This document shows positions 1 to 64,000 of a stretch of DNA of 64,000 bases, one piece after another. A model generated the notes under the pieces. The model was not told the origin of the DNA. It searched no databases and worked only from the letters and a program-made list of their open reading frames with translations. Every line of letters begins with the position of its first letter. Within the stretch, counting starts at the first letter, position 1. The stretch is taken from IMG/VR virus record IMGVR_UViG_3300045988_150584. One strand, 5' to 3'. The position numbers and the translations under genes are program-made. Source of the stretch: a virus.

Positions 1-55
1 ACCCTTAAATTCCGCCGTGAAAGGGCGGTGACTCTACCAATTCGTCCAACGCACC
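1..55 (-). tRNA. tRNA-Glu(UUC), 3' part cut by window edge
   Basis: Reverse complement reads GGTGCGT..CCGCC-CTTTCAC-GGCGG-AATTT-AAGGGT. The anticodon arm matches classical bacterial tRNA-Glu. The T-arm runs off the window. Confidence 0.7.
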
Positions 56-78
56 ATATAAAAGCATAGTATTTCTGA

Positions 79-155
79 TGGTACTCCCAACGAGACTCGA
101 ACTCGTATTGCCGACTTGAGAGGCCGGCTTCCTATACCGATTAGAAGATGGGAGC
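79..155 (-). tRNA. tRNA-Glu(CUC)
   Basis: Manual cloverleaf on the reverse complement: acceptor GCTCCCA/TGGGAGT, anticodon arm CCGGC-CTCTCAA-GTCGG, T-arm ACGAG-TTCGAGT-CTCGT. CCA is encoded. Confidence 0.75.
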
Positions 156-162
156 ATATAAA

Positions 163-237
163 TGGCTGGGGTAGTTGGACTTGAACCAACGATACGAGAG
201 TCAAAGTCCCGTGCCTTAACCACTTGGCTATACCCCA
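163..237 (-). tRNA. tRNA-Gln(UUG)
   Basis: Reverse complement TGGGGTATAGCCAAGTGGTTAAGGC.. with anticodon arm CGGGA-CTTTGAC-TCTCG, T-arm GTTGG-TTCAAGT-CCAAC and acceptor TGGGGTA/TACCCCA. CCA is encoded. Confidence 0.9.
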
Positions 238-246
238 ATATTGATT

Positions 247-323
247 TGGTACGCCAGACAGGACTTGAACCCGTAGCCTAAAGATTAGAAATCTTTTGCT
301 CTATCCGATTGAGCTACTGGCGC
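247..323 (-). tRNA. tRNA-Arg(UCU)
   Basis: Reverse complement GCGCCAGTAGCTCAATCGGATAGAGC.. with anticodon arm AAAGA-TTTCTAA-TCTTT and T-loop GGGTTCAAGTCC. CCA is encoded. Confidence 0.9.
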
Positions 324-326
324 ATA

Positions 327-413
327 TGGTGCTGGCGGTGGGACTTGAACCCACACGGTATCTCTACCAACGGATTTTGAGTCCGTCGCGTCTGCCGATT
401 CCACCACGCCAGC
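327..413 (-). tRNA. tRNA-Leu(CAA)
   Basis: Acceptor GCTGGCG/CGCCAGC, anticodon arm ACGGA-CTCAAAA-TCCGT, long variable arm, T-loop GGGTTCAAGTCCC. CCA is encoded. Confidence 0.9.
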
Positions 414-427
414 ATATTTTAATTGCA

Positions 428-490
428 GAGCGCCTTGTTTGGCTGATCAGTTAAAAGTTGATTCCATAAATAAGGTTGCTGTATGCGCTC
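428..490 (-). repeat. ACAGCAAY hairpin element (copy S9) upstream of tRNA-Leu(CAA)
   Basis: Sense (minus) strand reads GAGCGC-at-ACAGCAAC-...-GCGCTC. The stem differs in sequence from other copies but stays complementary. Confidence 0.5.
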
Positions 491-494
491 TTCG

Positions 495-577
495 TGGTAC
501 GGGCAACAGGAATCGAACCTGCACGGTTGCCCACCAGATCCTAAATCTGGCGCGTCTGCCAGTTCCGCCATACCCGC
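495..577 (-). tRNA. tRNA-Leu(UAG)
   Basis: Acceptor GCGGGTA/TGCCCGT (two G-U pairs), anticodon arm CCAGA-TTTAGGA-TCTGG, long variable arm, T-loop AGGTTCGATTCCT. CCA is encoded. Confidence 0.9.
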
Positions 578-794
578 ATATTTCCCATCGCAATTATATA
601 GCCGTCGCCATATAACAAGAGATGCGACCATCCCATACGACAGGTTATATTCCACTCGGCTCTACATTCACTGACGGGCTGTGGACTACCGTGAGATTAC
701 CAACTCTCAAAAGGCTCGACGATTATTGAATGCCTGCGATCACAGCATTTCTCCAAACCAATTTGTCAAGTAGAGAAGTCACAAATGTTCGGAG

Positions 795-871
795 TGGAGT
801 GGATAGCGGGATTTGAACCCGCACAGTCTGCTTGGAAGGCAGAAATGCTTGCCATTAAACATCATACCCAC
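795..871 (-). tRNA. tRNA-Gly(UCC)
   Basis: Acceptor GTGGGTA/TATCCAC, anticodon arm TCTGC-CTTCCAA-GCAGA, T-arm GCGGG-TTCAAAT-CCCGC. CCA is encoded. Confidence 0.85.
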
Positions 872-922
872 ATAAAGAAGACAATCATTTTTTAGAGTCT
901 TAGTTGTCTTAATAATGACTCG

Positions 923-999
923 TGGTGTCCCGTGACGGAATCGAACCGCCGACCTCCTGCTTGTAAGGCAGATGCTCTAACCTGCTGAGCTAACCGGAC
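923..999 (-). tRNA. tRNA-Val(UAC)
   Basis: GTCCGGTTAGCTCAGCAGGTTAGAGC.., anticodon arm TCTGC-CTTACAA-GCAGG, T-arm GGCGG-TTCGATT-CCGTC. One G-G mismatch in the acceptor stem. CCA is encoded. Confidence 0.85.
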
Positions 1000-1160
1000 A
1001 AATAGGCCAATTCAAGGCATTGGCCTTGCCTCCAACTCTATGCTGTTGAGTCGCAGCAAGGTTTTACTCTAAAACCTTGCAAAAAAGTCATCACTGCCAG
1101 ACATGACGGTTTCATTCCCACTACGGTTTATAGAGTAACCACCTCTTATGTGGACGGGCA

Positions 1161-1235
1161 TGGGGGCGGAGGTTGGATTTGAACCAACGACCACCAGCTT
1201 ATGAGGCTGGTAAGCTACCTCTGCTACACTCCGCT
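1161..1235 (-). tRNA. tRNA with CAU anticodon (Met, fMet or Ile2 not resolved)
   Basis: Anticodon arm CCAGC-CTCATAA-GCTGG, T-arm GTTGG-TTCAAAT-CCAAC. Acceptor has an A1-C72 mismatch. CCA is encoded. Confidence 0.8.
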
Positions 1236-1301
1236 AAATAAAATTGGCGCTGTCATCCATTCAGACAGTCATTAAGTCGCAGTGACGTTGTGACACCAAT
1301 A

Positions 1302-1376
1302 TGGCTGGAACGATAGGACTCGAACCTACAACCCTCCGATTAACAGTCGGATGCTCTACCATTGAGCTACGAACCA
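1302..1376 (-). tRNA. tRNA-Asn(GUU) with two U-U mismatches in the acceptor stem
   Basis: TGGTTCG-TA-GCTC-AATGGTA-GAGC, anticodon arm TCCGA-CTGTTAA-TCGGA, T-arm GTAGG-TTCGAGT-CCTAT. The 3' acceptor strand CGTTCCA leaves positions 4-69 and 5-68 unpaired. Confidence 0.75.
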
Positions 1377-1387
1377 ATATTTTCAAC

Positions 1388-1470
1388 GAGACGCAACATC
1401 ATTTACACTTGATAGATAAAATCCAGCTCATCTTTTATGTATAGAAATTTGAAGTTGCTGTAAGCGTCTC
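1388..1470 (-). repeat. ACAGCAAY hairpin element (copy S10) upstream of tRNA-Asn
   Basis: Sense strand reads GAGACGC-tt-ACAGCAAC-(~60 nt)-GCGTCTC. Confidence 0.5.
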
Positions 1471-1482
1471 TAACAACGGCAA

Positions 1483-1540
1483 GGCACTTATGTACTTTCT
1501 ATTATCCGCAAGAAAATCCTCCAAAGTTGCTGTGTGTGCC
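1483..1540 (-). repeat. ACAGCAAY hairpin element (copy S11)
   Basis: Sense strand reads GGCAC-ac-ACAGCAAC-...-GTGCC, immediately downstream of tRNA-Pro. Confidence 0.45.
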
Positions 1541-1546
1541 TTTTTA

Positions 1547-1623
1547 TGGTCTGAGTAGCTGGTCTCGAACCAGCGGCCTCGTGATCCCAAATCACGCGCT
1601 CTACCTACTGAGCTATACCCAGA
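1547..1623 (-). tRNA. tRNA-Pro(UGG)
   Basis: Acceptor TCTGGGT/ACTCAGA, anticodon arm CGTGA-TTTGGGA-TCACG, T-arm GCTGG-TTCGAGA-CCAGC. CCA is encoded. Confidence 0.9.
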
Positions 1624-1685
1624 TTTACTTTTGAGAGAATCAGTAAAAGCAGCATCGCCACGAGCAGGCTTCTCTCCTGATGCCG

Positions 1686-2100
1686 TGGAGCAGAGGGGAA
1701 TTGAACCCCTGTCCGAAATTCCTACATGAACAAAACATTCTTACGCAATAGATAGCAATTTGCATTTTGTCATAAGACGAGCTGCTTGGTGCTATCAACC
1801 AACTCAGAGCCGCACCAGTCTTGCGACCTCCACCACCTTATTTCTTTTCACAGTAATAAGGAAAACTGCAATGTCAGCCTGATTCTTTATTACCGCAGAT
1901 GCTCACCCAGACTAAAAGTGCATCGTTTAGGCATCCATCAACTGCAATTAAGCAGCAATACCCTCCATAACAGCATACAGAGCGGGATGAATCATAACCA
2001 CAATAGAATCATTGTCATTTCATTTTTGTTTGAGCCTTAGGCGGTCTCCATGCCTGCGTATTTCGTCCTATCAAAACCCCGTCGAACCCATTACTGCCCC
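1686..2100 (-). ncRNA. ssrA: tmRNA (SsrA) embedded in the tRNA array
   Basis: - 5' end GGGGCAGTAATGGGTTCGACGGGG and 3' end GGGGTTCAATTCCCCTCTGCTCCA form a tRNA-like acceptor/T-arm.
- An internal A-rich region is followed by a tag-like ORF ending ..GAG GGT ATT GCT GCT TAA (..EGIAA*), with the stop at 1948-1950.
- The resume codon is not resolved. Confidence 0.85.
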
Positions 2101-2113
2101 ATATTTAATTTTG

Positions 2114-2190
2114 TGGTCGGAGTAGAAAGAGTCGAACTTTCGACCTCACGATTATCAGTCGTGCGCTCTACCTACTGAGCTATACTCCGA
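2114..2190 (-). tRNA. tRNA-Ile(GAU)
   Basis: TCGGAGTATAGCTCAGTAGGTAGAGC, anticodon arm CACGA-CTGATAA-TCGTG, T-loop AAGTTCGACTCTT. CCA is encoded. Confidence 0.9.
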
Positions 2191-2305
2191 GATAAAGCCA
2201 TGCGTCCGTAGAACCTCGTCTGCAGCCGATAGGTTTTTAGCTGGAATAGCAGTCAAGTAATGAGCTGAACCGCACAAACGCCAACATAACCAACATGGCA
2301 CGATC

Positions 2306-2381
2306 TGGTGGAAACAATGAGAATCGAACTCACGACCTCCTGCTTGCAAGGCAGGCGCTCTCCCAGCTGAGCTATGTCCCC
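2306..2381 (-). tRNA. tRNA-Ala(UGC)
   Basis: GGGGACATAGCTCAGCTGGGAGAGC, anticodon arm CCTGC-CTTGCAA-GCAGG. The G3-U70 identity pair is present. CCA is encoded. Confidence 0.9.
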
Positions 2382-2387
2382 ATGTAA

Positions 2388-2412
2388 CCGTCCTCTTTCG
2401 AGGACGGATTTT
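2388..2412. other. GC hairpin between CDS 2426-3232 and the tRNA array
   Basis: ccgtcctc-tttc-gaggacgg. The T-run lies on the plus-strand side only, so its role as terminator of the minus-strand gene is doubtful; it may be a processing site or a barrier. Confidence 0.4.
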
Positions 2413-2425
2413 ATTTGATTTGAGA

Positions 2426-3232
2426 TTAGGAGCTGAAAGCGGGGGCGAGGCCATAGGAATACCCGGCGTTGCCGGAGCCCGCGTAGCCGGTCGCGTACAC
2501 AAAGCAGAAGCCGGAGCTGTTGTTGTAGTACGGAGAACGCAACAGGTTACAGCGACGATTCCCGTCATCATCTTCCTTATAGTAAGGAACATCCTCCTGC
2601 TGATAGTATTCGTACCAATGTCCCTCGCCAGGCATCGAATAAAAACAGCGACCGTACAGTTCTTTCTCACTCTTGAGCCAAACCTTACAAATGCTCTTAA
2701 TAATTTCCTTGCTGCAATCGCCAGCGCTTGTAAGTTTAATAACCGGCTTAATAATTGCCTGCAATTCATCGGAACAAAGCGAGAAGAACTCCGTATCCAG
2801 CCTGCGTCTTACAACAGAAGCTTCATATCCGCCGCGATTCGTACTTTCGTCGTTCCACGACCAGTCCTCGTTATAAACTCTAACCATATCCCAAGAAAGA
2901 GGTGCTTTGCCAGTCCCATCTGCAAGATCATCATGATTAAATCCAATAATCTGCCATACAGCAACGAACCCATTCTTCATGTGGTCTTTCTTCTGTGCGC
3001 CAAGTGCAAACACATCACGCGCCTTACCAGACAATCCGATCTGATTGATTTCGTCCCAAGAAAGATGGTTCAAATCTTTCAAAGGCATCGCAAGCGGCGC
3101 TTTACAAACGGTCTCAACAATATGCTCACTCGTCGAACTATCATCGAAACTAAGAGTTACTGCATCGCCATCGCAAACGATATTCATTGCCGAAAACTTG
3201 CTAAGATCCTTTGTTGCAATTTTGAACTGCAT
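2426..3232 (-). CDS. hypothetical protein with a C-terminal ..LLRSPYY..G..YGLAPAF motif (DUF6273-like)
   Basis: ORF 2426..3241, with ATG (MQFKIATKD) preferred as start. The composition is protein-like, unlike the antisense 283-aa ORF. The C-terminal motif recalls Firmicutes surface and phage proteins. Confidence 0.6.
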   Translation of the reverse strand: MQFKIATKDLSKFSAMNIVCDGDAVTLSFDDSSTSEHIVETVCKAPLAMPLKDLNHLSWDEINQIGLSGKARDVFALGAQKKDHMKNGFVAVWQIIGFNHDDLADGTGKAPLSWDMVRVYNEDWSWNDESTNRGGYEASVVRRRLDTEFFSLCSDELQAIIKPVIKLTSAGDCSKEIIKSICKVWLKSEKELYGRCFYSMPGEGHWYEYYQQEDVPYYKEDDDGNRRCNLLRSPYYNNSSGFCFVYATGYAGSGNAGYSYGLAPAFSS

Positions 3233-3248
3233 AAAACACACCCCGTAA

Positions 3249-3270
3249 AAATTATTTTGCTAATTCCTTA
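3249..3270 (-). promoter_or_regulatory. class-B intercistronic motif copy
   Basis: Reads TAAGGAATTAGCAAAATAATTT on the minus strand, just upstream of CDS 2426-3232. Confidence 0.5.
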
Positions 3271-3913
3271 GAAAGAAAATTCAATACTTGAATCATACCT
3301 ATCATTGAGCCTTCGCTCTACCTCCATTACCTTCTCACAATGTTCAGCCACCAGGGAGATAAGTCTGAGCTTCAAGGAGCGACCTTTAACTTCTTACCCC
3401 AGCCTTACACAGCGAACTGTATTAGGCCAATTCCTGCGCGGGATTGTTTACCCGCAAATTTCACCGTTCGTTCAGAAAATTTGATAGTTTCATACAATTT
3501 CTTTTTCATCATATCGTATTAAAGATCAAACACCAAAACTGTCCTACGGCTACTTTAACCGGCGACTTTCGTTATAGTCGAGTTTCTTCGACATCAAGAC
3601 AGGAGCGCATTGTTGGCATTTCCTCCGGTTGTACTGGTTGCCACACCAGCATCCTTGAGGATTATTCTCCACAGGAGCGTCTATTGCTGCGCCCGAAAGT
3701 TCCGTGCTTTTTGTAGCGATAACTCTTGGCAACACACATTTTCGTTGGCGGTTTCTGCCTTCCAGCAATACATCGCTGCATTACTGCCGCCTGGACAATA
3801 AAAGGTATCCCTCGTAAATCCAGCGGGAACTACTGTGCGTCTCGGAGTGCTGACACACTTTATTCACCGAGTTAATCATAAGCATGATTCAAATATTGAA
3901 TTTTCAAAGATCA
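3271..3913 (-). ncRNA. candidate large structured non-coding RNA (~640 nt ORF-free, flanked by tRNA genes)
   Basis: - No credible ORF in any frame.
- Nested complementary segments on the minus strand, for example GGCGG..CAGC-gatgtatt-GCTG..CCGCC.
- Repeated GCTCCTGT and a GCAGCAAT core.
- Lies inside an RNA-gene cluster. The strand is assumed from context. Confidence 0.35.
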
Positions 3914-3989
3914 TGGAGCTGGCGACAGGACTTGAACCCGCAACCTGATGATTACAAATCACCTGCGCTACCAATTGTGCCACGCCAGC
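3914..3989 (-). tRNA. tRNA-Thr(UGU)
   Basis: Acceptor GCTGGCG/CGCCAGC, anticodon arm GGTGA-TTTGTAA-TCATC, T-arm GCGGG-TTCAAGT-CCTGT. CCA is encoded. Confidence 0.9.
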
Positions 3990-4051
3990 ATATTGTTTAG
4001 CTATGTCCTCTTGTCATTATTGAGTATAGCACATGGGCACATAGTTGTCAA

Positions 4052-4072
4052 TAGGAATTAGCAAAATAATTT
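4052..4072 (+). promoter_or_regulatory. class-B motif copy (no plus-strand gene downstream)
   Basis: TAGGAATTAGCAAAATAATTT, sharing a 20-nt identity with the copy at 61207-61228. Confidence 0.4.
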
Positions 4073-4081
4073 CAGATTTTT

Positions 4082-4157
4082 TGGTGGCTGAGGCTGGGCT
4101 TGAACCAGCGTCTCCGCTTTATGGGAGCGGCAAGAAAACCAGCTTCTCCACTCAGCC
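4082..4157 (-). tRNA. tRNA with CAU anticodon and C33 in the anticodon loop
   Basis: Acceptor GGCTGAG/CTCAGCC, D-arm GAGA..TCTT, anticodon arm CCGCT-CCCATAA-AGCGG (C where U33 is nearly universal), T-arm GCTGG-TTCAAGC-CCAGC. CCA is encoded. Confidence 0.75.
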
Positions 4158-4186
4158 AAATAGGGAGGGGCAAAAGCCCCGTCCCA
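4158..4186 (-). terminator. hairpin downstream of the HU gene
   Basis: Minus strand GGGACGGGGC-TTTT-GCCCCTCCC followed by TATTT. The T-tract is weak. Confidence 0.45.
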
Positions 4187-4189
4187 TAG

Positions 4190-4474
4190 TTACTCTCGAA
4201 TACTTCTTAAAAGTTCTGCTCCGGACTTAAATACGACATTCTGGAACTCTGGAACAACAATGCTTTCTTTCGTTACCGGATGAAGAGCAGGATGTGACTT
4301 GTACTTTTTCACATCAAATGTTCCAAACCCATAAATCGAAACGCGATCTCCATTTCTAAGAGCATTCGCAATTTCATCAAAAATATCGTCAACGATATCC
4401 TTGACCATGTACTTCTTATACGCCTTATTATTCTGAGCAAGCGTATTTACTAAATCTGCTTTATTGATATTCAT
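4190..4474 (-). CDS. HU/IHF-family DNA-binding protein
   Basis: 94 aa, MNINKADLV...SIYGFGTFDVKKYK..VVFKSG. The length is typical and the GFGxF arm motif is present. Confidence 0.9.
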   Translation of the reverse strand: MNINKADLVNTLAQNNKAYKKYMVKDIVDDIFDEIANALRNGDRVSIYGFGTFDVKKYKSHPALHPVTKESIVVPEFQNVVFKSGAELLRSIRE

Positions 4475-5709
4475 GCTAATTTATCGCTCCCTTGTGGGCG
4501 ATAACGAGTCGTATCAAAGTCAATATCGTAAAATGCTTTGACACCATTATAATCACAGACACAAACTAACTGCTGCTGCGCTCCGTAAATGCGCTTTCCA
4601 ACGCAGTAGTCATCCATACCAAGAAAGCTGCCGGCCATAATCGTTTTCACGCCTTGAACACTATCAGTCTTATTGTGATGTAAATGACCTGAAAGAATAG
4701 CGTACACCGGATCTTTTGCCATTGTCTGAAGCGATTGAACTTTCCCAGCAGATCCATCATAATCGCCATGCACACCAAGATAAGTCTTGCCGCGAATATC
4801 AAGCAGATACATCGTATCGTCGATCTTTCTATAATGATCAAACGATACATTCTCGAAAGCTTGTAAACGAGCTTTCAAATACCACTCAACTAAATCGTCA
4901 AGACGCTCATGGATTGAAGCAACATCTTTCTCTTCAAGCCGAGAATGATTTCCAGCAACAGAAGAAAAGTAAACATTCTTAAAGTGATGGCTTAATGTAG
5001 ACAAAAACTCCGCAAGAAGTTCAGATACTCCAACGACCTGTTGAATGACATTTTCTCTGTTCGACACGGCAATAGACTTATGGATATTTCCGCTAATCAA
5101 GTCTCCGTTTGCCCATACATAGCAATTCTCCGCTCCATGCAAAGCGGCAATTTCAAAGATGCGATCCAGATATTCATTAAGAAGCTGCACGCAAACATCA
5201 GAATTATAGTAATTCCAATAATTGTCTACACACGCTCCAAAATGCAAATCATTTAAGCTCACAAGCAAATCGTTTCCGCTTGGTTCAATTACACATGGCA
5301 CATAATCCAACCGTGGAATTACGCCAGAAGTAATTGCCCTCTCAAAAATATCAGAGTTTTCATCCTTGCGAGCCAAGTCGCGCACAACTTTATTAAGAGC
5401 GTTTCTCTGATCAAAAAACCGTTGGCGTTCTTTCTTAAATTCAAGCATCTTCTGCTCAATCTCATCAAGATATGCACTTCCGAGATCCTGCGTTGCCTTC
5501 TGCTTGAAGTATTTCATCACATGATAGCCAGAATACGGTGTTACATTCGCGGCTTTACGAAGACTATCGTAATGGACATCAAGCCCAAGCAGATCAACAA
5601 TATCTGACCATTCTAAGTCAGAAGGGTTCTGCTCAACCTTAATCTCAATCAGCCGTAGGCCATACTCATAATTGTCTTCATTTTCAAGCTGTTTATATTT
5701 TGGATTCAA
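4471..5709 (-). CDS. calcineurin-like metallophosphoesterase (SbcD/Mre11-like nuclease candidate)
   Basis: Motifs DLHFG, GDLISG, GNHS and GHLHH occur in the canonical order. Confidence 0.8.
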   Translation of the reverse strand: MNPKYKQLENEDNYEYGLRLIEIKVEQNPSDLEWSDIVDLLGLDVHYDSLRKAANVTPYSGYHVMKYFKQKATQDLGSAYLDEIEQKMLEFKKERQRFFDQRNALNKVVRDLARKDENSDIFERAITSGVIPRLDYVPCVIEPSGNDLLVSLNDLHFGACVDNYWNYYNSDVCVQLLNEYLDRIFEIAALHGAENCYVWANGDLISGNIHKSIAVSNRENVIQQVVGVSELLAEFLSTLSHHFKNVYFSSVAGNHSRLEEKDVASIHERLDDLVEWYLKARLQAFENVSFDHYRKIDDTMYLLDIRGKTYLGVHGDYDGSAGKVQSLQTMAKDPVYAILSGHLHHNKTDSVQGVKTIMAGSFLGMDDYCVGKRIYGAQQQLVCVCDYNGVKAFYDIDFDTTRYRPQGSDKLA

Positions 5710-5909
5710 TATTCATCCCTCCCATCATCGGGCGGCAACTGAATACTGCGGCGAATTGTCAGAGTAACGCCAACAACGCCGTCCCAGCGTTTTAACAGCT
5801 CTAAGAGGCTGTATGTTCTTACGGAATCAGTATCATATTCTGTGATTGTCATATCACTGGTGTCAATTATGGCATTTTCAAAGCTTTCGCTTTTAACCAC
5901 CATTGACAT
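5706..5909 (-). CDS. hypothetical protein
   Basis: Internal ATG (MSMVVKS..) is preceded by GAGGAAAG. It overlaps the stop of the upstream gene. Confidence 0.5.
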   Translation of the reverse strand: MSMVVKSESFENAIIDTSDMTITEYDTDSVRTYSLLELLKRWDGVVGVTLTIRRSIQLPPDDGRDEY

Positions 5910-6144
5910 TATGCTTTCCTCGCTGCTGAATGATTCGCTTGCGACGAATCTCACGCTCTCGATCAATCCGTGCAACAATTTCGGCGGCGAGATGGTTTGT
6001 ACTCGCAATCGCCCTCATGTTTCCTTCACTCTCTGTTGCGTAGTAATGATGCCGCTTTGAATCCTGCATCATTGTTCGCGTTACCTTGTACTCAGGATAC
6101 AATTCTCTGAGAATACGCGCTTCTTCCTTAGTTACTGGAATCAT
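5893..6144 (-). CDS. hypothetical protein
   Basis: 83-aa ORF, the first gene after the 6145-6436 control region. Confidence 0.5.
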   Translation of the reverse strand: MIPVTKEEARILRELYPEYKVTRTMMQDSKRHHYYATESEGNMRAIASTNHLAAEIVARIDREREIRRKRIIQQRGKHNVNGG

Positions 6145-6274
6145 ATAAAGTCTTCATTCCTTTTCAAAAAAGATGTCTGGGCTGCGGATATCGCACCGCA
6201 GCCATAGACAGGAGAATCCCGAATAGATTAGTAAATACGGTTTTCTTCCCTTAAAGGTCTTTTTCTTTTTGGTT

Positions 6275-6307
6275 GCAAATACTCCGTTGAACAACGGGTA
6301 TTTCGTT
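6275..6307. promoter_or_regulatory. 33-bp direct repeat copy 1 containing a CGTTG-AA-CAACG palindrome
   Basis: gcaaatactccgttgaacaacgggtatttcgtt, repeated at 6342-6374 with one mismatch. Confidence 0.6.
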
Positions 6308-6341
6308 ATATTTGCCAAGCATTATTTGGCATATTTGATAG

Positions 6342-6374
6342 GCAAATACTCCGTTGAACAACGGGTGTTTCGTT
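6342..6374. promoter_or_regulatory. 33-bp direct repeat copy 2 containing a CGTTG-AA-CAACG palindrome
   Basis: gcaaatactccgttgaacaacgggtgtttcgtt. Confidence 0.6.
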
Positions 6375-6411
6375 TTATCAGACTTCAAAATAAAACATGG
6401 GGACATTTTGT

Positions 6412-6431
6412 GCTGTTTAGCTAATTCCTAA
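6412..6431 (-). promoter_or_regulatory. class-B motif copy
   Basis: TTAGGAATTAGCTAAACAGC on the minus strand, directly after the stop of the 898-aa gene. Confidence 0.5.
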
Positions 6432-6436
6432 CAACA

Positions 6437-9133
6437 TCATGCGACGCTCCGCTGACGTCGTTTCTTCTCACGCTCATAATTGCGAATATGGATAGCCTGA
6501 CAGTCATTGCAGCGTTTCTTGTTCTTCACGATGCCGTCTACCTCAAACTCTTTTCCGCAATCAATACACCGCAATTTCTTTTTGCCGAGTGGATGATATC
6601 CAGAGCAATTCGTACACACTTTCTGCTGCGGGGAAAGCGGAACGAAACGCTCTCCGCATTTTTTGCACTGAATAGAGCCATCTGGAATATTTCGCTTGAG
6701 ATTCTCCAGAACGATATCGCCAAAGCACATCCAAAAAACATTTTTCCTACGACTATTCTTGCTATGAAATAGATATTTCACAAGAATGTCGCAAACATCC
6801 AAACGCTCAAGGCCAAGCTCATCGAATTGCTTCAAGATATTATCCCGAATATACGCAAAGTTCGAGTCATCGTCATAAAAGCTAATTGAATAACGATACT
6901 GTTTTTCCACATCATTATACAAATCCGTCACAGGTAATAAAAGTTCAATCTGTTTCATCGGATTACTAAGCATATACTGATATCTGAAGACACCAATATT
7001 CTTCGCGGCAAAAGACATCCGCTTATTAGGGACGATATGTTCAAGCTGGTTTACAACACTATTGTTCGTTCGCTGAACCTGAGATTTTGTTTTCTTTTTA
7101 GCGTGGATAAAAAAATGCGGTGCTTTCATGCTTGTAATTCTCGCAAGACGAGCATTGATTTCATCTGGTCGAGTTGGCTTATACAATGTCTTGGCATAGT
7201 CGATACAAAAGTTGTTCTCCATACAAAGGATTTTAATTGCTTCTATATCAACATCCGCACCGTTCCAAATCTTCGTAATATCATTACTAATAACACCGAT
7301 ATTACCGCCAGTCCATGCGGCGCGAAGCCCTTTGAAGATTTCCTCTGGTGTAATCGTAACAGCGCCGGCTTTTGCCATTTCGTAATATAAAGGAACAACC
7401 CCTTCCATATTGCGCTCAGCAATAGCCACGAGTAAGGAATCTGCGCATACAAGACTTTTATCTCCATCGCAATCAAATTGCAGGATCTTTGAAATTAAGT
7501 CATGGCAGCTCGTATAGATAGCATTTTGAGAAAACCACTTTTTCGTTGCGCTGGTAACAACATTTTTACGAATAGCATGTTCACGATATAGGTGCGGTGA
7601 GCGTAGACAGTCCAATTTACTTACCGTGCGATAAAGGTAACAAGATACCTCTCCATCTGCAAGCAGACCAACAGGACTGCGATTTCCAAGAAACAGCCAT
7701 TCACAAAAAGCATAGAGATCCGGAATCAAGAACATATACTTTGCGCTTAAATCAATCTTTGCCGCTCTCGCCTCAGTAACAAGATTCTTCTTGATTTGCC
7801 GTAGCATCTCTTTTGTGTACGGATCGGAAAGTAATTCCGGATAGATACTAAGACACTCCTGAAAAGCATTCTTATTGCGATACTGTGTAGAAGCTCCGAA
7901 CACATCAAGCATGGTATTCTTATCCGATGCAATTTTAGCAATTTTGTCAATCGTCTTTCCCGCGAGCTGTTCAAGTTCATCGGGACTCAAATCCGTAAGA
8001 GTCTGAAGCATTTGGTAGTTAAGCTTTGCGTCAGGGATAAAATCCTCTTCCTCATTACACTTACCGACAGTGCAGCCATTCGCCAAAAACAAATCAATGT
8101 ATTCCTGCCAACTCGTGTAATACTTGTACATCTTAAATTGACTTTTCGTAAAAATGACCTGAATATCCTCCGCGATTACATCATGTTCAAACCCATAGAT
8201 ATCTGTTACCAAACCATGATTTACAGACGGATCGCGTTCGTTTGCTTCCGAAATAAACTTATCAAACGGGAATACGGCAAGAAGCCCTTTTACCCAAGGA
8301 AGACGAACCATAGTATTCTTTGCATTACAAGAGGGAAGAACCATTCCACAACCATCCGTATGTGTAATCGGAATTTCCATGTCCCTACGCTCTACACTGT
8401 ATGTTTTGTGATCAATAAAATCAACAGTTCCACGAACCATTGTTTCCATATCATCCACAACGATGGTCTTTCTGATATCGAAATCTTCCCACAAATCAGT
8501 TGCGCTATTACACAGTGCAAGATACGCCAGGTACTTATTGATATTGATTCCGCCAAGCTCGTTGATTTTTTGAACGCTCAGTCCACACATAATGGTTTTT
8601 TGATACTTCTCCCAAACTCTTTCCTTAATGAAAACTGTTTTCTTTGTTCTGATCTGCCCAGCAGATGCCGTAAAACAAATATAACGCTCTCCGTTAAAGG
8701 TATATCCGTTTAGGATGAGATCTTCAATTACATCAAAATAATATGTGCGAATAACCATGAAATCGTCATACAGTTTTCCTGTTTCCATGCCGAGTGTTCT
8801 TGTAAGCATCGACTCAAAAACAGAAATCACATTCTTATCAACCACATATTCAGTTCGTAACTCGCGCTGCGAACGGTGTGCTTGAAGAAGCGATACAAGC
8901 TCAGACTTCTTAATCTTAATCATTTGGTTTGTACCACGAATTTCTTTCGCAATCTGTTTTACACGGGAATTATCCATCGCAACAGGAATCGGATCTGACT
9001 TTCCCATGCCATACAATTTACGAAACTGAGACTCAGCTTTCTCCCTGGCTATTTCTCCAGCACATAGCTGCTTAATAATTTCTCGCTCTGATTTTAATTT
9101 CGATTTTGAAGAACAATGCTTATTGATCTCCAC
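6437..9133 (-). CDS. YonO / RdRP-like two-barrel single-subunit RNA polymerase candidate with C-terminal Zn-ribbons
   Basis: - 898 aa, with motifs in the order seen in eukaryotic RdRPs and phage YonO-type enzymes.
- YICFTASAGQIRTKK (SxSQLR-like), THTDGCGMVLPS (DGxGxxS), VRLPWVKGLL (RxxxxKGxL), CLRSPHLYREH (RxPxxH) and QFDCDGDKS (DxDGD metal-binding loop).
- Four CxxC pairs at the C-terminus.
- The GTG start at 9133 is uncertain. The frame stays open and protein-like up to an AAGGAG-N9-ATT at 9211. Confidence 0.7.
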   Translation of the reverse strand: MEINKHCSSKSKLKSEREIIKQLCAGEIAREKAESQFRKLYGMGKSDPIPVAMDNSRVKQIAKEIRGTNQMIKIKKSELVSLLQAHRSQRELRTEYVVDKNVISVFESMLTRTLGMETGKLYDDFMVIRTYYFDVIEDLILNGYTFNGERYICFTASAGQIRTKKTVFIKERVWEKYQKTIMCGLSVQKINELGGININKYLAYLALCNSATDLWEDFDIRKTIVVDDMETMVRGTVDFIDHKTYSVERRDMEIPITHTDGCGMVLPSCNAKNTMVRLPWVKGLLAVFPFDKFISEANERDPSVNHGLVTDIYGFEHDVIAEDIQVIFTKSQFKMYKYYTSWQEYIDLFLANGCTVGKCNEEEDFIPDAKLNYQMLQTLTDLSPDELEQLAGKTIDKIAKIASDKNTMLDVFGASTQYRNKNAFQECLSIYPELLSDPYTKEMLRQIKKNLVTEARAAKIDLSAKYMFLIPDLYAFCEWLFLGNRSPVGLLADGEVSCYLYRTVSKLDCLRSPHLYREHAIRKNVVTSATKKWFSQNAIYTSCHDLISKILQFDCDGDKSLVCADSLLVAIAERNMEGVVPLYYEMAKAGAVTITPEEIFKGLRAAWTGGNIGVISNDITKIWNGADVDIEAIKILCMENNFCIDYAKTLYKPTRPDEINARLARITSMKAPHFFIHAKKKTKSQVQRTNNSVVNQLEHIVPNKRMSFAAKNIGVFRYQYMLSNPMKQIELLLPVTDLYNDVEKQYRYSISFYDDDSNFAYIRDNILKQFDELGLERLDVCDILVKYLFHSKNSRRKNVFWMCFGDIVLENLKRNIPDGSIQCKKCGERFVPLSPQQKVCTNCSGYHPLGKKKLRCIDCGKEFEVDGIVKNKKRCNDCQAIHIRNYEREKKRRQRSVA

Positions 9134-9230
9134 CTCAAGCGCCTTTTCTTCATCAGTATAAAATGCACTCGTATCAAAACTATAAATATGAATTTGCCGA
9201 TCAAGACTAATGGCTAATCACTCCTTGCCG

Positions 9231-9578
9231 TTATTCATTAACCCTTTGTAAATCGCCAGTCCAGAAAAGCCAGCCATCTGGATCTTCTTTCAAGGCAACA
9301 ACTGAGTTCAGCTTTTGAACCGAAGCAGATCTATCATACTGCACAGTAAAGATGTCTCCTGCATGAGTCTCTACAAAATCACGATAGCGCTTAGACAAAC
9401 GCAAATAATCCGGATGTTTCATGATCTGTTCAATATTCAATCGAACCAAATCACCCTCACGCAAATCCTGCGGAGCAGAACCGCGATTCCGCATAGAAAT
9501 GTACATCTCTGCCAAACTATGAGAAATACCCTTCTTCTTTGCCAGACTCCTAAACTTTCTTGTTTGTGATCTGTTCAT
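9231..9578 (-). CDS. hypothetical protein
   Basis: Start MNRSQTRKF follows AGAGG and overlaps the upstream stop (TGATATG). Confidence 0.55.
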   Translation of the reverse strand: MNRSQTRKFRSLAKKKGISHSLAEMYISMRNRGSAPQDLREGDLVRLNIEQIMKHPDYLRLSKRYRDFVETHAGDIFTVQYDRSASVQKLNSVVALKEDPDGWLFWTGDLQRVNE

Positions 9579-9579
9579 A

Positions 9580-10128
9580 TCAACCTCTTGCCGCGATATA
9601 GCTATCAAGCAAATCAAGAATCTCTTCTACAAGAGACACCCAATTCGGATCAATCTTAATTTCATCCTTGTGATTTCGGTAATACTCAGGAGCAGAATCG
9701 CCCTTAACATACCCCATGGCCTGCCAATCACAAATCATTTCCAAATACGCACAGATTTTTGTATCAACATCATAATAGGACATGAAGTCTCCATTACTGT
9801 CAATCCAATACTGCCAGTGATGGTCGTTGATATGATAGTGGCGCTCCCATGCCCGTTCAAAAGCAGCGTCATCAATCACTTCGCCAGCAACAGGATAAAA
9901 ATGCTGACGATATGGCAAAAATTCTTCCTCAGACATCTTACTATCATCGTGATTGCGGATACGCCATTCCATCTCATCAAGAATTTTAGGGCGTTGGAAT
10001 AAATCAATTCCATTTAAGGCATCACGCAATTCCAGCCATGCCTTCTTAATATTTTCCTTGTGCTGAGCAATGTAATTCATATACTCAGTTGTTTTTTCTA
10101 ATAACTCTGTCTTATTAAACTCGTTCAT
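9580..10128 (-). CDS. hypothetical protein with an HDDSK..E motif (DUF5662-like)
   Basis: 182 aa with RNHDDSKMSEEE and His-rich HYHINDHHWQYW. The family assignment is from memory only. Confidence 0.4.
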   Translation of the reverse strand: MNEFNKTELLEKTTEYMNYIAQHKENIKKAWLELRDALNGIDLFQRPKILDEMEWRIRNHDDSKMSEEEFLPYRQHFYPVAGEVIDDAAFERAWERHYHINDHHWQYWIDSNGDFMSYYDVDTKICAYLEMICDWQAMGYVKGDSAPEYYRNHKDEIKIDPNWVSLVEEILDLLDSYIAARG

Positions 10129-10136
10129 ATTTTCTC

Positions 10137-11303
10137 CTATGATCTGTACATCTTTCTAATTCTAATGATATTCTTTCCGAGCAATTCGGCAGCGCGAGTT
10201 ACTTCTTCGACCGTCGTATTCCATCCAAACGAAACTCTAATTGTAGATTTTGCCTGCGTATAATTCCGACCAATAGCTCTCAAAACATGACTCGGCTCTA
10301 AACTGCCAGCAGAGCAAGCAGAAGCAGCAGAAATACATACACCGTCCGAATTCATCAGATGAAGAATAGCCTCAGATTCAACATCATTTATGGTGATACT
10401 CAAAATACTGCTTAGCTGATACGATTTCTCATAATGCTCATTGATTCTAATTCCCTCATCGCATACAGAGTACAGCTCTTTCAAAAATGCTTCCCGTAGC
10501 ACTAATGCGTCACGAGAAAATTCGTTTGGCGTTGAAAACTTTGCTGCAGTACCAAGCGCCACAATACCCGCTACATTCTCTGTGCCAGCTCTCACACCAA
10601 ATTCTTGCCCACCACCATATATAATCGGTTCAATATGCTTTTTAAGGCCACCGCGAACATACAAAGCTCCAACACCAATTGGCGCACCGAACTTATGCCC
10701 ACTAATAGACAGCATATCAACGCCGCAAGAATTCACATTGACATCAATATGACCAACTGCCTGCACTGCATCCGTATGAAATACCGCGCCATAATAATTA
10801 CAAAGATCTGCAATGCTTTTTACATCCTGAATAACACCAATCTCGTTATTCACCCACATGACAGACACAAGACCCACATTGTCTTCTTTGAGATATTTTT
10901 CAAGCTCAAATAAATCAACCTGTCCATATGTATCAACAGAAAGCGGCTTTACAACTATTCCAAGGCGCGTCAGTAAATTGCGTTGGTTCAAAATGGCATG
11001 ATGCTCAATTTTACTAACAAGCATTACATTATGGTTCGTTGCATTTAGAGCAGATGCCATTCCGATAAGCGCCAGATTATCCGACTCAGATCCGCCAGAA
11101 GTAAAAATAATCTCATCTGGGCTATCCGCGCCAATTAGCTTAGACACATCATAACGAGCTTGATAAATGGCTTGATGTGCTTGCCGGCCAGCAGAATGAA
11201 GAGAACTTGGATTTCCGCATTTCCCAACACCATACCAATAGTCCAGAGCTTCACGCACAGGCGGTCGAACGCTCGTTGTCGCTGCATGATCTAAATAAAT
11301 CAT
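10137..11303 (-). CDS. cysteine desulfurase (NifS/IscS-type, class V aminotransferase)
   Basis: MIYLDHAATT.., SGGSESDNLAL, SISGHKFGAPIGVGALYV (PLP-binding lysine), and C-terminal ..SAASACSAGS (catalytic Cys loop). The start follows AAGGAG. Confidence 0.85.
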   Translation of the reverse strand: MIYLDHAATTSVRPPVREALDYWYGVGKCGNPSSLHSAGRQAHQAIYQARYDVSKLIGADSPDEIIFTSGGSESDNLALIGMASALNATNHNVMLVSKIEHHAILNQRNLLTRLGIVVKPLSVDTYGQVDLFELEKYLKEDNVGLVSVMWVNNEIGVIQDVKSIADLCNYYGAVFHTDAVQAVGHIDVNVNSCGVDMLSISGHKFGAPIGVGALYVRGGLKKHIEPIIYGGGQEFGVRAGTENVAGIVALGTAAKFSTPNEFSRDALVLREAFLKELYSVCDEGIRINEHYEKSYQLSSILSITINDVESEAILHLMNSDGVCISAASACSAGSLEPSHVLRAIGRNYTQAKSTIRVSFGWNTTVEEVTRAAELLGKNIIRIRKMYRS

Positions 11304-11383
11304 CTTTTTCTCCTTTATGGGTGGACGGGCTTTGCCCGTCCGCGCCATGCTATCATAAAAATTACACACTAACATTTGAATTG

Positions 11384-11560
11384 TTAGTATATGTCATTCA
11401 CACACTCCGAAAAATAAGCATGTTGATTTTCTTGTAAGATGCTTTCGTAATACGGAATATCTTCCGATTGCTCAATAGGAGTAAAATCATCACATCTTTT
11501 ATCACATAAACACTTGTCAGACCAATAGCATCCATGACAAGTCAAAGCATTGTCGTTCAT
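11384..11560 (-). CDS. small Cys-rich protein (58 aa)
   Basis: ATGA overlap with the upstream stop. Sequence MNDNALTCHGCYWSDKCLCDKRCDDF.. falls below the track's size cutoff. Confidence 0.45.
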   Translation of the reverse strand: MNDNALTCHGCYWSDKCLCDKRCDDFTPIEQSEDIPYYESILQENQHAYFSECVNDIY

Positions 11561-11889
11561 ATTTCATTGTTCCTTTCCTCTGTCACATGCGCATCATCTC
11601 CTAACATCTCCAATCTTTTTAACCTGCCCTTTTCAAGACGCGCTTTGGAGGCGGCAATCTGTGCCTCCGTCATAACTACTTTCTTTTTTGGTTTTACTTT
11701 GAACCATTCTGCTGGAATATGAGCAATCAAACTTCCATCCGGATTCACATGCCGAATCTCCACCTCATCTGGATACTGCTCTTTAAGCTTCCATATCTGA
11801 TTGATCCACTTCGTTTCACTACTAAAAAATGTTGCAATCTTTTCTCCAGCAACATGATCAATAGCTGTTTCTCTAATATCACCCGTCAT
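11557..11889 (-). CDS. hypothetical protein
   Basis: ORF 11557..11898. The ATG (MTGDIRE) after AGGTGA is preferred. Confidence 0.5.
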   Translation of the reverse strand: MTGDIRETAIDHVAGEKIATFFSSETKWINQIWKLKEQYPDEVEIRHVNPDGSLIAHIPAEWFKVKPKKKVVMTEAQIAASKARLEKGRLKRLEMLGDDAHVTEERNNEI

Positions 11890-12088
11890 GTGCTTCACCT
11901 ATATATTCCAGTAGAAATTCTTTGATTTTCCTTTGACACTGAACTTCTGGTTTGGCCGAAAAACTCTGAATCGCACAGCACTTTCCACCACAAACAACAT
12001 CGCACAATGTAAAAATCGGAATTGCAGCCAAAAGACAGGAAACATCGTCTATATCAACTAAATTCTTATTTTTGTTTTCCATTGTCAT
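11879..12088 (-). CDS. hypothetical protein (Cys-rich)
   Basis: 69-aa ORF packed between its neighbours with short overlaps. Confidence 0.45.
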   Translation of the reverse strand: MTMENKNKNLVDIDDVSCLLAAIPIFTLCDVVCGGKCCAIQSFSAKPEVQCQRKIKEFLLEYIGEAHDG

Positions 12089-12638
12089 CCTCTACATAAA
12101 CACATCGGTCAAAATCAAAAACCCAAACAAAAGGATTCTGTTCCCACCCGATCTTAGCTCGTTTCTTCTCTGATAAACCACTGTTCCATTTAGACGCAAA
12201 GGCAAGCTTAGGCGATAAAACACCTGGCAACCAAATACCCTCTCGTTCGATATCATCAAGTGAAATATCATGTAATCGTTCTACGCGAACATCTGTGATT
12301 CTTATAAAATTCCTTGCAGCATCATTTGGCATTTGAACAGACGGTTTCCAGTTGAACAAAAGGTAGCCTTGCGGCGGATCTCTGTCCAAACGATACACAT
12401 ACTTGCCATCAATCATTGCCCATGTTTCTTTTAGAGCAAGAATATCTCCCTTTTCGTATGGCGGCTTAATGACCTTGCGCTCTTCTTCTACATCTTTGGC
12501 ATCCAATAAAAATCCCGCTTCGGTCATTTCTCCACCTAAGATATCTTGCTTATTCATGGCAATGCGAAAACAATGCTTTTCATTTTCAACGATTTGTCTC
12601 AACGCATCGCCATTAAGCCTTATGTACTTCACACTCAT
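12066..12638 (-). CDS. hypothetical protein, ASCH/PUA-like fold suspected
   Basis: MSVKYIRL...WKPSVQMPNDAARNFIRITDVRVERLHDISLDDIEREG resembles phage ASCH-type proteins. This rests on sequence pattern only. Confidence 0.4.
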   Translation of the reverse strand: MSVKYIRLNGDALRQIVENEKHCFRIAMNKQDILGGEMTEAGFLLDAKDVEEERKVIKPPYEKGDILALKETWAMIDGKYVYRLDRDPPQGYLLFNWKPSVQMPNDAARNFIRITDVRVERLHDISLDDIEREGIWLPGVLSPKLAFASKWNSGLSEKKRAKIGWEQNPFVWVFDFDRCVYVEDDNGKQK

Positions 12639-12658
12639 ATTCGCACCCTGATTCCTCC

Positions 12659-13249
12659 TTATACATGAGTCCATATCTGACCACTGACTATTTTAGAAAT
12701 TAGATTCGCAGATACTCCGTATTGATTTGCTAATTCCTTTCTGTTGCACCTTACACCAGAACCTCTTGGCACATAGTTCATGCGAATTTCTCGCACATCG
12801 TCCTCGGTCAGCTTCGACATACCATTACAGCTTCCAGCATAAGCGCCAAGGTGTGACAGATATCCGAGTTGTGCCGGCACATCATAGTCAATCAATTCAA
12901 GATCAACAGCATGAAAATAATTTTCCTGCCTTGTACACCATTCAAGGTTATCCACCCAATTGTGCTGCTTGCAACCGTCAATATGATTGACAATCTCATA
13001 CCCGATGGGGTTCGGAATAAAAGTCTCAGCAACACACCGATGTATCCTCACATTAAGCCGATGTCCAAACACAGAAATGCAAACCTGCTGATATCCGCCA
13101 GCACCATAACCGCAAGAGTAGAGCTTTCCAGTAATGGCACTTCGTATTCTGCCGAAAGTAGACACCTCAAACCGCCATGAGTAGTCAACGCCCTGATATA
13201 TAGCACCGTGCCATACTTCGTTATCAAAATCCCGAAACACCACAATCAC
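12659..13249 (-). CDS. HNH homing endonuclease (NUMOD4 + HNH_3 type)
   Basis: FEVSTFGRIRS, HRCVAETFIPNP, VNHIDGCKQHNWVDNLEWCTRQEN, and a C-terminal HTH-like tail. Confidence 0.85.
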   Translation of the reverse strand: MIVVFRDFDNEVWHGAIYQGVDYSWRFEVSTFGRIRSAITGKLYSCGYGAGGYQQVCISVFGHRLNVRIHRCVAETFIPNPIGYEIVNHIDGCKQHNWVDNLEWCTRQENYFHAVDLELIDYDVPAQLGYLSHLGAYAGSCNGMSKLTEDDVREIRMNYVPRGSGVRCNRKELANQYGVSANLISKIVSGQIWTHV

Positions 13250-13258
13250 TCCCCAATA

Positions 13259-13501
13259 TTATTGCACCAGAATCTTATCCGCTACGGAGTCGTAATATCG
13301 CGTCCAAAGATGTTGAATGAGGGCTTTTCTATGCGGCTGTTCCAAACGATCAAGCACATCAAGTAGCTCTTTAATTGCCGTGTCATTCTTCTCAACGATA
13401 CTCAAAACACGCCACACTTCGATTCCAAATTCGTTTCCGTAATTCTTTTGCAGTTCAGCCGGCAAAGTCTGCTTAGCAACTCGTTCACTAATATTACCCA
13501 T
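13259..13501 (-). CDS. hypothetical protein
   Basis: ATG (MGNISERV) overlaps the upstream stop by 8 nt. Confidence 0.45.
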   Translation of the reverse strand: MGNISERVAKQTLPAELQKNYGNEFGIEVWRVLSIVEKNDTAIKELLDVLDRLEQPHRKALIQHLWTRYYDSVADKILVQ

Positions 13502-13763
13502 TGGTTTCACCAGAGTCTTTCGGAGTAAAACCATTGCAATTACGCAGCCATATAGGATCGAAATTGACAGGCCACATGAACCAGCCGCTCACAACACCAT
13601 GCTTCTCAGCACGAATGTCCAGCTTTGCAGCTTGAAGAAAATTTGCCGACTCAAACATTGAAAATAAATTTGTATCGTTTCCAGGATAGTGACAACAGCT
13701 ATGCGCGTCGCCTGGGACATCACCTCTGTATTTGCACTTATAACACATTCCTAATTCATACAT
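13494..13763 (-). CDS. hypothetical Cys-rich protein
   Basis: 89 aa, CYKCKYRGDVPGDAHSCCHYPG. Confidence 0.5.
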   Translation of the reverse strand: MYELGMCYKCKYRGDVPGDAHSCCHYPGNDTNLFSMFESANFLQAAKLDIRAEKHGVVSGWFMWPVNFDPIWLRNCNGFTPKDSGETNG

Positions 13764-14040
13764 GATCTTTCACCTCACGAGAAGATTGCCTAAGCCGCTC
13801 AATAGCCCTACGCAATCTTAAATTTTCTTTTTCAAGCTCGTGAAGCTGAACATCATAACTGACAACAGATCCCGCAAGCTCCATATTTTGCTCTATCAGG
13901 TCTTCAGCTCTGGTACGAACCAAAGCAACAAAGACACACGCATTACAATCTTCATCCCACCACGCACACTGTTCACCAATACACTTTGATCCAACGCCGC
14001 CCCTGATAGAAGCAAGTGGGCAATATTTCTCATTTTCCAC
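13756..14040 (-). CDS. hypothetical protein (Cys cluster plus coiled coil)
   Basis: ORF 13756..14058. The GTG after GGGAGG is preferred. Confidence 0.45.
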   Translation of the reverse strand: MENEKYCPLASIRGGVGSKCIGEQCAWWDEDCNACVFVALVRTRAEDLIEQNMELAGSVVSYDVQLHELEKENLRLRRAIERLRQSSREVKDHV

Positions 14041-14042
14041 GC

Positions 14043-14498
14043 TTAATAAACCTCCCACTTATAATCAAAACAGCGCCGATAGCCACCTTTGCCAGCACCA
14101 CCGACCTTTCCTCTCCGGATCAGACGATTTGAATAATTGCGGTAATACTTCTTAGCTTTTGAATTCTTAGGATAGACGATATAAGCACCTTTGCGATGCC
14201 AGATATCACGCACATAGCATCCTTCAATAGCCCGCATCAAATCATTGCGCTTTTTCACGCGCATTTTTCTTCGATACACCTTACCAGTCTTGCGCTTTCC
14301 GGTTCGTTCAAAATTATCTTTCTGGCAGAAAGCATCCCCACAATACCCACCAACAAAGAAAGGAAAATCAACCTTATCACACCCGCAATGGTCATACTGA
14401 AAAACACCAGCCTCATCAGCGTTGCGATATCTTCTTTCCACATCTTCTGAAATAGGGCATTCGTCACAGCAGAAATAGGCAGATCCAACATCAATCAT
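14043..14498 (-). CDS. hypothetical protein (Cys-rich N-terminus, basic C-terminus)
   Basis: 151-aa ORF, tightly packed. Confidence 0.5.
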   Translation of the reverse strand: MIDVGSAYFCCDECPISEDVERRYRNADEAGVFQYDHCGCDKVDFPFFVGGYCGDAFCQKDNFERTGKRKTGKVYRRKMRVKKRNDLMRAIEGCYVRDIWHRKGAYIVYPKNSKAKKYYRNYSNRLIRRGKVGGAGKGGYRRCFDYKWEVY

Positions 14499-14942
14499 TC
14501 AACTCACCTCAGCATCGTAATTGCTCCTACGGACTCTCTTTACCATAGCAAAACCATCATCAGTTAGCTTCTTCTCATAACCATAGCGTGTCAGCGCCCG
14601 CTCGTAAAAACGAAACCGACGATGATCCTCACCGTAAACAACGATCTTTGTCTCAAATGTCTCTGATAGAAAGACTTCATTCTCAAATTCGAGAAGTTTA
14701 TCTCTACACCAGATAAGAGCCTCAGCGCCGCAGCGTCCAGTGTACTTCAAAGAAATATTGTTATCCTTGGTCTGATCGAAATAGCCATTTAAGGCTTTCT
14801 TTTTGTCTGCCACCGCAAATACGACATGATACTCGACGGATCTTGACCGGTAGAAGCGATAGAACGCGACCATACAATACTGCCCGTTTGAGAGCCTATG
14901 TCGCTCGTAGTAGCACTCGTTTTCACTGTTCCATGTCATCAT
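14499..14942 (-). CDS. hypothetical protein
   Basis: Start MMTWNSENE overlaps the end of the small membrane ORF. Confidence 0.5.
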   Translation of the reverse strand: MMTWNSENECYYERHRLSNGQYCMVAFYRFYRSRSVEYHVVFAVADKKKALNGYFDQTKDNNISLKYTGRCGAEALIWCRDKLLEFENEVFLSETFETKIVVYGEDHRRFRFYERALTRYGYEKKLTDDGFAMVKRVRRSNYDAEVS

Positions 14943-15099
14943 CTTGATTCTGCGAATGGCAACGTGGGAACGGGCAATTATCACAATCAGTACCGTCGCA
15001 ACGCCCGCCGTCATTTCTAAGTGCGCGAACAATCACATAGCAAATAGCGAAAATAGCAAAAATCAGACCAATAAGAGTCAGTACGTCATCAATTTTCAT
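14923..15099 (-). CDS. small membrane protein with a Cys-rich tail (FeoB-associated Cys-rich-like)
   Basis: MKIDDVLTLIGLIFAIFAICYVIVRALRNDGGRCDGTDCDNCPFPRC.. (58 aa). The ATG directly follows a class-B motif with no SD. Confidence 0.45.
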   Translation of the reverse strand: MKIDDVLTLIGLIFAIFAICYVIVRALRNDGGRCDGTDCDNCPFPRCHSQNQDDDMEQ

Positions 15100-15119
15100 A
15101 TGGTTTAGCTAATTCCTTT
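15098..15119 (-). promoter_or_regulatory. class-B motif copy overlapping a stop codon
   Basis: AAAGGAATTAGCTAAACCATAT. It encodes the ..KGIS* end of the NTPase gene and abuts the next ATG. Confidence 0.5.
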
Positions 15120-16343
15120 ACTCGTTTTTTCAATCCACTCCGTAAGCAAATCCCTCATACGCTTACTTGGCAGATATAAGCTGATTTCTTCACCGTTTCT
15201 AATTGCAGAACGCCAGATCCACTGAATCATAGTTGACAACGCATAATGGTCGTTATCAAAAATTACACCCTTACTCGCGTAATAGTGAACGATATCGCCA
15301 TTCGCAAAAAGATTGATTGGGTAGGCCAACGCCCGACAGTGACTAAATTGGTTGGTTGCCTTTGCATTAAAGACTACCGATGAGTTCCAATAGCCTTTTC
15401 CTCTGATTCGTCCCCAATACTCCTTGTAAGTACCGCACATTCGCTCTTGTGCCGGAATATCACCGCTTCGCTTTTGAAAGTAGTTCATTAAATTGCGGCG
15501 AACCTGATTCACACCATCTGTTTTTGACTTGTACCAGTTCATAGAAAGCGCGTGTTTCATATCGCCAACGCTATTGATTCGCTGACCGTCATCAATATGA
15601 ATCATGTCTTTCAGACGATACACATAATCCGGAACATACTCCGGTTTGTCAGAAAAGATATATCCTCCGCCCTCAGTGCGACGAATGCCGATATTCACAT
15701 ACGGAATGTTGTTGATCTGCATAAACAGATCCATTTCTGAGTTTTTGAACAGATAGGTAAGCACAAACACATCTTCAACAGCTTCCAGCAGCTCTTTTGA
15801 GAAGAGCCAGTACCACACATTTCCGTTCTGCTTTGATTTGTTATAAACCAGTGGTCTTGATGCCATGAGTCGAAACATATGGGAAAATACGCCGCCCTCA
15901 TATGGCTTATCAGTTCTGCGGTATTCGTCCGGAGCAGCCTCATAAACATAGCCGGCATCAATGGCAAGCTGGATATCAGAATAAGCAATCTGCTTATCCG
16001 CCTGCAGCACGGTCACTTCTTCATCAATGATGATGCAGTATCCATTTTCTTTTAGGAGCTGGATCGTCTCTTGGGTATAGTACATAAGACACTGATGTGT
16101 CGATGTAATATTGCGCCCCTGTCGGATCAGCCCCAATGTGTGCATCGCCTTAGAAAAGAAATATTCGGGGAGTCTGTCACTCGGCTCAACAAAATCTGCT
16201 TGAGGGCAGTTGTTCTTAATTCTTTCCGCTTCTGGGAGGTACGGAGTGATATAGAGAAACTTCTTTTCCGGATGAGCATTGATATAGCCAATCGTCGCGC
16301 TGGTCTTTCCGCTGCCCATAATAGCATCACATACTCTGACCAT
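15105..16343 (-). CDS. P-loop NTPase, helicase-like
   Basis: Walker A AIMGSGKTS and Walker B/DExx IIIDEEVTV. 412 aa. Confidence 0.6.
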   Translation of the reverse strand: MVRVCDAIMGSGKTSATIGYINAHPEKKFLYITPYLPEAERIKNNCPQADFVEPSDRLPEYFFSKAMHTLGLIRQGRNITSTHQCLMYYTQETIQLLKENGYCIIIDEEVTVLQADKQIAYSDIQLAIDAGYVYEAAPDEYRRTDKPYEGGVFSHMFRLMASRPLVYNKSKQNGNVWYWLFSKELLEAVEDVFVLTYLFKNSEMDLFMQINNIPYVNIGIRRTEGGGYIFSDKPEYVPDYVYRLKDMIHIDDGQRINSVGDMKHALSMNWYKSKTDGVNQVRRNLMNYFQKRSGDIPAQERMCGTYKEYWGRIRGKGYWNSSVVFNAKATNQFSHCRALAYPINLFANGDIVHYYASKGVIFDNDHYALSTMIQWIWRSAIRNGEEISLYLPSKRMRDLLTEWIEKTSKGIS

Positions 16344-16674
16344 CTTCGTCTACCTCATCATCAAAGCCTTCTTCAAAATAGTCACAGTATGTTTCATCTG
16401 GAACGCAATACGAATACGGCTCCCAGAAACTCACACGATCTACGGAAATATAATCAACCGAAGCATCCTCTCCATAGCGGACTTTCAAACAAACCGGAAT
16501 ACCCAGACGATTTCTGATAATGGACTCTACAACGCCGGCCTGCTGCGAAGAAGCGGCTTCAACATAGCAGCCCTTATGAACATTGTCAATCAGATTCCGA
16601 TAAGAGTAGGTGGACATTTCGTGGCTTTCCAGCTTCATGACATCTTCGTATGCGGGTTGTGTTTTACGTCTCAT
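16327..16674 (-). CDS. hypothetical acidic protein
   Basis: 115-aa ORF, the first gene after the intergenic region that carries a CGTTGTTCAACG site. Confidence 0.5.
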   Translation of the reverse strand: MRRKTQPAYEDVMKLESHEMSTYSYRNLIDNVHKGCYVEAASSQQAGVVESIIRNRLGIPVCLKVRYGEDASVDYISVDRVSFWEPYSYCVPDETYCDYFEEGFDDEVDEDGQSM

Positions 16675-16745
16675 TTTCAGCCTCCAAAGTCATCCGATTT
16701 TCCGCGTTTTCGACCGAGTTGGTCGAAAATAAAGAAATTTACATG

Positions 16746-16778
16746 GCAAACATACCGTTGTTCAACGCATTTCTTGTG
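16746..16778. promoter_or_regulatory. third copy of the 33-bp operator-like element (CGTTG-TT-CAACG)
   Basis: ggcaaacataccgttgttcaacgcatttcttg aligns with the 6275 and 6342 repeats. Confidence 0.5.
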
Positions 16779-16833
16779 TCCGTACCCCTTAATACCGGAC
16801 AAATCTTTTTTGTTTGTAGCAATGGAATAATCA

Positions 16834-17580
16834 TCACCCTACGAAATCCTGGTCTGAGACCACATTGATGCACATGTTTTTGTAGAGAGCTTTGTCCTCT
16901 TCATCGGTAATGCCAAGGTAACGCAAAGTCACTTCTGGAGAACTATGCCCAAATGCTCTTTGTAACATGGTGATGTCCAAATTTGCTTTTTCGCTATTGT
17001 ACTTGTATTGATGCCATCCCCATGTCTTACGGCAGGTATGAGTCCCGATATTCTGCTTCAATCCGCAAGCTGCCGCTGCTTCTTTCAGAACCTTACGGAA
17101 AGTACCGACCTGAATAGCACCACCTTCTCTTGATGGAAAAAGATATCCTTCTGAGTGTAGATACGCACCTTTGATTGGAAATGCCCACTCAAGAGCATCC
17201 TTACAAGCAGCATTCAGAAAAACAGTTCTATGCTTCTTTGTTTTGCTCTGGTAGATGTCGATTCCGTCTGAGGTATCTTCTTCATCCTCAATCAGCCTTA
17301 CAGAACCATCAGGAGAGAATACCTGGTTCATCTTCAAATCCAAAAGTTCATTTGCTCTTAATCCGAGATTGATGCCTAAGGTGAATGCAAGTACATACTT
17401 GTTATTCTTATGCTCGTACAACCAATTCGCCATAGCAATAATATCCTTATGAGTCTTGATAGGATATACGGTTTGACGTTCACCAGTCTTGCAGTTGTTG
17501 GGTTTCTTCTTGCCAAGTAGCTTCTCAATCTCTGGGTGTAAGGTGATTTGTAGGATCGTACCTTCGGTAGACTGAGTCAT
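16834..17580 (-). CDS. tyrosine recombinase / phage integrase
   Basis: GINLGLRANELLDLK (box I Arg), HTCRKTWG (HxxR), GHSSPEVTLRYLG (catalytic Tyr region). The start MTQSTEG follows AAGGAG. Confidence 0.9.
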   Translation of the reverse strand: MTQSTEGTILQITLHPEIEKLLGKKKPNNCKTGERQTVYPIKTHKDIIAMANWLYEHKNNKYVLAFTLGINLGLRANELLDLKMNQVFSPDGSVRLIEDEEDTSDGIDIYQSKTKKHRTVFLNAACKDALEWAFPIKGAYLHSEGYLFPSREGGAIQVGTFRKVLKEAAAACGLKQNIGTHTCRKTWGWHQYKYNSEKANLDITMLQRAFGHSSPEVTLRYLGITDEEDKALYKNMCINVVSDQDFVG

Positions 17581-17596
17581 ATTCATCACTCCTTGC

Positions 17597-17617
17597 ATAT
17601 TGTTTAGCTAATTCTTT
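17597..17617 (-). promoter_or_regulatory. class-B motif copy immediately 5' of the integrase RBS
   Basis: AAAGAATTAGCTAAACAATAT followed by GCAAGGAG. Confidence 0.5.
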
Positions 17618-17623
17618 AGAAGC

Positions 17624-17645
17624 AGAAAAAGCGTTGTTCAACGAA
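17624..17645. promoter_or_regulatory. CGTTG-TT-CAACG palindrome upstream of the integrase
   Basis: aaaagcgttgttcaacgaacaa. Confidence 0.5.
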
Positions 17646-17706
17646 CAATCTTTACATAAGATATTATACCACAAATCGGTCTGAAGTCAATAAAAATCGG
17701 AAAGAA

Positions 17707-17727
17707 AATATTGTTTAGTCAATTCCG
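17707..17727 (-). promoter_or_regulatory. class-B motif copy (variant)
   Basis: CGGAATTGACTAAACAATATT. Confidence 0.4.
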
Positions 17728-17751
17728 TTCATTTGCAAATTCGATAGAAAT

Positions 17752-18050
17752 GCGTTGATTAAGGCATATTCCGTAGCATAAAATTATAAAAATGTATTTT
17801 TATGTGTTGATCTAAAGACGAAGATCCAGCGTTGATTAAGGCATTCTTCCGAAGACAAGTCTGTAGCAGAAGATATTTATATTTGTAAGGGAATATATCG
17901 TTGATGAACGGTGTGTTTGAGAGATGGTGTTTGGTGAAAAAGATAGAGGCGTGGAGAAGAGGGTACAAAGCCAAATTTTTGGCGTTGCTAAAGTCGTGAA
18001 AATGTAAACCCACCCCCCCTATGCAGATAGCAAAATAGGCGTTGATCTCC
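17752..18050. repeat. iteron array (five GCGTTGAT-type repeats), putative replication origin or regulator binding array
   Basis: gcgttgattaaggcat at 17752 and 17829, tcgttgatgaacgg at 17898, gcgttgcta at 17982, gcgttgatctcc at 39-50 of 18xxx (18039). Spacing is 55-85 bp in a non-coding region. Confidence 0.55.
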
Positions 18051-18120
18051 GTTAGTTCCGCATACTCCACAAAAGCGGAATCGAAAAAGGCGGTGTTTCT
18101 GCTGCCGTTCATGTCTGCCG

Positions 18121-18545
18121 GTGCGGGGCTGGCTCTGGCGGTTGATCTGCTGGGCGTTCGGTGAGACGGGGAGAAAAGCGGCGTTTTACTGTCGTTTTCT
18201 CTTCGTTCCCTCTCTTTTTCCGCTCTTCTTCTCTCTGTCTCTGCCCGTCTCCGCTCATGGTCTACAGTGCCGCGCTTCTGGCTCTTCTGGCTCTGGCTCG
18301 ATCTCTGCGGCTCTGGTGGGGCTGGTTGTCTGCTGGCGGTCTTGTCTCCGCTGCTGCCGTGCTGGCTCTGGTTCTTCTGGCGTGTCCGCTTCTGGGCTTG
18401 ATCTCTGGGCGGCTCTGCCGTTGGTGCTGTCTCCGTGTCTCTCTCCGTCTGTCTCCGCTTTGGGGCTGGTGCTTCGTCCGCTCTGGTGCTGTCTGGGCGT
18501 GTCCAGGCGTTCCCGTGTCCAGTGCTGCGGCTCTGGTGGGGCTGG
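18121..18545. other. strand-asymmetric, nearly A-free (plus strand) GT/C-rich tract
   Basis: By manual count there are only 8 A in 18181-18540 (360 nt). Motifs GGCTCTGG, CTGGTGGGGCTGG and TCTCCG recur. All six frames are open simply because stop codons cannot form. Confidence 0.8.
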
Positions 18546-18681
18546 CGCTGGGAGACGATGCAGGCCAAAAGGATATGGCATAATGCACAATTCTGTAAGG
18601 CTGTATTTGTATGATGTGCTAATAGCATATTGCACAAAAAGATGCTGTTTTTAGCTTGCTATTTTTACATTTTGTCAAGGT

Positions 18682-18701
18682 GTTATTTAGCTATTTCCTA
18701 T
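18682..18701 (-). promoter_or_regulatory. class-B-like element abutting a sigma70-type promoter
   Basis: Plus strand gttatttagctatttcctat. It pairs with the near-identical arrangement at 37789-37836. Confidence 0.45.
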
Positions 18702-18729
18702 TGCAAATTCCGCTTTTGTGTGGTATAAT
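18701..18729 (+). promoter_or_regulatory. sigma70-like promoter for the rightward block
   Basis: TTGCAA-17 nt-TATAAT with a TGg extended -10. Confidence 0.6.
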
Positions 18730-18790
18730 CCTTAATGTAAGGTAAAGGAAACGAGATCGACGGCGGCGGGTGCGCCGCTGCTGGACGATC

Positions 18791-18812
18791 TAAGGAAGTA
18801 GTTAAATAATAT
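18791..18812 (+). promoter_or_regulatory. class-B motif copy directly 5' of an RBS
   Basis: TAAGGAAGTAGTTAAATAATAT followed by GGAGG. Confidence 0.5.
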
Positions 18813-18825
18813 GGAGGTAAACATC

Positions 18826-19173
18826 ATGAATAAGCTGTCCGCCCTCGTCCCTCTGAAAAGCAAGATCACCGTCTACGTTCCCGCTACGGTATCCGTAGAT
18901 CAGGAGATCGACAACGCCGCATACATTGAGCGCGTCGCGCGTACTCTGTCCGCCTGTTTCGGTGGTGCTACGGCTTCGCCGGTTCGCGGTTATTGGGTCT
19001 CCGATTCTGGCGAGCTGGTGAAAGAATCTACAACGATGGTTTTTGCGTACTGCTCCACGGCTGACGCTGAAAAGTATATTGATGATGTCGTTTCCCTCTG
19101 CTACGAGCTGAAGCGCGAAATGGGGCAAGAAGCGATTGCCCTTGAATACAACGGCGAAATGTATTTCATCTGA
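18826..19173 (+). CDS. hypothetical protein
   Basis: MNKLSALVPLKS.., GGAGG 8 nt upstream. A GC-rich hairpin follows at 19186-19214. Confidence 0.6.
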   Translation: MNKLSALVPLKSKITVYVPATVSVDQEIDNAAYIERVARTLSACFGGATASPVRGYWVSDSGELVKESTTMVFAYCSTADAEKYIDDVVSLCYELKREMGQEAIALEYNGEMYFI

Positions 19174-19219
19174 TCGAGTATAACAGCGGCGGCGGGTTCA
19201 TTCCCGCCGCGCCGGTAAA

Positions 19220-19525
19220 ATGAAAGCGGGGTTTGAAATGAAAGCAACGAGAAAGCAAATCAAGGCAGCAAACGAGATCGCGGCACGGTTTAGCGGATGG
19301 CACGAGCCGCACGAGATCGCGGCGATGTATGACGAGCTGGAGAAGATCGGCGTTTCTACTGGCTGCATCACAAACCGGCAGGACTTCCCGAATCTTGGAT
19401 GCTGGCAAGGCCATTGCGAGTGGTATATAAACGGCGAGGAAGTGGAAAACAGCGTTTTTGTGTACTCCGTCTATGAAGGGAATCCGAATATCACGCGCAA
19501 CGATTACAACATTTACTTTTCTTGA
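19220..19525 (+). CDS. hypothetical protein
   Basis: 101-aa ORF. The start could be 19238. Confidence 0.5.
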   Translation: MKAGFEMKATRKQIKAANEIAARFSGWHEPHEIAAMYDELEKIGVSTGCITNRQDFPNLGCWQGHCEWYINGEEVENSVFVYSVYEGNPNITRNDYNIYFS

Positions 19526-19640
19526 AATCCCGCCTGATGATGGTTAGATGGTGACTAACCGAAACGGCCACGGCTGGCCGTCGTGGGAAACCGAAATTAA
19601 AACGCGCTGCGGCGCTGGTCAATGAAATGAGGTAAACGAA

Positions 19641-20423
19641 ATGAAAAAGTACAATGTCAAGTCGATCATGTCCCGCGCCTGGGCTATCTATCACGAAACC
19701 GACAAAGGCGATGGCCTGCGCCCTGTGTTCTCTCTCTGTCTGGCTATGGCGTGGGAGGACGCAAAGAACACGCCGGAAAACATCCTGCACCAGTGGGCGG
19801 CGATGGATACCAAAGCGCAGATCAACATGCTGACGGCTAACATCAAGAAGGCAGCAAAGAACGAGATCGGATACAGCACGGAAGATCACTATGCAGAGTT
19901 TAACGAGACTGTTGCATGGTTCTTGAATCATCACGGGATCGACGGTCTTGTAAATGAGGCTTGGGTAAAGCTGGCGGAACGGCTGGATGCTGACTATCTG
20001 GACAAGCTCAACGCAAAACGCGCCGCATCTGGTAAGGTCAATATTTCTCTGGTGGCTCTGGTGTATCGTAGCGCAAAGGATGCAATCCGCGCCGTATATC
20101 GTGACGATATCAAGCACGGACGCGCTCGCGTTCACGAGATCACCGACAAGAACGGCGAAAGCCGCGACTATCTGGACACGATGGCAAGCACCGGCAAGGA
20201 TGAGACGGCAAGCACCGCAACGCTGCGCGTAGCGCTGGAACAGTTTGTAAACAGCCGCGACGAGATCGACCGCATGATTATTGAATGCAAGTGCGACAAT
20301 TACACGGAACGCGAGATCGCGGAAGTTGTCGGAATCAATCGCGCCGCCGTCCATAAGCGCATTGACAAGATGCGCGAGGCTCTGCGGAATATCGGCCTTA
20401 CACCTGCGGAAGCTGTGGCGTAA
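19641..20423 (+). CDS. sigma-factor-like protein (region 4 HTH at the C-terminus)
   Basis: C-terminal NYTEREIAEVVGINRAAVHKRIDKMREAL is a typical sigma70 region 4.2 HTH. The upstream segment VALVYRSAKDAIRAVYRDDIKH is region-2-like. The N-terminal ~100 aa are unrelated. Confidence 0.6.
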   Translation: MKKYNVKSIMSRAWAIYHETDKGDGLRPVFSLCLAMAWEDAKNTPENILHQWAAMDTKAQINMLTANIKKAAKNEIGYSTEDHYAEFNETVAWFLNHHGIDGLVNEAWVKLAERLDADYLDKLNAKRAASGKVNISLVALVYRSAKDAIRAVYRDDIKHGRARVHEITDKNGESRDYLDTMASTGKDETASTATLRVALEQFVNSRDEIDRMIIECKCDNYTEREIAEVVGINRAAVHKRIDKMREALRNIGLTPAEAVA

Positions 20424-20442
20424 GGAAGTAGTTAAACAGTAT
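20421..20442 (+). promoter_or_regulatory. class-B motif copy overlapping the sigma-like gene's stop
   Basis: TAAGGAAGTAGTTAAACAGTAT. The first 16 nt are identical to the copy at 18791. Confidence 0.45.
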
Positions 20443-20534
20443 GAGCGCCGCTCCGGTAGGAGCTGGGGAGGCTGCTCTGAAAAAATCTTGAACGACGGTA
20501 AGCAAACGGCGGGAACGCTTGGAGGGTGTAGCGG

Positions 20535-20822
20535 ATGGATGCAAACAAAGCTTTTCAGATGGTTGAAAAAGCCTTTTCAGATAAGCGGCTTGTATTGGTA
20601 ACGGATGGAACGGTAACGCGCCGCGTGGTATCTGTTGGACTGGCGGAAAAGCTCTACATTCACACGGAGGCGGGCGGATGGGTGGAGATCAAGCGGAGCT
20701 TTTGCGGTCTGACTTTGGACGGCTGGGGCTTGCTGGATACGGCGGAAGGCTTGCTTATTGCGCCTGAATGGTGGATTGAAAACGGAACGGATGACGGGAA
20801 CGGAGGAAAAGAAAATGTATGA
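20535..20822 (+). CDS. hypothetical protein
   Basis: GGAGGG RBS. 95 aa. Confidence 0.55.
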   Translation: MDANKAFQMVEKAFSDKRLVLVTDGTVTRRVVSVGLAEKLYIHTEAGGWVEIKRSFCGLTLDGWGLLDTAEGLLIAPEWWIENGTDDGNGGKENV

Positions 20823-21030
20823 GCGGAGACGGAGAAGATCAAAGACGCGCTCGCAAGTGATGCTGCAGCAGCGTTTGATGGGGCTTTTGCTGGTGGTGCT
20901 GTCCGTGGTGATGCTGATTGTTTGCGCACATGGAACGACGATAGAAGATCGTGACGGAACGGGCGCTCTTATGGTGCTGCCGATGGGCTTGTATCTCATC
21001 TTTACAAAAAATATCTGCATCTACTGGTAA
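20815..21030 (+). CDS. small membrane protein
   Basis: MYERRRRRSKTRSQ.. followed by a hydrophobic segment LLLVVLSVVMLIV. GGAGG RBS. Confidence 0.55.
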   Translation: MYERRRRRSKTRSQVMLQQRLMGLLLVVLSVVMLIVCAHGTTIEDRDGTGALMVLPMGLYLIFTKNICIYW

Positions 21031-21074
21031 GCAAGCGGAAAATCTGGCGGGTAGATATAACAGGAGGATGAAAC

Positions 21075-21299
21075 ATGCAAAGCTTTACACAAACGGAAAT
21101 CAAATGGATGATCGGAGCGCTTCAAGAAAAAGCGCGAGCGTATCATGAAGCCGCTCGCATGGCGGATAACGCGGACAATAGCAATAATTCTTTGGATGGT
21201 TCGTTGTACCGTCTGCGGGAGGAACAGTTTGACGCGATGGCCTGCAAGCTCCAGAAGGTGCTGGACGGCAAGAGCAGGCGCGTAGAAATCACATTGTAA
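21075..21299 (+). CDS. hypothetical protein
   Basis: AGGAGG RBS. 74 aa. Confidence 0.55.
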   Translation: MQSFTQTEIKWMIGALQEKARAYHEAARMADNADNSNNSLDGSLYRLREEQFDAMACKLQKVLDGKSRRVEITL

Positions 21300-21317
21300 A
21301 TAAATGGAGGTAACATT

Positions 21318-21734
21318 ATGCCGAGCGTAACTCGTGAGCAGGTCAACAAGTGGAGCGCGAAACTTCAAAACGGTTTTCGGTTCGATATCCAGCGCTATGT
21401 TATTTGGGGTGAGAAGCAGATCAAGAAGTCTATCGAGCTGGCGGATGGTCGGATTCTGACTGCTGAAATTCACTTCCGCGACGCGCGGGACGGATACAAG
21501 TACATCGGAAACGAGGCTTGTATCTCTCTGGCAATCTGGACGCGCTGCGAAAACAGCGACATGATGAAATCGGAGGGCATGGGATATCACGAGGTTCTGG
21601 GCGCGGTTCAGCCGAAAAAGAGCTATGCGGATCTCGTCAAGCTGTCCGCCGTCATGGATGAGCCGAAGATCATGGAGATGATGAACGCGCACATGAACGC
21701 CTTAAATAATCCGTGGGTTCTCGGAGGTCGATAA
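21318..21734 (+). CDS. hypothetical protein
   Basis: GGAGG RBS. 138 aa. Confidence 0.6.
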   Translation: MPSVTREQVNKWSAKLQNGFRFDIQRYVIWGEKQIKKSIELADGRILTAEIHFRDARDGYKYIGNEACISLAIWTRCENSDMMKSEGMGYHEVLGAVQPKKSYADLVKLSAVMDEPKIMEMMNAHMNALNNPWVLGGR

Positions 21735-21737
21735 CTC

Positions 21738-22136
21738 ATGCAGCGGAAAGAGTTTGAAAACAGAATCAAAAATCTTTTGCCGAAAGCGGCGGATGATGTC
21801 GTGGAGTCCTGGGCGGCATATGCGACGGAGTTAGACCATTACGGAACGGAAGTAACGGCGGATTTTTACGACAAGAATTATATAGCGCTGCTGCTTGTCA
21901 AACAGCGCCACGGCGAAGAGATCGCAACGCAGCTTTTCAATTTTGGCAAGTGCTTTACATTCAACTATTTTGAGCTACAAGGCGCGGCGGAAAAGCTGGA
22001 AGCCGGCTGGTCGTTGGATGAAACCGTGAAATATACGGTTGAAAATGGCTGCGATGCTGTACCGGAGGAACAGAAAGCATTCTGGGATGCGCTGACGGCA
22101 TTTTGGGAGGAAGAAAACAAAGAAAATCTTTCGTGA
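21738..22136 (+). CDS. hypothetical protein
   Basis: GGAGG RBS. 132 aa. Confidence 0.6.
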   Translation: MQRKEFENRIKNLLPKAADDVVESWAAYATELDHYGTEVTADFYDKNYIALLLVKQRHGEEIATQLFNFGKCFTFNYFELQGAAEKLEAGWSLDETVKYTVENGCDAVPEEQKAFWDALTAFWEEENKENLS

Positions 22137-22138
22137 AA

Positions 22139-22173
22139 GTAAGCAAATCCATTTTTCCACTGGTAGATACAAT
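22139..22173 (+). promoter_or_regulatory. class-A bipartite motif (copy 1)
   Basis: GTAAGCAAA-N14-GGTAGATACAAT. The offset between blocks is 23 nt, as in all other copies. Confidence 0.7.
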
Positions 22174-22210
22174 AGGAACGCTAAAAATAAAATGGAGGTT
22201 GAAGCGTCGG

Positions 22211-22387
22211 ATGAAACGGAACAGAAAAGCAACGCATATCCAGTGGGATGTTGACGAGCTGGAAGATTTGGAACTGCTGCCAACGGAAATTGATATTCCG
22301 GACGATATGACGGATATGGAGGAAATTTCCGACTATATCACAGATCAAACAGGTTTTTGTCATAACGGATTCATTGTGGAGGATTGA
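22211..22387 (+). CDS. small acidic protein
   Basis: MKRNRKATHIQWDVDELEDLE.. GGAGG is upstream. Confidence 0.5.
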   Translation: MKRNRKATHIQWDVDELEDLELLPTEIDIPDDMTDMEEISDYITDQTGFCHNGFIVED

Positions 22388-22390
22388 ATC

Positions 22391-22984
22391 ATGTCGATCA
22401 TGAAAATGTATGTCGAGGAATATCTTGCTGCCGAGCAGGTTGCAGAAAACCGCTATATCATTCATCTATCTAACGGAAAAGAGATCGAGGTTACAGAGCA
22501 TCCCGTGCATAACGGAAACATGTGGGACTGGAAAATTGATTCTCAGGTGTTTGACACGGATGACTACGCGCTGAATTATCTGAAAAAGCTTGTAGCAGAG
22601 AAGCAACGAGCGAAGCGCGAGGCGGAACGGACGCAGCGTGAGGCGGAAGAAGCTGCTTATGTAAAAGAGCGGAACGAAGCGGCACAAAAGAAAGTCGCGC
22701 AGGCCATCGAAACTTTGAAAAGCGGCGGATGTTTGGTTAATTTTGATGTTGAAATCTTCAAAAGCCGCTATCATAGTAGCTCGTACAGCATTTTCAATTA
22801 TCTGGCGCGTCAATATGGTGTAAAAATCCCAATTAAAACGCAAGGCTGGATCAATAGCAGTCTGCTGGATATCACGGTCAAAGATGGAAAGATGAGCGGC
22901 GGACATATGAGCGGGAAAAATCAATCGACCGTCATTTACAAGTATATGAATCAGTTGATCGAAGCAGTTGGAAAGGATGTGTGA
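22391..22984 (+). CDS. hypothetical protein
   Basis: GGAGG RBS. 197 aa with a central charged coiled-coil segment. Confidence 0.6.
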   Translation: MSIMKMYVEEYLAAEQVAENRYIIHLSNGKEIEVTEHPVHNGNMWDWKIDSQVFDTDDYALNYLKKLVAEKQRAKREAERTQREAEEAAYVKERNEAAQKKVAQAIETLKSGGCLVNFDVEIFKSRYHSSSYSIFNYLARQYGVKIPIKTQGWINSSLLDITVKDGKMSGGHMSGKNQSTVIYKYMNQLIEAVGKDV

Positions 22985-22988
22985 CTAA

Positions 22989-23261
22989 ATGGAAAGTCGC
23001 ATTAAAATCAAAGCTACAGTATCAGAAATGAGAGAGTTTTTTGAGAAAGATAGCGGTGTGCGTTATTATGAGATTAAAGATAAGCGCTACACGCAGGCGG
23101 AATTGGACGCCATGTCTAATGAAAAATACAATAGCGAGGTGTTTACATTTTCCGTTATCTATCGGTACATGGAGTTAGAAAAACCGCTGACCGGCGCATT
23201 TACCATTGAAGGGCTGACGAAAAAGATGGATGCGCTCAGAAAAGCCCATCATCTGCTATGA
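22989..23261 (+). CDS. hypothetical protein
   Basis: 90-aa ORF. Confidence 0.5.
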   Translation: MESRIKIKATVSEMREFFEKDSGVRYYEIKDKRYTQAELDAMSNEKYNSEVFTFSVIYRYMELEKPLTGAFTIEGLTKKMDALRKAHHLL

Positions 23262-23470
23262 AAAATTATATTGTATCACAAGATAGAAAGACTGGTTTAT
23301 GGTACGCACATATGAGAGGATACCAGCATGTCCCCGTCTCTGGCAGCTTTTCTGAAAAGCGCCGCGATGCAGCCGAATATGCGAAAATGTATAACGGACT
23401 TCCGCATAAGGTGGATGAGATCGAGCGGAAAAGAAGAGAAGCGTTTGAGAAAGAAATGGAAAAAGCCTGA
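23258..23470 (+). CDS. hypothetical protein
   Basis: 70-aa ORF overlapping the upstream stop. Confidence 0.5.
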   Translation: MKNYIVSQDRKTGLWYAHMRGYQHVPVSGSFSEKRRDAAEYAKMYNGLPHKVDEIERKRREAFEKEMEKA

Positions 23471-23491
23471 GATATTCTCAGGCTTTTTTTT
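23464..23491 (+). terminator. rho-independent terminator
   Basis: agcctgag-atatt-ctcaggct followed by T8. Confidence 0.8.
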
Positions 23492-23499
23492 GTTGCTCG

Positions 23500-23534
23500 G
23501 TAAGCAAAATCAAGTTTTTATCGGTAGTTATAGT
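23500..23534 (+). promoter_or_regulatory. class-A bipartite motif (copy 2), pointing into a minus-strand gene
   Basis: GTAAGCAAA-N14-GGTAGTTATAGT. The only downstream plus-strand ORF is a 23-codon one. Confidence 0.65.
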
Positions 23535-24025
23535 GTGGAGGCAAAGCGCCGCTTGAAATCGACATGCTGGCGTTCAAAGCAAGAGCAGATATCAGATCGC
23601 AGGCCGGTTTTCTTTCGATTGAAAAATCGGTTTAGTGTGTTTGTGATTTGCTTTTGGCTTGCCTCTGCAACGAAAAACTGTTCGGACTCATAGCCGCTTT
23701 TCGTTATATAGTTGATCTGGAAAACGATGATCGGCTTGCTGCGCGATGTTTTCAGACCGATATATGTATGGCAGTCGGAAATGATGTTTCCAAATGTGTC
23801 CGAATGAGTTGCTTGCATTTTCTGCATCTCTTTAACGGTGTAGCAGGTCTCCAGTGCGTCGTTGATGATGTATTGCTGGATGACCTGCGGAAGATCGCCG
23901 GTATACGGAAGCAGAATTTTGTCGTGGTATGCGCTGATAAACTGGATATCACGGAAAGAGATTTGCAAGGCTGCTTTTAACGGGCGAATGCGGAGAGCGA
24001 GATCGCATTTTGTATTGTTATTCAT
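23528..24025 (-). CDS. hypothetical protein on the opposite strand to its neighbours
   Basis: MNNNTKCDLALRIRPL.. after AAGGAG. 165 aa. Confidence 0.6.
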   Translation of the reverse strand: MNNNTKCDLALRIRPLKAALQISFRDIQFISAYHDKILLPYTGDLPQVIQQYIINDALETCYTVKEMQKMQATHSDTFGNIISDCHTYIGLKTSRSKPIIVFQINYITKSGYESEQFFVAEASQKQITNTLNRFFNRKKTGLRSDICSCFERQHVDFKRRFASTL

Positions 24026-24215
24026 TTGTTGTACGCTCCTTTCATGCTCTAATAATAGCACAAAAACGGCGAAAACTCAAGCAAAATGCACATTTTTATG
24101 ATGATTTTGTACGATTTATTGTATATTTTGCACAATGAATATTAGTGGATAAAATTCGGTGTTTTATCCATGAACAGCAGCTACAAATGTTGAAAGGTCT
24201 GGAGGAAGATACTGA

Positions 24216-24665
24216 ATGACTTCGTTTGATGGAGATAAAAAGATCGAAACGAAATATACTGCGGAATTTGTCACGGATAAAAAGGACTATGCCTATATTA
24301 TCGGTGGTCGTTATAACGATGGTGAGCCGTGGGAGAAATATCAGAAAAAAGAGTTTGATGACCTGGACAAAGCGCTGGAGTTTTATATGCGCGGTCTTGT
24401 GGACGATTCCTTTTTAGATATCAAGCTTTTTGAGCAGATTTTTGTAGATGGTGTTTGTCAAAGAGAGTCGTTTATCGAGCCGCCGAATACACTGCGCTTT
24501 TATCTCCGTACTACGGTCAATAAAGAGCTGGAGAAAGAAATCCGCTCTTTGCGTGAGAAAAATGAGCGATTGAATGAGGTCGGAGAGCTGATGCGCGAGT
24601 TTGTTCGCATGTATCATATGGAAGATCGTCTCAATGAGTTTATCAAAGAAAAATCAAAAATTTAG
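24216..24665 (+). CDS. hypothetical protein
   Basis: GGAGG RBS. 149 aa. Confidence 0.6.
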   Translation: MTSFDGDKKIETKYTAEFVTDKKDYAYIIGGRYNDGEPWEKYQKKEFDDLDKALEFYMRGLVDDSFLDIKLFEQIFVDGVCQRESFIEPPNTLRFYLRTTVNKELEKEIRSLREKNERLNEVGELMREFVRMYHMEDRLNEFIKEKSKI

Positions 24666-24699
24666 TAAGCAACCGCTCCGTTTGGAGGGTAGTTGTAAT
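24665..24699 (+). promoter_or_regulatory. class-A bipartite motif (copy 3)
   Basis: GTAAGCAAC-N14-GGTAGTTGTAAT. Confidence 0.65.
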
Positions 24700-24732
24700 A
24701 GGGAAACCTAAAAATTAAAGGAGGATTCAAAA

Positions 24733-24978
24733 ATGTCTGTCAATCTCAACAAGTCTGGTCTCGGTAAGTTTGCTGGTATGCGCGGTACAATTTTCAAGTC
24801 GGAGATCGCCGCTGCCAAGCCCAGTAAGCAGATCGTCGGTAAGGGTATCGGCAAGGGCTGTAACTATCCGATGGATTCCGATGCGGAGTTTGAGAAGCGC
24901 CTGCGCCGCTATGAGCGTAAGAAGCAGGCCGAGGAAGCTGCTGCCGCTGCTGCGGCGGCTGGTACGATGGAGGCGTGA
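24733..24978 (+). CDS. hypothetical protein (Ala-rich C-terminus)
   Basis: The leader AAGGAGGATTCAAAAATG is identical to that of the gene at 26689. Confidence 0.55.
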   Translation: MSVNLNKSGLGKFAGMRGTIFKSEIAAAKPSKQIVGKGIGKGCNYPMDSDAEFEKRLRRYERKKQAEEAAAAAAAAGTMEA

Positions 24979-24981
24979 GAT

Positions 24982-25293
24982 ATGTTTAATGGCAAGCCTG
25001 TCTGGAAGCAGGACGATTTCACATATGAAGCTGTAAAGGTTGGTGACTATGTGGAGCAGGCAATCGTAGATGCTGTAATGGATTGTGTGCCGCCCGCTTG
25101 TATGCGGGCAGACTGCTCCCAGATGGGCGAGCCTTATTCTACCAGGATGGATGAAAAGACCGGCAGATGGAGAGACACTTACGAAACTTTCCGTAAGGTC
25201 GGTGGCGAGTGGCCTAATGGCATTTGGGAGTATTGCGGTCACTGTTTCAGAGGTGAAACGGTTGAGCGTGGAATCGAGCCGTATCATATCTGA
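24982..25293 (+). CDS. hypothetical protein
   Basis: GGAGG RBS. 103 aa. Confidence 0.55.
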   Translation: MFNGKPVWKQDDFTYEAVKVGDYVEQAIVDAVMDCVPPACMRADCSQMGEPYSTRMDEKTGRWRDTYETFRKVGGEWPNGIWEYCGHCFRGETVERGIEPYHI

Positions 25294-25309
25294 GATGAGA
25301 GGTGTATGT

Positions 25310-25525
25310 ATGAATGATATCGAAAAGATCAATGTAGCTCCCGATAGTTATTTCCAGCATATTGTAAAGCCGTGTTTGCTGGATTTGCGCAATCGCAAGG
25401 ACGATGCAAAGACGGATATGGAGCGCGGATATTACGAAGATCGCTATGCTGCACAAGCGAAAGACTTCGCGGAGGCGCTACATATTTCTGCGGAGGCGCT
25501 GGATGAATTGATCGGAGGTGTTTGA
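25310..25525 (+). CDS. hypothetical protein
   Basis: MNDIEKINVAPDSY.. after GAGAGG. Confidence 0.5.
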   Translation: MNDIEKINVAPDSYFQHIVKPCLLDLRNRKDDAKTDMERGYYEDRYAAQAKDFAEALHISAEALDELIGGV

Positions 25526-25610
25526 AATGAAGAAGATCATCGGCTAAAAGCAGCGCAGTTTTGGAATGGTGTCTGCGAAATCAAAAACCATACCCCATTT
25601 TTTTCGTTTT

Positions 25611-26117
25611 ATGAGTAAGCAAAACTCAGCTTTTGAGGGTAGATATAATAGGAGGTGTTTTATACATAAAACTTGTAAGATTTGTGGTCGTTCTTTTGAC
25701 GATGAGAACTGTGAGGGCGTTGTTGTCAACGAAGGTACGGATAACGAATATTTTGTTTGCGAGGATTGTGTTCCGGATGAATGCAACAATGGGCATATTA
25801 TTTCCTGCGAAAATTGTGGTTCGTATTTTACTCCTGATAGGCTGCACGATGAGCATATCGGGGGCTTTACTTTTACCGAATGTCCGGCCTGTGGGAAAGA
25901 TGTAGTGGAATGCGTATCACGAGAAGAGTTTGAGGAAGAGCATTTTCTTTCTAAATACTCTGTCATTGTCAGAATGGGCAATTATTCCCGTGGATATGTA
26001 ATTTCTGCGCAGAATCCCGCTGACATGATAAAAAAGTTGATGCGCCGTGCTGAGCTTTGCTCCGCCGCTGAGATCTCATATTCCGAAATTCTTATGGATG
26101 AGGATGTGATAAAATGA
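25611..26117 (+). CDS. Zn-ribbon protein, start codon unresolved
   Basis: CKICG..CEDC..CENCG..CPACG. The ATG at 25611 has no RBS and would read through the class-A motif. A perfect AGGAGG at 25650-25655 is followed 6 nt later by an in-frame ATA at 25662. Confidence 0.55.
   Translation: MSKQNSAFEGRYNRRCFIHKTCKICGRSFDDENCEGVVVNEGTDNEYFVCEDCVPDECNNGHIISCENCGSYFTPDRLHDEHIGGFTFTECPACGKDVVECVSREEFEEEHFLSKYSVIVRMGNYSRGYVISAQNPADMIKKLMRRAELCSAAEISYSEILMDEDVIK
25615..25649 (+). promoter_or_regulatory. class-A bipartite motif (copy 4)
   Basis: GTAAGCAAA-N14-GGTAGATATAAT, directly followed by AGGAGG. Confidence 0.7.
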
Positions 26118-26350
26118 GCGCTTTTACACTGAGAAATAAAATCGAAGAGTCAAAATCAATGTATTTAGAGCGTCGCGGAAAGCTTGATTGGCAGTGGACG
26201 GACGAGGGACTTCCTTATGCAATCATGGACTATCATAGCTGCGTCGGTTCGGTTTTGGATTTTACGGAAGATGACTGGCAGGCCGCTGAGGAAAATGGAT
26301 TTTCTCGTGATGAAGTCATTGCTTTATGCGAAGATCGTGAGGATGAATAA
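26114..26350 (+). CDS. hypothetical acidic protein
   Basis: 78 aa, overlapping the upstream stop. Confidence 0.5.
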   Translation: MSAFTLRNKIEESKSMYLERRGKLDWQWTDEGLPYAIMDYHSCVGSVLDFTEDDWQAAEENGFSRDEVIALCEDREDE

Positions 26351-26587
26351 ATGACAGAAAAAGATATTGTGAATGTGCTGTATCGTGACGGATATCACGC
26401 TGCGGCAAAGCTGATCGAAAAGAAGTCTGAGACCATCGAAAGCAGAAAATCTCTGATGCTGTGGAAAGATGATTTTACCAGTGAAAACAAGTGGAAATCC
26501 CTTTGTGCGGCTCTTGATGTTCCGGAAGATACAGTCACGCTGGAGCTGAAATGCAATGTTGTTGCAGCATTTCCATATAAAAAATAA
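26351..26587 (+). CDS. hypothetical protein
   Basis: 78 aa. Confidence 0.5.
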   Translation: MTEKDIVNVLYRDGYHAAAKLIEKKSETIESRKSLMLWKDDFTSENKWKSLCAALDVPEDTVTLELKCNVVAAFPYKK

Positions 26588-26599
26588 TTTCAACGGCTG

Positions 26600-26634
26600 G
26601 TGTGCAAAGACGAAATTTTAGGGGTAGATATAAT
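26600..26634 (+). promoter_or_regulatory. class-A bipartite motif (copy 5, weaker first block)
   Basis: GTGTGCAAA-N14-GGTAGATATAAT. Confidence 0.6.
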
Positions 26635-26688
26635 AGAAAGCCCAAAACAATCATCACAACTACTTTCTACTTTAAGGAGGATTCAAAA

Positions 26689-27615
26689 ATGGCAGCAAAT
26701 GTCGAAACTATGTTTTATGTGCGTGAAAAGCCCTGGCACGGTCTGGGGGTTGAGGTTCAGGAGGCGTTGAATAGCGCTGATGCGCTGAAAATGGCTGGTC
26801 TTGATTGGGAGGTCAAGCAGAGAAACATTCAGGTCTGCGGCGGTGCGAAGATCGAGAATTATAAGGCGAATGTCCGTAGCACAGATGGTCGTGTGCTTGG
26901 AGTTGTCTCTGACCGCTATCAGATCGTGCAGAATAGGGACGCTTTTAGCTTTACCGATGAGCTGATCGGCGGCGATGTCCGCTATGAAACTGCTGGCAGC
27001 TTGCAGAATGGCAAGAAGATTTGGCTGCTGGCAAAGATGCCTGAGCGCGAGGTCGTTGGTGATAAAGTCGAGCCGTACCTTTGTTTCTCGAATACGCACG
27101 ACGGAAGCGGTTCTATCCGTGTCTGCATGACCCCGATTCGTGTTGTCTGCAATAACACTTTGAATCTTGCGCTGAATAGCGCGAAGCGTCAGTGGGCAAC
27201 AAAGCATGTCGGCAATATCGACGAGAAGATGCAGGAAGCGCGTATGTGTCTCCAGCTTGCGGATGCCTACATGGATGAGCTTGCTGTTTGCGCAGATCGT
27301 CTTGCAAATACGACAATCACCGATGAACAGCTTGATAAGCTGCTTGACGAGATGTTCCCTGTTGACGATGACGATACCGAGCGCAAGAAGAACAGCGTGA
27401 AAAAGGCAAAGGACGAGTTCATGATCTGCTATTTCCGTCCGGATATTATGAAGTTCCTTAATACCGGCTGGGGCGTTGTGAATGCTATGAGCGATATGAT
27501 TTCGCATTCTGCACCGCGCCGTCAGACTGGCAGTTACCGTGAAAACAACTGGAACAGAATCATGGATGGTCACAAGATGCTCGACCGCATGACAGAGCTT
27601 GTTTGCGCACGATAA
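26689..27615 (+). CDS. DUF932-family protein (phage/plasmid-like, TIGR03299 type)
   Basis: MAANVETMFYVREKPWHGLG.., DRYQIVQNRDAFSFTDELIG, CMTPIRVVCNNTL. Confidence 0.75.
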   Translation: MAANVETMFYVREKPWHGLGVEVQEALNSADALKMAGLDWEVKQRNIQVCGGAKIENYKANVRSTDGRVLGVVSDRYQIVQNRDAFSFTDELIGGDVRYETAGSLQNGKKIWLLAKMPEREVVGDKVEPYLCFSNTHDGSGSIRVCMTPIRVVCNNTLNLALNSAKRQWATKHVGNIDEKMQEARMCLQLADAYMDELAVCADRLANTTITDEQLDKLLDEMFPVDDDDTERKKNSVKKAKDEFMICYFRPDIMKFLNTGWGVVNAMSDMISHSAPRRQTGSYRENNWNRIMDGHKMLDRMTELVCAR

Positions 27616-27625
27616 ACAGTGATTG

Positions 27626-27653
27626 AGAGCCGCCCGTTCGGGCGGCTCTTTTC
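27626..27653 (+). terminator. rho-independent terminator
   Basis: agagccgccc-gttc-gggcggctct followed by tttcg. Confidence 0.7.
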
Positions 27654-27668
27654 GTAAAGGGGTGTAAT

Positions 27669-27860
27669 ATGGAAGAAAATCGCGTTGTCTGGTTCAAAAC
27701 ATGTTTAGATGCAATTCCGGATAGCTGCAAAAATTGCGCCTGTCACTGGTGCTATCTTCCGTTGAAAAAGCGGAAGTGGGGTTATTCTGATGAGTTGAAA
27801 AAGAAATACTTGACTCAGCGGCACGAAGATTGTCCGCTGCATTTGGAGGTTATGAAATGA
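27669..27860 (+). CDS. small Cys-rich protein
   Basis: 63 aa, CKNCACHWC. Confidence 0.5.
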   Translation: MEENRVVWFKTCLDAIPDSCKNCACHWCYLPLKKRKWGYSDELKKKYLTQRHEDCPLHLEVMK

Positions 27861-28294
27861 AACTTTTCCTTTTGATTCACGAACAGGATACAGATGCCGC
27901 TTGGGGTTCGTCTGTCGATCTTTTTTCGACGCTGGAAGCAGCGCAGGCCAAGATGAAAACGGTTTATGAGAAGACCGTCGAAAGTTGGGATTTCGATATT
28001 GAAAATCAAACGGACGATTATTGCTGCGAGTTTTCCGATATGGATGCCTCTATTCGAGACGGTTCTGATGTTGAGACGTGGCGTATTGAAGAAAAAGAGC
28101 TTGATATCAATATCGCTGTCAAGGTTCATGGCGGGATGGTGCAAGCGGTGTATTCCGATGCTGATGTCGGTGTCGAGGTTTATGATCTTGACTCTTCTGA
28201 TTTTGCGGAGGAAAGCGAGCTGACCGAAACGGAGTGGCGTGAGCGCGAGCTTGACGAGCAGATTGCTCAGCCTGGTTGGAGAGCTGTATGGTAA
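27857..28294 (+). CDS. acidic hypothetical protein
   Basis: MKLFLLIHEQDTDAAWG.., strongly acidic. ATGAAATGA overlap with the upstream gene. Confidence 0.55.
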   Translation: MKLFLLIHEQDTDAAWGSSVDLFSTLEAAQAKMKTVYEKTVESWDFDIENQTDDYCCEFSDMDASIRDGSDVETWRIEEKELDINIAVKVHGGMVQAVYSDADVGVEVYDLDSSDFAEESELTETEWRERELDEQIAQPGWRAVW

Positions 28295-28369
28295 AACTGT
28301 CCTGATGAGTCTTTGGAAAGTAAGACGAAACTGCCCTATTGGGCAGTCGGCAGAAAAAATTATATTCTG

Positions 28370-28404
28370 GTGGGCAAAAGCCCATTTGAATGGGTAGATA
28401 TAAT
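28370..28404 (+). promoter_or_regulatory. class-A bipartite motif (copy 6, weaker first block)
   Basis: GTGGGCAAA-N14-GGTAGATATAAT followed by AGGAGG. Confidence 0.6.
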
Positions 28405-28417
28405 AGGAGGCGATAAT

Positions 28418-28951
28418 GTGTCGATGCCAAATTTTAATACGATGAGAAATTTTCCTCTCTATGTGAGAGATTTCATTTCTGAGGTTGATTATTGTCCAGC
28501 TTGCAATACATATGGAGAAGATGGTGTGTGTCCGATTTGCGGCGCAGCTACGGAGCGAAAAGCATATCTGGACGAGGTGGCAGCGTTTGAGTTTGAGGAA
28601 GAGATGGAGACACGGTTAAATGACGCAAATGCAAAGCTTGAATTTCATTCTATTTCAACTATTGGTGGAAAATATTATGGGGTTCAGTTTTATGTGGAGG
28701 AAAAGCATGACCCGAATGAGTATGATAATGACGATTGCCATTACTATTTTGATGTGTGCCGTAGCGTAGCGATTCGCCGGTATAACAGTGAGATCAATAA
28801 GATCAATCGAATTTTGAAAATGCTTGCGAAAGAATATGGGTTCGATGAGGTCTATTGTTCTGCTGTATTTGGAAACGGTGAAGCTATTTACACAAAGGTG
28901 GAAAACACACAGCGAGCGCGTATTGTTCGCGCCATAAAAGAAATTGCGTAA
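28418..28951 (+). CDS. hypothetical protein with an N-terminal Zn-ribbon
   Basis: GTG 8 nt after AGGAGG (the ATG at 28424 is an alternative). CPACN..CPICG. Confidence 0.55.
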   Translation: MSMPNFNTMRNFPLYVRDFISEVDYCPACNTYGEDGVCPICGAATERKAYLDEVAAFEFEEEMETRLNDANAKLEFHSISTIGGKYYGVQFYVEEKHDPNEYDNDDCHYYFDVCRSVAIRRYNSEINKINRILKMLAKEYGFDEVYCSAVFGNGEAIYTKVENTQRARIVRAIKEIA

Positions 28952-28964
28952 TGGAGGAGTTACG

Positions 28965-29186
28965 ATGAAATCAAAATGTCTGACTTATACCGTGGAGCTT
29001 ACACGAGAAGAAATAGACACTGTAACGACAGCGTTAAATAGCGAGTACAAATTCCTGAAAGAAAAATATGCAAATGCGCGTCAGCAGAATGCTGCGGAGG
29101 TATATGAACGAATGGATGAGGCGCGTACCTTGCGGAACGATTTTGCAAGGCTCATCGGTGTGACTTTTATGGGCGAAGATGCCTAA
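28965..29186 (+). CDS. hypothetical protein
   Basis: MKSKCLTY.. after GGAGG. Confidence 0.5.
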   Translation: MKSKCLTYTVELTREEIDTVTTALNSEYKFLKEKYANARQQNAAEVYERMDEARTLRNDFARLIGVTFMGEDA

Positions 29187-29233
29187 ACGATTCTTGAAGA
29201 AAAACGGAAATGATGATATAATGCGGAGGTAAC

Positions 29234-29701
29234 ATGAACGGAAACAAGGTGATTCGAGTGACTTTTGGTGAACGGATTGAACAGGCTAAGAAAAAAGCTG
29301 AGGAAGAATATCAGGAGAAGCTGGAGCGTTCAAAGCAGTCTGATGTCGATGTAAGAGATTTTTTTGATGACGAAGAGCTTGACCGTATTCTTTCAGATAA
29401 TGAGTTCTTCAATGGAAGAGTTGCCGATTTGCCGAAGATGCAGCGATATGAAAAGTTAAAGCTTGCGGCTCAGTGGATGAACGATCATAGCATGGAGGTC
29501 GTTTGTGTTGACATTGACAAGCCGTCTCAGTCCAGACCGAATGTGGTCGTTTCGATGGAGTTGCGACGTCTCTCTTCCCTTCGTGGACGCGAGTTAAAAA
29601 TCTTTTCTGCAATGAACGTACTGGCAGACACCGTATTTTTGAGCGGCCTGAAAGATGAAGCTATTCGTTTCAGCTTTGGGATTGAGAGCCTCTGGCAGTA
29701 A
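29234..29701 (+). CDS. hypothetical protein
   Basis: GGAGG RBS. 155 aa. Confidence 0.55.
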   Translation: MNGNKVIRVTFGERIEQAKKKAEEEYQEKLERSKQSDVDVRDFFDDEELDRILSDNEFFNGRVADLPKMQRYEKLKLAAQWMNDHSMEVVCVDIDKPSQSRPNVVVSMELRRLSSLRGRELKIFSAMNVLADTVFLSGLKDEAIRFSFGIESLWQ

Positions 29702-29711
29702 GGAGAAGTAT

Positions 29712-29918
29712 ATGAAAGTCCTATATCCGTGGAAAATGGTTGGCAGATATGCTGATGGTGAAGAGATCGAGGTCGGCGGCTTTGACGAAGAAGATTGCAT
29801 GACACGTCTGATTTCCATGATAGATAAGCATGGCGATTTAGTCTGGTATTCCGGTGTTTCCGATGAGGACTATGTGGCTGGTGAGTATATCGGACGAGAA
29901 AACTTTATCTACGATTAA
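29712..29918 (+). CDS. hypothetical protein
   Basis: MKVLYPWKMVG.. after AGGAG. Confidence 0.5.
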   Translation: MKVLYPWKMVGRYADGEEIEVGGFDEEDCMTRLISMIDKHGDLVWYSGVSDEDYVAGEYIGRENFIYD

Positions 29919-29935
29919 CTGAATATAACGACGAA

Positions 29936-29967
29936 AGACGCTGGAAAAACCAGCGTCTTTTTTTTTG
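29936..29967 (+). terminator. rho-independent terminator
   Basis: aagacgctgg-aaaaa-ccagcgtctt followed by a T-run. Confidence 0.8.
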
Positions 29968-29974
29968 TGCCTTA

Positions 29975-30009
29975 GTGAGCAAATGGAATTTTTACAAGGT
30001 GGTTGTAGT
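29975..30009 (+). promoter_or_regulatory. class-A bipartite motif (copy 7, degenerate)
   Basis: GTGAGCAAA-N14-GGTGGTTGTAGT. Confidence 0.5.
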
Positions 30010-30046
30010 GAAGAGATTATTTGAAATACGAAAGGGTGTTTTTTTT

Positions 30047-30697
30047 ATGACTATCAGACATGATCGTTCTTATCTGCCGGCTGATATTGATTGGCTGATT
30101 GAAAACGGATATGCCGAAGAGGATCTTCATAGCCTGCGTTTTCAGATTAGCGTTGCCGATATGAGCATCGAAGATGCTAATACTTTCATGCACGGCGTTA
30201 TGGACGCTATTGCAAAGGAGTTTGTTTGTTTCCAGTATGATAAGGAGCTGGAAAAGAAATATCGTTTTGACAGCACCGATTGGGATTTGTTCTTTTGGTG
30301 CAATTCTCTCTATATGACGCGGCGTATCCATTCTGATGACGATAGAGACCTTACTTACTTTACGCTTATATTTAACAAGTGTCATACGCCGAAGAAACGG
30401 GCTGAGATTGGCAGCGGCGTTCTTGCTCTGATGATAAAGCGCTTTATGGACTATGACGCGCTGGATATTGCAGTCCAGTTTGCCGTTGCGTGGAATAAGG
30501 ATAAGCTGGAATCCGACGCAAAGACCATCGCAGAAAAGCTTGATGGAAAGCGACTGACCTATAACGGATTTGACGGACGGATTGTGCGGCGTGGCGGAAA
30601 GGCGTACTTCATGAAGAAGTATGCGAAAAACATCGGATATTCGATTGATGCGGTTGAGCTGGTTCGGTTTGCGAAAAAGGATGGAGGTCTGGAATGA
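30047..30697 (+). CDS. hypothetical protein
   Basis: MTIRHDRSYL.., 216 aa. Confidence 0.55.
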   Translation: MTIRHDRSYLPADIDWLIENGYAEEDLHSLRFQISVADMSIEDANTFMHGVMDAIAKEFVCFQYDKELEKKYRFDSTDWDLFFWCNSLYMTRRIHSDDDRDLTYFTLIFNKCHTPKKRAEIGSGVLALMIKRFMDYDALDIAVQFAVAWNKDKLESDAKTIAEKLDGKRLTYNGFDGRIVRRGGKAYFMKKYAKNIGYSIDAVELVRFAKKDGGLE

Positions 30698-31056
30698 GAT
30701 ATTTTAGTACGCAGCGCCCGCTTACTCCTGGCGCTTTTCCAAAGCCGTCCGATAACAGGGTAATTGCGGTTGAAAACTTCGACACATACGATGGGCGGAT
30801 GTTTTGTCCTGCGGTCAGTCGGCTGGCGTATGGATATGTTGACTATGAAAAACCTCTGACGGAAGAACAGTCATCTGATTATGAGCTGATTCCACAGAAG
30901 TTCCCGCAGTATGTCAAAACATACGATGGCTATATCGGTGTTCTGATCGGTTTGGAATACGGCGAATTTCCAATCTATCGTTTTCCAGGCGGCGAGCGGG
31001 TTGCAGATCAGTACGAGATTGAGACTGGCAGTAATGCCCGCTCCGATCTTGAATGA
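30694..31056 (+). CDS. hypothetical protein
   Basis: GGAGG RBS. 120 aa. Confidence 0.55.
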   Translation: MRYFSTQRPLTPGAFPKPSDNRVIAVENFDTYDGRMFCPAVSRLAYGYVDYEKPLTEEQSSDYELIPQKFPQYVKTYDGYIGVLIGLEYGEFPIYRFPGGERVADQYEIETGSNARSDLE

Positions 31057-31076
31057 AAACATAGGAGGTATGAACA

Positions 31077-31211
31077 TTGGCTGTACTGTGTTTTGTTTTT
31101 TTGGTAGTCAAGCTGACTTATGATGGTTGTAAAACGGCGTATGCAAAATGGTACGCGGAAAACTGTAACCCGTACCGTGCATATCGTCAGGCAGTGAATG
31201 AGAACAGATGA
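31077..31211 (+). CDS. possible small membrane-anchored protein (44 aa, TTG start)
   Basis: AGGAGG-N9-TTG, then AVLCFVFLVVKL hydrophobic N-terminus. Below the track's size cutoff. Confidence 0.3.
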   Translation: MAVLCFVFLVVKLTYDGCKTAYAKWYAENCNPYRAYRQAVNENR

Positions 31212-31223
31212 TGGAGGTCATAT

Positions 31224-32138
31224 ATGAGCTTACTTGATAAGTTTAACAGTATTGAGGTAAAGGCGGATACTCGTATTTCGGAGCGTGATCGTGAGTTTTG
31301 CATGGCCTATCATGAGGCTTATGTCAAGGGTCGTGCTGCGTTGAAGTCCTTGCGTCAGTTAGTTGAGGAATATTTGAATGATCAGCAGTCGATCATTTCT
31401 CGCGTTGTCCCAAAAGATGAGATGTACGATAGGTCGTTTTTCCTTGGGGACAGCGTACATGTCCATGATATCACAAGTTGTTTGCGTAACGCACACCATG
31501 TCCTCATTAGCGCCCTTGTTTCCTATTTCGAGAGAACATATAAGGTTTCGTTGGAGGCAAGCGAAATTGAAGAAGTCCTTCTTCCGAAAGAGCCAGATCG
31601 TTATGCGTCGTATAACAGCGCTGAATACAAAGAATATTACGAAGCGGTGGAAAGCACGGAGCTGAAGTACGAAGACATTCTCGACCAAATTTTCATTCAG
31701 CTTGGCGGTTTCTCGTTCCAGGAAAAGGCGCTGAACGAGCTGAAGCAGAAAGCTCACGATGCTGCATGGAACAGATATTACGGGAACAAGTGTTATGAAC
31801 AGAAAAAGGCTGTCATTTCCTTTGCTCACTATGCTTGCAGCTTTGATAGCTGGCATGAAGAGTATTATCACGGCGAGCATAAGATTCAGCTTACTGACGG
31901 AATGAAAAATGTCATTCGCGCCCTTGCATATTTTGAGTGCGGCACTGCGGACAACATTCCTTGGACGCTCAATACTCTGCTTGGATACCAGTGGAGAACT
32001 TACAACACGGAAATGCAGCTTGGCTTGGAAAAGCTGAAGAGTATCAAGTGTTTCAAAAACGGTCGCGTGGATGTTCGCTTTACCAGCGAGGCATTCGCCC
32101 GTGAGTTTGCAGAGATGTTTCTTGGAAATGAACTTTAA
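31224..32138 (+). CDS. hypothetical protein
   Basis: GGAGG RBS. 304 aa. Confidence 0.6.
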   Translation: MSLLDKFNSIEVKADTRISERDREFCMAYHEAYVKGRAALKSLRQLVEEYLNDQQSIISRVVPKDEMYDRSFFLGDSVHVHDITSCLRNAHHVLISALVSYFERTYKVSLEASEIEEVLLPKEPDRYASYNSAEYKEYYEAVESTELKYEDILDQIFIQLGGFSFQEKALNELKQKAHDAAWNRYYGNKCYEQKKAVISFAHYACSFDSWHEEYYHGEHKIQLTDGMKNVIRALAYFECGTADNIPWTLNTLLGYQWRTYNTEMQLGLEKLKSIKCFKNGRVDVRFTSEAFAREFAEMFLGNEL

Positions 32139-32150
32139 TGGAGGTGCGTT

Positions 32151-32345
32151 ATGACAAAGCAAGAACGGCTTATTGTATCGGCTTATACCGGTGTGTTGAT
32201 GTGTGACTTTTCGGAGTTTCAGATTTATGTGGAACAGCTTTTACAGCGACCGGTTTTCACACATGAGCTTGCAATGGCAGATGTGTGGCAAGAGATCAAG
32301 GAAAAATCTAAACCGGCGTTTCTGGCGCTATGTCAGGATGAATAG
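32151..32345 (+). CDS. hypothetical protein
   Basis: GGAGG RBS. 64 aa. Confidence 0.5.
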   Translation: MTKQERLIVSAYTGVLMCDFSEFQIYVEQLLQRPVFTHELAMADVWQEIKEKSKPAFLALCQDE

Positions 32346-32354
32346 GAGGCATAT

Positions 32355-32630
32355 ATGGGAAAGTGCATTACAAGTTGTGGGAAGGACAAAGCTCGTTGCT
32401 GTACAGATGATTGTTTTCTCCGTGTTGCAGAAGGTAGCCGCCTGAGAGATTTGAAGTACAACAATATTGCGTGTTTCTGTAGCGGATTGTCCGTCTATGA
32501 TGACGGAAAAGAGGTTGCCTGCGGTTTTATCGGAGAGGTTCTTCGTTCCGTTGCACATCTGGCGGATCGTGAGATTGAGAGCTGCAACACATTTTTCGAT
32601 ATGTTTGTGATTCGTCTTAAAAAGAAGTAA
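32355..32630 (+). CDS. hypothetical Cys-rich protein
   Basis: AGGAGG RBS. 91 aa. Confidence 0.5.
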   Translation: MGKCITSCGKDKARCCTDDCFLRVAEGSRLRDLKYNNIACFCSGLSVYDDGKEVACGFIGEVLRSVAHLADREIESCNTFFDMFVIRLKKK

Positions 32631-32661
32631 GCAAATCAATATACCAGTTGGTAGTTATAGT
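32627..32661 (+). promoter_or_regulatory. class-A bipartite motif (copy 8)
   Basis: GTAAGCAAA-N14-GGTAGTTATAGT. The first block extends to GAAGTAAGCAAATCAATAT, which resembles class B. Confidence 0.7.
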
Positions 32662-32677
32662 GTATTGGAGGTGTAGC

Positions 32678-35600
32678 ATGAAATACAAATATTTAGGTCA
32701 GTCGATTCCGCAAGATAGCCGTCGTGAATTAAATAATAAGATCCTTTATCTTGTAGATAACGATTTGGCTGAGTCTTCTGGTATTACCTGCGAGGATATC
32801 TATAACGCTTACACTGGTGATGGTGGATTGCACGGTCTGCACTATTCTGATTACAACAGCTATTCCGAATACTCCAGCGCAAAGAAAGAAATTGAAAACG
32901 GTCAATTTTTCACACTGGATAGCGTATGCAAGTTTATCATGGATTGTCTCTCGTTGAGCAATCAGGATGTCTTTGCAGATCTGACATGTGGGATGGGCAA
33001 TTTTTTCAATTACGCGCCGATGGAGACAAACGCTTATGGTTGCGAATTGGATGCGAAAGCTTATAAGGTTGCACATTATCTATATCCAAAAGCAAATTTG
33101 ACCTGTGGAGATATTCGCAGTTATGAACCTGGTATCAAGCTGGACTATGTTGTTGGGAATCCGCCTTTCAATCTTCGTTGGTGGGTGGATGGCGCACAGA
33201 TTCTTTCTCAGCTTTACTATTGCCAGAAAGCCGCAGCTTTGCTAAAGCCTATGGGCATTATGGCGCTTGTTGTGCCGAAATCATTTCTGGCAGATGATTT
33301 TAGTGACGGCGGATTGGTTAAGGAGATGGAAAATCATTTTAGTTTCCTTGGTCAGTTTATGCTTCGCGCAGATACCTTTGCATCAACGGGCGTTGCCGAT
33401 TATGAGACAAAGGTACAGTTTTGGCAGCGAAATAGCGATATGGATAGCTGGAAACGGAATCCATACTCCACAGAGATGACGATGCAAGTGGATTGTATGA
33501 ACGCAACTATGGTCAGAAAAGTTCGTGAACAGATCGTAGCGGATGCTCAGGCAGTATTCGTGAAAAATCGTTCGCATATTTTACTGGAACTCGCAAGAGA
33601 TCACGATTCATCTGCTGAGTTTTTGTACAAAGTGAAGAAATACCTATATACAATTAAAACGCACCCAAATCTCAAAGAAAAATACACGAAATGCTGTGAA
33701 TATCTTAACCGTTATTATACGGAGAAGCAGCCTGAAAGTATGTCTTATGAAGAGTGGTGTCGCGTCCGCTTGACGGAGGCAAAAGTATTAGCTTATTTGC
33801 GGAATGTCGTAAAGCATCAGCATCCCGCTCAGTACGAAGATAAGATTTGTCTTGTAAAGCGGGACTATGATCTTGTGTATAAGGCATATAGCCCCAAAAT
33901 GGCGCGTCAATTATCGGATGGGATGAAAACGCCTACTCCGATTTATGATATTGCCATCAGCGAAGAAGATACGGAGCGGTATGGAAGATACGCTCGGCTT
34001 CTGCGTCGTAAACAGCACGAATACGGTGTTGAACAGCAAAAGTTTTCTGAAATGATTGAAGATACCGACATTAAGTCGTGGTTGGATGGTTTTGTTCTGC
34101 ATGACGAAGAAAATGAAGAAGATATTATGCTGAACGATTTGCAAAAACACGACATCAATCTTGTTCTACAAAAGCGATATGCTCTTTTGCAGTGGGAACA
34201 GGGCTGCGGTAAGACACTTGCCGGTATTGCTATCGGTCGTTATAGGATGGAACAGCAGAATGCGTTTTGCACATTTGTTGTCTCTTCTGCAATCTCAATA
34301 AAGAATACCTGGGATGTTATGCTCCCTAATTTCGGAGTCAGATATGTCATGGTGAACAGGCTCGTTGATCTTGACAAGGTGCAGCGTGGAGATTTTGTCC
34401 TCATTACACTGAACAAGCTTGGCAAATATCGTAAGCAAGTAAAGCGCTGGGTAAGGATTCATAATCAAAATATCGCACTTTGCTTTGATGAGAGCGACGA
34501 GATGACGAATCCATCCAGTTTACGCACGAAGTCTGTGCTGGACTGCTTTCGCCGCTGCCGTTTTAAGCTTGAGATGACTGGTACAAGTACACGGAATAAT
34601 ATCAGCGAGTTTGCACCGCAGTTGGAATTGGCCTATAACAATTCGTTCAACATGATTTCCTGGTGCAATACGATTTATCATTATGATCGAGCCAGCAAGA
34701 AAGACGGCGTTGAAGAAGGTCTCCATGTATACGGGAATCCGTATTATGGACAGCCTATCCCCGCATATCACAAGGGGTATAACCTTTTTGCAGATTCTCA
34801 CCTTCCGGAAAAGATCACGGTCTTTGGCGTTGGACAGAGAACGCAGGATATTTATAATGCGGACGAACTGGATAACATTCTTTCCAGATTTGTGATTACA
34901 CGGACGCTGGAAGAAATCTCTGGCAGAGATATCAAGCGTATCCACCAAGTCCCCGTTCGTTTTACGGAAAGCGAACGCGCGGTTTATACCAAAGCGATTG
35001 AAGAGTTTCATGTCATGCGTAGCAATTATTTTGCTTCGACTGGAAATTCTCGCAAGGATTCCATGATGCGACTTATTCAGCAAATTACGCTATTGCTCAG
35101 GATCAGCGCAGCTCCTAATACAATTCGTGAGTATGACGGAGGTTTGCCGACGAAAATTGCAAAAGTGATTGAGATGCTGCAGAGCATGGACGGCGAGATC
35201 GTAGCTGTCGGTGTACGGCACAAGGTTGTTGTTGATGCTTATGCAAAGGCAATTCGAGAAATCATGCCAGACAGACCTTTGTTTGTCGTTACTGGATCTA
35301 CTACTACGCTTGCAAAGCGTAGAGCATTGCGTAAGATCTTAAAAGAAAGCAAGAATGGAATCTTACTTTGTACGCAGCAAAGCTTGCCAAGTTCTGTGAG
35401 CTTTGAATATGTGGATAAGGTAATAATTCCTGAGCTGCACTACAACAATTCTCGGATGAGCCAGTTTTATATGCGCTTTATTCGTTTTACTTCTGAGCGG
35501 ATGAAAGATATCTATTTTGTTACCTATCTTGGAAGCATTGAGTCGAACCAGATGCAGATGGTGCTTGCCAAGGAAAAGATCAATATGTTCATGCGAGGGA

Positions 35601-35731
35601 AAGATACCGACTTGGATGAAATCTATAATCGGTTTGGTGTGGACTATAATCTTCTGTCTGCTCTGATGTCACGCGAGATGGATGAGAACGGGAAGTTCCA
35701 TATCCGGTGGGGTGAACAAGAAATTGCATGA
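32678..35731 (+). CDS. N6-adenine DNA methyltransferase fused to an SNF2/DEAD-like helicase
   Basis: N-terminus: DLTCGMGNFF (SAM motif I) and VVGNPPFNLRW (NPPF motif IV). Centre and C-terminus: LLQWEQGCGKTLAGIAI (Walker A), CFDESDEM (DExx) and a helicase C-like region. 1017 aa. Confidence 0.85.
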   Translation: MKYKYLGQSIPQDSRRELNNKILYLVDNDLAESSGITCEDIYNAYTGDGGLHGLHYSDYNSYSEYSSAKKEIENGQFFTLDSVCKFIMDCLSLSNQDVFADLTCGMGNFFNYAPMETNAYGCELDAKAYKVAHYLYPKANLTCGDIRSYEPGIKLDYVVGNPPFNLRWWVDGAQILSQLYYCQKAAALLKPMGIMALVVPKSFLADDFSDGGLVKEMENHFSFLGQFMLRADTFASTGVADYETKVQFWQRNSDMDSWKRNPYSTEMTMQVDCMNATMVRKVREQIVADAQAVFVKNRSHILLELARDHDSSAEFLYKVKKYLYTIKTHPNLKEKYTKCCEYLNRYYTEKQPESMSYEEWCRVRLTEAKVLAYLRNVVKHQHPAQYEDKICLVKRDYDLVYKAYSPKMARQLSDGMKTPTPIYDIAISEEDTERYGRYARLLRRKQHEYGVEQQKFSEMIEDTDIKSWLDGFVLHDEENEEDIMLNDLQKHDINLVLQKRYALLQWEQGCGKTLAGIAIGRYRMEQQNAFCTFVVSSAISIKNTWDVMLPNFGVRYVMVNRLVDLDKVQRGDFVLITLNKLGKYRKQVKRWVRIHNQNIALCFDESDEMTNPSSLRTKSVLDCFRRCRFKLEMTGTSTRNNISEFAPQLELAYNNSFNMISWCNTIYHYDRASKKDGVEEGLHVYGNPYYGQPIPAYHKGYNLFADSHLPEKITVFGVGQRTQDIYNADELDNILSRFVITRTLEEISGRDIKRIHQVPVRFTESERAVYTKAIEEFHVMRSNYFASTGNSRKDSMMRLIQQITLLLRISAAPNTIREYDGGLPTKIAKVIEMLQSMDGEIVAVGVRHKVVVDAYAKAIREIMPDRPLFVVTGSTTTLAKRRALRKILKESKNGILLCTQQSLPSSVSFEYVDKVIIPELHYNNSRMSQFYMRFIRFTSERMKDIYFVTYLGSIESNQMQMVLAKEKINMFMRGKDTDLDEIYNRFGVDYNLLSALMSREMDENGKFHIRWGEQEIA

Positions 35732-35735
35732 TGCG

Positions 35736-35770
35736 GTAAGCAAACGCAATATCTTGTGGGTAAATATATC
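35736..35770 (+). promoter_or_regulatory. class-A bipartite motif (copy 9, variant second block)
   Basis: GTAAGCAAA-N14-GGTAAATATATC. Confidence 0.55.
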
Positions 35771-35799
35771 AGAGGACACAAAAAGTCTTTTATCTTAGC

Positions 35800-35821
35800 A
35801 AAGGAGTTAGCAAATCAATAT
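35800..35821 (+). promoter_or_regulatory. class-B motif copy
   Basis: AAAGGAGTTAGCAAATCAATAT followed by TGGAGG. Confidence 0.45.
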
Positions 35822-35969
35822 TGGAGGTGTCATATGGGCTACTCTTTTATCCATCGTCGGCAGATACAATAGCGGAAGCGCATAAGGAATTGGCAAAAGA
35901 GCTGGAAGCGTCAAGAAAGATCGAATAAAATAAGCCTCCCCAAAACGGGGAGGCGGAAAGAGAGCATAT

Positions 35970-36173
35970 ATGGAAGAGACTTTCGTAAGAATGTGCAAGG
36001 TAAATGGTGTAACGCAGCGATTGAAAGATTTCTGGACGGTTTCTGTGAAGGATGGAAAATATGTGATATCAGCTAATGGGCAACCGATTTGTCATGGCGC
36101 TGTTCAACTCGGACAGACATGCGAAGCTATACTTCGTGAGTGCTGCGGCGGAGTATTCAGTAAAGTTAGTTAG
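35970..36173 (+). CDS. hypothetical protein
   Basis: 67 aa. Converges on the ImmA-like gene with an 8-nt overlap. Confidence 0.45.
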   Translation: MEETFVRMCKVNGVTQRLKDFWTVSVKDGKYVISANGQPICHGAVQLGQTCEAILRECCGGVFSKVS

Positions 36174-36780
36174 TAACTCTTTTCTGAAGGTATACACGAC
36201 GCATATCATTCTCCCAGGCGGTTTTTCGATGATATCTTGTCCATTTCACATATTCAGACCAGCGGTGTTCAGATGCTTCTTTGGATAGGCCAAATACGCG
36301 CTTGATATCTGATGGAGATTCAATTCTGAGTACCTCATACAGTGGCATAGGGCAAAGTAATGTGGCTGCAAATTGATCTGCTTCTGCTTCAAATTCCGGA
36401 GCAGTGAGGTTGTTAAAACCGTTTTCTGCAAGCATCGGTTCTGCGACCAGCGGAAGATGTTTTAGGATGACATGTCCAAGCTCATGTGCTTTTGTCCATA
36501 ATCTTCTCCCATCAACATTGTTATCGGCACAATCTTCATTCCACAGGATAAGATAACGGTCGTTTGCAATGTCATAGTGCGTACAGCCAGACTTGCTTTC
36601 ACACAGAATGATTACATCCCGAACGGTACACTGGTTGATTGCAGCAAACTCCTGATAGGTCAGCGCTCTACAGTTTGGTAACTGCGCAAGGATATCGCAG
36701 GTACAGATCGGGAATGAGATGCTGCCCATTCCCCTGTACACTTGCAATACTTGATTGTATATGTAAGGATATCTAATCAC
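36166..36780 (-). CDS. ImmA/IrrE-family zinc metallopeptidase
   Basis: HELGHVILKH (HEXXH). Sits immediately downstream of an XRE repressor. GTG start after GGAGG. Confidence 0.85.
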   Translation of the reverse strand: MIRYPYIYNQVLQVYRGMGSISFPICTCDILAQLPNCRALTYQEFAAINQCTVRDVIILCESKSGCTHYDIANDRYLILWNEDCADNNVDGRRLWTKAHELGHVILKHLPLVAEPMLAENGFNNLTAPEFEAEADQFAATLLCPMPLYEVLRIESPSDIKRVFGLSKEASEHRWSEYVKWTRYHRKTAWENDMRRVYLQKRVTN

Positions 36781-36836
36781 GGATATATACCTCCAGTGGG
36801 ATGTAGTATATCATATTCGGTGTCCAATAAAGCGGA

Positions 36837-37184
36837 CTAATTCTCGTCCTTAAAGGCATATTCAAAGCCCAGTCGGATCATTTTCATCATTTTTTCACGA
36901 TCTTGTGCTGACATTTTTGATTTTGCCCGCTGCAAGGAGACAAAATCATCATCCGATAGCAGTTCTTCCGCAGATGACGGAATGTCTGATAGTCCGATCA
37001 AGTAATCAGATGAAACGCCAAAGTATTTTGCGATGATCTTAACCTTATCAATAGACGGTGAAGTGTTTGTTTTCCATTTGCGGATTAAGGATGTCCCGAT
37101 TCCGAGATCTTCTTCCAATTTTGCCATAGTGATCCCGCGCTCAGCGCAAAGCTCCTTTATTCTAAGATACAAAATTGATTCCAT
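36837..37184 (-). CDS. XRE/Cro-CI family HTH repressor (ImmR-like)
   Basis: LRIKELCAERGITMAKLEEDLGIGTSLIRKWKTNTSPSIDKVKIIAKYFGVSSDYLIG. The start MESILYL follows GGAGG. Confidence 0.9.
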   Translation of the reverse strand: MESILYLRIKELCAERGITMAKLEEDLGIGTSLIRKWKTNTSPSIDKVKIIAKYFGVSSDYLIGLSDIPSSAEELLSDDDFVSLQRAKSKMSAQDREKMMKMIRLGFEYAFKDEN

Positions 37185-37226
37185 GTGGTTGTCCTCCAAT
37201 GCAGATAATATTTTCACGCTTTTCTA

Positions 37227-37255
37227 TTGACAGCGATAAGATATTCTGCTATACT
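37227..37255 (+). promoter_or_regulatory. sigma70-type rightward promoter of the switch
   Basis: TTGACA-17 nt-TATACT. It overlaps operator CGATAAGATATT (37234-37245). Confidence 0.7.
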
Positions 37256-37264
37256 GCGTAGTGT

Positions 37265-37280
37265 CGATAAGATATTATCG
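37265..37280. promoter_or_regulatory. palindromic operator
   Basis: CGATAA-GATA-TTATCG, located between the two predicted transcription start sites. Confidence 0.6.
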
Positions 37281-37291
37281 CTATGGTTGAA

Positions 37292-37320
37292 ATTATAGAC
37301 CATATTTTCACGGTTGTCAA
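37292..37320 (-). promoter_or_regulatory. sigma70-type leftward promoter for the repressor operon
   Basis: Minus strand TTGACA-17 nt-TATAAT, facing the rightward promoter. Confidence 0.7.
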
Positions 37321-37353
37321 CATGATAATCAATATTGGAGGGTGTGTATCAGG

Positions 37354-37797
37354 ATGAATGTATTAAACGGTTCAGAGCAGTATGAGATGAGAGCAGAGGA
37401 TTTTGGTATGGAGAGCGCACAGCCCGATAAGATCGTCCTCCCGTATCTTGGGATGTTATGGGGAGATTTTCTTTTGGATATTATGAACGCTGTATCTCGA
37501 AAGATGGCGCTTCCTCATGACGCATTATATGAGCAGCTTGTAAAACAAGTTTCTGCTGTATTCTCTTTTAATATTCAGCCGGCGCAAATTCGTATTATTG
37601 CCTATGTTGATGTATTCCCGTTTGACGGAACATCGTTTCGTGATCGAGTTTTTGTTCAGGCCAGTAATGATGAAATCGCCTCTGTGTTGGACAGGTTTTT
37701 TCAATGTGGTTGTTGTGGATTAGAAGATGACTATTCTACATATTATCACGAAAAATATATGGCGTGGCGCGAAGCAAAAAAAATAAAACTTATTTAG
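37354..37797 (+). CDS. hypothetical protein (first rightward gene of the switch)
   Basis: MNVLNGSEQYEM.. after GGAGGG. 147 aa. Confidence 0.55.
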   Translation: MNVLNGSEQYEMRAEDFGMESAQPDKIVLPYLGMLWGDFLLDIMNAVSRKMALPHDALYEQLVKQVSAVFSFNIQPAQIRIIAYVDVFPFDGTSFRDRVFVQASNDEIASVLDRFFQCGCCGLEDDYSTYYHEKYMAWREAKKIKLI

Positions 37798-37836
37798 CAA
37801 TTTCCTATTGACAAACGGCTTCCGCTGCGCTATACT
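37789..37836 (+). promoter_or_regulatory. class-B-like element plus sigma70-type promoter
   Basis: cttatttagcaatttcctaTTGACA-17 nt-TATACT. The architecture is near-identical to 18682-18729. Confidence 0.65.
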
Positions 37837-37890
37837 ATCACTTGTAAGGAGCAAGTTAAACAACTTATAATTTGAATAGGAGGGTGGCGC

Positions 37891-38850
37891 GTGGATAACA
37901 GTAGTTACCGTAGCCAGTATATCGCCTCTGATACTGCAAAGGTATCTGAACAATCCGCAAATGCGGTAATTGCATTTTGGAGGCGTGTTGCAAAGGCAGA
38001 GGGTGAAATCGGAAAGAGTCTGGAAGATGGGTATTCAAGAGCAGAATACATCGAACTGATCTCAAAGTTGAATATCACAAGCCCCAATGTCCTGCTTCCT
38101 ACAAAAAGCCGAATCGGAAAGTATTTGAAGTGGCTGCGAGAAAAAGGCGTTCTTGAAAAAGAGTATGTCGATAATCTTTATGCCGTTCGATACAATGCGA
38201 TTAACGCAAATCATGTTTACGACAGCAAGTATTTCAAAGATTTTGAGTCGTTACAATCTGCGATTGAATCTACCTTGTGGGCTGCTGAGAAAGTTGATGA
38301 TAGTGTCTTTGCTCTTCAAATCTCCGCAATTTACTTTGCGTGGCTTGGTTTACACATCGAAGAGGCACTTCAAATCAAGAAAGATGATATTAAAGATGAT
38401 TGTGTAAAAATTGGAGATCGAACCATCATTCCAAACAGTACGATTATGGCGTATCTTTGTGATTACCGTGATGCGGTTGACTACGAGTCTCAGGCAAAGG
38501 GTGTCATTCGTTTGAAGTATATAAACTCCGAATGGCTGTTTCGCACCGCCCGCTCGACGCATGTGGATGTACCTAAGGTAATGAGGATCTTCATTCGTAA
38601 CTTCGGTTTGGCCGGCAATGAAGAAGCAAATATCTTTAATTATGATAAGGTGTACTGGTCTGGCATATTCAGCCGTGCGCATGAATACGAGCAGGAAAAC
38701 GGTGAGATTGAGGCTGGTAACATCCCACTTCTTGAAAAACTATTTAATGAAAAGTATCCGTCTGTTTCTGTAGCGCATAAGCGTTTGCACGAATATCAAG
38801 GTTTCAAGCAGCATTTCTTTTCTGATAGCGCCTCCAACGAGGAAGCTTAA
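37891..38850 (+). CDS. integrase-like protein lacking the canonical catalytic Arg/His/Tyr pattern
   Basis: GTG start after AGGAGGG. AWLGLHIEEALQIKKDDI resembles recombinase box I but has His in place of Arg. No HxxR motif was seen. Confidence 0.4.
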   Translation: MDNSSYRSQYIASDTAKVSEQSANAVIAFWRRVAKAEGEIGKSLEDGYSRAEYIELISKLNITSPNVLLPTKSRIGKYLKWLREKGVLEKEYVDNLYAVRYNAINANHVYDSKYFKDFESLQSAIESTLWAAEKVDDSVFALQISAIYFAWLGLHIEEALQIKKDDIKDDCVKIGDRTIIPNSTIMAYLCDYRDAVDYESQAKGVIRLKYINSEWLFRTARSTHVDVPKVMRIFIRNFGLAGNEEANIFNYDKVYWSGIFSRAHEYEQENGEIEAGNIPLLEKLFNEKYPSVSVAHKRLHEYQGFKQHFFSDSASNEEA

Positions 38851-38875
38851 AAGGCGAAAAGCCTTTTAGGTTTTA
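38851..38875 (+). terminator. weak hairpin terminator
   Basis: aaggc-gaaaa-gcctt followed by tt..tttt. Confidence 0.4.
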
Positions 38876-38876
38876 C

Positions 38877-38898
38877 ATAGGAATTAGCTAAACAAGAT
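38877..38898 (+). promoter_or_regulatory. class-B motif copy
   Basis: ATAGGAATTAGCTAAACAAGAT. Confidence 0.45.
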
Positions 38899-38970
38899 AT
38901 GTCCGAATAGTTTCCGGTGAAACGCAGTTGAGAGCAGGTTCAACTCCTGAGCGGATACAAAGCTAATCTT

Positions 38971-39249
38971 ATGAACGAGAGAGGGGTGATGCGATTGGTT
39001 GGGTGTCAGTATTGCAAGAAAGCTCGTGCTTTCTGGGCTTACGATAGCCACGGAAGTCCTCACGGAAGCTATCAGAACGCACATATTGAGGTTGGAACGA
39101 ATATCTTCCACGATACCGCTGGGCGGCAAATGCGCATTCGTTACTGTCCTATGTGCGGAAGATCTCTGCTGGATACCTCAGATGCGGGGGGGGTAACACA
39201 AGTGTTGTTTCCATTTTTGCAGCCCCGAAATCGTCTCGCCGTATCCTAA
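38971..39249 (+). CDS. Zn-ribbon protein whose C-terminus depends on a G8 tract
   Basis: CQYCKK...CPMCG. G8 lies at 39186-39193; with G7 the protein would stop right after the tract. The start may be 38989. Confidence 0.5.
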   Translation: MNERGVMRLVGCQYCKKARAFWAYDSHGSPHGSYQNAHIEVGTNIFHDTAGRQMRIRYCPMCGRSLLDTSDAGGVTQVLFPFLQPRNRLAVS

Positions 39250-39262
39250 CTTAAATTAAGGA

Positions 39263-39511
39263 GTGTATGAAATGGCTAACAAGCGAAACGACAGCGGTTA
39301 CTTCTGGGTTGATAAGGCTTTGACCTGTAACGGCTGTAAGTTCCTCAACTTTTACAAGTGCGGTTGCCGACGCAACCAAGAGCCTGGAAAGGTTCGTCCG
39401 CTTTCGTCCTATACCAATGGCGATGATTATGTCGCGGTTCTCAAGCCGACGGACTGCGATTATCAGAAAGAGCAGAAGCCGCAGGTCAAGGATGATAAGG
39501 AGAACGAGTAA
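39263..39511 (+). CDS. hypothetical protein
   Basis: AAGGAG RBS. 82 aa. Confidence 0.55.
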   Translation: MYEMANKRNDSGYFWVDKALTCNGCKFLNFYKCGCRRNQEPGKVRPLSSYTNGDDYVAVLKPTDCDYQKEQKPQVKDDKENE

Positions 39512-39681
39512 TGCCCATATTTGTTCTTCTCGTGTTTGTGGGCGCAGCTCTTTTGTGGCTGCTACTATCCTTTGGGTTTATCCCTATCGGTAAGTTATCC
39601 AACAGACTTCTGAAAGATGCTTCCGATGCAATGTCAAAGGATGAAAAAGATGAAAAAATTGAAGATAAGGAAGAAAAATAA
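39511..39681 (+). CDS. small membrane protein (56 aa)
   Basis: TAATG overlap. MPIFVLLVFVGAALLWLLLSFGFIPIG.. with an acidic tail. Below the track's size cutoff. Confidence 0.5.
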   Translation: MPIFVLLVFVGAALLWLLLSFGFIPIGKLSNRLLKDASDAMSKDEKDEKIEDKEEK

Positions 39682-39684
39682 CCT

Positions 39685-40584
39685 ATGAGAAAGAATGGTT
39701 TTGTTGGTGCTATCGTTTTGGCGATCATCATTTTTGGCGGCGTGATTCTCGGTTTTAGCTGCACATCGCGTGTCCCTACCGGTTATGTTGGAGTCGTTTA
39801 TAATATGAACGGCGGCGTTGATGGTGAGGTTCTGAGTCAGGGCTGGCATCTTGTAGCGCCTACAAAGAAAGTAACCACCTATTCTATCGGTTTGGAGCAG
39901 TCCTACCTTACAAGCGAAGAAAAGGGCGATTCTCCGAACGATGAGAGCTTTTCCATTCCGACGTCCGATGGCAAGACTGTCCGTGTAAATCTTGAGTTCT
40001 CTTACAGATTTGACGAAGAGCGTGTTGCTGAAACATTTACGACTTTCAAGGGCAAGTCTGGCGAACAGATCAAGGATACATTTATCAAGCCTAAGATTAT
40101 CGCTTGGACACAGGAAGTCTCCGCCAATTACCCAGTCACGGATATCTTCGGTGACAAGCGCACGGAGATCAACGCCGAGTTGGACACCTATTTGCGCGAC
40201 AAGTTTGATAAGTATGGCATTATTATCGACACGGTAAACTTCACCGATATCAGCGTAGACGATGAAACCGCCGCCGCGATTCAGAAGAAGGTCACTGCGC
40301 AGCAGGAACTTGAACTGGCTAATATCGAAGCTCAGACTGCCAAGGTTCAGGCCGAAAAGGATCGTCAGGTTGCTGAGATCAACGCTGAGAAGCAGATCAT
40401 TGATGCAAATGCAAAGGCTGAGGTAACGCGCATCGAAGCGGAGGCAGAAGCTCAGGCGAACCGTGAGATTGCAGCATCCCTTACCCCGAATCTGATTGAG
40501 AAGATCAAGTACGAGCGCTGGGACGGTGAGCTTCCTACCGTATCTGGTTCTGGAGCAATCGTCAGCATTGACGGCGTTGACTGA
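39685..40584 (+). CDS. SPFH/band-7 (stomatin-prohibitin-like) membrane protein
   Basis: N-terminal TM segment, then GYVGVVYNMNGGVDGEVLSQGWHLVAP.., followed by an Ala/Glu-rich coiled coil. Confidence 0.8.
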   Translation: MRKNGFVGAIVLAIIIFGGVILGFSCTSRVPTGYVGVVYNMNGGVDGEVLSQGWHLVAPTKKVTTYSIGLEQSYLTSEEKGDSPNDESFSIPTSDGKTVRVNLEFSYRFDEERVAETFTTFKGKSGEQIKDTFIKPKIIAWTQEVSANYPVTDIFGDKRTEINAELDTYLRDKFDKYGIIIDTVNFTDISVDDETAAAIQKKVTAQQELELANIEAQTAKVQAEKDRQVAEINAEKQIIDANAKAEVTRIEAEAEAQANREIAASLTPNLIEKIKYERWDGELPTVSGSGAIVSIDGVD

Positions 40585-40597
40585 TCGGAGGCCGTGA

Positions 40598-40882
40598 ATG
40601 AAGAATAAGGTTCGTGATATCCTTGCGGATAAGAAAGTGAAGCTACAAGAATTGACTGCACAGGCAGAAGCGGCGGTTGATCTTGTAACGAGAACAATTT
40701 CTGGTTTGGAGCTTGTCAACCAAGAAATTGATGATACGGTTGCAGAAATTGACAAGTATTCTGCTGAGCTTGCGTGTACGCGACAGGCGCTCAGCAAGAA
40801 TCGTACACACAATACTGCACTCATTGCAAATTTTGCAAAACTTCTGGAAGTTCCGGAAACAGAAAGTCAGCCAGTAGCCTAA
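40598..40882 (+). CDS. coiled-coil protein
   Basis: 94 aa. Confidence 0.5.
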   Translation: MKNKVRDILADKKVKLQELTAQAEAAVDLVTRTISGLELVNQEIDDTVAEIDKYSAELACTRQALSKNRTHNTALIANFAKLLEVPETESQPVA

Positions 40883-40894
40883 TAGCTACTTGTA

Positions 40895-40950
40895 ACGACG
40901 CGAACAGCAATTTTCTTACATATATTTGGGTTATATCGTACATGCGTCGT
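40895..40950 (+). repeat. ACAGCAAT hairpin element (copy S1)
   Basis: ACGACGC-ga-ACAGCAAT-(32 nt)-GCGTCGT. Confidence 0.5.
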
Positions 40951-40978
40951 GTGAAATAAAACTTGGAGGAATGATGTC

Positions 40979-41158
40979 GTGAAGCTGAAGTTCAATGTTG
41001 GTGATCGTGTTTTTGATAAGAAGTACGGTCATGGTGTGGTTCAGAGAGTTGATGCTGGAAACAGCGAGTTCCCGTATCTTATCTTCTATGAAGATGGTAC
41101 GAAGATCTGGTATAAGGCAAAGGGTGTAACTCTTGCCCCTGCGGAACAGCAGGATTAA
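40979..41158 (+). CDS. small protein (59 aa, GTG start)
   Basis: GGAGG-N9-GTG. VKLKFNVGDRVFDKKYGHGVVQRV.. is SH3/Tudor-like. Below the track's size cutoff. Confidence 0.45.
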   Translation: MKLKFNVGDRVFDKKYGHGVVQRVDAGNSEFPYLIFYEDGTKIWYKAKGVTLAPAEQQD

Positions 41159-41170
41159 GTAAGTTAAAAA

Positions 41171-41223
41171 GACGCAAACAGCAATCTAATAAAATCAAAC
41201 TTGAAATTTGACAGGTAAGCGTC
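41171..41223 (+). repeat. ACAGCAAT hairpin element (copy S2) upstream of tRNA-Ser
   Basis: GACGC-aa-ACAGCAAT-(33 nt)-GCGTC. Confidence 0.5.
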
Positions 41224-41237
41224 TTGTGGTGTGATAT

Positions 41238-41328
41238 GGAGTAGTAATCCTAATTGGTAAGGAAGTAGTTTGCTAAACTACCAGTAATCGGGAACGATGT
41301 GCAGGTTCGAGTCCTGTCTACTCTGCCA
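41238..41328 (+). tRNA. tRNA-Ser(GCU)
   Basis: Acceptor GGAGTAG/CTACTCT, anticodon arm GTAGT-TTGCTAA-ACTAC, long variable arm, T-arm GCAGG-TTCGAGT-CCTGT. CCA is encoded. Confidence 0.85.
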
Positions 41329-41490
41329 ACAAAAGCAAGTAGACAAAGAGAAAGTCTGTTCGCAATCGAAGCCGGCAATCATTGATTATTTTGTCCGCTT
41401 TCTTCACGGTAACTGCATGGCAGTAGTGCGAATACAAAACAGATTGGGTTCTGTTGTATGGGAGTGTGGCCTATACCTTGCTTGATATAT

Positions 41491-41577
41491 GCTGATGTGA
41501 TGGAACTGGCATACATGGGGGACTTAAAATCCCCCGCCGATTGTGGATTATGGGTTCGACTCCCATCATCAGCACCA
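41491..41577 (+). tRNA. tRNA-Leu(UAA)
   Basis: Acceptor GCTGATG/CATCAGC, anticodon arm GGGGA-CTTAAAA-TCCCC, long variable arm, T-loop GGGTTCGACTCCC. CCA is encoded. Confidence 0.85.
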
Positions 41578-41659
41578 GCCGTTGTGATGATCGGCTTTCA
41601 TCTCCTTCTTTGTGTGACGGTGGGACAGACCACTACTGCCGTGTAAGTGCGGCATAAAT

Positions 41660-41771
41660 GAGAGCGTCTGGATGACAGCTTTAAGGTGTATCGAACGGCG
41701 GACACCTACAGCAATGTTCTTTAAGAAAACTGGAATTTTTCTGCTTACGGGTTCGATTCCCGTAGCTCTCA
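41660..41771 (+). ncRNA. tRNA-like RNA P3 (good acceptor and T-arm, no canonical D or anticodon arms)
   Basis: Acceptor GAGAGCG/AGCTCTC and T-arm ACGGG-TTCGATT-CCCGT. The interior contains hairpin AGGTGT..ACACCT followed by ACAGCAATGTT, plus two CTTTAAG heptamers. Confidence 0.45.
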
Positions 41772-41841
41772 AGAGCCGTTAAATAATCTTCTCGAACTGG
41801 TGAGCAATTCACAACTTCTCTGGGAAGATGTAATAAGAAAT

Positions 41842-41952
41842 GCAGAGGTAGCTCAGTCGGTAGAGCATCAGACAAAAAATGTGCTAAGCATTAGCGCTAA
41901 CAGCAATGTTAAAGGAATCCGAGTGTCGGAGGTTCAAGTCCTCCCCTCTGCG
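41842..41952 (+). ncRNA. tRNA gene P4 with a ~38-nt insertion in the anticodon loop (body Phe/Lys-like)
   Basis: - Perfect acceptor GCAGAGG/CCTCTGC.
- Canonical D-arm TAGCTCAGTCGGTAGAGC and T-arm GGAGG-TTCAAGT-CCTCC.
- Anticodon stem TCAGA/TCCGA encloses CAAAAAATGTGCTAAGCATTAGCGCTAACAGCAATGTTAAAGGAA. Confidence 0.6.
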
Positions 41953-41959
41953 TCTATAT

Positions 41960-42031
41960 TCGTGCGTAACATCTGCGAAAGTACACCGTGGATGCGATTG
42001 GTATATGTCAGTTCGATTCTGACCGCACGAG
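41960..42031 (+). ncRNA. tRNA-like RNA P7 (normal length, non-canonical core)
   Basis: Acceptor TCGTGCG/CGCACGA and T-arm GTCAG-TTCGATT-CTGAC. I could not fold the 40-nt interior into D and anticodon arms. Confidence 0.4.
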
Positions 42032-42110
42032 CCTATGCGGTGTCTCACTGAAATAAATGTGGTGTGGGTGAGTAAAATCAGGGCTGTTGAAGAACTTGTA
42101 TCGTAGCGCT

Positions 42111-42180
42111 GCGGTGCATGGAACGTCTGGCAGAAGCAGTTTTACAATACAGAGCTGTTCGAGTCAGCTCCACCGCCCCA
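42111..42180 (+). ncRNA. tRNA-like RNA P8 (short, non-canonical core)
   Basis: Acceptor GCGGTGC/CCACCGC (6 of 7 paired), T-arm AGCTG-TTCGAGT-CAGCT, CCA encoded. No 5-7-5 anticodon arm was found. Confidence 0.4.
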
Positions 42181-42183
42181 AAT

Positions 42184-42298
42184 GCCAGGGTAGCTCAATC
42201 GGTAGAGCGCGTAATAACGCGACTTGTTAAGCCGCTTGCAGCAAATTTCTTTTGGTCTGTTAAACCCGTGGTTGCAGGTTCGATTCCTGCCCCTGGCT
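42184..42298 (+). ncRNA. tRNA gene P5 (Asn-like CTGTTAA loop) with a ~44-nt insertion between the D-arm and the anticodon region
   Basis: Acceptor GCCAGGG/CCCTGGC, D-arm TAGCTCAATCGGTAGAGC, T-arm GCAGG-TTCGATT-CCTGC. The insertion carries GCAGCAAAT, and only a 3-bp GGT/ACC stem flanks CTGTTAA. Confidence 0.5.
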
Positions 42299-42384
42299 CA
42301 ACGTGAATGACTGCTTAAACCATTCTAAACCGACACGACAAAAGGGCAGAAATGGTGACAGCTCGGAGAGACGAGCATCTATAT

Positions 42385-42502
42385 ACGGCAGTGGTGAAGC
42401 GGTAACACAGCAGCCATACAAATGCGAAAAGTGGATTTTCGCTAACAGCTATTTCACAATCCAAGCTGCCAATCGTAGGTTCGATTCCTACCTGCCGTTC
42501 CA
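42385..42502 (+). ncRNA. tRNA gene P6 with a ~43-nt insertion in the anticodon loop
   Basis: Perfect acceptor ACGGCAG/CTGCCGT. Anticodon stem GCAGC/GCTGC encloses CATACAAATGCGAAAAGTGGATTTTCGCTAACAGCTATTTCACAATCCAA. T-arm GTAGG-TTCGATT-CCTAC. CCA is encoded. Confidence 0.6.
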
Positions 42503-42562
42503 CGGGTATAGAGTTGACTTTTCCGTTCAAACAGCCCCTTATAAAGTTGGTAGTAACGGTAT

Positions 42563-42626
42563 GAGACGCACACAGCAATTTGTAAGTAAAGTATTTAGCC
42601 TGATAAGCGGATTTCTTTTGCGTCTC
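42563..42626 (+). repeat. ACAGCAAT hairpin element (copy S8) closing the RNA cluster
   Basis: GAGACGC-ac-ACAGCAAT-(40 nt)-GCGTCTC. Confidence 0.5.
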
Positions 42627-42691
42627 GCCCCTCCTTTAAGACACAGACAGCATCGAATGTGAAATGGTGTCTTGAAGGCTATTTCAAACAA

Positions 42692-42712
42692 AAAGAAATT
42701 AGTTAAACAATT
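42692..42712 (+). promoter_or_regulatory. class-B motif copy directly 5' of an RBS
   Basis: AAAGAAATTAGTTAAACAATT followed by CAAGGAGG. Confidence 0.5.
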
Positions 42713-42728
42713 CAAGGAGGAAGAAAGT

Positions 42729-44273
42729 ATGAATGGTTTTATGTCTGCTATGAAAAGCACTTTGAACGATGAGTTCAATGTTTCTGTTACCGAAAACGGT
42801 GCTGTTGGCTATCGTACTACCGGCAAGGAACTATTGGATCTCAACTTTGCCGTTGCATCTCTTCGTAAGGCATCTCCGAGCGATATTGCAAACCGCTTCG
42901 TCAGAGCGTTTTTCGAGGATAAGATTACGGCAATGAAATGGCTGTTCTTTGCGCGTGATGTTCGTGGTGGTCTTGGCGAGCGTCGTTTGTTCCGCATCGT
43001 GTTTCAGCGTATGGCGGAGGAAAATCCGGAATACATCATTCCGCTGATTTCCCTTGTGCCTGAGTATGGACGCTATGACGATTTGTGGTGTTTGCTCGAT
43101 ACAAAGCTTGCACCTAATGTGCTGAACATCATTGCGCAGCAGCTCCGCGATGACATTCAGAATTTGAGCGATGGCAATAGTATTTCTCTTCTCGCAAAGT
43201 GGCTTCCGTCTGCGAATGCTCATTCCGCTGACGCAAAGCGTTATGCTAAGCAGATCTACAAGTTTATGGGCATTTCTGAGCGCGACTACCGTAAGGTGCT
43301 GTCCAAGCTGCGTTCTAAGCTGGATATCGTGGAGAAGAAAATGTCCGAAAAGCGTTGGGATGAGATTGCGTATGAAGCTGTCCCGTCTCGTGCAAATCTG
43401 ATTTACAACTCCGCATTCCTTCGTAACGACGAAGATCGCCGCCGCGATTTCCTGTCCCGTTTGGAAAAGGGCGAAACGAAAATCAATGCGTCTACGCTTT
43501 TCCCGCATGACATTGTTGCAAAGTATAGCGATGGCTGGCGTGGCCTGAAGCCTACGGATAAAACACTGGAAGCTCTTTGGAACGCACTTCCCGATACCGT
43601 AAACGGATGCGGCAATACCATCGTCGTTGCGGATGGCAGCGGCAGTATGACCGTGAATGTCGGTGGCAGCAATGTTACCGCACTGGCTGTTGCAAATGCA
43701 CTTGCGATTTATTTCGCAGAGCGTTCCTCTGGTCAGTTCAAGGACAATTACATTACATTTTCTGAGCATCCTCAGCTCGTCGATTTGAGTAAGGGCAAGA
43801 ATCTCCGCGAGAAGATTCAGATTGCGCTTAAACACAGCGAGGTAGCAAACACAAATATCGAAGCGGTGTTTGACCTTATCTTGACTACGGCAAAGAAAAA
43901 CAACATGGGACAGAGCGATCTTCCTGCAAATATCCTTATTATCTCCGATATGGAGTTTGACTACTGCGCAACATCGAATGGTGGAAGCAGATATAATCGT
44001 GGTCGCGTTGATTCTCGTCTGTTTGACAAGATTGCAAAGCGCTATGAGGATGCTGGGTATAAACTGCCAAGGCTCGTGTTCTGGAACGTGAATAGCCGCA
44101 CGAATACCATCCCTATTAAGGAAAACGAGATGGGAGTTGCGCTTGTAAGCGGTTTTAGTCCGAACATCGCAAAGATGGTGATGAGTGGTCAAACTGATCC
44201 GTATGAGTGTCTGCTTGAAACGCTGAACTCTGATCGCTATAAGCCTATCGGTGACGCTCTGGAAAATCAGTAA
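42729..44273 (+). CDS. DUF2828-family protein with a vWA/MIDAS-like domain
   Basis: N-terminus VTENGAVGYRTTGKELLDLNF.., GRYDDLW, and VVADGSGSM (DxSxS MIDAS-like). 514 aa. Family recalled from memory of plant and phage DUF2828 proteins. Confidence 0.65.
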   Translation: MNGFMSAMKSTLNDEFNVSVTENGAVGYRTTGKELLDLNFAVASLRKASPSDIANRFVRAFFEDKITAMKWLFFARDVRGGLGERRLFRIVFQRMAEENPEYIIPLISLVPEYGRYDDLWCLLDTKLAPNVLNIIAQQLRDDIQNLSDGNSISLLAKWLPSANAHSADAKRYAKQIYKFMGISERDYRKVLSKLRSKLDIVEKKMSEKRWDEIAYEAVPSRANLIYNSAFLRNDEDRRRDFLSRLEKGETKINASTLFPHDIVAKYSDGWRGLKPTDKTLEALWNALPDTVNGCGNTIVVADGSGSMTVNVGGSNVTALAVANALAIYFAERSSGQFKDNYITFSEHPQLVDLSKGKNLREKIQIALKHSEVANTNIEAVFDLILTTAKKNNMGQSDLPANILIISDMEFDYCATSNGGSRYNRGRVDSRLFDKIAKRYEDAGYKLPRLVFWNVNSRTNTIPIKENEMGVALVSGFSPNIAKMVMSGQTDPYECLLETLNSDRYKPIGDALENQ

Positions 44274-44288
44274 AACTCCAACCCAAAA

Positions 44289-44323
44289 GTAAGCAAACCA
44301 CGAAATAAGTGGGTAGTTAAAGT
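44289..44323 (+). promoter_or_regulatory. class-A bipartite motif (copy 10)
   Basis: GTAAGCAAA-N14-GGTAGTTAAAGT, followed immediately by GC hairpin gggcggcgg-acac-ccgccgccc (44325-44346). Confidence 0.65.
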
Positions 44324-44371
44324 AGGGCGGCGGACACCCGCCGCCCTATCATTATATCCGGAGGTTCGTTT

Positions 44372-44656
44372 ATGGACTTGGTTACAAAATATATTATGAC
44401 GCATTCTGATGGTCGCCGTCATCCTATTTGCGGCTCTGCTATTGCTGCTGCATTTTGTGTGTCGAGCGTTGAAGTGAGACGGCTTGTAAACGCCGCCCGT
44501 ACAAATGGTGATCCGATTTGTTCCAGTGGGCGTGGATACTACATTGCAAAGGACAAAGATGAAATCCAGAAAACAATCGAGTCTCTACAAGGTCGCATCG
44601 CTGGCATGAGTAATGCTGTGTCCGGACTGCAGCAGTATATGGAAGGAGCATTCTGA
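44372..44656 (+). CDS. winged-helix-like DNA-binding protein (putative)
   Basis: 94 aa, ..GSAIAAAFCVSSVEVRRLVNAARTNGDPICSSGRGYYIA.. The assignment rests on pattern only. Confidence 0.4.
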   Translation: MDLVTKYIMTHSDGRRHPICGSAIAAAFCVSSVEVRRLVNAARTNGDPICSSGRGYYIAKDKDEIQKTIESLQGRIAGMSNAVSGLQQYMEGAF

Positions 44657-44967
44657 TGCCAGATGTTGTTATGACGAATCATAGTGTGAAGCGAACAAAA
44701 GAAAGAATTGGACTAAGCAAGAAAATCGCAGATAAGAACGCGCAGAGAGCGCTTGAATACGGTGTTACGCACTCTGAGGCAAAAGGTGGCTTATGTCGGT
44801 ATCTTGATAAACTGTATCTGTCGAATGGTAATGCAAATAATGTTCGCGTTTATCACAGATATGTATATCTCTTTCGTGGGAACACGCTTTTGACAATCAT
44901 TCCATTACCAAACAAATTCTATGCTCTGGCGGACAAACTTCAAAAGCAGAAAGGCGAAATAGAATGA
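44656..44967 (+). CDS. hypothetical protein
   Basis: 103 aa, with a start/stop overlap. Confidence 0.5.
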   Translation: MPDVVMTNHSVKRTKERIGLSKKIADKNAQRALEYGVTHSEAKGGLCRYLDKLYLSNGNANNVRVYHRYVYLFRGNTLLTIIPLPNKFYALADKLQKQKGEIE

Positions 44968-45920
44968 GAATTGTAAAAACACATACTGGAAAAATTTATG
45001 TTGATAAGGATAAGAAACTGGAATTTTTAACGGTTGGCGACTATGGCAAGGAAAACAATATTAAAGCAAGTTTTCTTGGTTTGAACAAAGAAATCAACGG
45101 TGTTCAACATCATACGGTTGACCTGGCGGATAAGTGGGTTGCTACTATCAGCACTCAGAAAGGTTGTCCGATGAATTGCCAGTTTTGTGATTGCCCGAAG
45201 TATGGATTTCACGGAAATGTATCTCGTGAGGAACTGGCTTATGAAATTGAGACAATTCTTGCAAACGAACGAGTAACACATACTAATCGTTTCAATGTTC
45301 ACTTTGCTCGCATGGGTGAGCCTACATTCAACGATGCCGTTCTTCCGTTTGCTGAATTTGATTTGAAGCCGCTGGTTAAGCGGTTTATTACGGCAGATAC
45401 AATTCATCCTGTTGTTTCAACTATGCTTCCGAAAGCAAATGCCAATTTGAAGTCATTCATCATGGAATGGTGTCGCATTAAGAACAGTGTGTACAGTGGA
45501 GAAGCTGGTCTGCAATTTAGCATCAATTCGACGAATCAGGCGCAGCGTAATGAACAGTTTAACGGAAAGAGCTTATCCTTATCAGAAATTTCAAGTCTCG
45601 CATCTAAGCTTCCTACGCCGGTCGGTAGAAAATACACATTGAATTTTGCGGTAACGGCTGACACGATTTTGGATGCGGTGGAGCTTGGGAAGCTGTTCGA
45701 TAAGGAAAAGTTTATCGTAAAAATTACGCCGATTCACCAGACAAATGCAGCCATTAAGAATGGATTTGATGTGACCACGGAATATACTGACTACGATGTT
45801 TACCGCAAGTTTGAAGATCCACTTGTTGCTGCTGGATGGGATGTCATTGTGTTCGTACCGAGCGAGGAAGAAGATAGCGACCGTATTACTTGCGGGAATG
45901 CCTTAATTTCAGATAAGTGA
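44964..45920 (+). CDS. RlmN/Cfr-like radical SAM RNA methyltransferase
   Basis: STQKGCPMNCQFCDCP (CxxxCxxC), FARMGEPTFN (MGMGEP-like), and C-terminal DRITCGNAL (second catalytic Cys, CGQL-like). Confidence 0.65.
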   Translation: MRIVKTHTGKIYVDKDKKLEFLTVGDYGKENNIKASFLGLNKEINGVQHHTVDLADKWVATISTQKGCPMNCQFCDCPKYGFHGNVSREELAYEIETILANERVTHTNRFNVHFARMGEPTFNDAVLPFAEFDLKPLVKRFITADTIHPVVSTMLPKANANLKSFIMEWCRIKNSVYSGEAGLQFSINSTNQAQRNEQFNGKSLSLSEISSLASKLPTPVGRKYTLNFAVTADTILDAVELGKLFDKEKFIVKITPIHQTNAAIKNGFDVTTEYTDYDVYRKFEDPLVAAGWDVIVFVPSEEEDSDRITCGNALISDK

Positions 45921-45928
45921 GGTGCAGG

Positions 45929-46336
45929 ATGTACAAGCACTACGAAAACATTACAAGAGAAGTTTTGGATACAATAAAGGTTGGAGATTTGGTCAGAGTA
46001 AACGATTGGACGAGTCCAATGCTTGTGAAAGCGGTATCTAAGAATTTCTTTGTGATGACTTGTAAGAAAGGCGAAGATACATATTACTCTGTGTGTTCAA
46101 AACTGCCGTGGGACGGTATTCGTCACAATGCTATGGTTGGCGGCATGTTCCATTGTGGATGTGATGATTGGATTTTCGGGACGCCGCTTGGAATTAGAGA
46201 CGAAAACATCTACCAGTTTAATGATCCGGAGTTAAATAGGTTGTATCTACAAGAGTTTGAGGATGGTAAAACGCACATTTCTGAACGAAATGGAGCTGCT
46301 ATCTATGATTTGTATGTAGAGCGCTGTGATGACTAA
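45929..46336 (+). CDS. hypothetical protein
   Basis: MYKHYENITREV.. after GAGGTG. Confidence 0.5.
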   Translation: MYKHYENITREVLDTIKVGDLVRVNDWTSPMLVKAVSKNFFVMTCKKGEDTYYSVCSKLPWDGIRHNAMVGGMFHCGCDDWIFGTPLGIRDENIYQFNDPELNRLYLQEFEDGKTHISERNGAAIYDLYVERCDD

Positions 46337-46350
46337 GGAGGTTATGCAAG

Positions 46351-46626
46351 ATGGTTGTAAGTCTACGCGAAATAGTGATGTCGCATGAAAAGATTTATTC
46401 GCTGCTCTATTCTCCGTGTAGAATCGAGAGTGACCCGATTGAAAAGCAGATTGTAGAAATTAGTACGAAGTCTCTGCGTTGGTCGGATGATGGGACGATG
46501 TTTGTCTATGTCTGGGGTTGGCCTGGGCCGGACTTTAACAGATATTCTGCAAAGACATACGGAAAAGGCTGGGCATTTACAAAACAGGAAATCATTGATG
46601 CCTGGGAGAGCGAGAATAGGAAGTAG
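46351..46626 (+). CDS. hypothetical protein
   Basis: AAGGAGG RBS. 91 aa. The stop TAG lies inside a class-B motif. Confidence 0.5.
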   Translation: MVVSLREIVMSHEKIYSLLYSPCRIESDPIEKQIVEISTKSLRWSDDGTMFVYVWGWPGPDFNRYSAKTYGKGWAFTKQEIIDAWESENRK

Positions 46627-46637
46627 CAAATCAATCC
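46616..46637 (+). promoter_or_regulatory. class-B motif copy overlapping a stop codon
   Basis: ATAGGAAGTAGCAAATCAATCC. Confidence 0.4.
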
Positions 46638-46729
46638 TATGTACAGTTCATTTCTTAAAATAATTCACTGAAAAACACAGAGTTTTTCGTTGCAAGCAAG
46701 CGCAACTAATGATTGGAGTGTAATTTGCC

Positions 46730-47110
46730 ATGCCCCTTAAAACACCTGAATCACAGCGACGAATGGCTGAAATGCAGCACATGAGAGACTGTGGATTTAC
46801 TTTGCAGCAAATCGGAGATCAATATGGAATAAGCCGAGAGCGAGTTCGTCAGATTGTAAATAACATTCACAAGAAAAAGCGTACTTGTGGTGTGAAAAAT
46901 ATCTGCTATCCAAATTTCAAAAAATGGGCGCTTGATAATGGGTATTCCACTTTAACAAAGCTTGCTAATGATATGGATATGTGTTCATCTCTTGTTAGAA
47001 GTCTTCTGATCAAGGGTGAACCCCCTACAAAGCGCTCCATTAGGAAGATAACTGAATTCACTGGAATGTCTGCGGATGAAGTATTTTATCTACCGGATGT
47101 TGCAGCGTAA
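46730..47110 (+). CDS. sigma70 region-4-type HTH protein
   Basis: GFTLQQIGDQYGISRERVRQIVNNI. Confidence 0.6.
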   Translation: MPLKTPESQRRMAEMQHMRDCGFTLQQIGDQYGISRERVRQIVNNIHKKKRTCGVKNICYPNFKKWALDNGYSTLTKLANDMDMCSSLVRSLLIKGEPPTKRSIRKITEFTGMSADEVFYLPDVAA

Positions 47111-47116
47111 AGATTG

Positions 47117-47151
47117 GTAAGCAAATTGTTATTACGATGGGTAGTTATAAC
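47117..47151 (+). promoter_or_regulatory. class-A bipartite motif (copy 11)
   Basis: GTAAGCAAA-N14-GGTAGTTATAAC. Confidence 0.65.
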
Positions 47152-47168
47152 GAAAGGGGTGTGGTTGC

Positions 47169-47480
47169 ATGAATGGTCTTGGTGAGGCTGTGATGATAAC
47201 ATGGGCTGAATATGGTCTAAAAATCGAAAATACGAGTGAAACAGCAGAATCACTTGTGATTTATGTTTCTGTCCCAGAGCATAGTTACAAAAGAAATGCC
47301 AGAGGCTCTGAAATGGCTGCTATGGATCTTGCAAAACGATTTAAGACCGTAATGACGGAGATGGGCGTTAAGCGTTTGACCGTTAAAGCCCGCGTTCGTG
47401 CTGGTGAATACTGGACGAAAGAAATGGCTGATAGCGCCAATATCGAGATGCGAAAAAACATCTTTGGAAGTCAATATTAA
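47169..47480 (+). CDS. hypothetical protein
   Basis: 103 aa. Confidence 0.5.
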   Translation: MNGLGEAVMITWAEYGLKIENTSETAESLVIYVSVPEHSYKRNARGSEMAAMDLAKRFKTVMTEMGVKRLTVKARVRAGEYWTKEMADSANIEMRKNIFGSQY

Positions 47481-47494
47481 GGAGGGTGTAATAG

Positions 47495-48574
47495 GTGATT
47501 AAGAAGGTTGATCGGAAAAATCGGTTTGTAGCAATGTTTAATCCTACAACTGGCTTCTATGCTCGTAGTGGTGTGATTGATGAGAATGGGCATGACACCG
47601 GCGTAGATCCGTTTATGACAGCATTCCCAGAGCTGATTGATGTCGGTGTGATGGGTCATTGTGTCCACGGAGCAAGCGGTCTTTGCTTTAAGTCTGGCGT
47701 TCAGTGTTATCAGAACGGACTAAAGACAAAAGAACCAAATATGACGCTTGAAAATTTCAAACGCATTGTTGATGAATGTAGGGGTAAAACATTCCAGCTC
47801 GCGCTTGGTGGTCGTGGTGATGTTGACCAGCACGAAAATTTTGCTGAGATTTTGCAGTATTGCAGGGAAAACAATATCGTGCCGAATTTCACTTCTTCAG
47901 GGCTTGGCTTTACAGATGAGATTGTAGATCTGTGTAAAAGATACTGTGGTGCAGTAGCAATCTCCTGGTATCGCCAGAAGCATACATACCGTGCGATTCA
48001 GATGCTTTTGGATGCTGGCGTAAAAACGAACATTCATTATGTTCTTGGAAACAATTCCATTGAAGAAGCAATTATGCGGCTAAAAAATAATGGTTTTCCT
48101 GCTGGCATTAACGCAGTGATTTTCCTTCTTCACAAACCCGTTGGACTCGGCAGCGAAGAGAATGTTTTGCAGATGGATAACCCGCTCGTAAGACAGTTCT
48201 TTGAGATTGTGGATATGCAGAAATTCAATTTCAAAATTGGCTTCGATTCATGTTCTATTCCAGCCGTTTTGAATCTGACTCACAATATCGACCACGATAG
48301 TATTGATACTTGCGAGGGCGGCAGATGGAGCATGTATATCACAAGCGACATGAAAGCTTTGCCCTGTAGTTTCGATAATCAAGAGCTGCGTTGGGCATTT
48401 GATATTAGCAATTCCAGTATCGAAGAAGCTTGGAATAGTCCGCAGTTTGAAAGATTTAGAAGTCATTTCAGAAATTCTTGCCCGAATTGTCAGTGCCAAC
48501 ACGCTTGTATGGGCGGTTGTCCGATTCGTCCGCAAGTAGTTTTGTGCGATAGGGCGGAAAAGGAGCTGTATTAA
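47495..48574 (+). CDS. radical SAM/SPASM-like protein with an atypical N-terminal Cys pattern
   Basis: C-terminal CPNCQCQHACMGGCP is SPASM-like. The N-terminal GHCVHGASGLCFKSGVQCY is not the canonical CxxxCxxC. GTG start after AAGGAGGG. Confidence 0.5.
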   Translation: MIKKVDRKNRFVAMFNPTTGFYARSGVIDENGHDTGVDPFMTAFPELIDVGVMGHCVHGASGLCFKSGVQCYQNGLKTKEPNMTLENFKRIVDECRGKTFQLALGGRGDVDQHENFAEILQYCRENNIVPNFTSSGLGFTDEIVDLCKRYCGAVAISWYRQKHTYRAIQMLLDAGVKTNIHYVLGNNSIEEAIMRLKNNGFPAGINAVIFLLHKPVGLGSEENVLQMDNPLVRQFFEIVDMQKFNFKIGFDSCSIPAVLNLTHNIDHDSIDTCEGGRWSMYITSDMKALPCSFDNQELRWAFDISNSSIEEAWNSPQFERFRSHFRNSCPNCQCQHACMGGCPIRPQVVLCDRAEKELY

Positions 48575-48763
48575 ATGAGAGATCCGAAGCGAATCCGAAA
48601 ATTCTGCAATGAGCTTGCAGATTTATGGGAGAGCAAATGTCCAGATTTGAGATTTGGTCAAATAATGGCTTATGTTTCAAGCAAATGTGGAGATTCATTT
48701 TATACGGAAGATGAAGAACTGATGAATCAACTAAAGAAAATATTTGAACGAGGTACAGTATGA
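48575..48763 (+). CDS. hypothetical protein
   Basis: 62 aa. Confidence 0.45.
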   Translation: MRDPKRIRKFCNELADLWESKCPDLRFGQIMAYVSSKCGDSFYTEDEELMNQLKKIFERGTV

Positions 48764-49311
48764 AAAATAAAACTACATGGATTATCGTTGGCATTGTTTT
48801 TGCCGTTATCATTCTGATTGTTGGCGTTTTTGCCGGTGCAAACAACAAAGCGGTATTTTTGGAAGAGCAGATTAACGGCGCTCAGGCCAATATCAATATT
48901 GCTGAAAAGCGTCGTGTTGATTTGGTTTATAACCTTGTGGATGCGGTACGGGCATATCAGGATTATGAGGGCAAAACGCTTGAGGCTATCACTGCTGCCA
49001 GATCCAGTGTAAGCAATGGTGATATTGATGAAGCAAAGGTGTCTATCAACGCTGTGGCAGAAGCGTATCCGGAGCTGAAAGCAAATGAAAACTATCAGCA
49101 GCTTATGAATGAGCTTGCTATGACAGAAAACCAGATCGCACAGTATCGCAATAATTATAATGAGCAGGTTCGAGCATATAACAAGATGATCCGGTCGTTC
49201 CCAAACAATGTCATTCTGAGCATTCTTGGATATGAGCGAATTGAAACGACCTATACTGACTATGGTGCGCCGGTCGATGCACCGCAGAATCTCTTTGATA
49301 ATGGTAATTAA
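48760..49311 (+). CDS. lemA: LemA-family membrane protein
   Basis: N-terminal TM segment, then ..RRVDLVYNLVDAVRAYQDYEGKTLEAITAARS.., ELKANENYQQLMNEL.., RNNYNEQVRAYN. Confidence 0.85.
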   Translation: MKNKTTWIIVGIVFAVIILIVGVFAGANNKAVFLEEQINGAQANINIAEKRRVDLVYNLVDAVRAYQDYEGKTLEAITAARSSVSNGDIDEAKVSINAVAEAYPELKANENYQQLMNELAMTENQIAQYRNNYNEQVRAYNKMIRSFPNNVILSILGYERIETTYTDYGAPVDAPQNLFDNGN

Positions 49312-50056
49312 AAAACGAGAACTGCTTTTCAGCATAATTATTGTCTGTGTCCTACTTTGCCTTGGCTTATTTATAAGCGGAAAGATTTCGTATGGAGCGG
49401 CGCAAACAGCGGAGAAGTATGCAACCGCAACGATTATTGAGGATCATTCGCAATTCCGGTACGGTATGAATACTGACTTCGGCAATGTGTTGCTGTATGG
49501 AGAGCTGAGTACGGATTCACCTGTGACTTTCGATGAGATTGGCAATGGTTATATTTACATTGAGAAAGTTCGTGAGGATTACACAAGACATACCAGAACC
49601 GTTACAAAGAAAGACAGCAATGGCAATACATACACAGAAACAGAGGTCTACTACTCATGGGACTATGTTTCCAGTGAACATCTTGCTACGGATACGATTG
49701 TGTTTTTGGATGAACCATTTTCATATGGCACAATTACTTTGCCAGTGCGACGTCTGAACTTGGCTGATGCAGGTGTTGAAAAGCAGCGATGGAACTATAT
49801 CTATAAGAACAGCGATACAAGATACTATTACAATGTAACAGATGTATCTCTTGTCGGGACTGTCTTTGCAACATTGAGTGACGGGACAATAAAGAACGCT
49901 TCTTCTTTATACGAAAACGATACTCCAACGGAAGTAATTGAATCCGTACAACAGTCGGAAACGCTTTATTTGATTTTCTTTTGGCTGGCTTGGGTGGTTT
50001 TTATGGTCGGCTGTGTTTATGGATTTTTGTATTTAGAAAATCGTTGGCTCGATTGA
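49301..50056 (+). CDS. membrane protein partner of LemA
   Basis: N- and C-terminal hydrophobic segments. Overlaps the lemA stop. Confidence 0.55.
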   Translation: MVIKKRELLFSIIIVCVLLCLGLFISGKISYGAAQTAEKYATATIIEDHSQFRYGMNTDFGNVLLYGELSTDSPVTFDEIGNGYIYIEKVREDYTRHTRTVTKKDSNGNTYTETEVYYSWDYVSSEHLATDTIVFLDEPFSYGTITLPVRRLNLADAGVEKQRWNYIYKNSDTRYYYNVTDVSLVGTVFATLSDGTIKNASSLYENDTPTEVIESVQQSETLYLIFFWLAWVVFMVGCVYGFLYLENRWLD

Positions 50057-50075
50057 ATATCAGAAAGGCAATGAC

Positions 50076-50282
50076 ATGAACCTATATGCTGTTTTTGCAG
50101 ATTATAGAAAGAACAATGAGCATAGATATCCGTATTATGTTTGTGCAAATTCTATTCGTGAGGCTCGAACAAAATTTCAAGATAAAATATCTTGGCTTAC
50201 GATATTAAAGATCGAGCCTGTAACGGATAAAGAGCTGTGTCATAGAATTTTCAGCAATCCATTGGGGTACATTTTCTTTTGA
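50076..50282 (+). CDS. hypothetical protein
   Basis: 68 aa. Confidence 0.45.
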   Translation: MNLYAVFADYRKNNEHRYPYYVCANSIREARTKFQDKISWLTILKIEPVTDKELCHRIFSNPLGYIFF

Positions 50283-50301
50283 TTTGTTTTGGAGGGGCAA
50301 A

Positions 50302-50913
50302 ATGATTATTGAAGACAAGCGATATGAGATTGATGAAGTTTTTCATATGATCGGAGAAGAGTATTTATCTCTTGACACGGATAAAGGGAAGAAAAACTCG
50401 GATATCGTAGTGGACGGGTTTCGCGTTCATCCGATTTCGCTCCGTTATATGACTTTCTATCAGAAAGGTACTGCATGTGCATATTGCGGAAAAGTCGGAA
50501 CGCATTTTAAGCTTTGTGGCGATCCAGATTCGCATCGTAGACATTTCAACTTGTTTGCAGATGACGGCTCTCTGATTACGAAGGATCATATTGTTCCTAA
50601 AAGCAAAAGCGGAAAAGATTGCGTTTCTAACATGCAGCCGATGTGCAAAGCGTGTAATACAGAGAAAGGTAACTATCATCCTGAAATTAAAGTTGATTAC
50701 ATCGCAGCATTAAATCAGAGAACGGGTAACACTTCCCTTTTTAGAACAATTAACAAAGCGGCATATCATGTTATTTCGGCGCATTTGCGTCCACCCAAGA
50801 AAGACAAGGATCTTATCATTAACACCTCGATCAATGCGGTACTTGCAATTCAGAATGCCATCAAAACTGGCTGTTCGTATTGCGGATACACATGGTCGAT
50901 TGAGCAGCGATAA
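50302..50913 (+). CDS. HNH endonuclease
   Basis: CAYCG.., ITKDHIVPKSKSGKDCVSNMQPMCKACNTEKGN. Confidence 0.85.
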   Translation: MIIEDKRYEIDEVFHMIGEEYLSLDTDKGKKNSDIVVDGFRVHPISLRYMTFYQKGTACAYCGKVGTHFKLCGDPDSHRRHFNLFADDGSLITKDHIVPKSKSGKDCVSNMQPMCKACNTEKGNYHPEIKVDYIAALNQRTGNTSLFRTINKAAYHVISAHLRPPKKDKDLIINTSINAVLAIQNAIKTGCSYCGYTWSIEQR

Positions 50914-50932
50914 GGAGCTTGTTAAATAATAT
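50911..50932 (+). promoter_or_regulatory. class-B motif copy overlapping a stop codon, 5' of an RBS
   Basis: TAAGGAGCTTGTTAAATAATAT followed by CAAGGAG. Confidence 0.45.
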
Positions 50933-50946
50933 CAAGGAGTGAAAAT

Positions 50947-51462
50947 ATGAAAGTTAGACGCGATTTTGTAACGAACAGTAGCTCCAGCAGTTTTATTATC
51001 GCTTTTGCGGATAAGGCTGATGGTCTACAACAGATTGACGATCTCAGACACAGATACGGCTCTGATTATGTCGATCAGCTCTTGAAGGATTTCTCAAACA
51101 GCGAACCGATCTCTCATGACAAAATCAGAGAGCGCTTTGAGGATGAGTTTGAGTGTGAGGCAAGCTACGTTCTCAGTTATGGCGATGATGGTTGGTGGTC
51201 TGATGATAAACCGACCTTTAGAAAAAAGTGGGAGGAAGCTCATCCTGGCGCAACTGGTGCTGACTTCTATAATTCTCCGGAGCGGAAAGCCGCTATCAAA
51301 GAGTATGTAGAAAATGCTTTCAAGAAGTTGTTTAACGACATTGGTTCTGCTCCATATCTGGTTGAGCTTGAATATGAAGACCATACGGATATTGGCAGTG
51401 CGTTAGAACACGATATTCTTCCAAACTGTGATTTTACGGTACGTGGTTTTAGTCATCATTAA
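50947..51462 (+). CDS. paralog 1 of the DFVTNSSSSS[FY]-motif family
   Basis: MKVRRDFVTNSSSSSFIIAF.. 171 aa. Confidence 0.6.
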   Translation: MKVRRDFVTNSSSSSFIIAFADKADGLQQIDDLRHRYGSDYVDQLLKDFSNSEPISHDKIRERFEDEFECEASYVLSYGDDGWWSDDKPTFRKKWEEAHPGATGADFYNSPERKAAIKEYVENAFKKLFNDIGSAPYLVELEYEDHTDIGSALEHDILPNCDFTVRGFSHH

Positions 51463-51476
51463 AAGGAGGACACGAT

Positions 51477-52037
51477 TTGAAATTTCGCAAAGATTTTGTG
51501 ACCAATTCCAGTAGCTCCAGCTATACATGTGATATTTGTGGCGCAACGGAATCTGGCTGGGATATTAGTTTAGAAGAGGCCGGCATGGTTGAATGCGTAA
51601 ATGGGCATACGATCTGCAATGATGAGCTGCTTGAGATTCCGCGCAAAGAGCTGATTAAAAAGATTCTGGAATCTGGTTACGAGACTGAAAGTGAAGAAGA
51701 GCTGAATAGTCAGCACGACGATGATTCACTTCTCGATATCTTCTGGGATCAGGCAGACAATCGTTATGCTGCTCCGGAAGAGTTTTGTCCGATTTGCCAG
51801 TTTATCGAGTATTCGCAGCACGATCTTGGAAAGTATCTTGAAAAAGAGTACAAGGTTTCCCGCAGTGATGTGTTCGCAAAGGTGAAAGCGGTGAATAAGC
51901 GCCGCAAGAAGCTATACGACAGCGAATATGTGACAGAGGTATGTAAGCAGTTCGATCTTAATCCTGTCGATATTGTAGCTGGTCTGAAGAAGAGATTCGT
52001 TACCTACCGTGCATTCAGCGACTATATTCGGAGGTAA
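51477..52037 (+). CDS. paralog 2 of the DFVTNSSSSS[FY]-motif family (with a Zn-ribbon insertion)
   Basis: TTG start after AGGAGG. KFRKDFVTNSSSSSYTCDICG..CPICQ. Confidence 0.6.
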   Translation: MKFRKDFVTNSSSSSYTCDICGATESGWDISLEEAGMVECVNGHTICNDELLEIPRKELIKKILESGYETESEEELNSQHDDDSLLDIFWDQADNRYAAPEEFCPICQFIEYSQHDLGKYLEKEYKVSRSDVFAKVKAVNKRRKKLYDSEYVTEVCKQFDLNPVDIVAGLKKRFVTYRAFSDYIRR

Positions 52038-52042
52038 TTGAA

Positions 52043-52477
52043 ATGAAAATTAGAGAAGATTTTGTAACGAATAGTAGTAGCTCAAGCTATGTTATCGCCT
52101 ATAAAGCGTCTCCAAACTTCGATGAAGAGACTATTCAGCGCTATCCGATTCTGAAAGGGTTTACCACTGTTTTAGAAAGCGTTTTGCTTGCCGCAAATGA
52201 TTATGGTGACACGACAGAGGGCGAGCAGATTAAAACCATTGAGGAACTGGATAAGTATTTTGTTGGATGCTATGGATATGGGGAGATCAATACGCTTCCA
52301 CGCATCTTGGATGATGACCATTATCTAAAAGAACATTATGATAAGTGTTCTAAGCTGTTAAACGATGGTTATAACATCGTTTTCAAGCAGGTCGATTATA
52401 ACGATAGCACTTTTGATTCTATCATTCGCAACCTGGCAAACACAGATGGCATTGTCCAGATTATTGCTGATGAATAA
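52043..52477 (+). CDS. paralog 3 of the DFVTNSSSSS[FY]-motif family
   Basis: MKIREDFVTNSSSSSYVIAY.. 144 aa. Confidence 0.6.
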   Translation: MKIREDFVTNSSSSSYVIAYKASPNFDEETIQRYPILKGFTTVLESVLLAANDYGDTTEGEQIKTIEELDKYFVGCYGYGEINTLPRILDDDHYLKEHYDKCSKLLNDGYNIVFKQVDYNDSTFDSIIRNLANTDGIVQIIADE

Positions 52478-52490
52478 TTGGAGGTAAACC

Positions 52491-53930
52491 ATGTACGCAG
52501 CATATGTAACTCGTATTAAGAATTTGCGCAAACATTCAAACGCGGATCGACTTCTCTGCGGTGAATGTTTTGGCAATACGGTAATTGTGGGCTTGGATAC
52601 AAAGCCAGAAGAGCTGGGTGTCTATTTCCCCGTAGATGGCAAGCTTGGCACTGAGTATGCGGTGAAGAACGACCTGCTTCGCCGTAAGGATGAGAACGGT
52701 AAGCCTGCTGGTGGTTATCTCGATCCTGAAAAGCGTAATATTAAGGCGTTGAAGCTTCGTGGCGAAAAGAGCGATGGCTTGTTTATGCCATTGTCCAGTT
52801 TGAGTGGGTTCACAGATATTGCAAAGCTCCGTGATGGCGATGTAATTACCATTTTGAATGGTGTTACAATTTGTGAGAAGTATATCCCCCATCGTAAGAA
52901 GAGTACCATTATGGTTGGGGGGGGTAGGACTCGTAAGCATCACGATCCTGTTGCTCCGCTCTTTGCGGAACATGCTGACACGGAACAGCTCGCATATAAC
53001 CTCAGCGCATTTCACCCAGGCGATCTTGTTGAGATTACTTTGAAAATGCACGGCACATCTCAGCGAACCGGATATCTACCAATGCTTAAAGGATATAAGA
53101 AGACATTGCTTGATAAGCTCCTACATCGCATTGGTTCTCCGATTTATAATTGGGGATATGTAACTGGTACTCGTCGTGTTGTCTTGGATGATTTTGACGG
53201 TGGCTTTTATGGTAGCAATGCTTTCCGTGAACAGCATAGCAAGGTTTTTGAAGGTAAGCTGCATAAGGGCGAAACCGTGTACTATGAAGTCGTTGGCTTT
53301 ACGCAAGACAAGCAGCCTATTATGGCATCTTGCGACAATAAAAAAGTCGGTGATAAGGAATTTGTTAAACAATACGGCGAAAAGACAGTGTTTAGCTATG
53401 GTTGCTATCCAGACGGTGTAAAGGAAGTAACAAATCCGAAAATTACACACGCAACAGTAATGATTGGCGATACCTCTTTTACAGCAAATGAGATTACGGA
53501 ATATGAATCTGCTCCGCAGTCTGATTTCTATGTGTATCGAATGACAATGACAAATGAGGATGGCGATGTTGTTGAATACACACCAGACTTTATGCGTTAT
53601 CGTTGTGAACAGATGGGCGTTAAGTGTGTTCCGCTATTTGCTCGATTCATTATTCCGGATTACATTCAGCTTCCTGATGCTGTTGGGTCTCCGATGGCTG
53701 TCAATGCTGGCGAATATGTCAAGGAAATTGCTGAAAACTTCTATGATGGTGCAGACCCGATTGGTAAGTCGCATGTCCGCGAGGGCGTTGTTTGCCGTAT
53801 CGTAAACCGCCCAAAGTTTACAGCATATAAGCACAAGAATTTTGCATTCAAGGTGCTTGAGGGAATTGTAAAGGATGTTGCGTCTGCTCCGGACATGGAA
53901 GAAGCGCAAGATGATGTAAGCGTTGCATAA
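52491..53930 (+). CDS. ATP-dependent RNA ligase (Rnl2/Rnl5-like, N-terminal OB module)
   Basis: N-terminus YVTRIKNLRKHSNADRLLCGECFGNTVIVG (DRB0094-type OB). Nucleotidyl-lysine motif EITLKMHGTS (KxHGT). An in-frame G8 tract at 52917-52924 encodes GGG. Confidence 0.8.
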   Translation: MYAAYVTRIKNLRKHSNADRLLCGECFGNTVIVGLDTKPEELGVYFPVDGKLGTEYAVKNDLLRRKDENGKPAGGYLDPEKRNIKALKLRGEKSDGLFMPLSSLSGFTDIAKLRDGDVITILNGVTICEKYIPHRKKSTIMVGGGRTRKHHDPVAPLFAEHADTEQLAYNLSAFHPGDLVEITLKMHGTSQRTGYLPMLKGYKKTLLDKLLHRIGSPIYNWGYVTGTRRVVLDDFDGGFYGSNAFREQHSKVFEGKLHKGETVYYEVVGFTQDKQPIMASCDNKKVGDKEFVKQYGEKTVFSYGCYPDGVKEVTNPKITHATVMIGDTSFTANEITEYESAPQSDFYVYRMTMTNEDGDVVEYTPDFMRYRCEQMGVKCVPLFARFIIPDYIQLPDAVGSPMAVNAGEYVKEIAENFYDGADPIGKSHVREGVVCRIVNRPKFTAYKHKNFAFKVLEGIVKDVASAPDMEEAQDDVSVA

Positions 53931-54050
53931 CGACATTACGCATCTTATCCATCAATGTCGAACGGTGTGCTGGAATATATACGGATTTGGTAGCTCCAGC
54001 ACACTGCCGACATATTGTCAGAGATTGTATTTTGAAAGAGAGGTGCTGTG

Positions 54051-54872
54051 ATGAGTGACAGAGAAAAGATTATGAAGCGGCTTTCTGAACACCTCGAAGC
54101 AGTAAGAGACAAACACCCTGAGTGGGTTGGTATTTTTCTTCAAGGTTCACAAAACTACAACTTAGATTATGAGGGCAGCGATATTGATTCCAAGCTGATC
54201 GTCCTCCCTTCGTTTGAAGATTTTGTTTTGAACAAGAGACCGTATAGCTACACACACATCATGGAAAACGATGAACATGTAGATGTTAAGGATATTCGTC
54301 TGATGCTCGATTGCTTCAAAAAGCAGAATGTAAATTTTGTTGAGATTCTTTTTACCCCGTACCGTATCTTGAATCCAAAGTACGAAGCTTTGTTTCAGCC
54401 GATTCTTGATATTGCAGAGAGAGTCGGTCGATATAACAACTATGCTGCATTGAACTGCATGGTCGGAATGGCGCTTGAAAAGCAAAAGGCATTGTGCCAC
54501 CCATATCCTGCAACAAAAGACAAGATTGATAAGTACGGTTTCGACAGCAAACAGTATCATCATATCGAGCGTCTTTATGAGTTCATGCAGCGTTGGCTTA
54601 ATGGCGAGCCATATCGTGATTGCCTCATTTCTAAGCAGAGAGAACGTCTTAGAGAAATCAAGCTTTATATTAACTGCGATCTTACAACGGCGCAGGCCAA
54701 TTCGGACAGAATTGTATCTGAGATGAAGTCAATCAAGGACACTTATATGCAGCAGAATCCTGTCGTGATAGATCGTGAGGTTGATTCAGTTTTCAATAAG
54801 GTTTTGCTTGATTTATTTAAGTTTAATTTCCAGTGTGAGATTGGTAACGGCTCGCCTAATAAAAAGGAGTAA
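54051..54872 (+). CDS. Pol-beta-superfamily nucleotidyltransferase
   Basis: GIFLQGSQNYNLDYEGSDIDSKLIV (GS..x..DxD). Confidence 0.6.
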   Translation: MSDREKIMKRLSEHLEAVRDKHPEWVGIFLQGSQNYNLDYEGSDIDSKLIVLPSFEDFVLNKRPYSYTHIMENDEHVDVKDIRLMLDCFKKQNVNFVEILFTPYRILNPKYEALFQPILDIAERVGRYNNYAALNCMVGMALEKQKALCHPYPATKDKIDKYGFDSKQYHHIERLYEFMQRWLNGEPYRDCLISKQRERLREIKLYINCDLTTAQANSDRIVSEMKSIKDTYMQQNPVVIDREVDSVFNKVLLDLFKFNFQCEIGNGSPNKKE

Positions 54873-54876
54873 GAAT

Positions 54877-55791
54877 ATGTCTATCTTTTTTATGATGGTA
54901 GGTCTTCCGTACAGCGGAAAATCTGTTTATGCGGAGGGGCTGCGAGAGAAGTTCGGTGCAGAGATTCATTCCAGCGATGCAATTCGAGCAGAGATCCTTG
55001 GAGATGTACAGGATCAGACAAACAATCAGATTGTTTTTGATACTCTGCACAAGCGAGTAATTTCTGATTTGTCTGCTGGTAAAAATGTAATTTACGATGC
55101 GACGAATATCAATTACAAGCGGCGTATTGATATGCTGAATCGCTTGTCGAAGGTGAAGTGTCAGAAAGTCTGTATCGTTATGGCGACACCTTTTCACGAA
55201 TGTGAAGAGCGTAGCAAGCATCGTGAGCGGGTTGTCCCACACGAGGTTCTTGTGCGTATGTATAAGAATTTCTGGCTTCCGTATTGGTATGAGGGGTGGG
55301 ACGCAATCGAGCTTGTTTATCCAGATAATTTTGAGCCGTACAGTGTAAGTGATTTATTTAATCGTGATGGAGGGCTGAATAGCTTTGAGCAGGACAATCC
55401 ACATCATACTTTCACGGTTGGGCATCATTGTATCGCTACATATGGGCTTGTTTCTGATGGAAGCACAGAGCTTCAGGAGGCTGCTCTTCTTCATGATATC
55501 GGAAAGCCTTTCACAAAAAGCTTTGTGAATAGCAAGGGCGAAACAACAGAGATTGCTCATTATTATGAACATCAGCATGTTTCCGCCTATGATAGCTTAT
55601 TCTACTCAAATCCGAGTTTGAATCGGCTGTATATCGCAAATATCATCCAGTGGCATATGCGTCCGTTTGAGCTTGAACGAGACCCCCATTCTGGCAAAGC
55701 GCAGAAGCGGTTCAAAAAGCTTGTCGGCAATAAGCTTTATTCAGATGTGATGAAGCTTCATGCCGCTGATATCGAAGCAAAAGGAACTTGA
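54877..55791 (+). CDS. polynucleotide kinase (P-loop) fused to an HD phosphohydrolase
   Basis: MMVGLPYSGKS (Walker A), YDATNINYKRR, and C-terminal HH..LLHDIGKP (HD). Confidence 0.75.
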   Translation: MSIFFMMVGLPYSGKSVYAEGLREKFGAEIHSSDAIRAEILGDVQDQTNNQIVFDTLHKRVISDLSAGKNVIYDATNINYKRRIDMLNRLSKVKCQKVCIVMATPFHECEERSKHRERVVPHEVLVRMYKNFWLPYWYEGWDAIELVYPDNFEPYSVSDLFNRDGGLNSFEQDNPHHTFTVGHHCIATYGLVSDGSTELQEAALLHDIGKPFTKSFVNSKGETTEIAHYYEHQHVSAYDSLFYSNPSLNRLYIANIIQWHMRPFELERDPHSGKAQKRFKKLVGNKLYSDVMKLHAADIEAKGT

Positions 55792-56752
55792 TAAACAATA
55801 CAAAGTGGGTGTTTGGCATTTACAGTAAAGAAGACTTAGATGTAATGCAGTCATGGGATTTGCAGCGAAAAATTCAAGTGACTACAACTCGTATCATTGA
55901 GTGGTATGAGCATTTCGGCGGAAGCGTTTATGTTGCTTTTTCTGGTGGTAAAGATAGTACGGTTTTGCTTGATATCGTTCGCCGTATTTACCCAGATGTG
56001 CCGGCTGTATTTTGTGACACTGGCTTGGAATTTCCGGAAATCCGAGAGTTTGTTAAGCAGCATGATAATGTTGTGATTCTGCGACCTGAGATGAATTTCA
56101 GAAAGGTCATCGAAACATACGGATATCCAGTTGTCTCAAAAAGAGTTGCCGACACTGTAGAATATGGCAGTAAGCCAGGTTCTTATCGGTGGAAAGAGCT
56201 TCACGGAGAGATTATCCGTAGCAATGGTACTCCGTCGGAGTTTAACTGCGAAAAGTGGCGCTATCTTCTGGACGCCCCATTTAAGGTTTCTTCTCGTTGC
56301 TGCAATATTATGAAGAAGAAGCCGCTGAAGAAGTATTTCAAAGAAACTGGTCGCGTTCCCATTATTGCAACTATGGCAGACGAGAGCCGATCTCGTCGAT
56401 CTACATGGATGAGACAGGGTTGTAATGCTTTTAGTAAGAAATCTCCAAGTTCTCAGCCGATGTCTTTCTGGACAGAAAATGATGTTCTTGAGTATTTGCA
56501 CACCTACAATATTCCCTACGCCTCCGTTTACGGTGAGATCATACCTTGTGGGGGGGGTGGACAACGACAGGTGAAAGAAGAACTGGTTGTGTCTTTTGCG
56601 CATTTGGCGCTCATCTGGAGAAGTCCCCGAACCGTTTCCAGCGATTAAAGGAAACGCATCCTAAGCTATGGGAATATTGTATGAAGCCTTGGAGTGAACA
56701 TGGCTTAGGTATGCGAACAGTATTAGAGTACATTGGTATTCCGTGTGAATAG
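55788..56752 (+). pseudogene. PP-loop 'PAPS reductase'-family gene #1, reading frame broken at a G8 tract
   Basis: VAFSGGKDSTVLLD (PP-loop). After G8 at 56550-56557 the conserved C-terminus (..TGERRTGCVFCAFG..) continues in another frame. G9 or G6 would restore it. Confidence 0.75.
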
Positions 56753-56768
56753 AAAGTGAGTTTTTGTA

Positions 56769-58078
56769 ATGCAACCAATTTTCAAAGAATACGCTCATTT
56801 CTTACATGATAATGGGTGTGATATATCTTGGTTTCAAGAAAGAACATATTGGTTGGATCACAACATTGTAAAAGCGTTCACGAGGGGGGGGGCAGCGGTT
56901 AGTTTCGCTATATAAGATTGTTGTTTCTGACGATCTTACCGTTGCTCTTACAAAACACAAACAAAATGTTGATGGTCTGCAATTTGAATCTTGGGACGAA
57001 ACTATCGCGCGTTTCAGACCGCATCTTGAAAGTATTGAGCATGATAGCATCGCTCTTCTTCGACAGTATGGAATTGGGACAGAGCGGAAAATAGTCAATA
57101 CAAATTCTACTGGCAAAGACAGTATGGTTGTTACACATCTTGCAAAAAAAGCAGGATTAAATTTTGAAACATATTTCAATGTTACAACCTTGGATGTTGC
57201 TGAAAGTAATTGTATGGCAAAACGGAATGGATTCAAACACATTCTGCCCAATCCGGAGTATGGTGGATTTTATAAGTACATCCAACGCTATGATGGGGGG
57301 GGGCAACCAAATGATACCAAGTAGATTGAATCGCTTCTGCTGCAATTATTTTAAGGAAAGTCCGACAATTGGCTATTTTCCTGATGATGAGCCTCTGATT
57401 TTCTTATTTGGAATGCGGAATCAAGAATCAGTTCGCCGGTCTGGTTATAAGGACATATGGAAAAACGAAAAGTGGGGCGAACGCGACTGGATCGCTCTTC
57501 TTCCAATTCGTCAATGGTCTGAGTTTGATGTCTGGCTTTATATTTTGTCGGAAGATATTGAGATCAACGACAAGTATAGATACGGATATGATCGCGTTGG
57601 ATGTGGTATTGCTTGTCCGAATTATACAAAGTATACATGGGTTCTTGATAAATACTGGTATCCATATTTGTTTAATCGGTGGAGAAATATCTTACGGAAC
57701 GACTTTATCAACAATAACAAGTGGCTCATTATGAATTGCACCGTCGATGAGTATGTGACAAAAGCATGGACTGGCGGTGTATATCGTGACGAGCCGACAG
57801 AAGATGTTATTTCTGAATTTTCTCAGTATTCTGGGCTGGATATATCAATTGCAAGAAAGTATTTTAATCGCTATTGCGCAAATGGATGTATTAACAAGCG
57901 CCGTCAGCCTCTTCGGATCAAAGATAGAAATGCTCTTGCCATGAATATGAAAATGTTTGGAAGAAATATAAATCATTTTTTGTGCAAGAAATGCCTTATG
58001 AAAGAATTTGGTTGGAACAAATCTCAATGGGACGAAAAAGTCAGCGAATTCAAAGCGCAAGGCTGTCAATTATTTTGA
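56769..58078 (+). pseudogene. PP-loop 'PAPS reductase'-family gene #2, frame broken at two G9 tracts
   Basis: NSTGKDSMVV (PP-loop variant), ..RLNRFCCNYFKESP.., ..GCGIACPNY.. G9 tracts lie at 56884-56892 and 57295-57303. G8 at each would give one continuous ORF. Confidence 0.7.
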
Positions 58079-58099
58079 AAAGAAATTAGTTAAATAACT
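58079..58099 (+). promoter_or_regulatory. class-B motif copy 5' of an RBS
   Basis: AAAGAAATTAGTTAAATAACT followed by CAAAGGAG. Confidence 0.45.
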
Positions 58100-58117
58100 C
58101 AAAGGAGAACACAGTAT

Positions 58118-58639
58118 ATGAAGATGGACAAAGTTGCTGGCAGTGGGAATGACGAATTCTACACGCCAGAGTATGCAATTACACCTATTGCAAAGTATCT
58201 TGCACCCCCCCCCGCCGTAATTTGGTGTCCGTTTGATACGGAAGACAGTTTGTTTGTGAAGCATTTTAGAGCTGCTGGGTATACAGTTTTGGCAACACAT
58301 ATTTGTAATGGTCAGGACTTTTTTACTATGGAGACTCCAAACTGTGACTACATCATTAGTAATCCTCCATATTCACTTAAAGGTGATGTTATTGACCGCC
58401 TGTTTGAAATCGGAAAACCGTTTGCAATGCTTGTTGGCGTTGTTGGATTGTTTGAAAGCCAACATCGGTTTAACCTTTTCAAGTCACATGAATTTGAAAT
58501 TATGTATTTGAATAAGCGCGTTTCATACTTTAAGGACTATGCAGAGCAAAAACCGTCGCTTAATCCTCCGTTTAGTAGCGTCTATATTTGTAGCAAAATG
58601 CTTCCAAGAACCATTGTATTTGAAGAAATCGACAAATAA
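58118..58639 (+). CDS. N6-adenine DNA methyltransferase (small Dam-like, NPPY)
   Basis: DEFYTPEYA.., IISNPPYSLKG. An in-frame C9 tract at 58205-58213 encodes PPP. Confidence 0.75.
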   Translation: MKMDKVAGSGNDEFYTPEYAITPIAKYLAPPPAVIWCPFDTEDSLFVKHFRAAGYTVLATHICNGQDFFTMETPNCDYIISNPPYSLKGDVIDRLFEIGKPFAMLVGVVGLFESQHRFNLFKSHEFEIMYLNKRVSYFKDYAEQKPSLNPPFSSVYICSKMLPRTIVFEEIDK

Positions 58640-58651
58640 TAGGAGTTTTCA

Positions 58652-59533
58652 ATGAGATATACTACTTCCCTTTTCTGCGAGTTCGATAAGTACGCAGCAG
58701 AAAGCTATTGTGCGGTTCATGACACAGCTCCGGAGCTAAATATTGGTGATATTACAAAGGCAGATGAGAAGTCTGTACCTGATTTCAACACCATGTTTGG
58801 CGGATCTCCGTGTCAGGACTTCTCTATCGCAGGGAAACAGGGGGGGGCTGCATGGACATGTAAAAACTGCGGTCATACATATAACCCCCTTGAAGCCCAT
58901 TACACAGAGCGAGATAAATGCCCGAATTGCGGTTCGACTAAGATTGAGAAAACACGCTCGTCTCTTTTGGTTGAATGGCTGCGCTTCCTTCGGGAGAAAA
59001 AGCCTCGTTTTGCTATCTATGAAAATGTCAAGAACATTGTAGGCGCTCGTTTTAGACCGACATTCGATCTGTTTGTTAAAGAGCTTGAGGACTACGGTTA
59101 CAATGTTCACTGGCAAGTATTAAATGCGAAAAATTATGGTATTCCTCAGAATCGAGAGCGTGTCTATTGTGTTATCATTCGTAAAGATTTGGATAACGGA
59201 AAGTTCAAATTCCCAGAGCCTATTCCGCTTAAACATACGCTTGCCGATATGTTAGAAACCGATGTCGATGAAAAATACTATCTCAGTGACGAGAAAGTAG
59301 CTGCAATGATTACCCCCCCCCGCAGCGAATCAGTAAAACAATCCGAGTTGGAGGAAGAAATTCAGCCGACAGACAACATCAATGGGACTTGGTTGCAGAA
59401 AACACATGGAGTCCGATTGAGTAACAAAGGCAACAAGTTTGATGGATATAGTGATATTGCTCTAACTCTTCTTGCGAGAGACTATAAGGGTTTTGGCAAT
59501 CAGCAAATGACAGGAGTAATGGAAATTGACTGA
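58652..59533 (+). CDS. C5-cytosine DNA methyltransferase, N-terminal catalytic part plus first TRD
   Basis: GGSPCQDFSIAGK (motif IV), YENVKNIV (VI), QNRERVY (VIII), TLLARDYKG. A Zn-ribbon insertion is present. In-frame G8 (58840-58847) and C9 (59313-59321) tracts. Confidence 0.8.
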   Translation: MRYTTSLFCEFDKYAAESYCAVHDTAPELNIGDITKADEKSVPDFNTMFGGSPCQDFSIAGKQGGAAWTCKNCGHTYNPLEAHYTERDKCPNCGSTKIEKTRSSLLVEWLRFLREKKPRFAIYENVKNIVGARFRPTFDLFVKELEDYGYNVHWQVLNAKNYGIPQNRERVYCVIIRKDLDNGKFKFPEPIPLKHTLADMLETDVDEKYYLSDEKVAAMITPPRSESVKQSELEEEIQPTDNINGTWLQKTHGVRLSNKGNKFDGYSDIALTLLARDYKGFGNQQMTGVMEID

Positions 59534-59648
59534 TAAAATTATTCAAGTTGGGAACTGGACGCAAGGTGCAAAACGCGAGAATCCGCAAAGAGGTCGAGTA
59601 TACGATCCGTCAGGAATTGCACCATCCCTCACCTGTATGGGGGGGTAA
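59526..59648 (+). pseudogene. TRD fragment of the C5-methyltransferase locus ending at a G7 tract
   Basis: ..QRGRVYDPSGIAPSLTCMGGG*. G7 lies at 59639-59645, and one G fewer continues as GGNLQPFIIV.. Confidence 0.5.
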
Positions 59649-59698
59649 TCTTCAGCCGTTTATAATCGTCCGTAATGAACATGTTGAGTTAGAAAGTA

Positions 59699-60775
59699 GT
59701 GCTGATGAAGAGTAGCGTTTTAATTCCCGCAGCAATTCACGGTCGTTATTCTGACAATGGTAGTATTGTGCAGCGATTAGAGCTTAGGCCAGATAAATGC
59801 ACGAATACGCTTACCTCTGTACAGAAGGACAATATTATAGTGGAATGCTGCATTGATATCCGTTTCTCCACTGAACGGAGTGAAGATGTGAAAGAAAACA
59901 ATATGCCAGTCAATGTTGGAAATGTAAATCCGTCTGGGCATGGAATGAACGGTACGGTCTACGACGCAGATGGCGTTTCTCCGACATTAACGACGAATAA
60001 AGGAGAGGGCGTAAAAATCCGCATTAAATCACCTACGCCCTTACACCAGACAATTATCTATGATGACTACAATAGGAGGATCAAGTCGGATCAGACTTGT
60101 ATAGGAACAGTTATGCCAAATTTCAAAAATGACGCTCCTGGCAATGGAACTAAGCTGATTGAAGTAAGTCCTACACCAGAGGATAAAATCACAATGCTTG
60201 GCGGCTTGCAAAAGCACCAGACTCCGAGAGACGATGGTATCTGCCCATGCGTAAATAGCGCTGCCGGTATGGGTGGTGGGCAAACGCCTATTGCAATGCG
60301 CCCAGGTTTTCGGGTAAGAAAACTCACGCCGAAAGAGTGTTGGCGTTTGATGGGTTTTGACGATGAGGATTTTGAAAAAGCACGCGATGCTATGAACGAG
60401 AATATTTATAATGGTAACGACCGTTCCAGTTCGCAGCTCTATAAGCAGGCCGGTAATAGTATTGTCGTAGATGTCCTTCAGCATATTATGGAGAATCTAT
60501 ATGACGCTATGCCATATCTGTTTGACGATATGTCTGTTGGATCGTTCTTCAGCGGTATTGGCGCTTTTGAAAAAGCTCTATCGCGGCTTGATACAAGGCT
60601 GAGCGAGAATACTCAGAATGGTTCTTCCGCCGAACTTACACAGATTGGATATATCAACGATTATAATGGAGACGCAAATCGTGTATATGATGGCGCTGCC
60701 ATTGCCCGTGCCTTGAAAGCCGAGGCGGGGGGGGCGGAGCAAAGACCGGATGGTACAGTGTCAATGCTTCGTTAA
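59699..60775 (+). CDS. C5-methyltransferase continuation: further TRDs plus motifs IX/X
   Basis: RLELRPDKCTNTLTSVQKDN, NGTVYDADGVSPTLTT, RKLTPKECWRLMGF, QLYKQAGNSIVV (motif X), then FFSGIGAFEKAL (motif I-like). The frame ends 41 nt after G8 at 60727-60734. Confidence 0.65.
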   Translation: MLMKSSVLIPAAIHGRYSDNGSIVQRLELRPDKCTNTLTSVQKDNIIVECCIDIRFSTERSEDVKENNMPVNVGNVNPSGHGMNGTVYDADGVSPTLTTNKGEGVKIRIKSPTPLHQTIIYDDYNRRIKSDQTCIGTVMPNFKNDAPGNGTKLIEVSPTPEDKITMLGGLQKHQTPRDDGICPCVNSAAGMGGGQTPIAMRPGFRVRKLTPKECWRLMGFDDEDFEKARDAMNENIYNGNDRSSSQLYKQAGNSIVVDVLQHIMENLYDAMPYLFDDMSVGSFFSGIGAFEKALSRLDTRLSENTQNGSSAELTQIGYINDYNGDANRVYDGAAIARALKAEAGGAEQRPDGTVSMLR

Positions 60776-60776
60776 A

Positions 60777-60920
60777 GTGATTGGAAGAATAATTCCAGAT
60801 AGCAAGAAGCTTCACCAAAATCAGGAAGTGTATGATACGGATTCGTGTAGCGGCGGAGGGCTTTCGCCTACGATTAAAGCCACGCACTACAAAGATCCAC
60901 CCAAAATTGAGGTGCAGTAG
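60777..60920 (+). pseudogene. TRD-like fragment
   Basis: ..QEVYDTDSCSGGGLSPTIKATHYKDPPKI.., in a different frame from the preceding ORF. Confidence 0.45.
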
Positions 60921-61123
60921 TGGAAACAGTCAGAATTAAGCAAGCCACAAAACAGGGTTTTATTGAGTGCGTCGTGGGGGGGGCTGTCGATCTCTCCTAT
61001 CCAAACTCAAAAACAAGGCGTGGTCGAGTACAAGAGGGCGGAACGATCTGCCCGACAATTACAGCACAGAATACCGGCATCTGCCTTATTGAAAAAGCAG
61101 ATTATTCCCGCAAATCCACTTGA
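60920..61123 (+). CDS. TRD-like ORF (GTG start)
   Basis: KQATKQGFIE..SKTRRGRVQEGGTICPTITAQ. An in-frame G8 tract lies at 60976-60983. Confidence 0.45.
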   Translation: METVRIKQATKQGFIECVVGGAVDLSYPNSKTRRGRVQEGGTICPTITAQNTGICLIEKADYSRKST

Positions 61124-61150
61124 CAGATAGCGTCAAGCGTGTTATTATAT

Positions 61151-61172
61151 AGAGGAAATAGCTAAACAATAT
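61151..61172 (+). promoter_or_regulatory. class-B motif copy
   Basis: AGAGGAAATAGCTAAACAATAT. Confidence 0.45.
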
Positions 61173-61206
61173 CGGAATGGCATGTAGCCATCCGTTTGGT
61201 TCTTTC

Positions 61207-61228
61207 AAAGGAATTAGCAAAATAATTT
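61207..61228 (+). promoter_or_regulatory. class-B motif copy 5' of an RBS
   Basis: AAAGGAATTAGCAAAATAATTT followed by ATTAAAGGAG. Confidence 0.5.
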
Positions 61229-61246
61229 ATTAAAGGAGTTCAGTTT

Positions 61247-61708
61247 ATGGAAAAGCGAATGGTTTCTTATCCGTATCCGAGTCAGAACATTGTTAGTAGC
61301 ATTTTGGATGATGTATTGCGTTCTGTCAGCGCTGCGAGCGTTCCCGCAAATCGTCCTACTGCTATGACGGCGGTTCACCAGCCGGCGCAGGTCATCTTTA
61401 ATCCTCCTGCCACGATTGTGTATTGGAGAGATGGTACTAAGACGGTCGTGCGCTGCGACAACGACGAGTTCTCTGAGGAATTCGGCTTTGCGATGGCCTG
61501 TATGCGCAAGATCTTCGGTACTCGAAATGCGTTTAAGGCGCAGTTCAAGAACGCATACCGCCCTTATCTGAAAAAGAAAAAGGAAAAGCATACCGATAGC
61601 TGTGAGGTCAAGCATTCCGATGCTCCCATCTCTTTGGATAAGATGCTGCGTGATTTTGCTGGAGATGACAGCGTTGGTGTCGCTATTGGATTTAAGCCCA
61701 AGGAGTAA
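61247..61708 (+). CDS. hypothetical protein
   Basis: AAGGAG RBS. 153 aa. ATIVYWRDGTKTVVRCDNDEF is a recurrent phage motif. Confidence 0.55.
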   Translation: MEKRMVSYPYPSQNIVSSILDDVLRSVSAASVPANRPTAMTAVHQPAQVIFNPPATIVYWRDGTKTVVRCDNDEFSEEFGFAMACMRKIFGTRNAFKAQFKNAYRPYLKKKKEKHTDSCEVKHSDAPISLDKMLRDFAGDDSVGVAIGFKPKE

Positions 61709-61739
61709 TCCTTATTTCGTATGTGTTGAGTGCGGCTGT

Positions 61740-61964
61740 GTGTTTCAAGAGCCAAAGCATTATATCGAAACGCATGGTCTCGACACTCCACCATATGAGC
61801 ATTTTACAGTTTGTCCTCATTGCGGCGGAGCGTTTGTAGAAGCACATCGTTGTGATTGCTGCGGTGAATTTATTACCGCCGATTACATTGTGGTTCAAGA
61901 TGGAAAACGCTATTGCGAAGAGTGCTATTCTATTCGGAACATTGAGGATGATTTAGCTGCATAA
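61740..61964 (+). CDS. Zn-ribbon protein, start unresolved
   Basis: CVECG..CPHCG..CDCCG..CEEC. There is no in-frame ATG near the AAGGAG at 61700. The GTG at 61740 is the first canonical start. Confidence 0.45.
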   Translation: MFQEPKHYIETHGLDTPPYEHFTVCPHCGGAFVEAHRCDCCGEFITADYIVVQDGKRYCEECYSIRNIEDDLAA

Positions 61965-61978
61965 ACGGAGGTTTTAAT

Positions 61979-62578
61979 TTGATTAGCGATAAGTTGGGAC
62001 AATCATTGAAAGAGGAATTTCTTTTGATTTGCAAGAGAGATATTTGTCGAGATGGAATCGAAGAACTGTTAGGATGGGTAGAAGAAAGTGATTTCTTTTA
62101 TGCTCCAGCAAGTACAAGATTTCACGGCAATTACAAATATGGTCTGTTAGAGCATTCTTTGAATGTTTACAAAGCCTTAAAGGAACTTGTTAAGCAACAC
62201 GAAGAGGTTGAGGTATCCGATGAGACGCTTGCAATTTCTGCACTATTTCACGATATTTGCAAGGCAAACTTATATGTCGTAGGGAGCAGAAATGTTAAGG
62301 ATGAGCAGACGGGCCAATGGCACAAGGAAGCAATTTATAAGCATGATGACCAGTTTCCTATTGGTCATGGCGAAAAGTCTGTGATTATTTTGCTTCGGCA
62401 TATGGCTCTCACAGACGATGAAATTTATGCGATTCGCTTCCATATGGGCGGATTTGATTCCGCCGTCAAAGGCGGAGATGGAAGTATCAGCAAAGCTTAC
62501 GAACTTTGCCCGCTTGCGGTGTTACTCCATCTTGCAGATATGACCGCAAGTTATCTTATGGAGGATCGTAATGCCTGA
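61979..62578 (+). CDS. HD-domain phosphohydrolase
   Basis: TTG start after GGAGG. FHGNY.., LFHDICKAN, IGHGEKS. Confidence 0.7.
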   Translation: MISDKLGQSLKEEFLLICKRDICRDGIEELLGWVEESDFFYAPASTRFHGNYKYGLLEHSLNVYKALKELVKQHEEVEVSDETLAISALFHDICKANLYVVGSRNVKDEQTGQWHKEAIYKHDDQFPIGHGEKSVIILLRHMALTDDEIYAIRFHMGGFDSAVKGGDGSISKAYELCPLAVLLHLADMTASYLMEDRNA

Positions 62579-63335
62579 TGAAGCAAATTTGAATCTGGTA
62601 CAGAAACTTGCGAAGATCCGCGAAATGGTGGAGGTTCTTCGCAAGAATAAATCCGGATTTAACTACAAGTATGTTACGGAAGATGAGATTCTGGCGCGTG
62701 TGGCTGCCGGCATGAAGAAATACGGTGTGTCGCTGCAGCCAAGTATTGTTCCTGGCACACTTTCTGTAACGCCTGTCAGTTACACAAAAACAAAGAATAC
62801 AAAGTCTGGCGATCAGCTCAAAGAGGAAATCAACGAAACGCTTGTTCATGCAGAACTTACTTTTACTTGGGTAAACTGCGATGATGTAAATGATACTCTC
62901 GTTGTTCCGTGGGCATTGGTTGGACAGCAGGGCGACGCAAGCCAAGCTTTTGGTAGCGGCCTGACATATGCAAATCGTTATTTTATGCTGAAATTCTTCC
63001 AAATCGCAACACCGGACGATGATCCGGACAATTGGCGGAGCAAGAAGGAAGAGGCGGAACAGGAAGCTGAAATGGCTATTGTTCGTCCAATCATCACAAA
63101 GATTGACGATCATGTCAAAACATATCTGAATGCAAATGAAAATGAAGCCGGTGCGAGAAAGGCGCTTATTGAGGTTGTTAAAAAGTATGTCAAAGATGGC
63201 AATAAGCCAACTGCCGACTACATGAATTACCTCACAGATCCCACGGTCGCAGGAGAGCTTCTTGAAGAGCTTCAAAAGCAATTTCCAGTTGGAACAAAGA
63301 AAAAGTCAGTAGCAAAGAAAGAAGGTAATGCGTAA
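62571..63335 (+). CDS. erf: ERF-family single-strand annealing protein
   Basis: LVQKLAKIREMVEVLRKNKSGFNYKYVTEDEILARV.., SQAFGSGLTYANRYFMLKFFQI. Confidence 0.85.
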   Translation: MPDEANLNLVQKLAKIREMVEVLRKNKSGFNYKYVTEDEILARVAAGMKKYGVSLQPSIVPGTLSVTPVSYTKTKNTKSGDQLKEEINETLVHAELTFTWVNCDDVNDTLVVPWALVGQQGDASQAFGSGLTYANRYFMLKFFQIATPDDDPDNWRSKKEEAEQEAEMAIVRPIITKIDDHVKTYLNANENEAGARKALIEVVKKYVKDGNKPTADYMNYLTDPTVAGELLEELQKQFPVGTKKKSVAKKEGNA

Positions 63336-63769
63336 TGGGATTTCGTGAAGGTGCATTTGCTACGGTTTGGGAGATCACAAATCAGGGAGATACCTTCTCT
63401 AAGGTAAGAGTGTCCACAAGCCGTAAAGATAAGAAGACGGATGAATATGTAACCGACTTTAACGGATTCGTCAGTCTGATTGGCGAGGCGAACAAAAAGT
63501 TAGGTCTCATTGAGCGTTCTTTGGATGAAGATGGTCGGTGCAGAATCAAGCTTGGTGCTTGTGATGTCTCTAATCGCTACGATAAGGACGCAGGCCGCGA
63601 GTTTGTAAACTATACGCTGTTCGATTTCGAGATGCCTGATGGGAGCGGAGCTGATGCCGCAGAAGCTCCTAAGGAAAAGAAAACTCCAAAGGGCGGGAAA
63701 AAGCAGAAAGCAAAGCCGTCTGCTCTGACCGAAGAAGAGTCTGATGAAGACGAAGAACTCCCGTTTTAA
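63335..63769 (+). CDS. ssb: single-stranded DNA-binding protein (OB fold with an acidic tail)
   Basis: The N-terminus is OB-like. The C-terminal tail EEESDEDEELPF is SSB-type. Confidence 0.75.
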   Translation: MGFREGAFATVWEITNQGDTFSKVRVSTSRKDKKTDEYVTDFNGFVSLIGEANKKLGLIERSLDEDGRCRIKLGACDVSNRYDKDAGREFVNYTLFDFEMPDGSGADAAEAPKEKKTPKGGKKQKAKPSALTEEESDEDEELPF

Positions 63770-63824
63770 GTCGCTTCGATGAATGCGGTGATGCACTATT
63801 CGATACGATTTAATCATCGAAGAT

Positions 63825-64000
63825 ATGACTTGGAGTTATTCAAGAGTAGCATCATTTGATGATTGCCCGTATAAGTGGTTTCTTTCCTATTTATATCGGG
63901 ATGAAAATGGACATTCTCTGAAAAAGAAAAGTGGCTTTTTTGCAGAATTCGGAAGCTACATGCACAAGATTTTGCAGATGTACTTGAGTGGTCTACTGGA
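63825..64000 (+). CDS. PD-(D/E)XK (Cas4/RecB-like) nuclease, 3' end beyond the window
   Basis: MTWSYSRVASFDDCPYKWFLSYLY.. is typical of the N-terminus of phage RecB-family exonucleases. Confidence 0.6.
   Translation, partial: MTWSYSRVASFDDCPYKWFLSYLYRDENGHSLKKKSGFFAEFGSYMHKILQMYLSGLL

Follow-up and report, generated by a model that had tools for sequence, protein, structure and literature searches.

Phage systems that combine an RNA ligase with RlaP and a kinase/phosphoesterase have been described, the same enzyme set being jointly encoded in phage genomes (Burroughs and Aravind 2016, as cited in PMC12776372; PMC7824862). RlaP, the 'RNA ligase-associating Pol-beta' (PMC12776372, PMC7824862), acts on RNA among cellular macromolecules, adds 1–2 NMP to its 3′-OH end and aids the restored aminoacylation of trimmed, repaired tRNA; this adding back of 1–2 nucleotides before ligation had been predicted earlier and has since been shown in vitro (PMC12776372). 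HD-Pnk is an established 2′,3′-phosphoesterase/5′-kinase whose gene adjoins that of a ligase, as outlined in PMC6097658.

Here we analysed the window, a 64,000-nt stretch of viral DNA, and found on its + strand a cassette of three closely packed genes (52491–55791) encoding an RNA ligase, an RlaP-like nucleotidyltransferase and a fused kinase–phosphoesterase (Pnk-HD). We assign a probability of roughly 65% to the reading that this segment is a conserved three-gene phage operon that would heal, refill and seal broken RNA. RNA healing, 3′-nucleotide restoration and sealing make up an already described kind of system, not a new one, and the novelty implied by the first-pass annotation falls away: the enzyme set is in the literature (PMC12776372, PMC7824862, PMC6097658), and pairs of these genes are annotated in Tsamsa-like Bacillus phages. 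Every gene that it had described was recovered on the + strand, with coordinates identical or very close to those given there.

Enzymes of the cassette

The first gene (52491–53930, + strand) encodes a predicted ATP-dependent RNA ligase of 479 aa with Rnl5-like architecture, which matches phrog_968 'RNA ligase' (E = 9e-64). An N-terminal OB-like domain (approximately aa 5–130) is followed by a nucleotidyltransferase domain with K185 in motif I (KMHGT, within LKMHGTS; codon 53043–53045), and the protein ends in a short acidic tail after motif V, without a C-terminal domain; two insertions, at approximately aa 306–345 and 385–405, are lineage-specific. In an alignment of 17 homologues with identity down to 31%, motifs I, Ia, III, IIIa, IV and V were intact and invariant, as were residues K185, R192, G226/R228, E266, Y349/R350, E431-G432, K447 and K449. 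Searched against the PDB, the ligase profile retrieved only T4 Rnl2 (6.8e-7) and the N-domain of NgrRnl (4e-5). TIGR02306 (DRB0094 ligase) matched the N-terminal half (E = 3.9e-8), and PF09414 (6.9e-5) and PF21189 'PHA02142 OB' (2e-3) scored under the Pfam cut-off. These profile matches make the N-terminal domain a homologue of the N-domain of Naegleria Rnl5 and of the DRB0094 model. These results bear out the first-pass description of an Rnl2/Rnl5-like ligase with a KMHGT motif and an N-terminal OB domain. A DNA ligase or capping enzyme, the identity named there as the one that would speak against an RNA ligase, was considered and found no support at the sequence-profile level, where the solved structures matched were solely RNA ligases (T4 Rnl2 and Naegleria Rnl5).

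The second gene (54048–54872, + strand) encodes a divergent RlaP-type Pol-beta nucleotidyltransferase of 274 aa, in agreement with the Pol-beta assignment made earlier. It matches phrog_388 'nucleotidyltransferase' (E = 6.5e-11) and carries a GS...DxD...E signature, whose residues G33-S34, D45, D47 and E99 are invariant and correspond to the Pol-beta catalytic signature. The protein itself reached only E = 0.025 against PF10127 (RlaP), a model matched by four of its seven aligned homologues (best E = 7.8e-20); the orthologue from Lysinibacillus phage LC76P1, 39% identical, reached 28.3 bits (cut-off 23). The nucleotidyltransferase matched no solved RlaP structure. Taken singly, the ligase and the RlaP-like protein are under the curated Pfam/NCBIfam cut-offs, and their family calls rest on profiles, motifs and orthologues. 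The RlaP-like enzyme is predicted to add 1–2 nucleotides to RNA 3′-OH ends.

The third gene (54877–55791, + strand) encodes Pnk-HD, a putative end-healing enzyme of 304 aa, in which a P-loop 5′-OH polynucleotide kinase (approximately aa 1–150, 54877–55326; AAA_33, 2.8e-18) is followed by an HD phosphoesterase (approximately aa 170–304, 55385–55788; HD, 4.3e-6, 27.4 bits, over the Pfam cut-off of 22), and the kinase–HD fusion first read from the sequence thus stands. Its closest solved relative is the kinase domain of C. thermocellum Pnkp (E = 1.3e-11); it also matches TIGR04075, the bacterial Pnkp model (5.5e-14), and phrog_6931 and phrog_505 'polynucleotide kinase', and its HD region weakly resembles the HD domain of the CCA enzyme. 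Invariant residues comprise G9, G14-K15-S16, D34, R37, D74 and R116 in the kinase and H177, H206-D207, H232, H260 and D298 in the HD domain. The mechanical open reading frame opens at GTG 54775, within the nucleotidyltransferase gene; the true start is almost certainly ATG 54877 (MSIFFMMVGLPYSGKS), which has an AAGGAG Shine-Dalgarno sequence, lies 4 nt past the nucleotidyltransferase stop and is where the homologues start as well. Catalytic family signatures are thus kept in all three cassette proteins.

All three genes lie on the + strand with gaps of 117 nt (ligase–RlaP) and 4 nt (RlaP–Pnk-HD), each is preceded by a Shine-Dalgarno site, and a consensus terminator scan of the + strand gave no convincing terminator within the cassette; co-expression is therefore plausible. 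The sole + strand match of that scan inside the three genes (54905–54919) has a weak stem and falls at the start of the Pnk-HD coding sequence, and matches were no commoner than in shuffled sequence. The 117-nt spacer, in which the scan placed no terminator, holds a stable stem-loop on the + strand (53955–54013; predicted folding energy −38.3 kcal/mol, z = −2.6 versus shuffles) with no T-run after the stem, which could act in processing or regulation. In one relative (L005), a 119-aa open reading frame fills this spacer.

For gene linkage we compared loci anchored on the ligase, namely the best 80 of 250, a biased sample with many loci from one metagenome and ligase identity of 58–100% throughout; RlaP lay near the ligase in 66 of 69 viral loci (diverged phage contigs) and Pnk-HD in 53, while 52 had both, the usual order being ligase, RlaP, Pnk-HD. 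Because it recurs across independent lineages, this clustering is more than chance. Together, family profiles, invariant motifs and recurrent linkage support the view that the three enzyme genes form a putative RNA end-healing and sealing unit, as had been proposed.

Upstream genes

Further upstream on the + strand lies a gene for a Ro60-like RNA-binding protein (42672–44273; TROVE + vWA, DUF2828/DUF7788; PF11443, PF25043, VWA_2), which matches phrog_850 'RNA-binding protein' (E = 5e-141). Its AlphaFold model is of low confidence (pLDDT 62); the ten best PDB matches of the model were all Ro60/TROVE structures (E = 7e-8 to 7e-5), with TM-scores of only approximately 0.3. Three tRNA-like genes precede it on the same strand (41842–41952, 42184–42298 and 42385–42499), each matching the Rfam tRNA model (48–52 bits) with an insertion of 44–55 nt. 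Their acceptor, D and T arms are normal, and the inserts, placed in the anticodon loop, are homologous and structured: compensatory changes affect five of the seven pairs of a 7-bp hairpin, which is followed by an invariant CAGC. In its intron mode ARAGORN read gene 3 as a tRNA-Trp(CCA) interrupted by an insert of 45 nt, and the CCA at the anticodon place is kept in orthologues; its readings of genes 1 and 2 were unconvincing. With 16 tRNAs and one tmRNA also in the window, the RNA gene content recorded at first pass (many tRNAs, tRNA-like genes with insertions and a tmRNA) was recovered. The RlmN-like enzyme recorded with it corresponds to a radical-SAM gene at 44964–45920, which is weakly RlmN/Cfr-like.

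Between these genes and the cassette lie five further + strand genes that are relevant here. The first (47495–48574) encodes a divergent 359-aa radical-SAM/SPASM protein, which matches SPASM PF13186 (1.3e-7), TIGR04317 (1.8e-10), TIGR04085 (7e-7) and the mycofactocin maturase model (8.5e-7). Cys56 and Cys71 are kept in 19 of 19 diverse homologues and Cys64 in 14, with non-canonical spacing, and seven SPASM cysteines are kept in 18–19 of the 19. An HNH endonuclease (50284–50913; PF01844, E = 7e-9; PF14279) is followed by three paralogs of 171, 186 and 144 aa (50947–51462, 51477–52037 and 52043–52477), in which the N-terminus MK[VFI]R.DFVTNSSSSS[FY] is the only common part, identity outside the motif being 28%. 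In the model of paralog 1 (pLDDT 89), residues 1–10, which hold the motif, are disordered, and no fold match was found for this model.

Proposed mechanism and rival readings

By analogy with characterised relatives, the HD domain of Pnk-HD would open and remove 2′,3′-cyclic phosphates or remove 3′-phosphates, the ends left by metal-independent ribonucleases, and its P-loop kinase domain would phosphorylate the 5′-OH. Where the nuclease had also trimmed the 3′ end, the RlaP-like transferase would restore 1–2 nucleotides, and the Rnl5-like ligase, adenylylated at K185, would then seal the 3′-OH to the 5′-phosphate; a review of large phages sets out the same logic for ligase, kinase, phosphoesterase and RlaP (PMC7824862). 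The substrates are likely to be anticodon-loop-cleaved tRNAs, host- or phage-encoded, that host defence ribonucleases would have cut, and if so the operon would be a counter-defence device. In related phages the operon belongs to a larger, conserved RNA-centred neighbourhood, in which tRNA-like RNA genes come first, then the Ro60-like gene and then the cassette. Characterised Rnl5 enzymes (the NgrRnl and DraRnl work) seal nicks in duplexes that have an RNA 3′-OH strand and a DNA or RNA 5′-phosphate strand, so that sealing in an anticodon loop cannot be taken for granted. In Runella, the ligase next to HD-Pnk did not join standard substrates, as outlined in PMC6097658.

This sealing of duplex nicks by characterised Rnl5 ligases also favours a reading in which the enzymes act mainly on DNA or RNA–DNA junctions during phage replication, healing 5′-OH/3′-phosphate DNA ends and sealing nicks whose 3′-OH strand ends in ribonucleotides. 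The genes downstream are of DNA-modification type (PAPS-reductase-like genes and DNA methyltransferases), and the Runella HD-Pnk is, by the title of its description, a DNA/RNA end-healing enzyme (PMC6097658). However, the action of RlaP on RNA noted above, the conserved upstream partners (RNA genes and an RNA-binding protein), the solved-structure relatives of the ligase (RNA ligases only) and a distinct ATP-dependent DNA ligase, encoded within a few genes' distance in related Bacillus phages, all argue against this reading, which we consider decidedly improbable. A single functional system of seven genes (50284–55791), with the paralogs acting as subunits that assist the repair enzymes or give them specificity, is barely credible. 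The whole set does lie on one strand, paralog 3 ends only 13 nt before the ligase, and the paralog–ligase adjacency holds down to approximately 73% ligase identity, with 3–6 paralogs; but paralogs are missing beside the cassette in 45 of the 69 loci anchored on the ligase, and FVTNSSSSS genes occur in only the other 24, all of one clade. Of 48 viral loci anchored on the SPASM gene, 45 have genes of the paralog family beside it, downstream and in the same orientation. Among 120 cellular loci with the motif, 95 have a SPASM gene (median gap approximately 20–25 nt), and all 120 lack a ligase and RlaP. No FVTNSSSSS gene was present in the fetched ligase- or nucleotidyltransferase-like flanks of LC76P1, vB_BcoS-136, PBC2 and four other cultured phages. 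Because the SPASM gene accompanies the paralogs both in phages and in ligase-less cellular genomes, we place the three paralogs outside the cassette, in a widespread family of which the gene at 47495–48574, itself outside, is by its distribution the conserved partner. The HNH gene, found only where the ligase is at least 95% identical to that of the window and absent from all more distant relatives, is probably a mobile (homing-type) insertion. Gene distribution thus largely refutes the seven-gene system and identifies HNH and paralogs, which the first-pass annotation had described as preceding the enzymes, as unrelated passengers beside the operon.

The Ro60-like gene and the tRNA-like RNAs raise another alternative, in which the substrates are the phage's own RNAs, not nuclease-damaged host tRNAs, and these upstream genes supply the partners. 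The enzymes could serve an RNA quality-control or repair particle, as in the Salmonella rsr-yrlBA-rtcBA operon, or perform the joining step after protein-catalysed removal of the 44–55-nt inserts (enzymatic tRNA splicing). In 22 diverged loci of the ligase set, the Ro60-like gene is found approximately 1.3 kb upstream, in the orientation of the ligase, two or three tRNA-like genes (113–124 nt) precede it in the nine diverged relatives examined, the insert is a conserved structured module showing covariation, and gene 3 without its insert can be read as a tRNA whose CCA is retained. Bacterial Y RNAs are likewise tRNA-like and lie on the same strand within 4 kb of the Ro60 gene (PMC4201824), and the Salmonella operon unites Ro60, Y RNAs and an RNA ligase (PMC7790460). 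We infer a possible functional link of both the Ro60-like protein and the tRNA-like genes with the cassette, and their conservation lends some weight to the earlier suggestion that the cassette may do more than repair. Yet a splicing endonuclease was not found, types 1 and 2 yield no canonical anticodon loop and type 3 lacks a conserved U33; the RNA topology is unlike that of YrlA, the RNAs here ending in the acceptor stem, and the match to the Rfam YrlA model is sub-threshold (20 bits versus 69). The Ro60-like structure model is uncertain. Among cultured phages, 711 records have DUF2828 proteins, which in Tsamsa-like phages are encoded far from the ligase, and other genes fill the 8 kb between the Ro60-like gene of the window and its ligase. 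We therefore regard own-RNA processing as unlikely.

Comparison with known systems

Repair of nuclease-cut RNA, our preferred reading, places the cassette beside the described phage systems, with which it has in common an ATP-dependent 5′-phosphate RNA ligase, a kinase, a 3′-phosphoesterase and an RlaP Pol-beta transferase. Its RlaP is divergent, being sub-threshold for PF10127 when taken singly; RlaPs with known biochemistry are from operons that contain RtcB, whereas the partner here is a 5′-phosphate ligase. The role of phosphoesterase falls to an HD domain C-terminal to the kinase in the same protein, in place of the HAD or 2H enzymes stressed for jumbo phages (PMC7824862). Genes 28–30 of the cultured phage LC76P1 have the same order of ligase, nucleotidyltransferase and Pnk-HD. 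Compared with LC76P1 and the Tsamsa-like Bacillus phages (vB_BcoS-136, PBC2, Kirov and Thrax1), identity is 43–50% for the ligase, 33–36% for Pnk-HD and 39% for the nucleotidyltransferase, and the ligase of the window has two extra insertions. In the Tsamsa-like phages the ligase gene is followed directly by Pnk-HD (annotated 'RNA ligase' and 'polynucleotide kinase'), with the RlaP-like gene approximately 20 kb away and the DUF2828 (Ro60-like) gene also distant.

The HD-Pnk of Runella slithyformis and Deinococcus likewise unites an HD 2′,3′-phosphoesterase with a P-loop 5′-OH kinase (Munir and Shuman 2017, as cited in PMC6097658), and its gene, as outlined there, lies directly beside that of an ATP-dependent ligase, as Pnk-HD does here. 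The domain order is reversed, with the kinase first here and the HD domain first there, and relative to the outline of those loci the cassette has a phage setting, includes RlaP and lacks Tpt1 and the MTase-HIT pair; phrog_6931 matches the kinase at its C-terminal end. Deinococcus DraRnl and Naegleria NgrRnl (Rnl5) consist, like the ligase here, of an N-terminal OB-like and a nucleotidyltransferase domain with nothing after motif V. The window's ligase matches TIGR02306, PF21189 and the NgrRnl N-domain, with all TIGR and Pfam matches below curated cut-offs; at 479 aa with large insertions it exceeds Rnl5 (approximately 340 aa), and its nucleotidyltransferase domain aligns best with T4 Rnl2, around motif IIIa.

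The parallel drawn earlier with T4 Pnkp/Rnl1, the tRNA-repair pair that counters PrrC, proved apt as a functional analogy realised through other domain families. Only the kinase shows homology, through its P-loop fold (T4 Pnk, E = 0.09); the phosphatase of T4 Pnkp is HAD whereas that of the cassette is HD, T4 Rnl1 is replaced by an Rnl5-like ligase, and the nucleotide-adding Pol-beta enzyme inside the cassette is an extra; the T4 RlaP homologue, NrdC.11, is not described as part of the Pnkp/Rnl1 pair (PMC12776372). Salmonella rsr-yrlBA-rtcBA likewise brings a Ro60-type gene, same-strand tRNA-like RNAs and RNA ligation enzymes into one neighbourhood (PMC4201824, PMC7790460), with RtcB/RtcA where the window has an ATP-dependent 5′-phosphate ligase with Pnk-HD and RlaP. 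Unlike Salmonella Ro60, the Ro-like protein here belongs to the DUF2828 family, and unlike the YrlA layout, the RNAs carry their extra module in the anticodon loop. The locus thus adds a further member to a described type of RNA-repair operon, in an unexpected upstream setting of Ro60-like and tRNA-like genes.

A predicted RNA-repair cassette of three enzymes

The genes that the first-pass annotation had listed in and before an RNA end-healing and sealing cassette are all present, each on the + strand: an HNH endonuclease (50284–50913, 209 aa), three paralogs (paralog 1, 50947–51462, 171 aa; paralog 2, 51477–52037, 186 aa; paralog 3, 52043–52477, 144 aa), a ligase (52491–53930, 479 aa), a Pol-beta nucleotidyltransferase (54048–54872, 274 aa) and a polynucleotide kinase–HD fusion, Pnk-HD (54877–55791, 304 aa). 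Good ribosome-binding sites precede all genes from paralog 1 through Pnk-HD, and the gaps are 13 nt between paralog 3 and the ligase, 117 nt between the ligase and the nucleotidyltransferase and 4 nt between the latter and Pnk-HD. The mechanically called Pnk-HD open reading frame starts at a GTG at 54775, within the preceding nucleotidyltransferase gene; judged from the sequence, the true start is almost certainly the ATG at 54877, which has a Shine–Dalgarno sequence, lies 4 nt past the nucleotidyltransferase stop and is where the homologues also begin. A consensus scan revealed no convincing terminator within the cassette: its sole + strand match there, at 54905–54919, is a weak stem just inside Pnk-HD, and terminator-like matches were at least as frequent in shuffled sequence. 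The 117-nt spacer contains a stable predicted stem-loop without a T-run. No near-identical cultured phage was found at the DNA level; the IMG/VR contig IMGVR_UViG_3300045988_167762 encodes a 100% identical ligase and a 99% identical radical-SAM/SPASM protein.

The ligase matched the PHROG family phrog_968 ‘RNA ligase’ with an E value of 9e-64. It missed the cut-off of 27 bits for Pfam RNA_ligase PF09414 (23.5 bits, E = 6.9e-5) and, with its N-terminal half, the cut-off of 151 bits for TIGR02306, the model of the Deinococcus Rnl5 DRB0094 (positions 8–176, 32.6 bits, E = 3.9e-8), and we therefore filed it as Rnl5-like by architecture rather than as a DRB0094 equivalog. Residues 5–101 resembled PF21189 (PHA02142 OB; E = 2e-3, below cut-off); all single-sequence scores for the N-terminal OB domain fell short of the curated cut-offs, and precomputed PF21189 matches exist on some of the ligase homologues listed at 65–71% identity. 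Alignment of 17 homologues (lowest identity, 31%) drawn from phages of Bacillus, Lysinibacillus, Vibrio, Alishewanella and Mycobacterium and from metagenomes revealed the nucleotidyltransferase motifs to be invariant in all 17: K185 in KMHGT (motif I) and R192, G226 and R228, E266 (motif III), Y349 and R350 (motif IIIa), E431-G432 (motif IV), and K447 and K449 (motif V). Compared with solved structures, the alignment profile matched T4 Rnl2 around motif IIIa (E = 6.8e-7) and the N-domain of Naegleria Rnl5 (NgrRnl; residues 8–121, E = 4e-5). The matches were to RNA ligases only, with no DNA ligase or capping enzyme among them; the first-pass annotation had allowed for the protein being one of the latter, and this sequence-profile comparison speaks against it. 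K449 is followed only by an acidic tail of about 30 residues, and the protein thus has an OB domain, a nucleotidyltransferase domain and, unlike Rnl1 and Rnl2, no C-terminal domain, which makes its architecture Rnl5-like. Motifs, OB matches and profile agree with the original call of an Rnl2/Rnl5-like ligase with KMHGT and an N-terminal OB domain. Two insertions, at residues 306–345 between motifs III and IIIa (53406–53525) and at residues 385–405 between motifs IIIa and IV (about 53643–53705), are missing from the homologues of one related contig (L005) and of Bacillus phages, and vary in length among close relatives. By analogy with its relatives, the enzyme is predicted to seal an RNA 3′-OH end to a 5′-phosphate end in an ATP-dependent manner. 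Characterized Rnl5 enzymes favour nicks in duplexes.

The other two enzymes had also been named correctly. The nucleotidyltransferase has the complete Pol-beta catalytic signature (hG[GS], DxD and the third carboxylate), with G33-S34, D45, D47 and E99 invariant in seven homologues that include a canonical member of PF10127 (RlaP). Against PF10127 the window protein scored 14.7 bits (E = 0.025; gathering score, 23 bits), its 39% identical orthologue in the cultured Lysinibacillus phage LC76P1 scored 28.3 bits, above the cut-off, and four of the seven aligned homologues matched (best E = 7.8e-20). Comparison with solved structures yielded nothing significant for this RlaP-like protein, as a single sequence or as a profile, and only weak matches to minimal nucleotidyltransferases in the PDB. 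In Pnk-HD both halves were matched and both sets of catalytic residues are kept, as expected for a P-loop polynucleotide kinase fused to an HD phosphatase. The N-terminal half matched AAA_33 (E = 2.8e-18) and, as the best solved match, the kinase domain of Clostridium thermocellum Pnkp (CthPnkp; E = 1.3e-11), in an alignment that covers the GxxxxGKS P-loop and the SSD and DATN segments; the C-terminal half matched HD PF01966 (27.4 bits; cut-off, 22). Across homologues the kinase residues G14-K15-S16, D34, R37, D74 and R116 and the HD residues H177, H206-D207, H232, H260 and D298 are invariant.

To measure linkage we used the best 80 of 250 viral contig loci anchored on ligase homologues (ligase identity 58–100%), counted the 69 with at least 5 kb on each side, and scored as neighbours genes on the same strand within 6 kb. 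An RlaP homologue neighboured the ligase in 66 of these 69 loci, a Pnk-HD homologue in 53 and both in 52, numbers that do not represent independent events because the sample is biased to relatives and to one large metagenome. The usual order is ligase, RlaP, Pnk-HD; linkage holds over several identity bands, and the identities of the partner proteins drop to 35–50%. Phage LC76P1 carries the trio in identical order, all annotated as hypothetical. In the cultured Tsamsa-like Bacillus phages (vB_BcoS-136, PBC2, Kirov and Thrax1) the ligase is followed directly by Pnk-HD, the two already carry the labels ‘RNA ligase’ and ‘polynucleotide kinase’, and an RlaP-like gene is located at a separate place in the genome. 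The cassette is thus a known type of system with close annotated relatives in cultured phages. The earlier interpretation holds for the three enzymes and fails where it attached further genes to them: the HNH gene is present only in relatives with ligase identity of at least 95%, and the three paralogs belong to a family that goes with a radical-SAM/SPASM gene and not with the ligase.

Several observations concern the flanks. On a more distant phage contig (L007, 160–2571, +) a canonical RlaP (PF10127) is followed directly by a Pnk-HD homologue, with a YqeY-domain gene 5′ of RlaP, SPASM and FVTNSSSSS genes 2.5–5.5 kb downstream and no ligase within the 16.5 kb fetched. Downstream of the cassette in the window lie two PAPS-reductase-like (PP-loop) genes (55788–56648 and 57164–58078, +), followed by DNA methyltransferase genes. 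The upstream one shares 4 nt with Pnk-HD at the stop codon of the latter. Their Pfam matches cover complementary portions of the domain, and between them lie 515 nt in which no gene was called. A PAPS-reductase homologue lies 3′ of the cassette in 37 of the best 80 of 250 ligase-anchored loci.

FVTNSSSSS genes and the radical-SAM/SPASM gene

Paralogs 1–3 all start with MK[VFI]R.DFVTNSSSSS[FY] and have only these N-terminal 16 residues in common, the rest being 28% identical. Homologues of paralog 1 keep the motif exactly, down to 31% identity. In a confident predicted model of paralog 1 (pLDDT 89) residues 1–10 are disordered, and the model had no fold match in the PDB or BFVD at E ≤ 0.001. 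Searches of the three proteins against Pfam and NCBIfam gave nothing significant, PHROGs gave only the unnamed phrog_7397 (for paralog 1), and literature searches found nothing relevant on the FVTNSSSSS motif or on phage radical-SAM/SPASM systems. We had considered that the paralogs might be cRec (cyclic-phosphate Rec) domains, on the strength of a reported adjacency of these to RNA ligases, and dropped the idea because the shared part is a 16-residue tail left disordered by the model and the family tracks the SPASM gene. The LC76P1 gene just 5′ of the ligase was likewise rejected as a paralog, since it has no motif.

A pattern scan of viral contigs recovered at least 120 motif stretches, mostly tandem arrays of two to six genes; as the scan required the motif, the invariance of positions 1–15 in this set is circular. 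The regions past the motif fell into at least 36 unrelated sequence clusters in the viral set, and the products of motif genes are roughly 60–480 aa long (21–458 aa in the viral set). Position 6 can also be G or S, giving the family form MK.R.[DGS]FVTNSSSSS[FY]. We repeated the count with the relaxed motif F[VI]TN[ST]5 in contig loci anchored on the SPASM gene (47495–48574, +) or on the ligase. Genes with this motif lay downstream on the same strand in 45 of the 48 SPASM-anchored loci (L133–L180), the remaining three having at most about 3 kb of downstream sequence and two of these less than 0.5 kb; one to seven motif genes adjoin the SPASM gene almost always. By comparison, 24 of the 69 full-flank ligase-anchored loci had them, all at ligase identity of at least 73%. 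In the window itself a LemA gene, a membrane protein gene, a small open reading frame and the HNH gene separate the SPASM gene from the paralog array.

The pairing extends to cellular genomes. A scan of one genome per species returned at least 120 motif stretches (loci L261–L380); the matches listed come mostly from Clostridia and also from Coriobacteriales, Deltaproteobacteria and Bacteroidales, and include the genome of a Kaiserbacteria (CPR) bacterium and the archaeon Methanoculleus. A SPASM homologue (29–77% identity) lies on the same strand in 95 of the 120 matches listed; the motif gene immediately precedes it in 32 and immediately follows it in 45, at a median distance of about 20–25 nt among these matches. 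None of the 120 cellular loci listed contains a ligase or RlaP homologue, and one contains Pnk-HD. The SPASM protein matched radical-SAM/SPASM maturase models weakly. Among 19 aligned homologues Cys56 and Cys71 are kept in all and Cys64 in 14, with non-canonical spacing, and seven SPASM cysteines are kept in 18–19. Taken as sequences, the SPASM gene and the FVTNSSSSS genes look like an uncharacterized maturase–substrate system; as a hypothesis, the invariant N-terminal peptide could be the recognition or modification site of the SPASM enzyme. This pairing is uncharacterized, our searches having found no paper on it, no solved fold, no named PHROG family and no family in Pfam or NCBIfam. It is also very widespread: besides phages, it extends to many bacterial phyla and to at least one archaeon.

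tRNA-like RNAs and the Ro60-like gene

The first-pass annotation had also pointed to many tRNAs, a tmRNA and tRNA-like genes with insertions. We counted 16 tRNAs and the tmRNA in the window, as would suit a phage that invests in translation; the array of tRNA and tmRNA genes at the window’s left end also contains a full-length ROOL RNA (Rfam RF03087, 400 bits; 3288–3895, −). Three tRNA-like genes (41842–41952, 42184–42298 and 42385–42499, +) were found by Rfam tRNA matches and missed by ARAGORN in default mode. In each, the acceptor, D and T arms are canonical and the anticodon loop carries an insertion of 44–55 nt. Nine diverged ligase-anchored loci that we examined have two or three such genes, of 113–124 nt, preceding a Ro60-like gene; relatives carrying these RNAs, always in small clusters directly upstream of the Ro60-like gene, include L202, L195, L213, L230, L210, L226 and L216. 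Alignment of 22 of the RNAs resolved three orthologous types, all with an insert in which AAUG is followed by a 7-bp hairpin and then YNACAGC. In the hairpin, five of the seven base pairs covary through compensatory changes, which indicates that the insert is a selected structure. The spacers between the genes hold extra T-arm-like hairpins (41674–41771, 41960–42032 and 42127–42233, +) with sub-threshold matches to tRNA (25 bits) and YrlA (20 bits), which could be tRNA-like elements that have degenerated or been permuted. A close relative (L132) is shorter by about 145 nt in this spacer.

The Ro60-like gene (42672–44273, +; 533 aa) starts 173 nt downstream of the last tRNA-like gene. Its product has DUF2828, DUF7788 and vWA domains and belongs to phrog_850 ‘RNA-binding protein’. 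By sequence it had no match in the PDB; its low-confidence AlphaFold model (pLDDT 62) returned Ro60/TROVE proteins as all ten of the best Foldseek PDB matches, including Thermus phage Ro60 and Deinococcus Rsr (TM about 0.3, E = 7e-8 to 7e-5). Of cultured phage records, 711 contain a homologue, which in some is annotated ‘RNA-binding protein’; a 647-aa gene of LC76P1 was tried as a counterpart and has no similarity. In 22 diverged ligase-anchored loci the Ro60-like gene lies about 1.3 kb upstream of the ligase. The clade of the window has about 8 kb at this place, an insertion that includes an RlmN/Cfr-like radical-SAM gene and the SPASM/paralog module. The radical-SAM gene (44964–45920, +; phrog_24834) is probably the ‘RlmN-like enzyme’ of the first-pass annotation, with weak, partial RlmN/Cfr similarity (TIGR00048, E = 4e-9, far below cut-off). 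In diverged relatives a single gene separates the Ro60-like gene from the ligase and encodes a cysteine-desulfurase-like class-V aminotransferase (for example, L210 4799–5965, +; PF00266, E = 2e-68), which hints at a sulfur-transfer step, perhaps with the downstream PP-loop genes.

The tRNA-like RNAs could serve the Ro60-like protein as Y-RNA-like partners, or they could be tRNA precursors that undergo splicing. Y RNAs of bacteria mimic tRNAs, and their genes lie within 4 kb of a Ro60 gene on the same strand (PMC4201824); the Salmonella ones sit in one operon with an RNA ligase (PMC7790460). The RNAs of the window lie 173 nt upstream of the Ro60-like gene on the same strand in a conserved arrangement, but their topology is not that of YrlA-type Y RNAs; identity with YrlA itself was rejected on an Rfam score of 20.4 bits against a threshold of 69. 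For spliced precursors, ARAGORN in intron mode assigned type 3 to tRNA-Trp(CCA), placing the insert between positions 32 and 33, and the CCA is kept in orthologues. The same mode gave implausible results for types 1 and 2, with no convincing anticodon loop, and intron-containing tRNAs were set aside because canonical anticodon loops were not rebuilt across orthologues when inspected by eye.

A wider reading would make the cassette more than an anti-ribotoxin kit, namely the joining arm of a conserved phage system of insert-bearing tRNA-like genes and a Ro60-like protein; in its strongest form, proteins would cut the 44–55-nt inserts from precursor tRNAs such as tRNA-Trp(CCA), and Pnk-HD, RlaP and the ligase would rejoin the halves. 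We consider this very improbable. If true, a bacteriophage would encode tRNA splicing by healing and sealing, a type of pathway known elsewhere in fungi and plants. With its tRNA-like RNA genes, Ro60-like gene and cassette, the conserved neighbourhood offers a tractable entry into the roles of Ro60-type proteins and tRNA mimics in phage infection. Interest in the cassette is modest; this neighbourhood and the SPASM–FVTNSSSSS pairing are two by-products worth specialist follow-up, and together they may matter more than the cassette itself.

Predicted RNA repair and its relation to known systems

What the sequence gives directly is that the catalytic signatures are intact and that gene linkage is conserved. 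By analogy with characterized enzymes, the HD domain would clear a 2′,3′-cyclic phosphate or 3′-phosphate, the Pnk domain would phosphorylate the 5′-OH, the RlaP-like enzyme would refill lost 3′ nucleotides and the ligase would close the break. A survey of large phages describes the same repair logic as a counter to tRNA-cutting host nucleases (PMC7824862), and the cassette adds little that is new in kind. The parallel with T4 Pnkp/Rnl1 that was drawn earlier stands as one of function and not of homology: in T4 the phosphatase is of the HAD type, whereas the window protein has no HAD match and an HD phosphatase, and in place of an Rnl1-type ligase the window has one that matches Rnl2/Rnl5-type models only. 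From bacterial Pnkp/Hen1 the cassette differs in that the kinase domain alone matches (TIGR04075, positions 12–134 of 851), and the cassette proteins gave no match of Hen1 or metallophosphoesterase type.

Closer in domain content is Runella HD-Pnk, a characterized 2′,3′-phosphoesterase and 5′-OH kinase encoded by a gene that overlaps an ATP-dependent ligase gene (PMC6097658). The same two domains occur here in opposite order, with the kinase N-terminal and the HD domain C-terminal; phrog_6931 aligns the Pnk-HD kinase to its positions 187–339 of 343. The Runella ligase did not join standard substrates (PMC6097658). RlaP, named for its association with RNA ligases, adds one or two nucleotides to RNA 3′-OH ends, and repaired tRNA that had lost nucleotides regained aminoacylation only after RlaP treatment (PMC12776372). 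The same work points to RlaP together with a 5′-phosphate ligase as a chemically self-consistent configuration, because RlaP leaves the 3′-OH that such a ligase needs (PMC12776372). The cassette is a well-conserved natural example in which a 5′-phosphate RNA ligase, RlaP and a kinase/HD healing enzyme are co-encoded, and this self-consistency would make its proteins good candidates for reconstituting the repair of RNAs trimmed by RloC-type nucleases.

Follow-up and report, generated by a model that had tools for sequence, protein, structure and literature searches.

Clustered, length-variable G/C tracts in nucleic-acid modification genes of SPbeta-like gut prophages as probable slipped-strand contingency loci

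Introduction

Hypermutable poly-G tracts are known from Campylobacter phages, where their changes in length give rise to phenotypically diverse progeny, as summarized in the study that cites this work (Sorensen et al. 2021, Cell Rep 35:109214, cited in PMC12823448). The tracts described here are of the same repeat type and of similar length, and they likewise lie inside phage genes. The Campylobacter phages are reportedly lytic with a Gram-negative host, and their characterized tract is said to lie in a receptor-binding protein and to affect host recognition. In contrast, the present phage, from gut Oscillospiraceae, is temperate and SPbeta-like and has ten tracts packed into one nucleic-acid modification and repair island. 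Among the contingency loci of phages T2/T4, a notable one is the T2 alpha-glucosyltransferase gene agt, a DNA-modification gene that is reversibly inactivated by homopolymer slippage (Gomez, Barrick & Waters 2025, bioRxiv; PMC12633550); by switching it, the phage escapes one type IV restriction system at the price of sensitivity to another (PMC12633550). The same trade-off logic is proposed here for the island. However, the T2 repeats are poly-A runs of ~6–9 nt that are spread over all gene classes and whose switching was measured experimentally (PMC12633550), whereas the island runs consist of G/C, have no other G/C run longer than 5 in their background, fall into one gene class, are conserved across species and rest on evidence from natural populations.

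Two further systems are related to the enzymes concerned. In the phasevarions of Haemophilus, Neisseria and Helicobacter, Mod methyltransferases are phase-variable, according to the account in which they are cited (Srikhanta et al. 2010, cited in PMC12707154). As is inferred for the island, a DNA methyltransferase gene contains a simple-sequence repeat that toggles methylation across the population; the bacterial examples belong to type III or type I and reside on the chromosome, mostly with a single repeat in each gene, whereas the present genes are prophage-borne, comprise orphan methyltransferases together with enzymes that are not methyltransferases, and bear up to two tracts each. The Bacillus phages SPbeta, SPR and phi3T carry multispecific C5-cytosine methyltransferases (Trautner et al. 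1996, as far as cited in PMC12707154). The phage studied here shares with them an SPbeta-type background (YonO-, YonV- and YorH-like genes) and several modules resembling target-recognition domains (TRDs) in a variable region. In contrast to those single polypeptides with the canonical motif order I–X, its enzyme is divided over two ORFs, has motif I after motif X and contains G/C tracts within and between the modules.

The window analysed is the complete 64,000-nt stretch of the virus record IMGVR_UViG_3300045988_150584. An earlier note on its G/C runs knew of no such cluster in Firmicutes-type phages. This has to be narrowed: the kind of locus is already known from Campylobacter phages, T2 agt and many bacteria, and phage contingency loci in particular have precedent (PMC12823448, PMC12633550). 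What appears to be undescribed, in the papers searched, is the dense island in gut Firmicutes prophages.

Results

Distribution of the G/C runs

All twelve G/C runs of 7–9 nt listed in the earlier note are present with the base, position and length given there, although the interval 52917–60983 holds ten of them and not eleven as had been counted; the other two, at 18013 and 39186, are outliers. The window has a GC content of 43.8%. Its G3, G4 and G5 counts (G and C runs together) are 282, 40 and 5, a drop of ~7-fold per extra base, and by extrapolation 0.24 runs of at least 7 are expected against twelve observed, in agreement with the claim that such runs exceed chance. The length distribution is bimodal, with twelve runs of 7–9 and not a single one of 6 in the window; thus a gradual decay of run lengths is not what is seen. 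Clustering of 10 of the 12 runs within 8,066 bp was obtained 0 times among 200,000 random placements (P<5e-6). At the codon level, GGG-GGG makes up 7 of the 77 Gly-Gly pairs, where about one is expected. A contingency locus should have its repeat in the coding or immediate 5' region, and this applies to the ten runs in 52917–60983, located within ORFs or immediately upstream of them, and to the two elsewhere. The features are collected in Table 1.

Table 1. Tract-bearing loci and tract-free neighbours in the window
Feature	Position	Strand	Details
Outlying C7 tract (G7 on the minus strand)	18013–18019	-	within a called ORF that lies upstream of the integrase
Outlying G8 tract	39186–39193	+	close to the 3' end of a small zinc-ribbon ORF, 38971–39249
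G8 tract in the RNA ligase gene	52917–52924	+	gene 52491–53930; G8 in frame, 479 aa
Tract-free island neighbours (controls)	54048–55791	+	nucleotidyltransferase-like 54048–54872; polynucleotide kinase / HD phosphatase 54775–55791
PAPS-reductase-family gene 1 (PAPS1)	55845–56752	+	likely start ATG 55845; first in-frame start TTG 55788
PAPS-reductase-family gene 2 (PAPS2)	56769–58078	+	two breaks in the window: G9 56884–56892, G9 57295–57303
Small N6-adenine-methyltransferase-like gene (NPPY motif)	58118–58639	+	C9 tract 58205–58213; ON in the window, 173 aa
DcmN, putative C5-cytosine methyltransferase catalytic subunit	58652–59533	+	motifs II–VIII and zinc ribbon; G8 58840–58847, C9 59313–59321
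Short TRD-like leader ORF	59526–59648	+	terminates in G7 tract 59639–59645
DcmC, putative C5-methyltransferase second subunit	59699–60920	+	TRD-like modules; motif IX 60308–60358, X 60434–60478, then I 60533–60580
67-aa TRD-like ORF	60920–61123	+	G8 tract 60976–60983; PHROG 8411/16427 matches

The host of the tracts is a common temperate, SPbeta-like phage of Oscillospiraceae in the human gut. An SPbeta-like assignment is supported by an RdRP-type YonO-like RNA polymerase, YonV_C and an integrase; an ImmA-type peptidase and an HTH repressor represent lysogeny genes, a YorH-like gene was found in a relative, and prophage copies occur in Oscillospiraceae/Clostridia isolate genomes. Tracts were found in isolate genomes and IMG/VR contigs as well. 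The tracts extend over a whole clade of such phages, almost exclusively in methyltransferase, PAPS-reductase-family and RNA-ligase genes. Relatives whose RNA ligase is at least roughly 65% identical carry 2–11 tracts per 21 kb, and almost all of these lie downstream of the ligase, with the exception of L114 (67% ligase identity), in which there are none; more distant relatives have no tracts save for a single G7 in L052. Altogether 295 of 375 tracts fall into homologues of the island genes, counted as the C5-methyltransferase subunits, the PAPS-reductase genes, the small N6-adenine-methyltransferase-like gene, the RNA ligase, orf153 and the 67-aa ORF, and several of the remaining ones sit in other methyltransferases. 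A separate species (L031/L032) has five tracts, all in the methyltransferase/PAPS island, one of which differs between the two contigs.

Tract lengths among near-identical genomes

We compared 34 near-identical contigs from independent metagenomes that originate from differing studies and assemblers (metaSPAdes, MEGAHIT, Logan). Only assembly consensus sequences from different samples were compared, and retrieval was biased: L001–L010 had been chosen with an intact RNA ligase and L011–L020 with an intact DcmN. Every tract is polymorphic in length, with a range of 6–11. Of 199 observations on G/C runs of 7–9, 100 depart from the window length, whereas control runs do so in 0/86 (G5/C5), 1/200 (A6/T6) and 5/26 (A7–8) cases. 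In L001–L020, 99 indel events fall into the 10 tracts as opposed to a handful elsewhere in 15–21 kb. Polymorphism far above background mutation among near-identical genomes, as required for a contingency locus, is therefore present. The lengths are decoupled from relatedness: L001 and L013 differ at 7 of 10 tracts despite 0 SNPs over 14,192 sites, the mean number of tract differences is ~4–5 whatever the SNP distance, and all 21 tabulated genomes have distinct tract haplotypes. Identical lengths recur on different SNP backgrounds, which implies reversibility without demonstrating it. Interrupted alleles are rare (L002, L012). That a change in length alters expression is supported in silico only, in that a defined ORF length results from every length class; gene calls shift with tract length in 20 contigs, and ON frames were checked against full-length homologues.

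Consequences for the reading frames

For the RNA ligase, G7 in L011 breaks the gene into 183+282 aa; the tract is lineage-specific and lies within a variable Gly-rich loop, and the gene is ON in 9 of 10 genomes that had not been selected on it. The outlying tract at 39186 occurs in lengths of 7, 8, 9 and 10 (L021–L030), and the one at 18013 as C7 or C8 (L149–L151), with a change of the called product from 289 to 213 aa.

The earlier note had placed frame breaks at five runs. The two in PAPS2 are true breaks of one conserved PAPS-reductase-family gene, and G8+G8 restores 435 aa; full-length homologues exist (425–435 aa, 50–80% identity). PAPS2 is intact in L007 and L020 and ON in 2/21 tabulated genomes, its allele in L002 is interrupted (GGGGGTG), and the 57295 tract codes for a lineage-specific ‘DGGG’ Gly insertion that is missing in most homologues. 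At 56550 the break amounts to an out-of-frame tail: with the G8 of the window PAPS1 is OFF (286 aa), while G9 yields the full 321 aa with homology running past the tract, and a PHROG 424 match covers residues 21–301 in the G9 frame only. This tract (56550–56557) has lengths of 7–9 among the contigs, and PAPS1 is ON in 7/21. The claim that the corrections needed differ in direction between tracts holds. The small N6-adenine-methyltransferase-like gene has a PHROG 799 match that covers its tract; C8 is modal at 58205 (14/20 contigs), so that this gene is OFF in most samples (ON in 2/21).

In the window neither DcmN tract disturbs the frame (293 aa), and among unbiased genomes the gene is ON in 2/10; L012 carries an in-frame interrupted allele, CCCCCCCAC. 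Contrary to what had been supposed, the run at 59639 is not a junction between two ORFs but the end of the short leader ORF just upstream of DcmC. G9 would lengthen this ORF to 59715, overlapping the DcmC start, and in the relatives L082 and L126 the leader module with its tract (aa 37) forms the N-terminus of the DcmC ORF; lengths of 7–11 are found among the contigs. The fifth supposed break, G8 at 60727–60734, is rather a setting of the DcmC C-terminal end, with 358 aa for G8, 360 for G9 and 406/407 for G7/G10 (to 60920). Here G9 is modal (14/19; G8 in 4, G10 in 1), and either alternative frame codes for TRD-like peptides with similar counterparts in relatives. The 67-aa ORF is called by gene callers only with its tract at G8, the tract lengths being 7–9.

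DcmN spans only positions 25–232 of the dcm profile. When the motif-I segment of DcmC is grafted in front of it, the match reaches position 3 (+17 bits), and the split is conserved in relatives. We infer that DcmN and DcmC may work as a split C5-methyltransferase, a predicted function that is untested. Several TRD-like modules are present, as judged by eye and from PHROG hits. A multispecific enzyme of the SPbeta/SPR/phi3T type would be one polypeptide with motifs I–VIII, tandem TRDs and IX–X; a split enzyme with motif I after X does not qualify. The biochemical roles of the PAPS-reductase-family proteins and of the other tract genes are likewise inferred.

Maintenance of genes and tracts

The tract genes have dN/dS values of 0.03–0.08, which also hold for stretches that follow a tract when read in the ON frame, and equal the tract-free neighbours (0.05–0.07) in this respect. 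A search for disabling changes other than tract length in the tract genes yielded none, in-frame stops being found only before the probable true start of PAPS1. In relatives with 75–97% identity the DcmN tracts occupy the same codons with lengths of 7–11 (aa-221 site in 40/42 loci, aa-63 site in 41/44) although adjacent synonymous sites differ; a 54% relative has a tract at neither site. Tract positions are hence conserved across phage species down to ~75% protein identity. By these three lines of evidence the genes are kept functional rather than decaying as pseudogenes, as expected for contingency loci. Random frames would give ON states in 1/3 of genomes with one tract and 1/9 with two. Since most genes lie near these values, the sampled states bear no sign of selection, the RNA ligase excepted.

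Alternative explanations

Homopolymers are a known source of indel errors, several genes of the window break exactly at runs, and the window alone cannot rule out that sequencing or assembly went wrong at runs that have one fixed in-frame length in the true genome. Consensus calling, however, strips per-read error of about 1% or less, and across 34 independent assemblies consensus lengths differ at every tract while the G5/C5 and A6/T6 controls are invariant. The lengths also scatter more widely than ±1 around the in-frame value, and the in-frame interrupted alleles and the tracts in isolate genomes and IMG/VR contigs argue in the same direction. We reject this explanation, to which we give next to no credence. 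Homopolymer runs can also make RNA polymerase or the ribosome slip, so that two products could arise from one fixed DNA sequence by programmed slippage; the TRD-like peptides in both frames at 60727 would suit such a scheme. Yet it needs a fixed, conserved slippery length, and it fits poorly because the DNA length varies at every tract. Variation of the DNA suffices to explain the frame states, which makes programmed slippage unneeded and, in our judgement, very improbable as the explanation, although an add-on role is not excluded.

The runs might alternatively be neutral hot spots in dispensable accessory genes that drift towards pseudogenes, clustered only as frameshifts are tolerated there, and without benefit. 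In line with this, the ON states of most tract genes resemble random frames, the essential genes of the window are without tracts, and A7–A8 runs vary too. Drift to pseudogenes is nevertheless difficult to reconcile with dN/dS values like those of the neighbours and with the lack of further disabling mutations. Moreover, position and purity of the tracts outlast species-level divergence while flanking synonymous sites change, the tracts use the rare codon GGG (11% of Gly codons), one of them in an inserted Gly stretch, and the same gene families bear tracts at different positions in separate species. Neutrality remains conceivable, though we regard it as unlikely.

Discussion

The earlier proposal of slipped-strand contingency loci in modification genes is supported by near-saturated length variation, purifying selection and tract positions that are conserved across related species. 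We consider it likely that the runs are such loci in modification and repair genes, with switching within a clone and the phenotype untested. Non-random clustering, hypervariable lengths independent of SNP relatedness, the dependence of the frame on length and the concentration in modification genes were directly observed, as were the selection and the conserved positions; that slippage at replication is the cause, that changes can revert within a clone and that they bring a selective benefit is inferred.

According to the proposed mechanism, a G/C run of 7–11 bases would easily gain or lose a base during DNA replication, and the replicase may be the host replisome in the prophage state or, during lytic growth, a Pol III-alpha-type enzyme that the phage itself encodes. 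Each change in length would shift the frame and turn the gene off, on or towards another C-terminal end. This would affect the RNA ligase, the two PAPS-reductase-family PP-loop enzymes, the N6-adenine-methyltransferase-like gene, both split C5-methyltransferase subunits, the two small TRD-like ORFs and the two loci elsewhere, and since the switches would be independent, a phage population would hold many combinations of modification and repair. The benefit is probably bet-hedging, as a modification that shields the phage from the restriction-modification system of one host would expose it to modification-dependent (type IV) restriction elsewhere. In a lysogen, switching would vary the methylome of the host as well.

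A phasevarion requires a phase-varying DNA methyltransferase, and with the variable tracts of the C5 subunits and of the N6-adenine-methyltransferase-like gene this is met at the sequence level only. More speculatively, the island could be a prophage-borne combinatorial epigenetic switchboard with at least eight independent hypermutable switches, in which tracts within and between TRD modules change target specificity and do not merely turn genes on or off; we hold this as a tentative idea that is more doubtful than the contingency loci themselves. If true, it would constitute a phasevarion carried by a phage, in which frameshifts switch the specificity of a split, circularly permuted C5-methyltransferase, and the switches would re-programme the nucleic-acid modifications of the phage and of abundant gut Oscillospiraceae lysogens.

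Clustering of G/C homopolymer tracts in the window

All twelve G and C runs of 7–9 nt listed in the earlier note (hereafter tracts, named by start coordinate) were verified in coordinate, base and length. The island of nucleic-acid modification and RNA-repair genes (52917–60983) contains ten of them, not eleven as stated there; the outliers start at 18013 and 39186. Chance does not account for these tracts. In the window, G and C runs drop ∼7-fold per extra base (G3/G4/G5: 282/40/5), and runs of six are absent; by geometric extrapolation 0.24 runs of at least 7 nt are expected, compared to the twelve found. Furthermore, ten of twelve runs inside 8,066 bp were not obtained once in 200,000 random placements. 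GGG represents 11% of the glycine codons, yet GGG-GGG encodes 7 of 77 Gly-Gly pairs. At the edge of a segment (18000–22000) with 52% GC inside a 44% GC genome lies the outlying tract 18013 (C7); this segment is located at a strand-switch point and holds long overlapping ORFs on both strands as well as a low-complexity predicted protein.

Tract lengths vary between near-identical genomes

Exact-protein look-ups yielded 34 near-identical contigs (L001–L030 and L149–L152) originating from independent metagenomes and different assemblers. Every tract was variable in this set, with lengths from 6 to 11 nt. In L001–L020 we found 99 indels within ten tracts and a handful of genuine ones elsewhere over 15–21 kb. 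The length differed from that in the window in 100 of 199 observations of G/C runs of 7–9 nt, compared to 0/86 for G5/C5, 1/200 for A6/T6 and 5/26 for A7–8 controls. Single adenine runs changed as well: A8 at 37776 was shortened to A7 in three of nine near-identical contigs, and A7 at 57144, within the second PAPS-reductase-family gene, was lengthened to A8 in two of 17. Two contigs that come from a single study (L001 and L013, samples SAMEA3182086 and SAMEA3182110) carry no SNP in 14,192 sites aligned to window positions 48700–63900 and differ in seven of ten tracts; they may represent one strain sampled twice. On average genomes differed in ∼4–5 tracts regardless of SNP distance, and all 21 tabulated genomes had distinct tract combinations. 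Tract state is thus decoupled from relatedness. Interrupted alleles were detected in two contigs: L002 has GGGGGTG, and L012 has CCCCCCCAC, which stays in frame. At 41188, three related contigs (L024, L028 and L030) have a 10-bp direct duplication (AATAAAATCA) that the window lacks.

Tracts control the reading frames of the island genes

The genes of the island are listed in the table together with other features of the window. In order to derive the lengths that keep the full-length frame (ON), each tract was varied in silico. ON states were obtained with G8 for the RNA ligase (479 aa), G9 for the first PAPS-reductase-family gene (PAPS1, 321 aa), G8 at both tracts of the second (PAPS2, 435 aa), C9 for the small methyltransferase (173 aa) and G8 plus C9 for DcmN, the first C5-methyltransferase ORF (293 aa). 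Only in the G9 frame does the PHROG 424 match of PAPS1 cross the tract, reaching residue 301. Full-length PAPS2 homologues of 425–435 aa with 50–80% identity show the 435-aa form to be ancestral. In the window, RNA ligase, small methyltransferase and DcmN are ON and PAPS1 and PAPS2 are OFF, which bears out the frame breaks proposed earlier at 56550, 56884 and 57295. Tract 60727 changes the frame of the second C5-methyltransferase ORF (DcmC) at its C-terminal end, giving 358 aa with G8, 360 aa with G9 and 406/407 aa with G7/G10. Tract 59639 does not connect two ORFs. Its reading as a promoter-spacer or as such a join was dropped, since relatives show that it ends a target-recognition-domain (TRD)-like leader module; its counterpart there is residue 37 of the DcmC ORF, and in the window lineage other TRD modules, inserted as a block, part the leader ORF from DcmC.

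Features of the window
Feature	Coordinates	Strand	Remarks
tRNA array (15 genes) with tmRNA and ROOL RNA	79-4157	minus	
tmRNA	1685-2100	minus	unusual predicted tag peptide AVDGCLNDALLVWVSICGNKESG
ROOL RNA	3288-3895	minus	full-length, 400 bits
YonO-like RdRP-type single-subunit RNA polymerase	6437-9133	minus	
Aminotransferase class V / cysteine-desulfurase-like gene	10137-11375	minus	
YonV_C-domain (YonV-like) protein	15105-16343	minus	
Tyrosine integrase	16834-17598	minus	
Rfam tRNA matches (three, 111-115 nt)	41842-41952, 42184-42298, 42385-42499		not called by ARAGORN; adjoin tRNA-Ser and tRNA-Leu genes
RNA ligase	52491-53930		tract G8 at 52917
Nucleotidyltransferase-like gene	54048-54872		no tract
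Polynucleotide kinase / HD phosphatase	54775-55791		no tract
PAPS-reductase-family gene 1 (PAPS1)	from 55845		tract 56550
PAPS-reductase-family gene 2 (PAPS2)	56769-58078		tracts 56884, 57295
N6-adenine-methyltransferase-like protein (small methyltransferase)	58118-58639		173 aa, NPPY motif; tract C9 at 58205
DcmN, C5-methyltransferase catalytic part	58652-59533		motifs II-VIII; tracts 58840, 59313
TRD-like leader ORF	59526-59648		ends in tract 59639
DcmC	from 59699		TRD-like modules, motifs IX and X, then motif I; tract 60727
TRD-like ORF	60920-61123		67 aa; tract 60976

No NCBIfam match of the PAPS-reductase-family proteins or the small methyltransferase reached the cut-off, and searching PDB sequences with them returned a weak CysD match only. 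The same phage carries a cysteine-desulfurase-like gene in addition to PAPS1 and PAPS2 (55845–58078; DndC/SspD-fold), a combination that hints at a sulfur-based nucleic-acid modification, with the reservation that the PAPS matches stay below the NCBIfam cut-off.

The C5-methyltransferase (58652–60775) is split into two ORFs and apparently circularly permuted. DcmN covers positions 25–232 of the dcm profile and DcmC positions 278–329, followed by an FxGxG segment; when this motif-I segment (60533–60580) was grafted before DcmN, the match reached position 3 and gained 17 bits. The arrangement is kept in related phages and evolves under purifying selection. Because tracts are found in the catalytic DcmN, behind the first TRD-like module and ahead of a further TRD-like extension, tract-driven switching of specificity is conceivable, but untested.

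Genes and tracts are maintained

Compared with 14 relatives (dS ∼0.15–0.3), tract-bearing genes showed dN/dS values of 0.03–0.08, including the segments 3′ of the tracts in the ON frame, on a par with tract-free neighbours (0.04–0.09). In PAPS1 relatives, seven apparent in-frame stops were considered as signs of decay and rejected: in L019 and L002 (both with a 267-aa call) the called gene starts at a downstream ATG, so these stops, which were not located directly, probably lie before the true start at 55845. DcmN tracts of 7–11 nt occupy identical codons in relatives of 75–97% identity in which adjacent synonymous sites differ; the aa-221 site is retained in 40 of 42 loci and the aa-63 site in 41 of 44. 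A relative with 54% identity has ordinary codons at both. Tract 57295 encodes a ‘DGGG’ insertion missing in most PAPS2 homologues, and two lineages carry the RNA-ligase tract, which sits in a Gly-rich, variable loop and is missing from intermediate lineages. Judged from these comparisons of sequence, both genes and tracts of the island are maintained. The RNA ligase was ON in nine of ten unbiased genomes. ON frequencies of the other tract genes were close to random expectation and hence provide no evidence of current selection in the sampled states, which are probably mostly prophage.

Distribution in related phages

We counted G/C runs of at least 7 nt per 21 kb in 116 loci (L033–L148) centred on RNA-ligase relatives. 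Loci with at least ∼65% ligase identity (GC 42–55%) contain 2–11 such runs, nearly all downstream of the ligase, and almost no runs of six; the exception is L114 (67% identity) with zero tracts. Distant relatives (mostly GC 24–44%) have none except one G7 in L052, and no compensating long A/T runs were found in them. Homologues of the island genes account for 295 of 375 tracts: 83 in DcmN, 66 in DcmC, 43 in PAPS1, 34 in the small methyltransferase, 26 in RNA ligase, 18 each in PAPS2 and orf153 and 7 in the 67-aa ORF. Several of the remaining tracts are in Dam-like, N6/N4 and MT-A70-like methyltransferases. The automatic assignment gave spurious antisense ORFs for ∼40 tracts, which were left uninterpreted. 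In a separate species with 38% GC (L031/L032) all five tracts are located in a Dam / N6-N4 methyltransferase / PAPS / Dcm block, and one unequal tract results in methyltransferases of 213 and 249 aa. Loci from Hominicoprocola fusiformis (L036) and Dysosmobacter segnis (L037), both with a 66% RNA-ligase match (GC 49.6% and 49.7%), have tracts at identical locus coordinates with one unequal length (C8 versus C9 at 20903); these isolates of different named genera may carry much the same prophage, the loci being unaligned.

The window is, judged from its gene content, part of a large temperate SPbeta-like phage of gut Firmicutes. This identity rests on the YonO-like polymerase, the YonV_C-domain protein and the tyrosine integrase, and on relatives residing as prophages in Clostridiales bacterium CCNA10, H. 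fusiformis, D. segnis and other Oscillospiraceae/Clostridia genomes. The phage also encodes an ImmA-type peptidase with an HTH repressor, and ERF, PDDEXK, DnaB-primase and Pol III alpha genes are located downstream of the island. The three Rfam tRNA matches in the table could represent tRNAs with introns or tRNA-like elements. Contigs of ∼131–132 kb recur among the relatives. The phage is common: 887 blocks of the assembly collection list its exact RNA-ligase protein in their index. Among 50,697 phage records no described close relative was detected: the island gave no megablast match and only short methyltransferase/PAPS matches with blastn.

DISCUSSION

Slipped-strand mispairing at G/C homopolymers is the simplest mechanism that fits the data; the frameshifts it would cause, frequent and reversible, would turn a set of nucleic-acid modification and repair genes on and off independently of one another. 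Sequencing or assembly error as the source of the length differences is ruled out by the hypervariability of the tracts in 34 contigs from independent assemblies, in which G5/C5 and A6/T6 runs were stable. A rival idea, that the tracts are neutral hot spots in genes undergoing decay, could be excluded in full only with fitness data; it conflicts with the purifying selection on the tract genes, the conservation of tracts across relatives, the use of a rare codon and the insertion of a Gly stretch. Programmed slippage at the RNA or ribosomal level may occur in addition to slipped-strand mispairing; the fixed tract length that defines such sites is missing.

RNA ligase and kinase/phosphatase counter anticodon-nuclease-type defences (T4 Pnkp/Rnl1). 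The likely benefit of switching is bet-hedging, where modification would shield the phage from restriction-modification systems and expose its DNA to modification-dependent restriction. This benefit, an anti-nuclease role here and variation of the host methylome by tract switching in a lysogen are inferred.

Homopolymer contingency loci have been described in T2, T4 and other phages in a 2025 preprint, in which switching of the DNA-glucosyltransferase gene agt trades TgvAB against McrBC restriction (PMC12633550). Diversification of Campylobacter phages by poly-G tracts (Sorensen et al. 2021) is cited in PMC12823448, and bacterial phasevarions are classic (PMC12707154). A full-text search of literature on phase-variable phage/prophage methyltransferases and phage contingency loci did not reveal this clade or a comparable island. 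The mechanism is shared with known loci; in contrast to these, the setting is temperate SPbeta-like phages of gut Oscillospiraceae, and the architecture comprises about ten tracts that are restricted to a single functional class and conserved between species. The novelty therefore lies in setting and architecture. Published cases concern Campylobacter and E. coli phages studied in the laboratory; our signal was drawn from hundreds of human-gut metagenomes.

Annotation pipelines will label tract genes as pseudogenes or split ORFs, and masking of tract sites is advised for strain-tracking tools. Since cultured lysogens are available (Dysosmobacter segnis BX15, Hominicoprocola fusiformis CLA-AA-H269 and strain CCNA10), the switching idea is open to direct test. 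Our findings indicate that a widespread temperate phage clade diversifies its DNA-modification and RNA-repair repertoire by localized hypermutation, and they suggest that selection on phages in the gut fluctuates between restriction and modification-dependent restriction. Because the phage is temperate, the same switches could render the host methylome heterogeneous.
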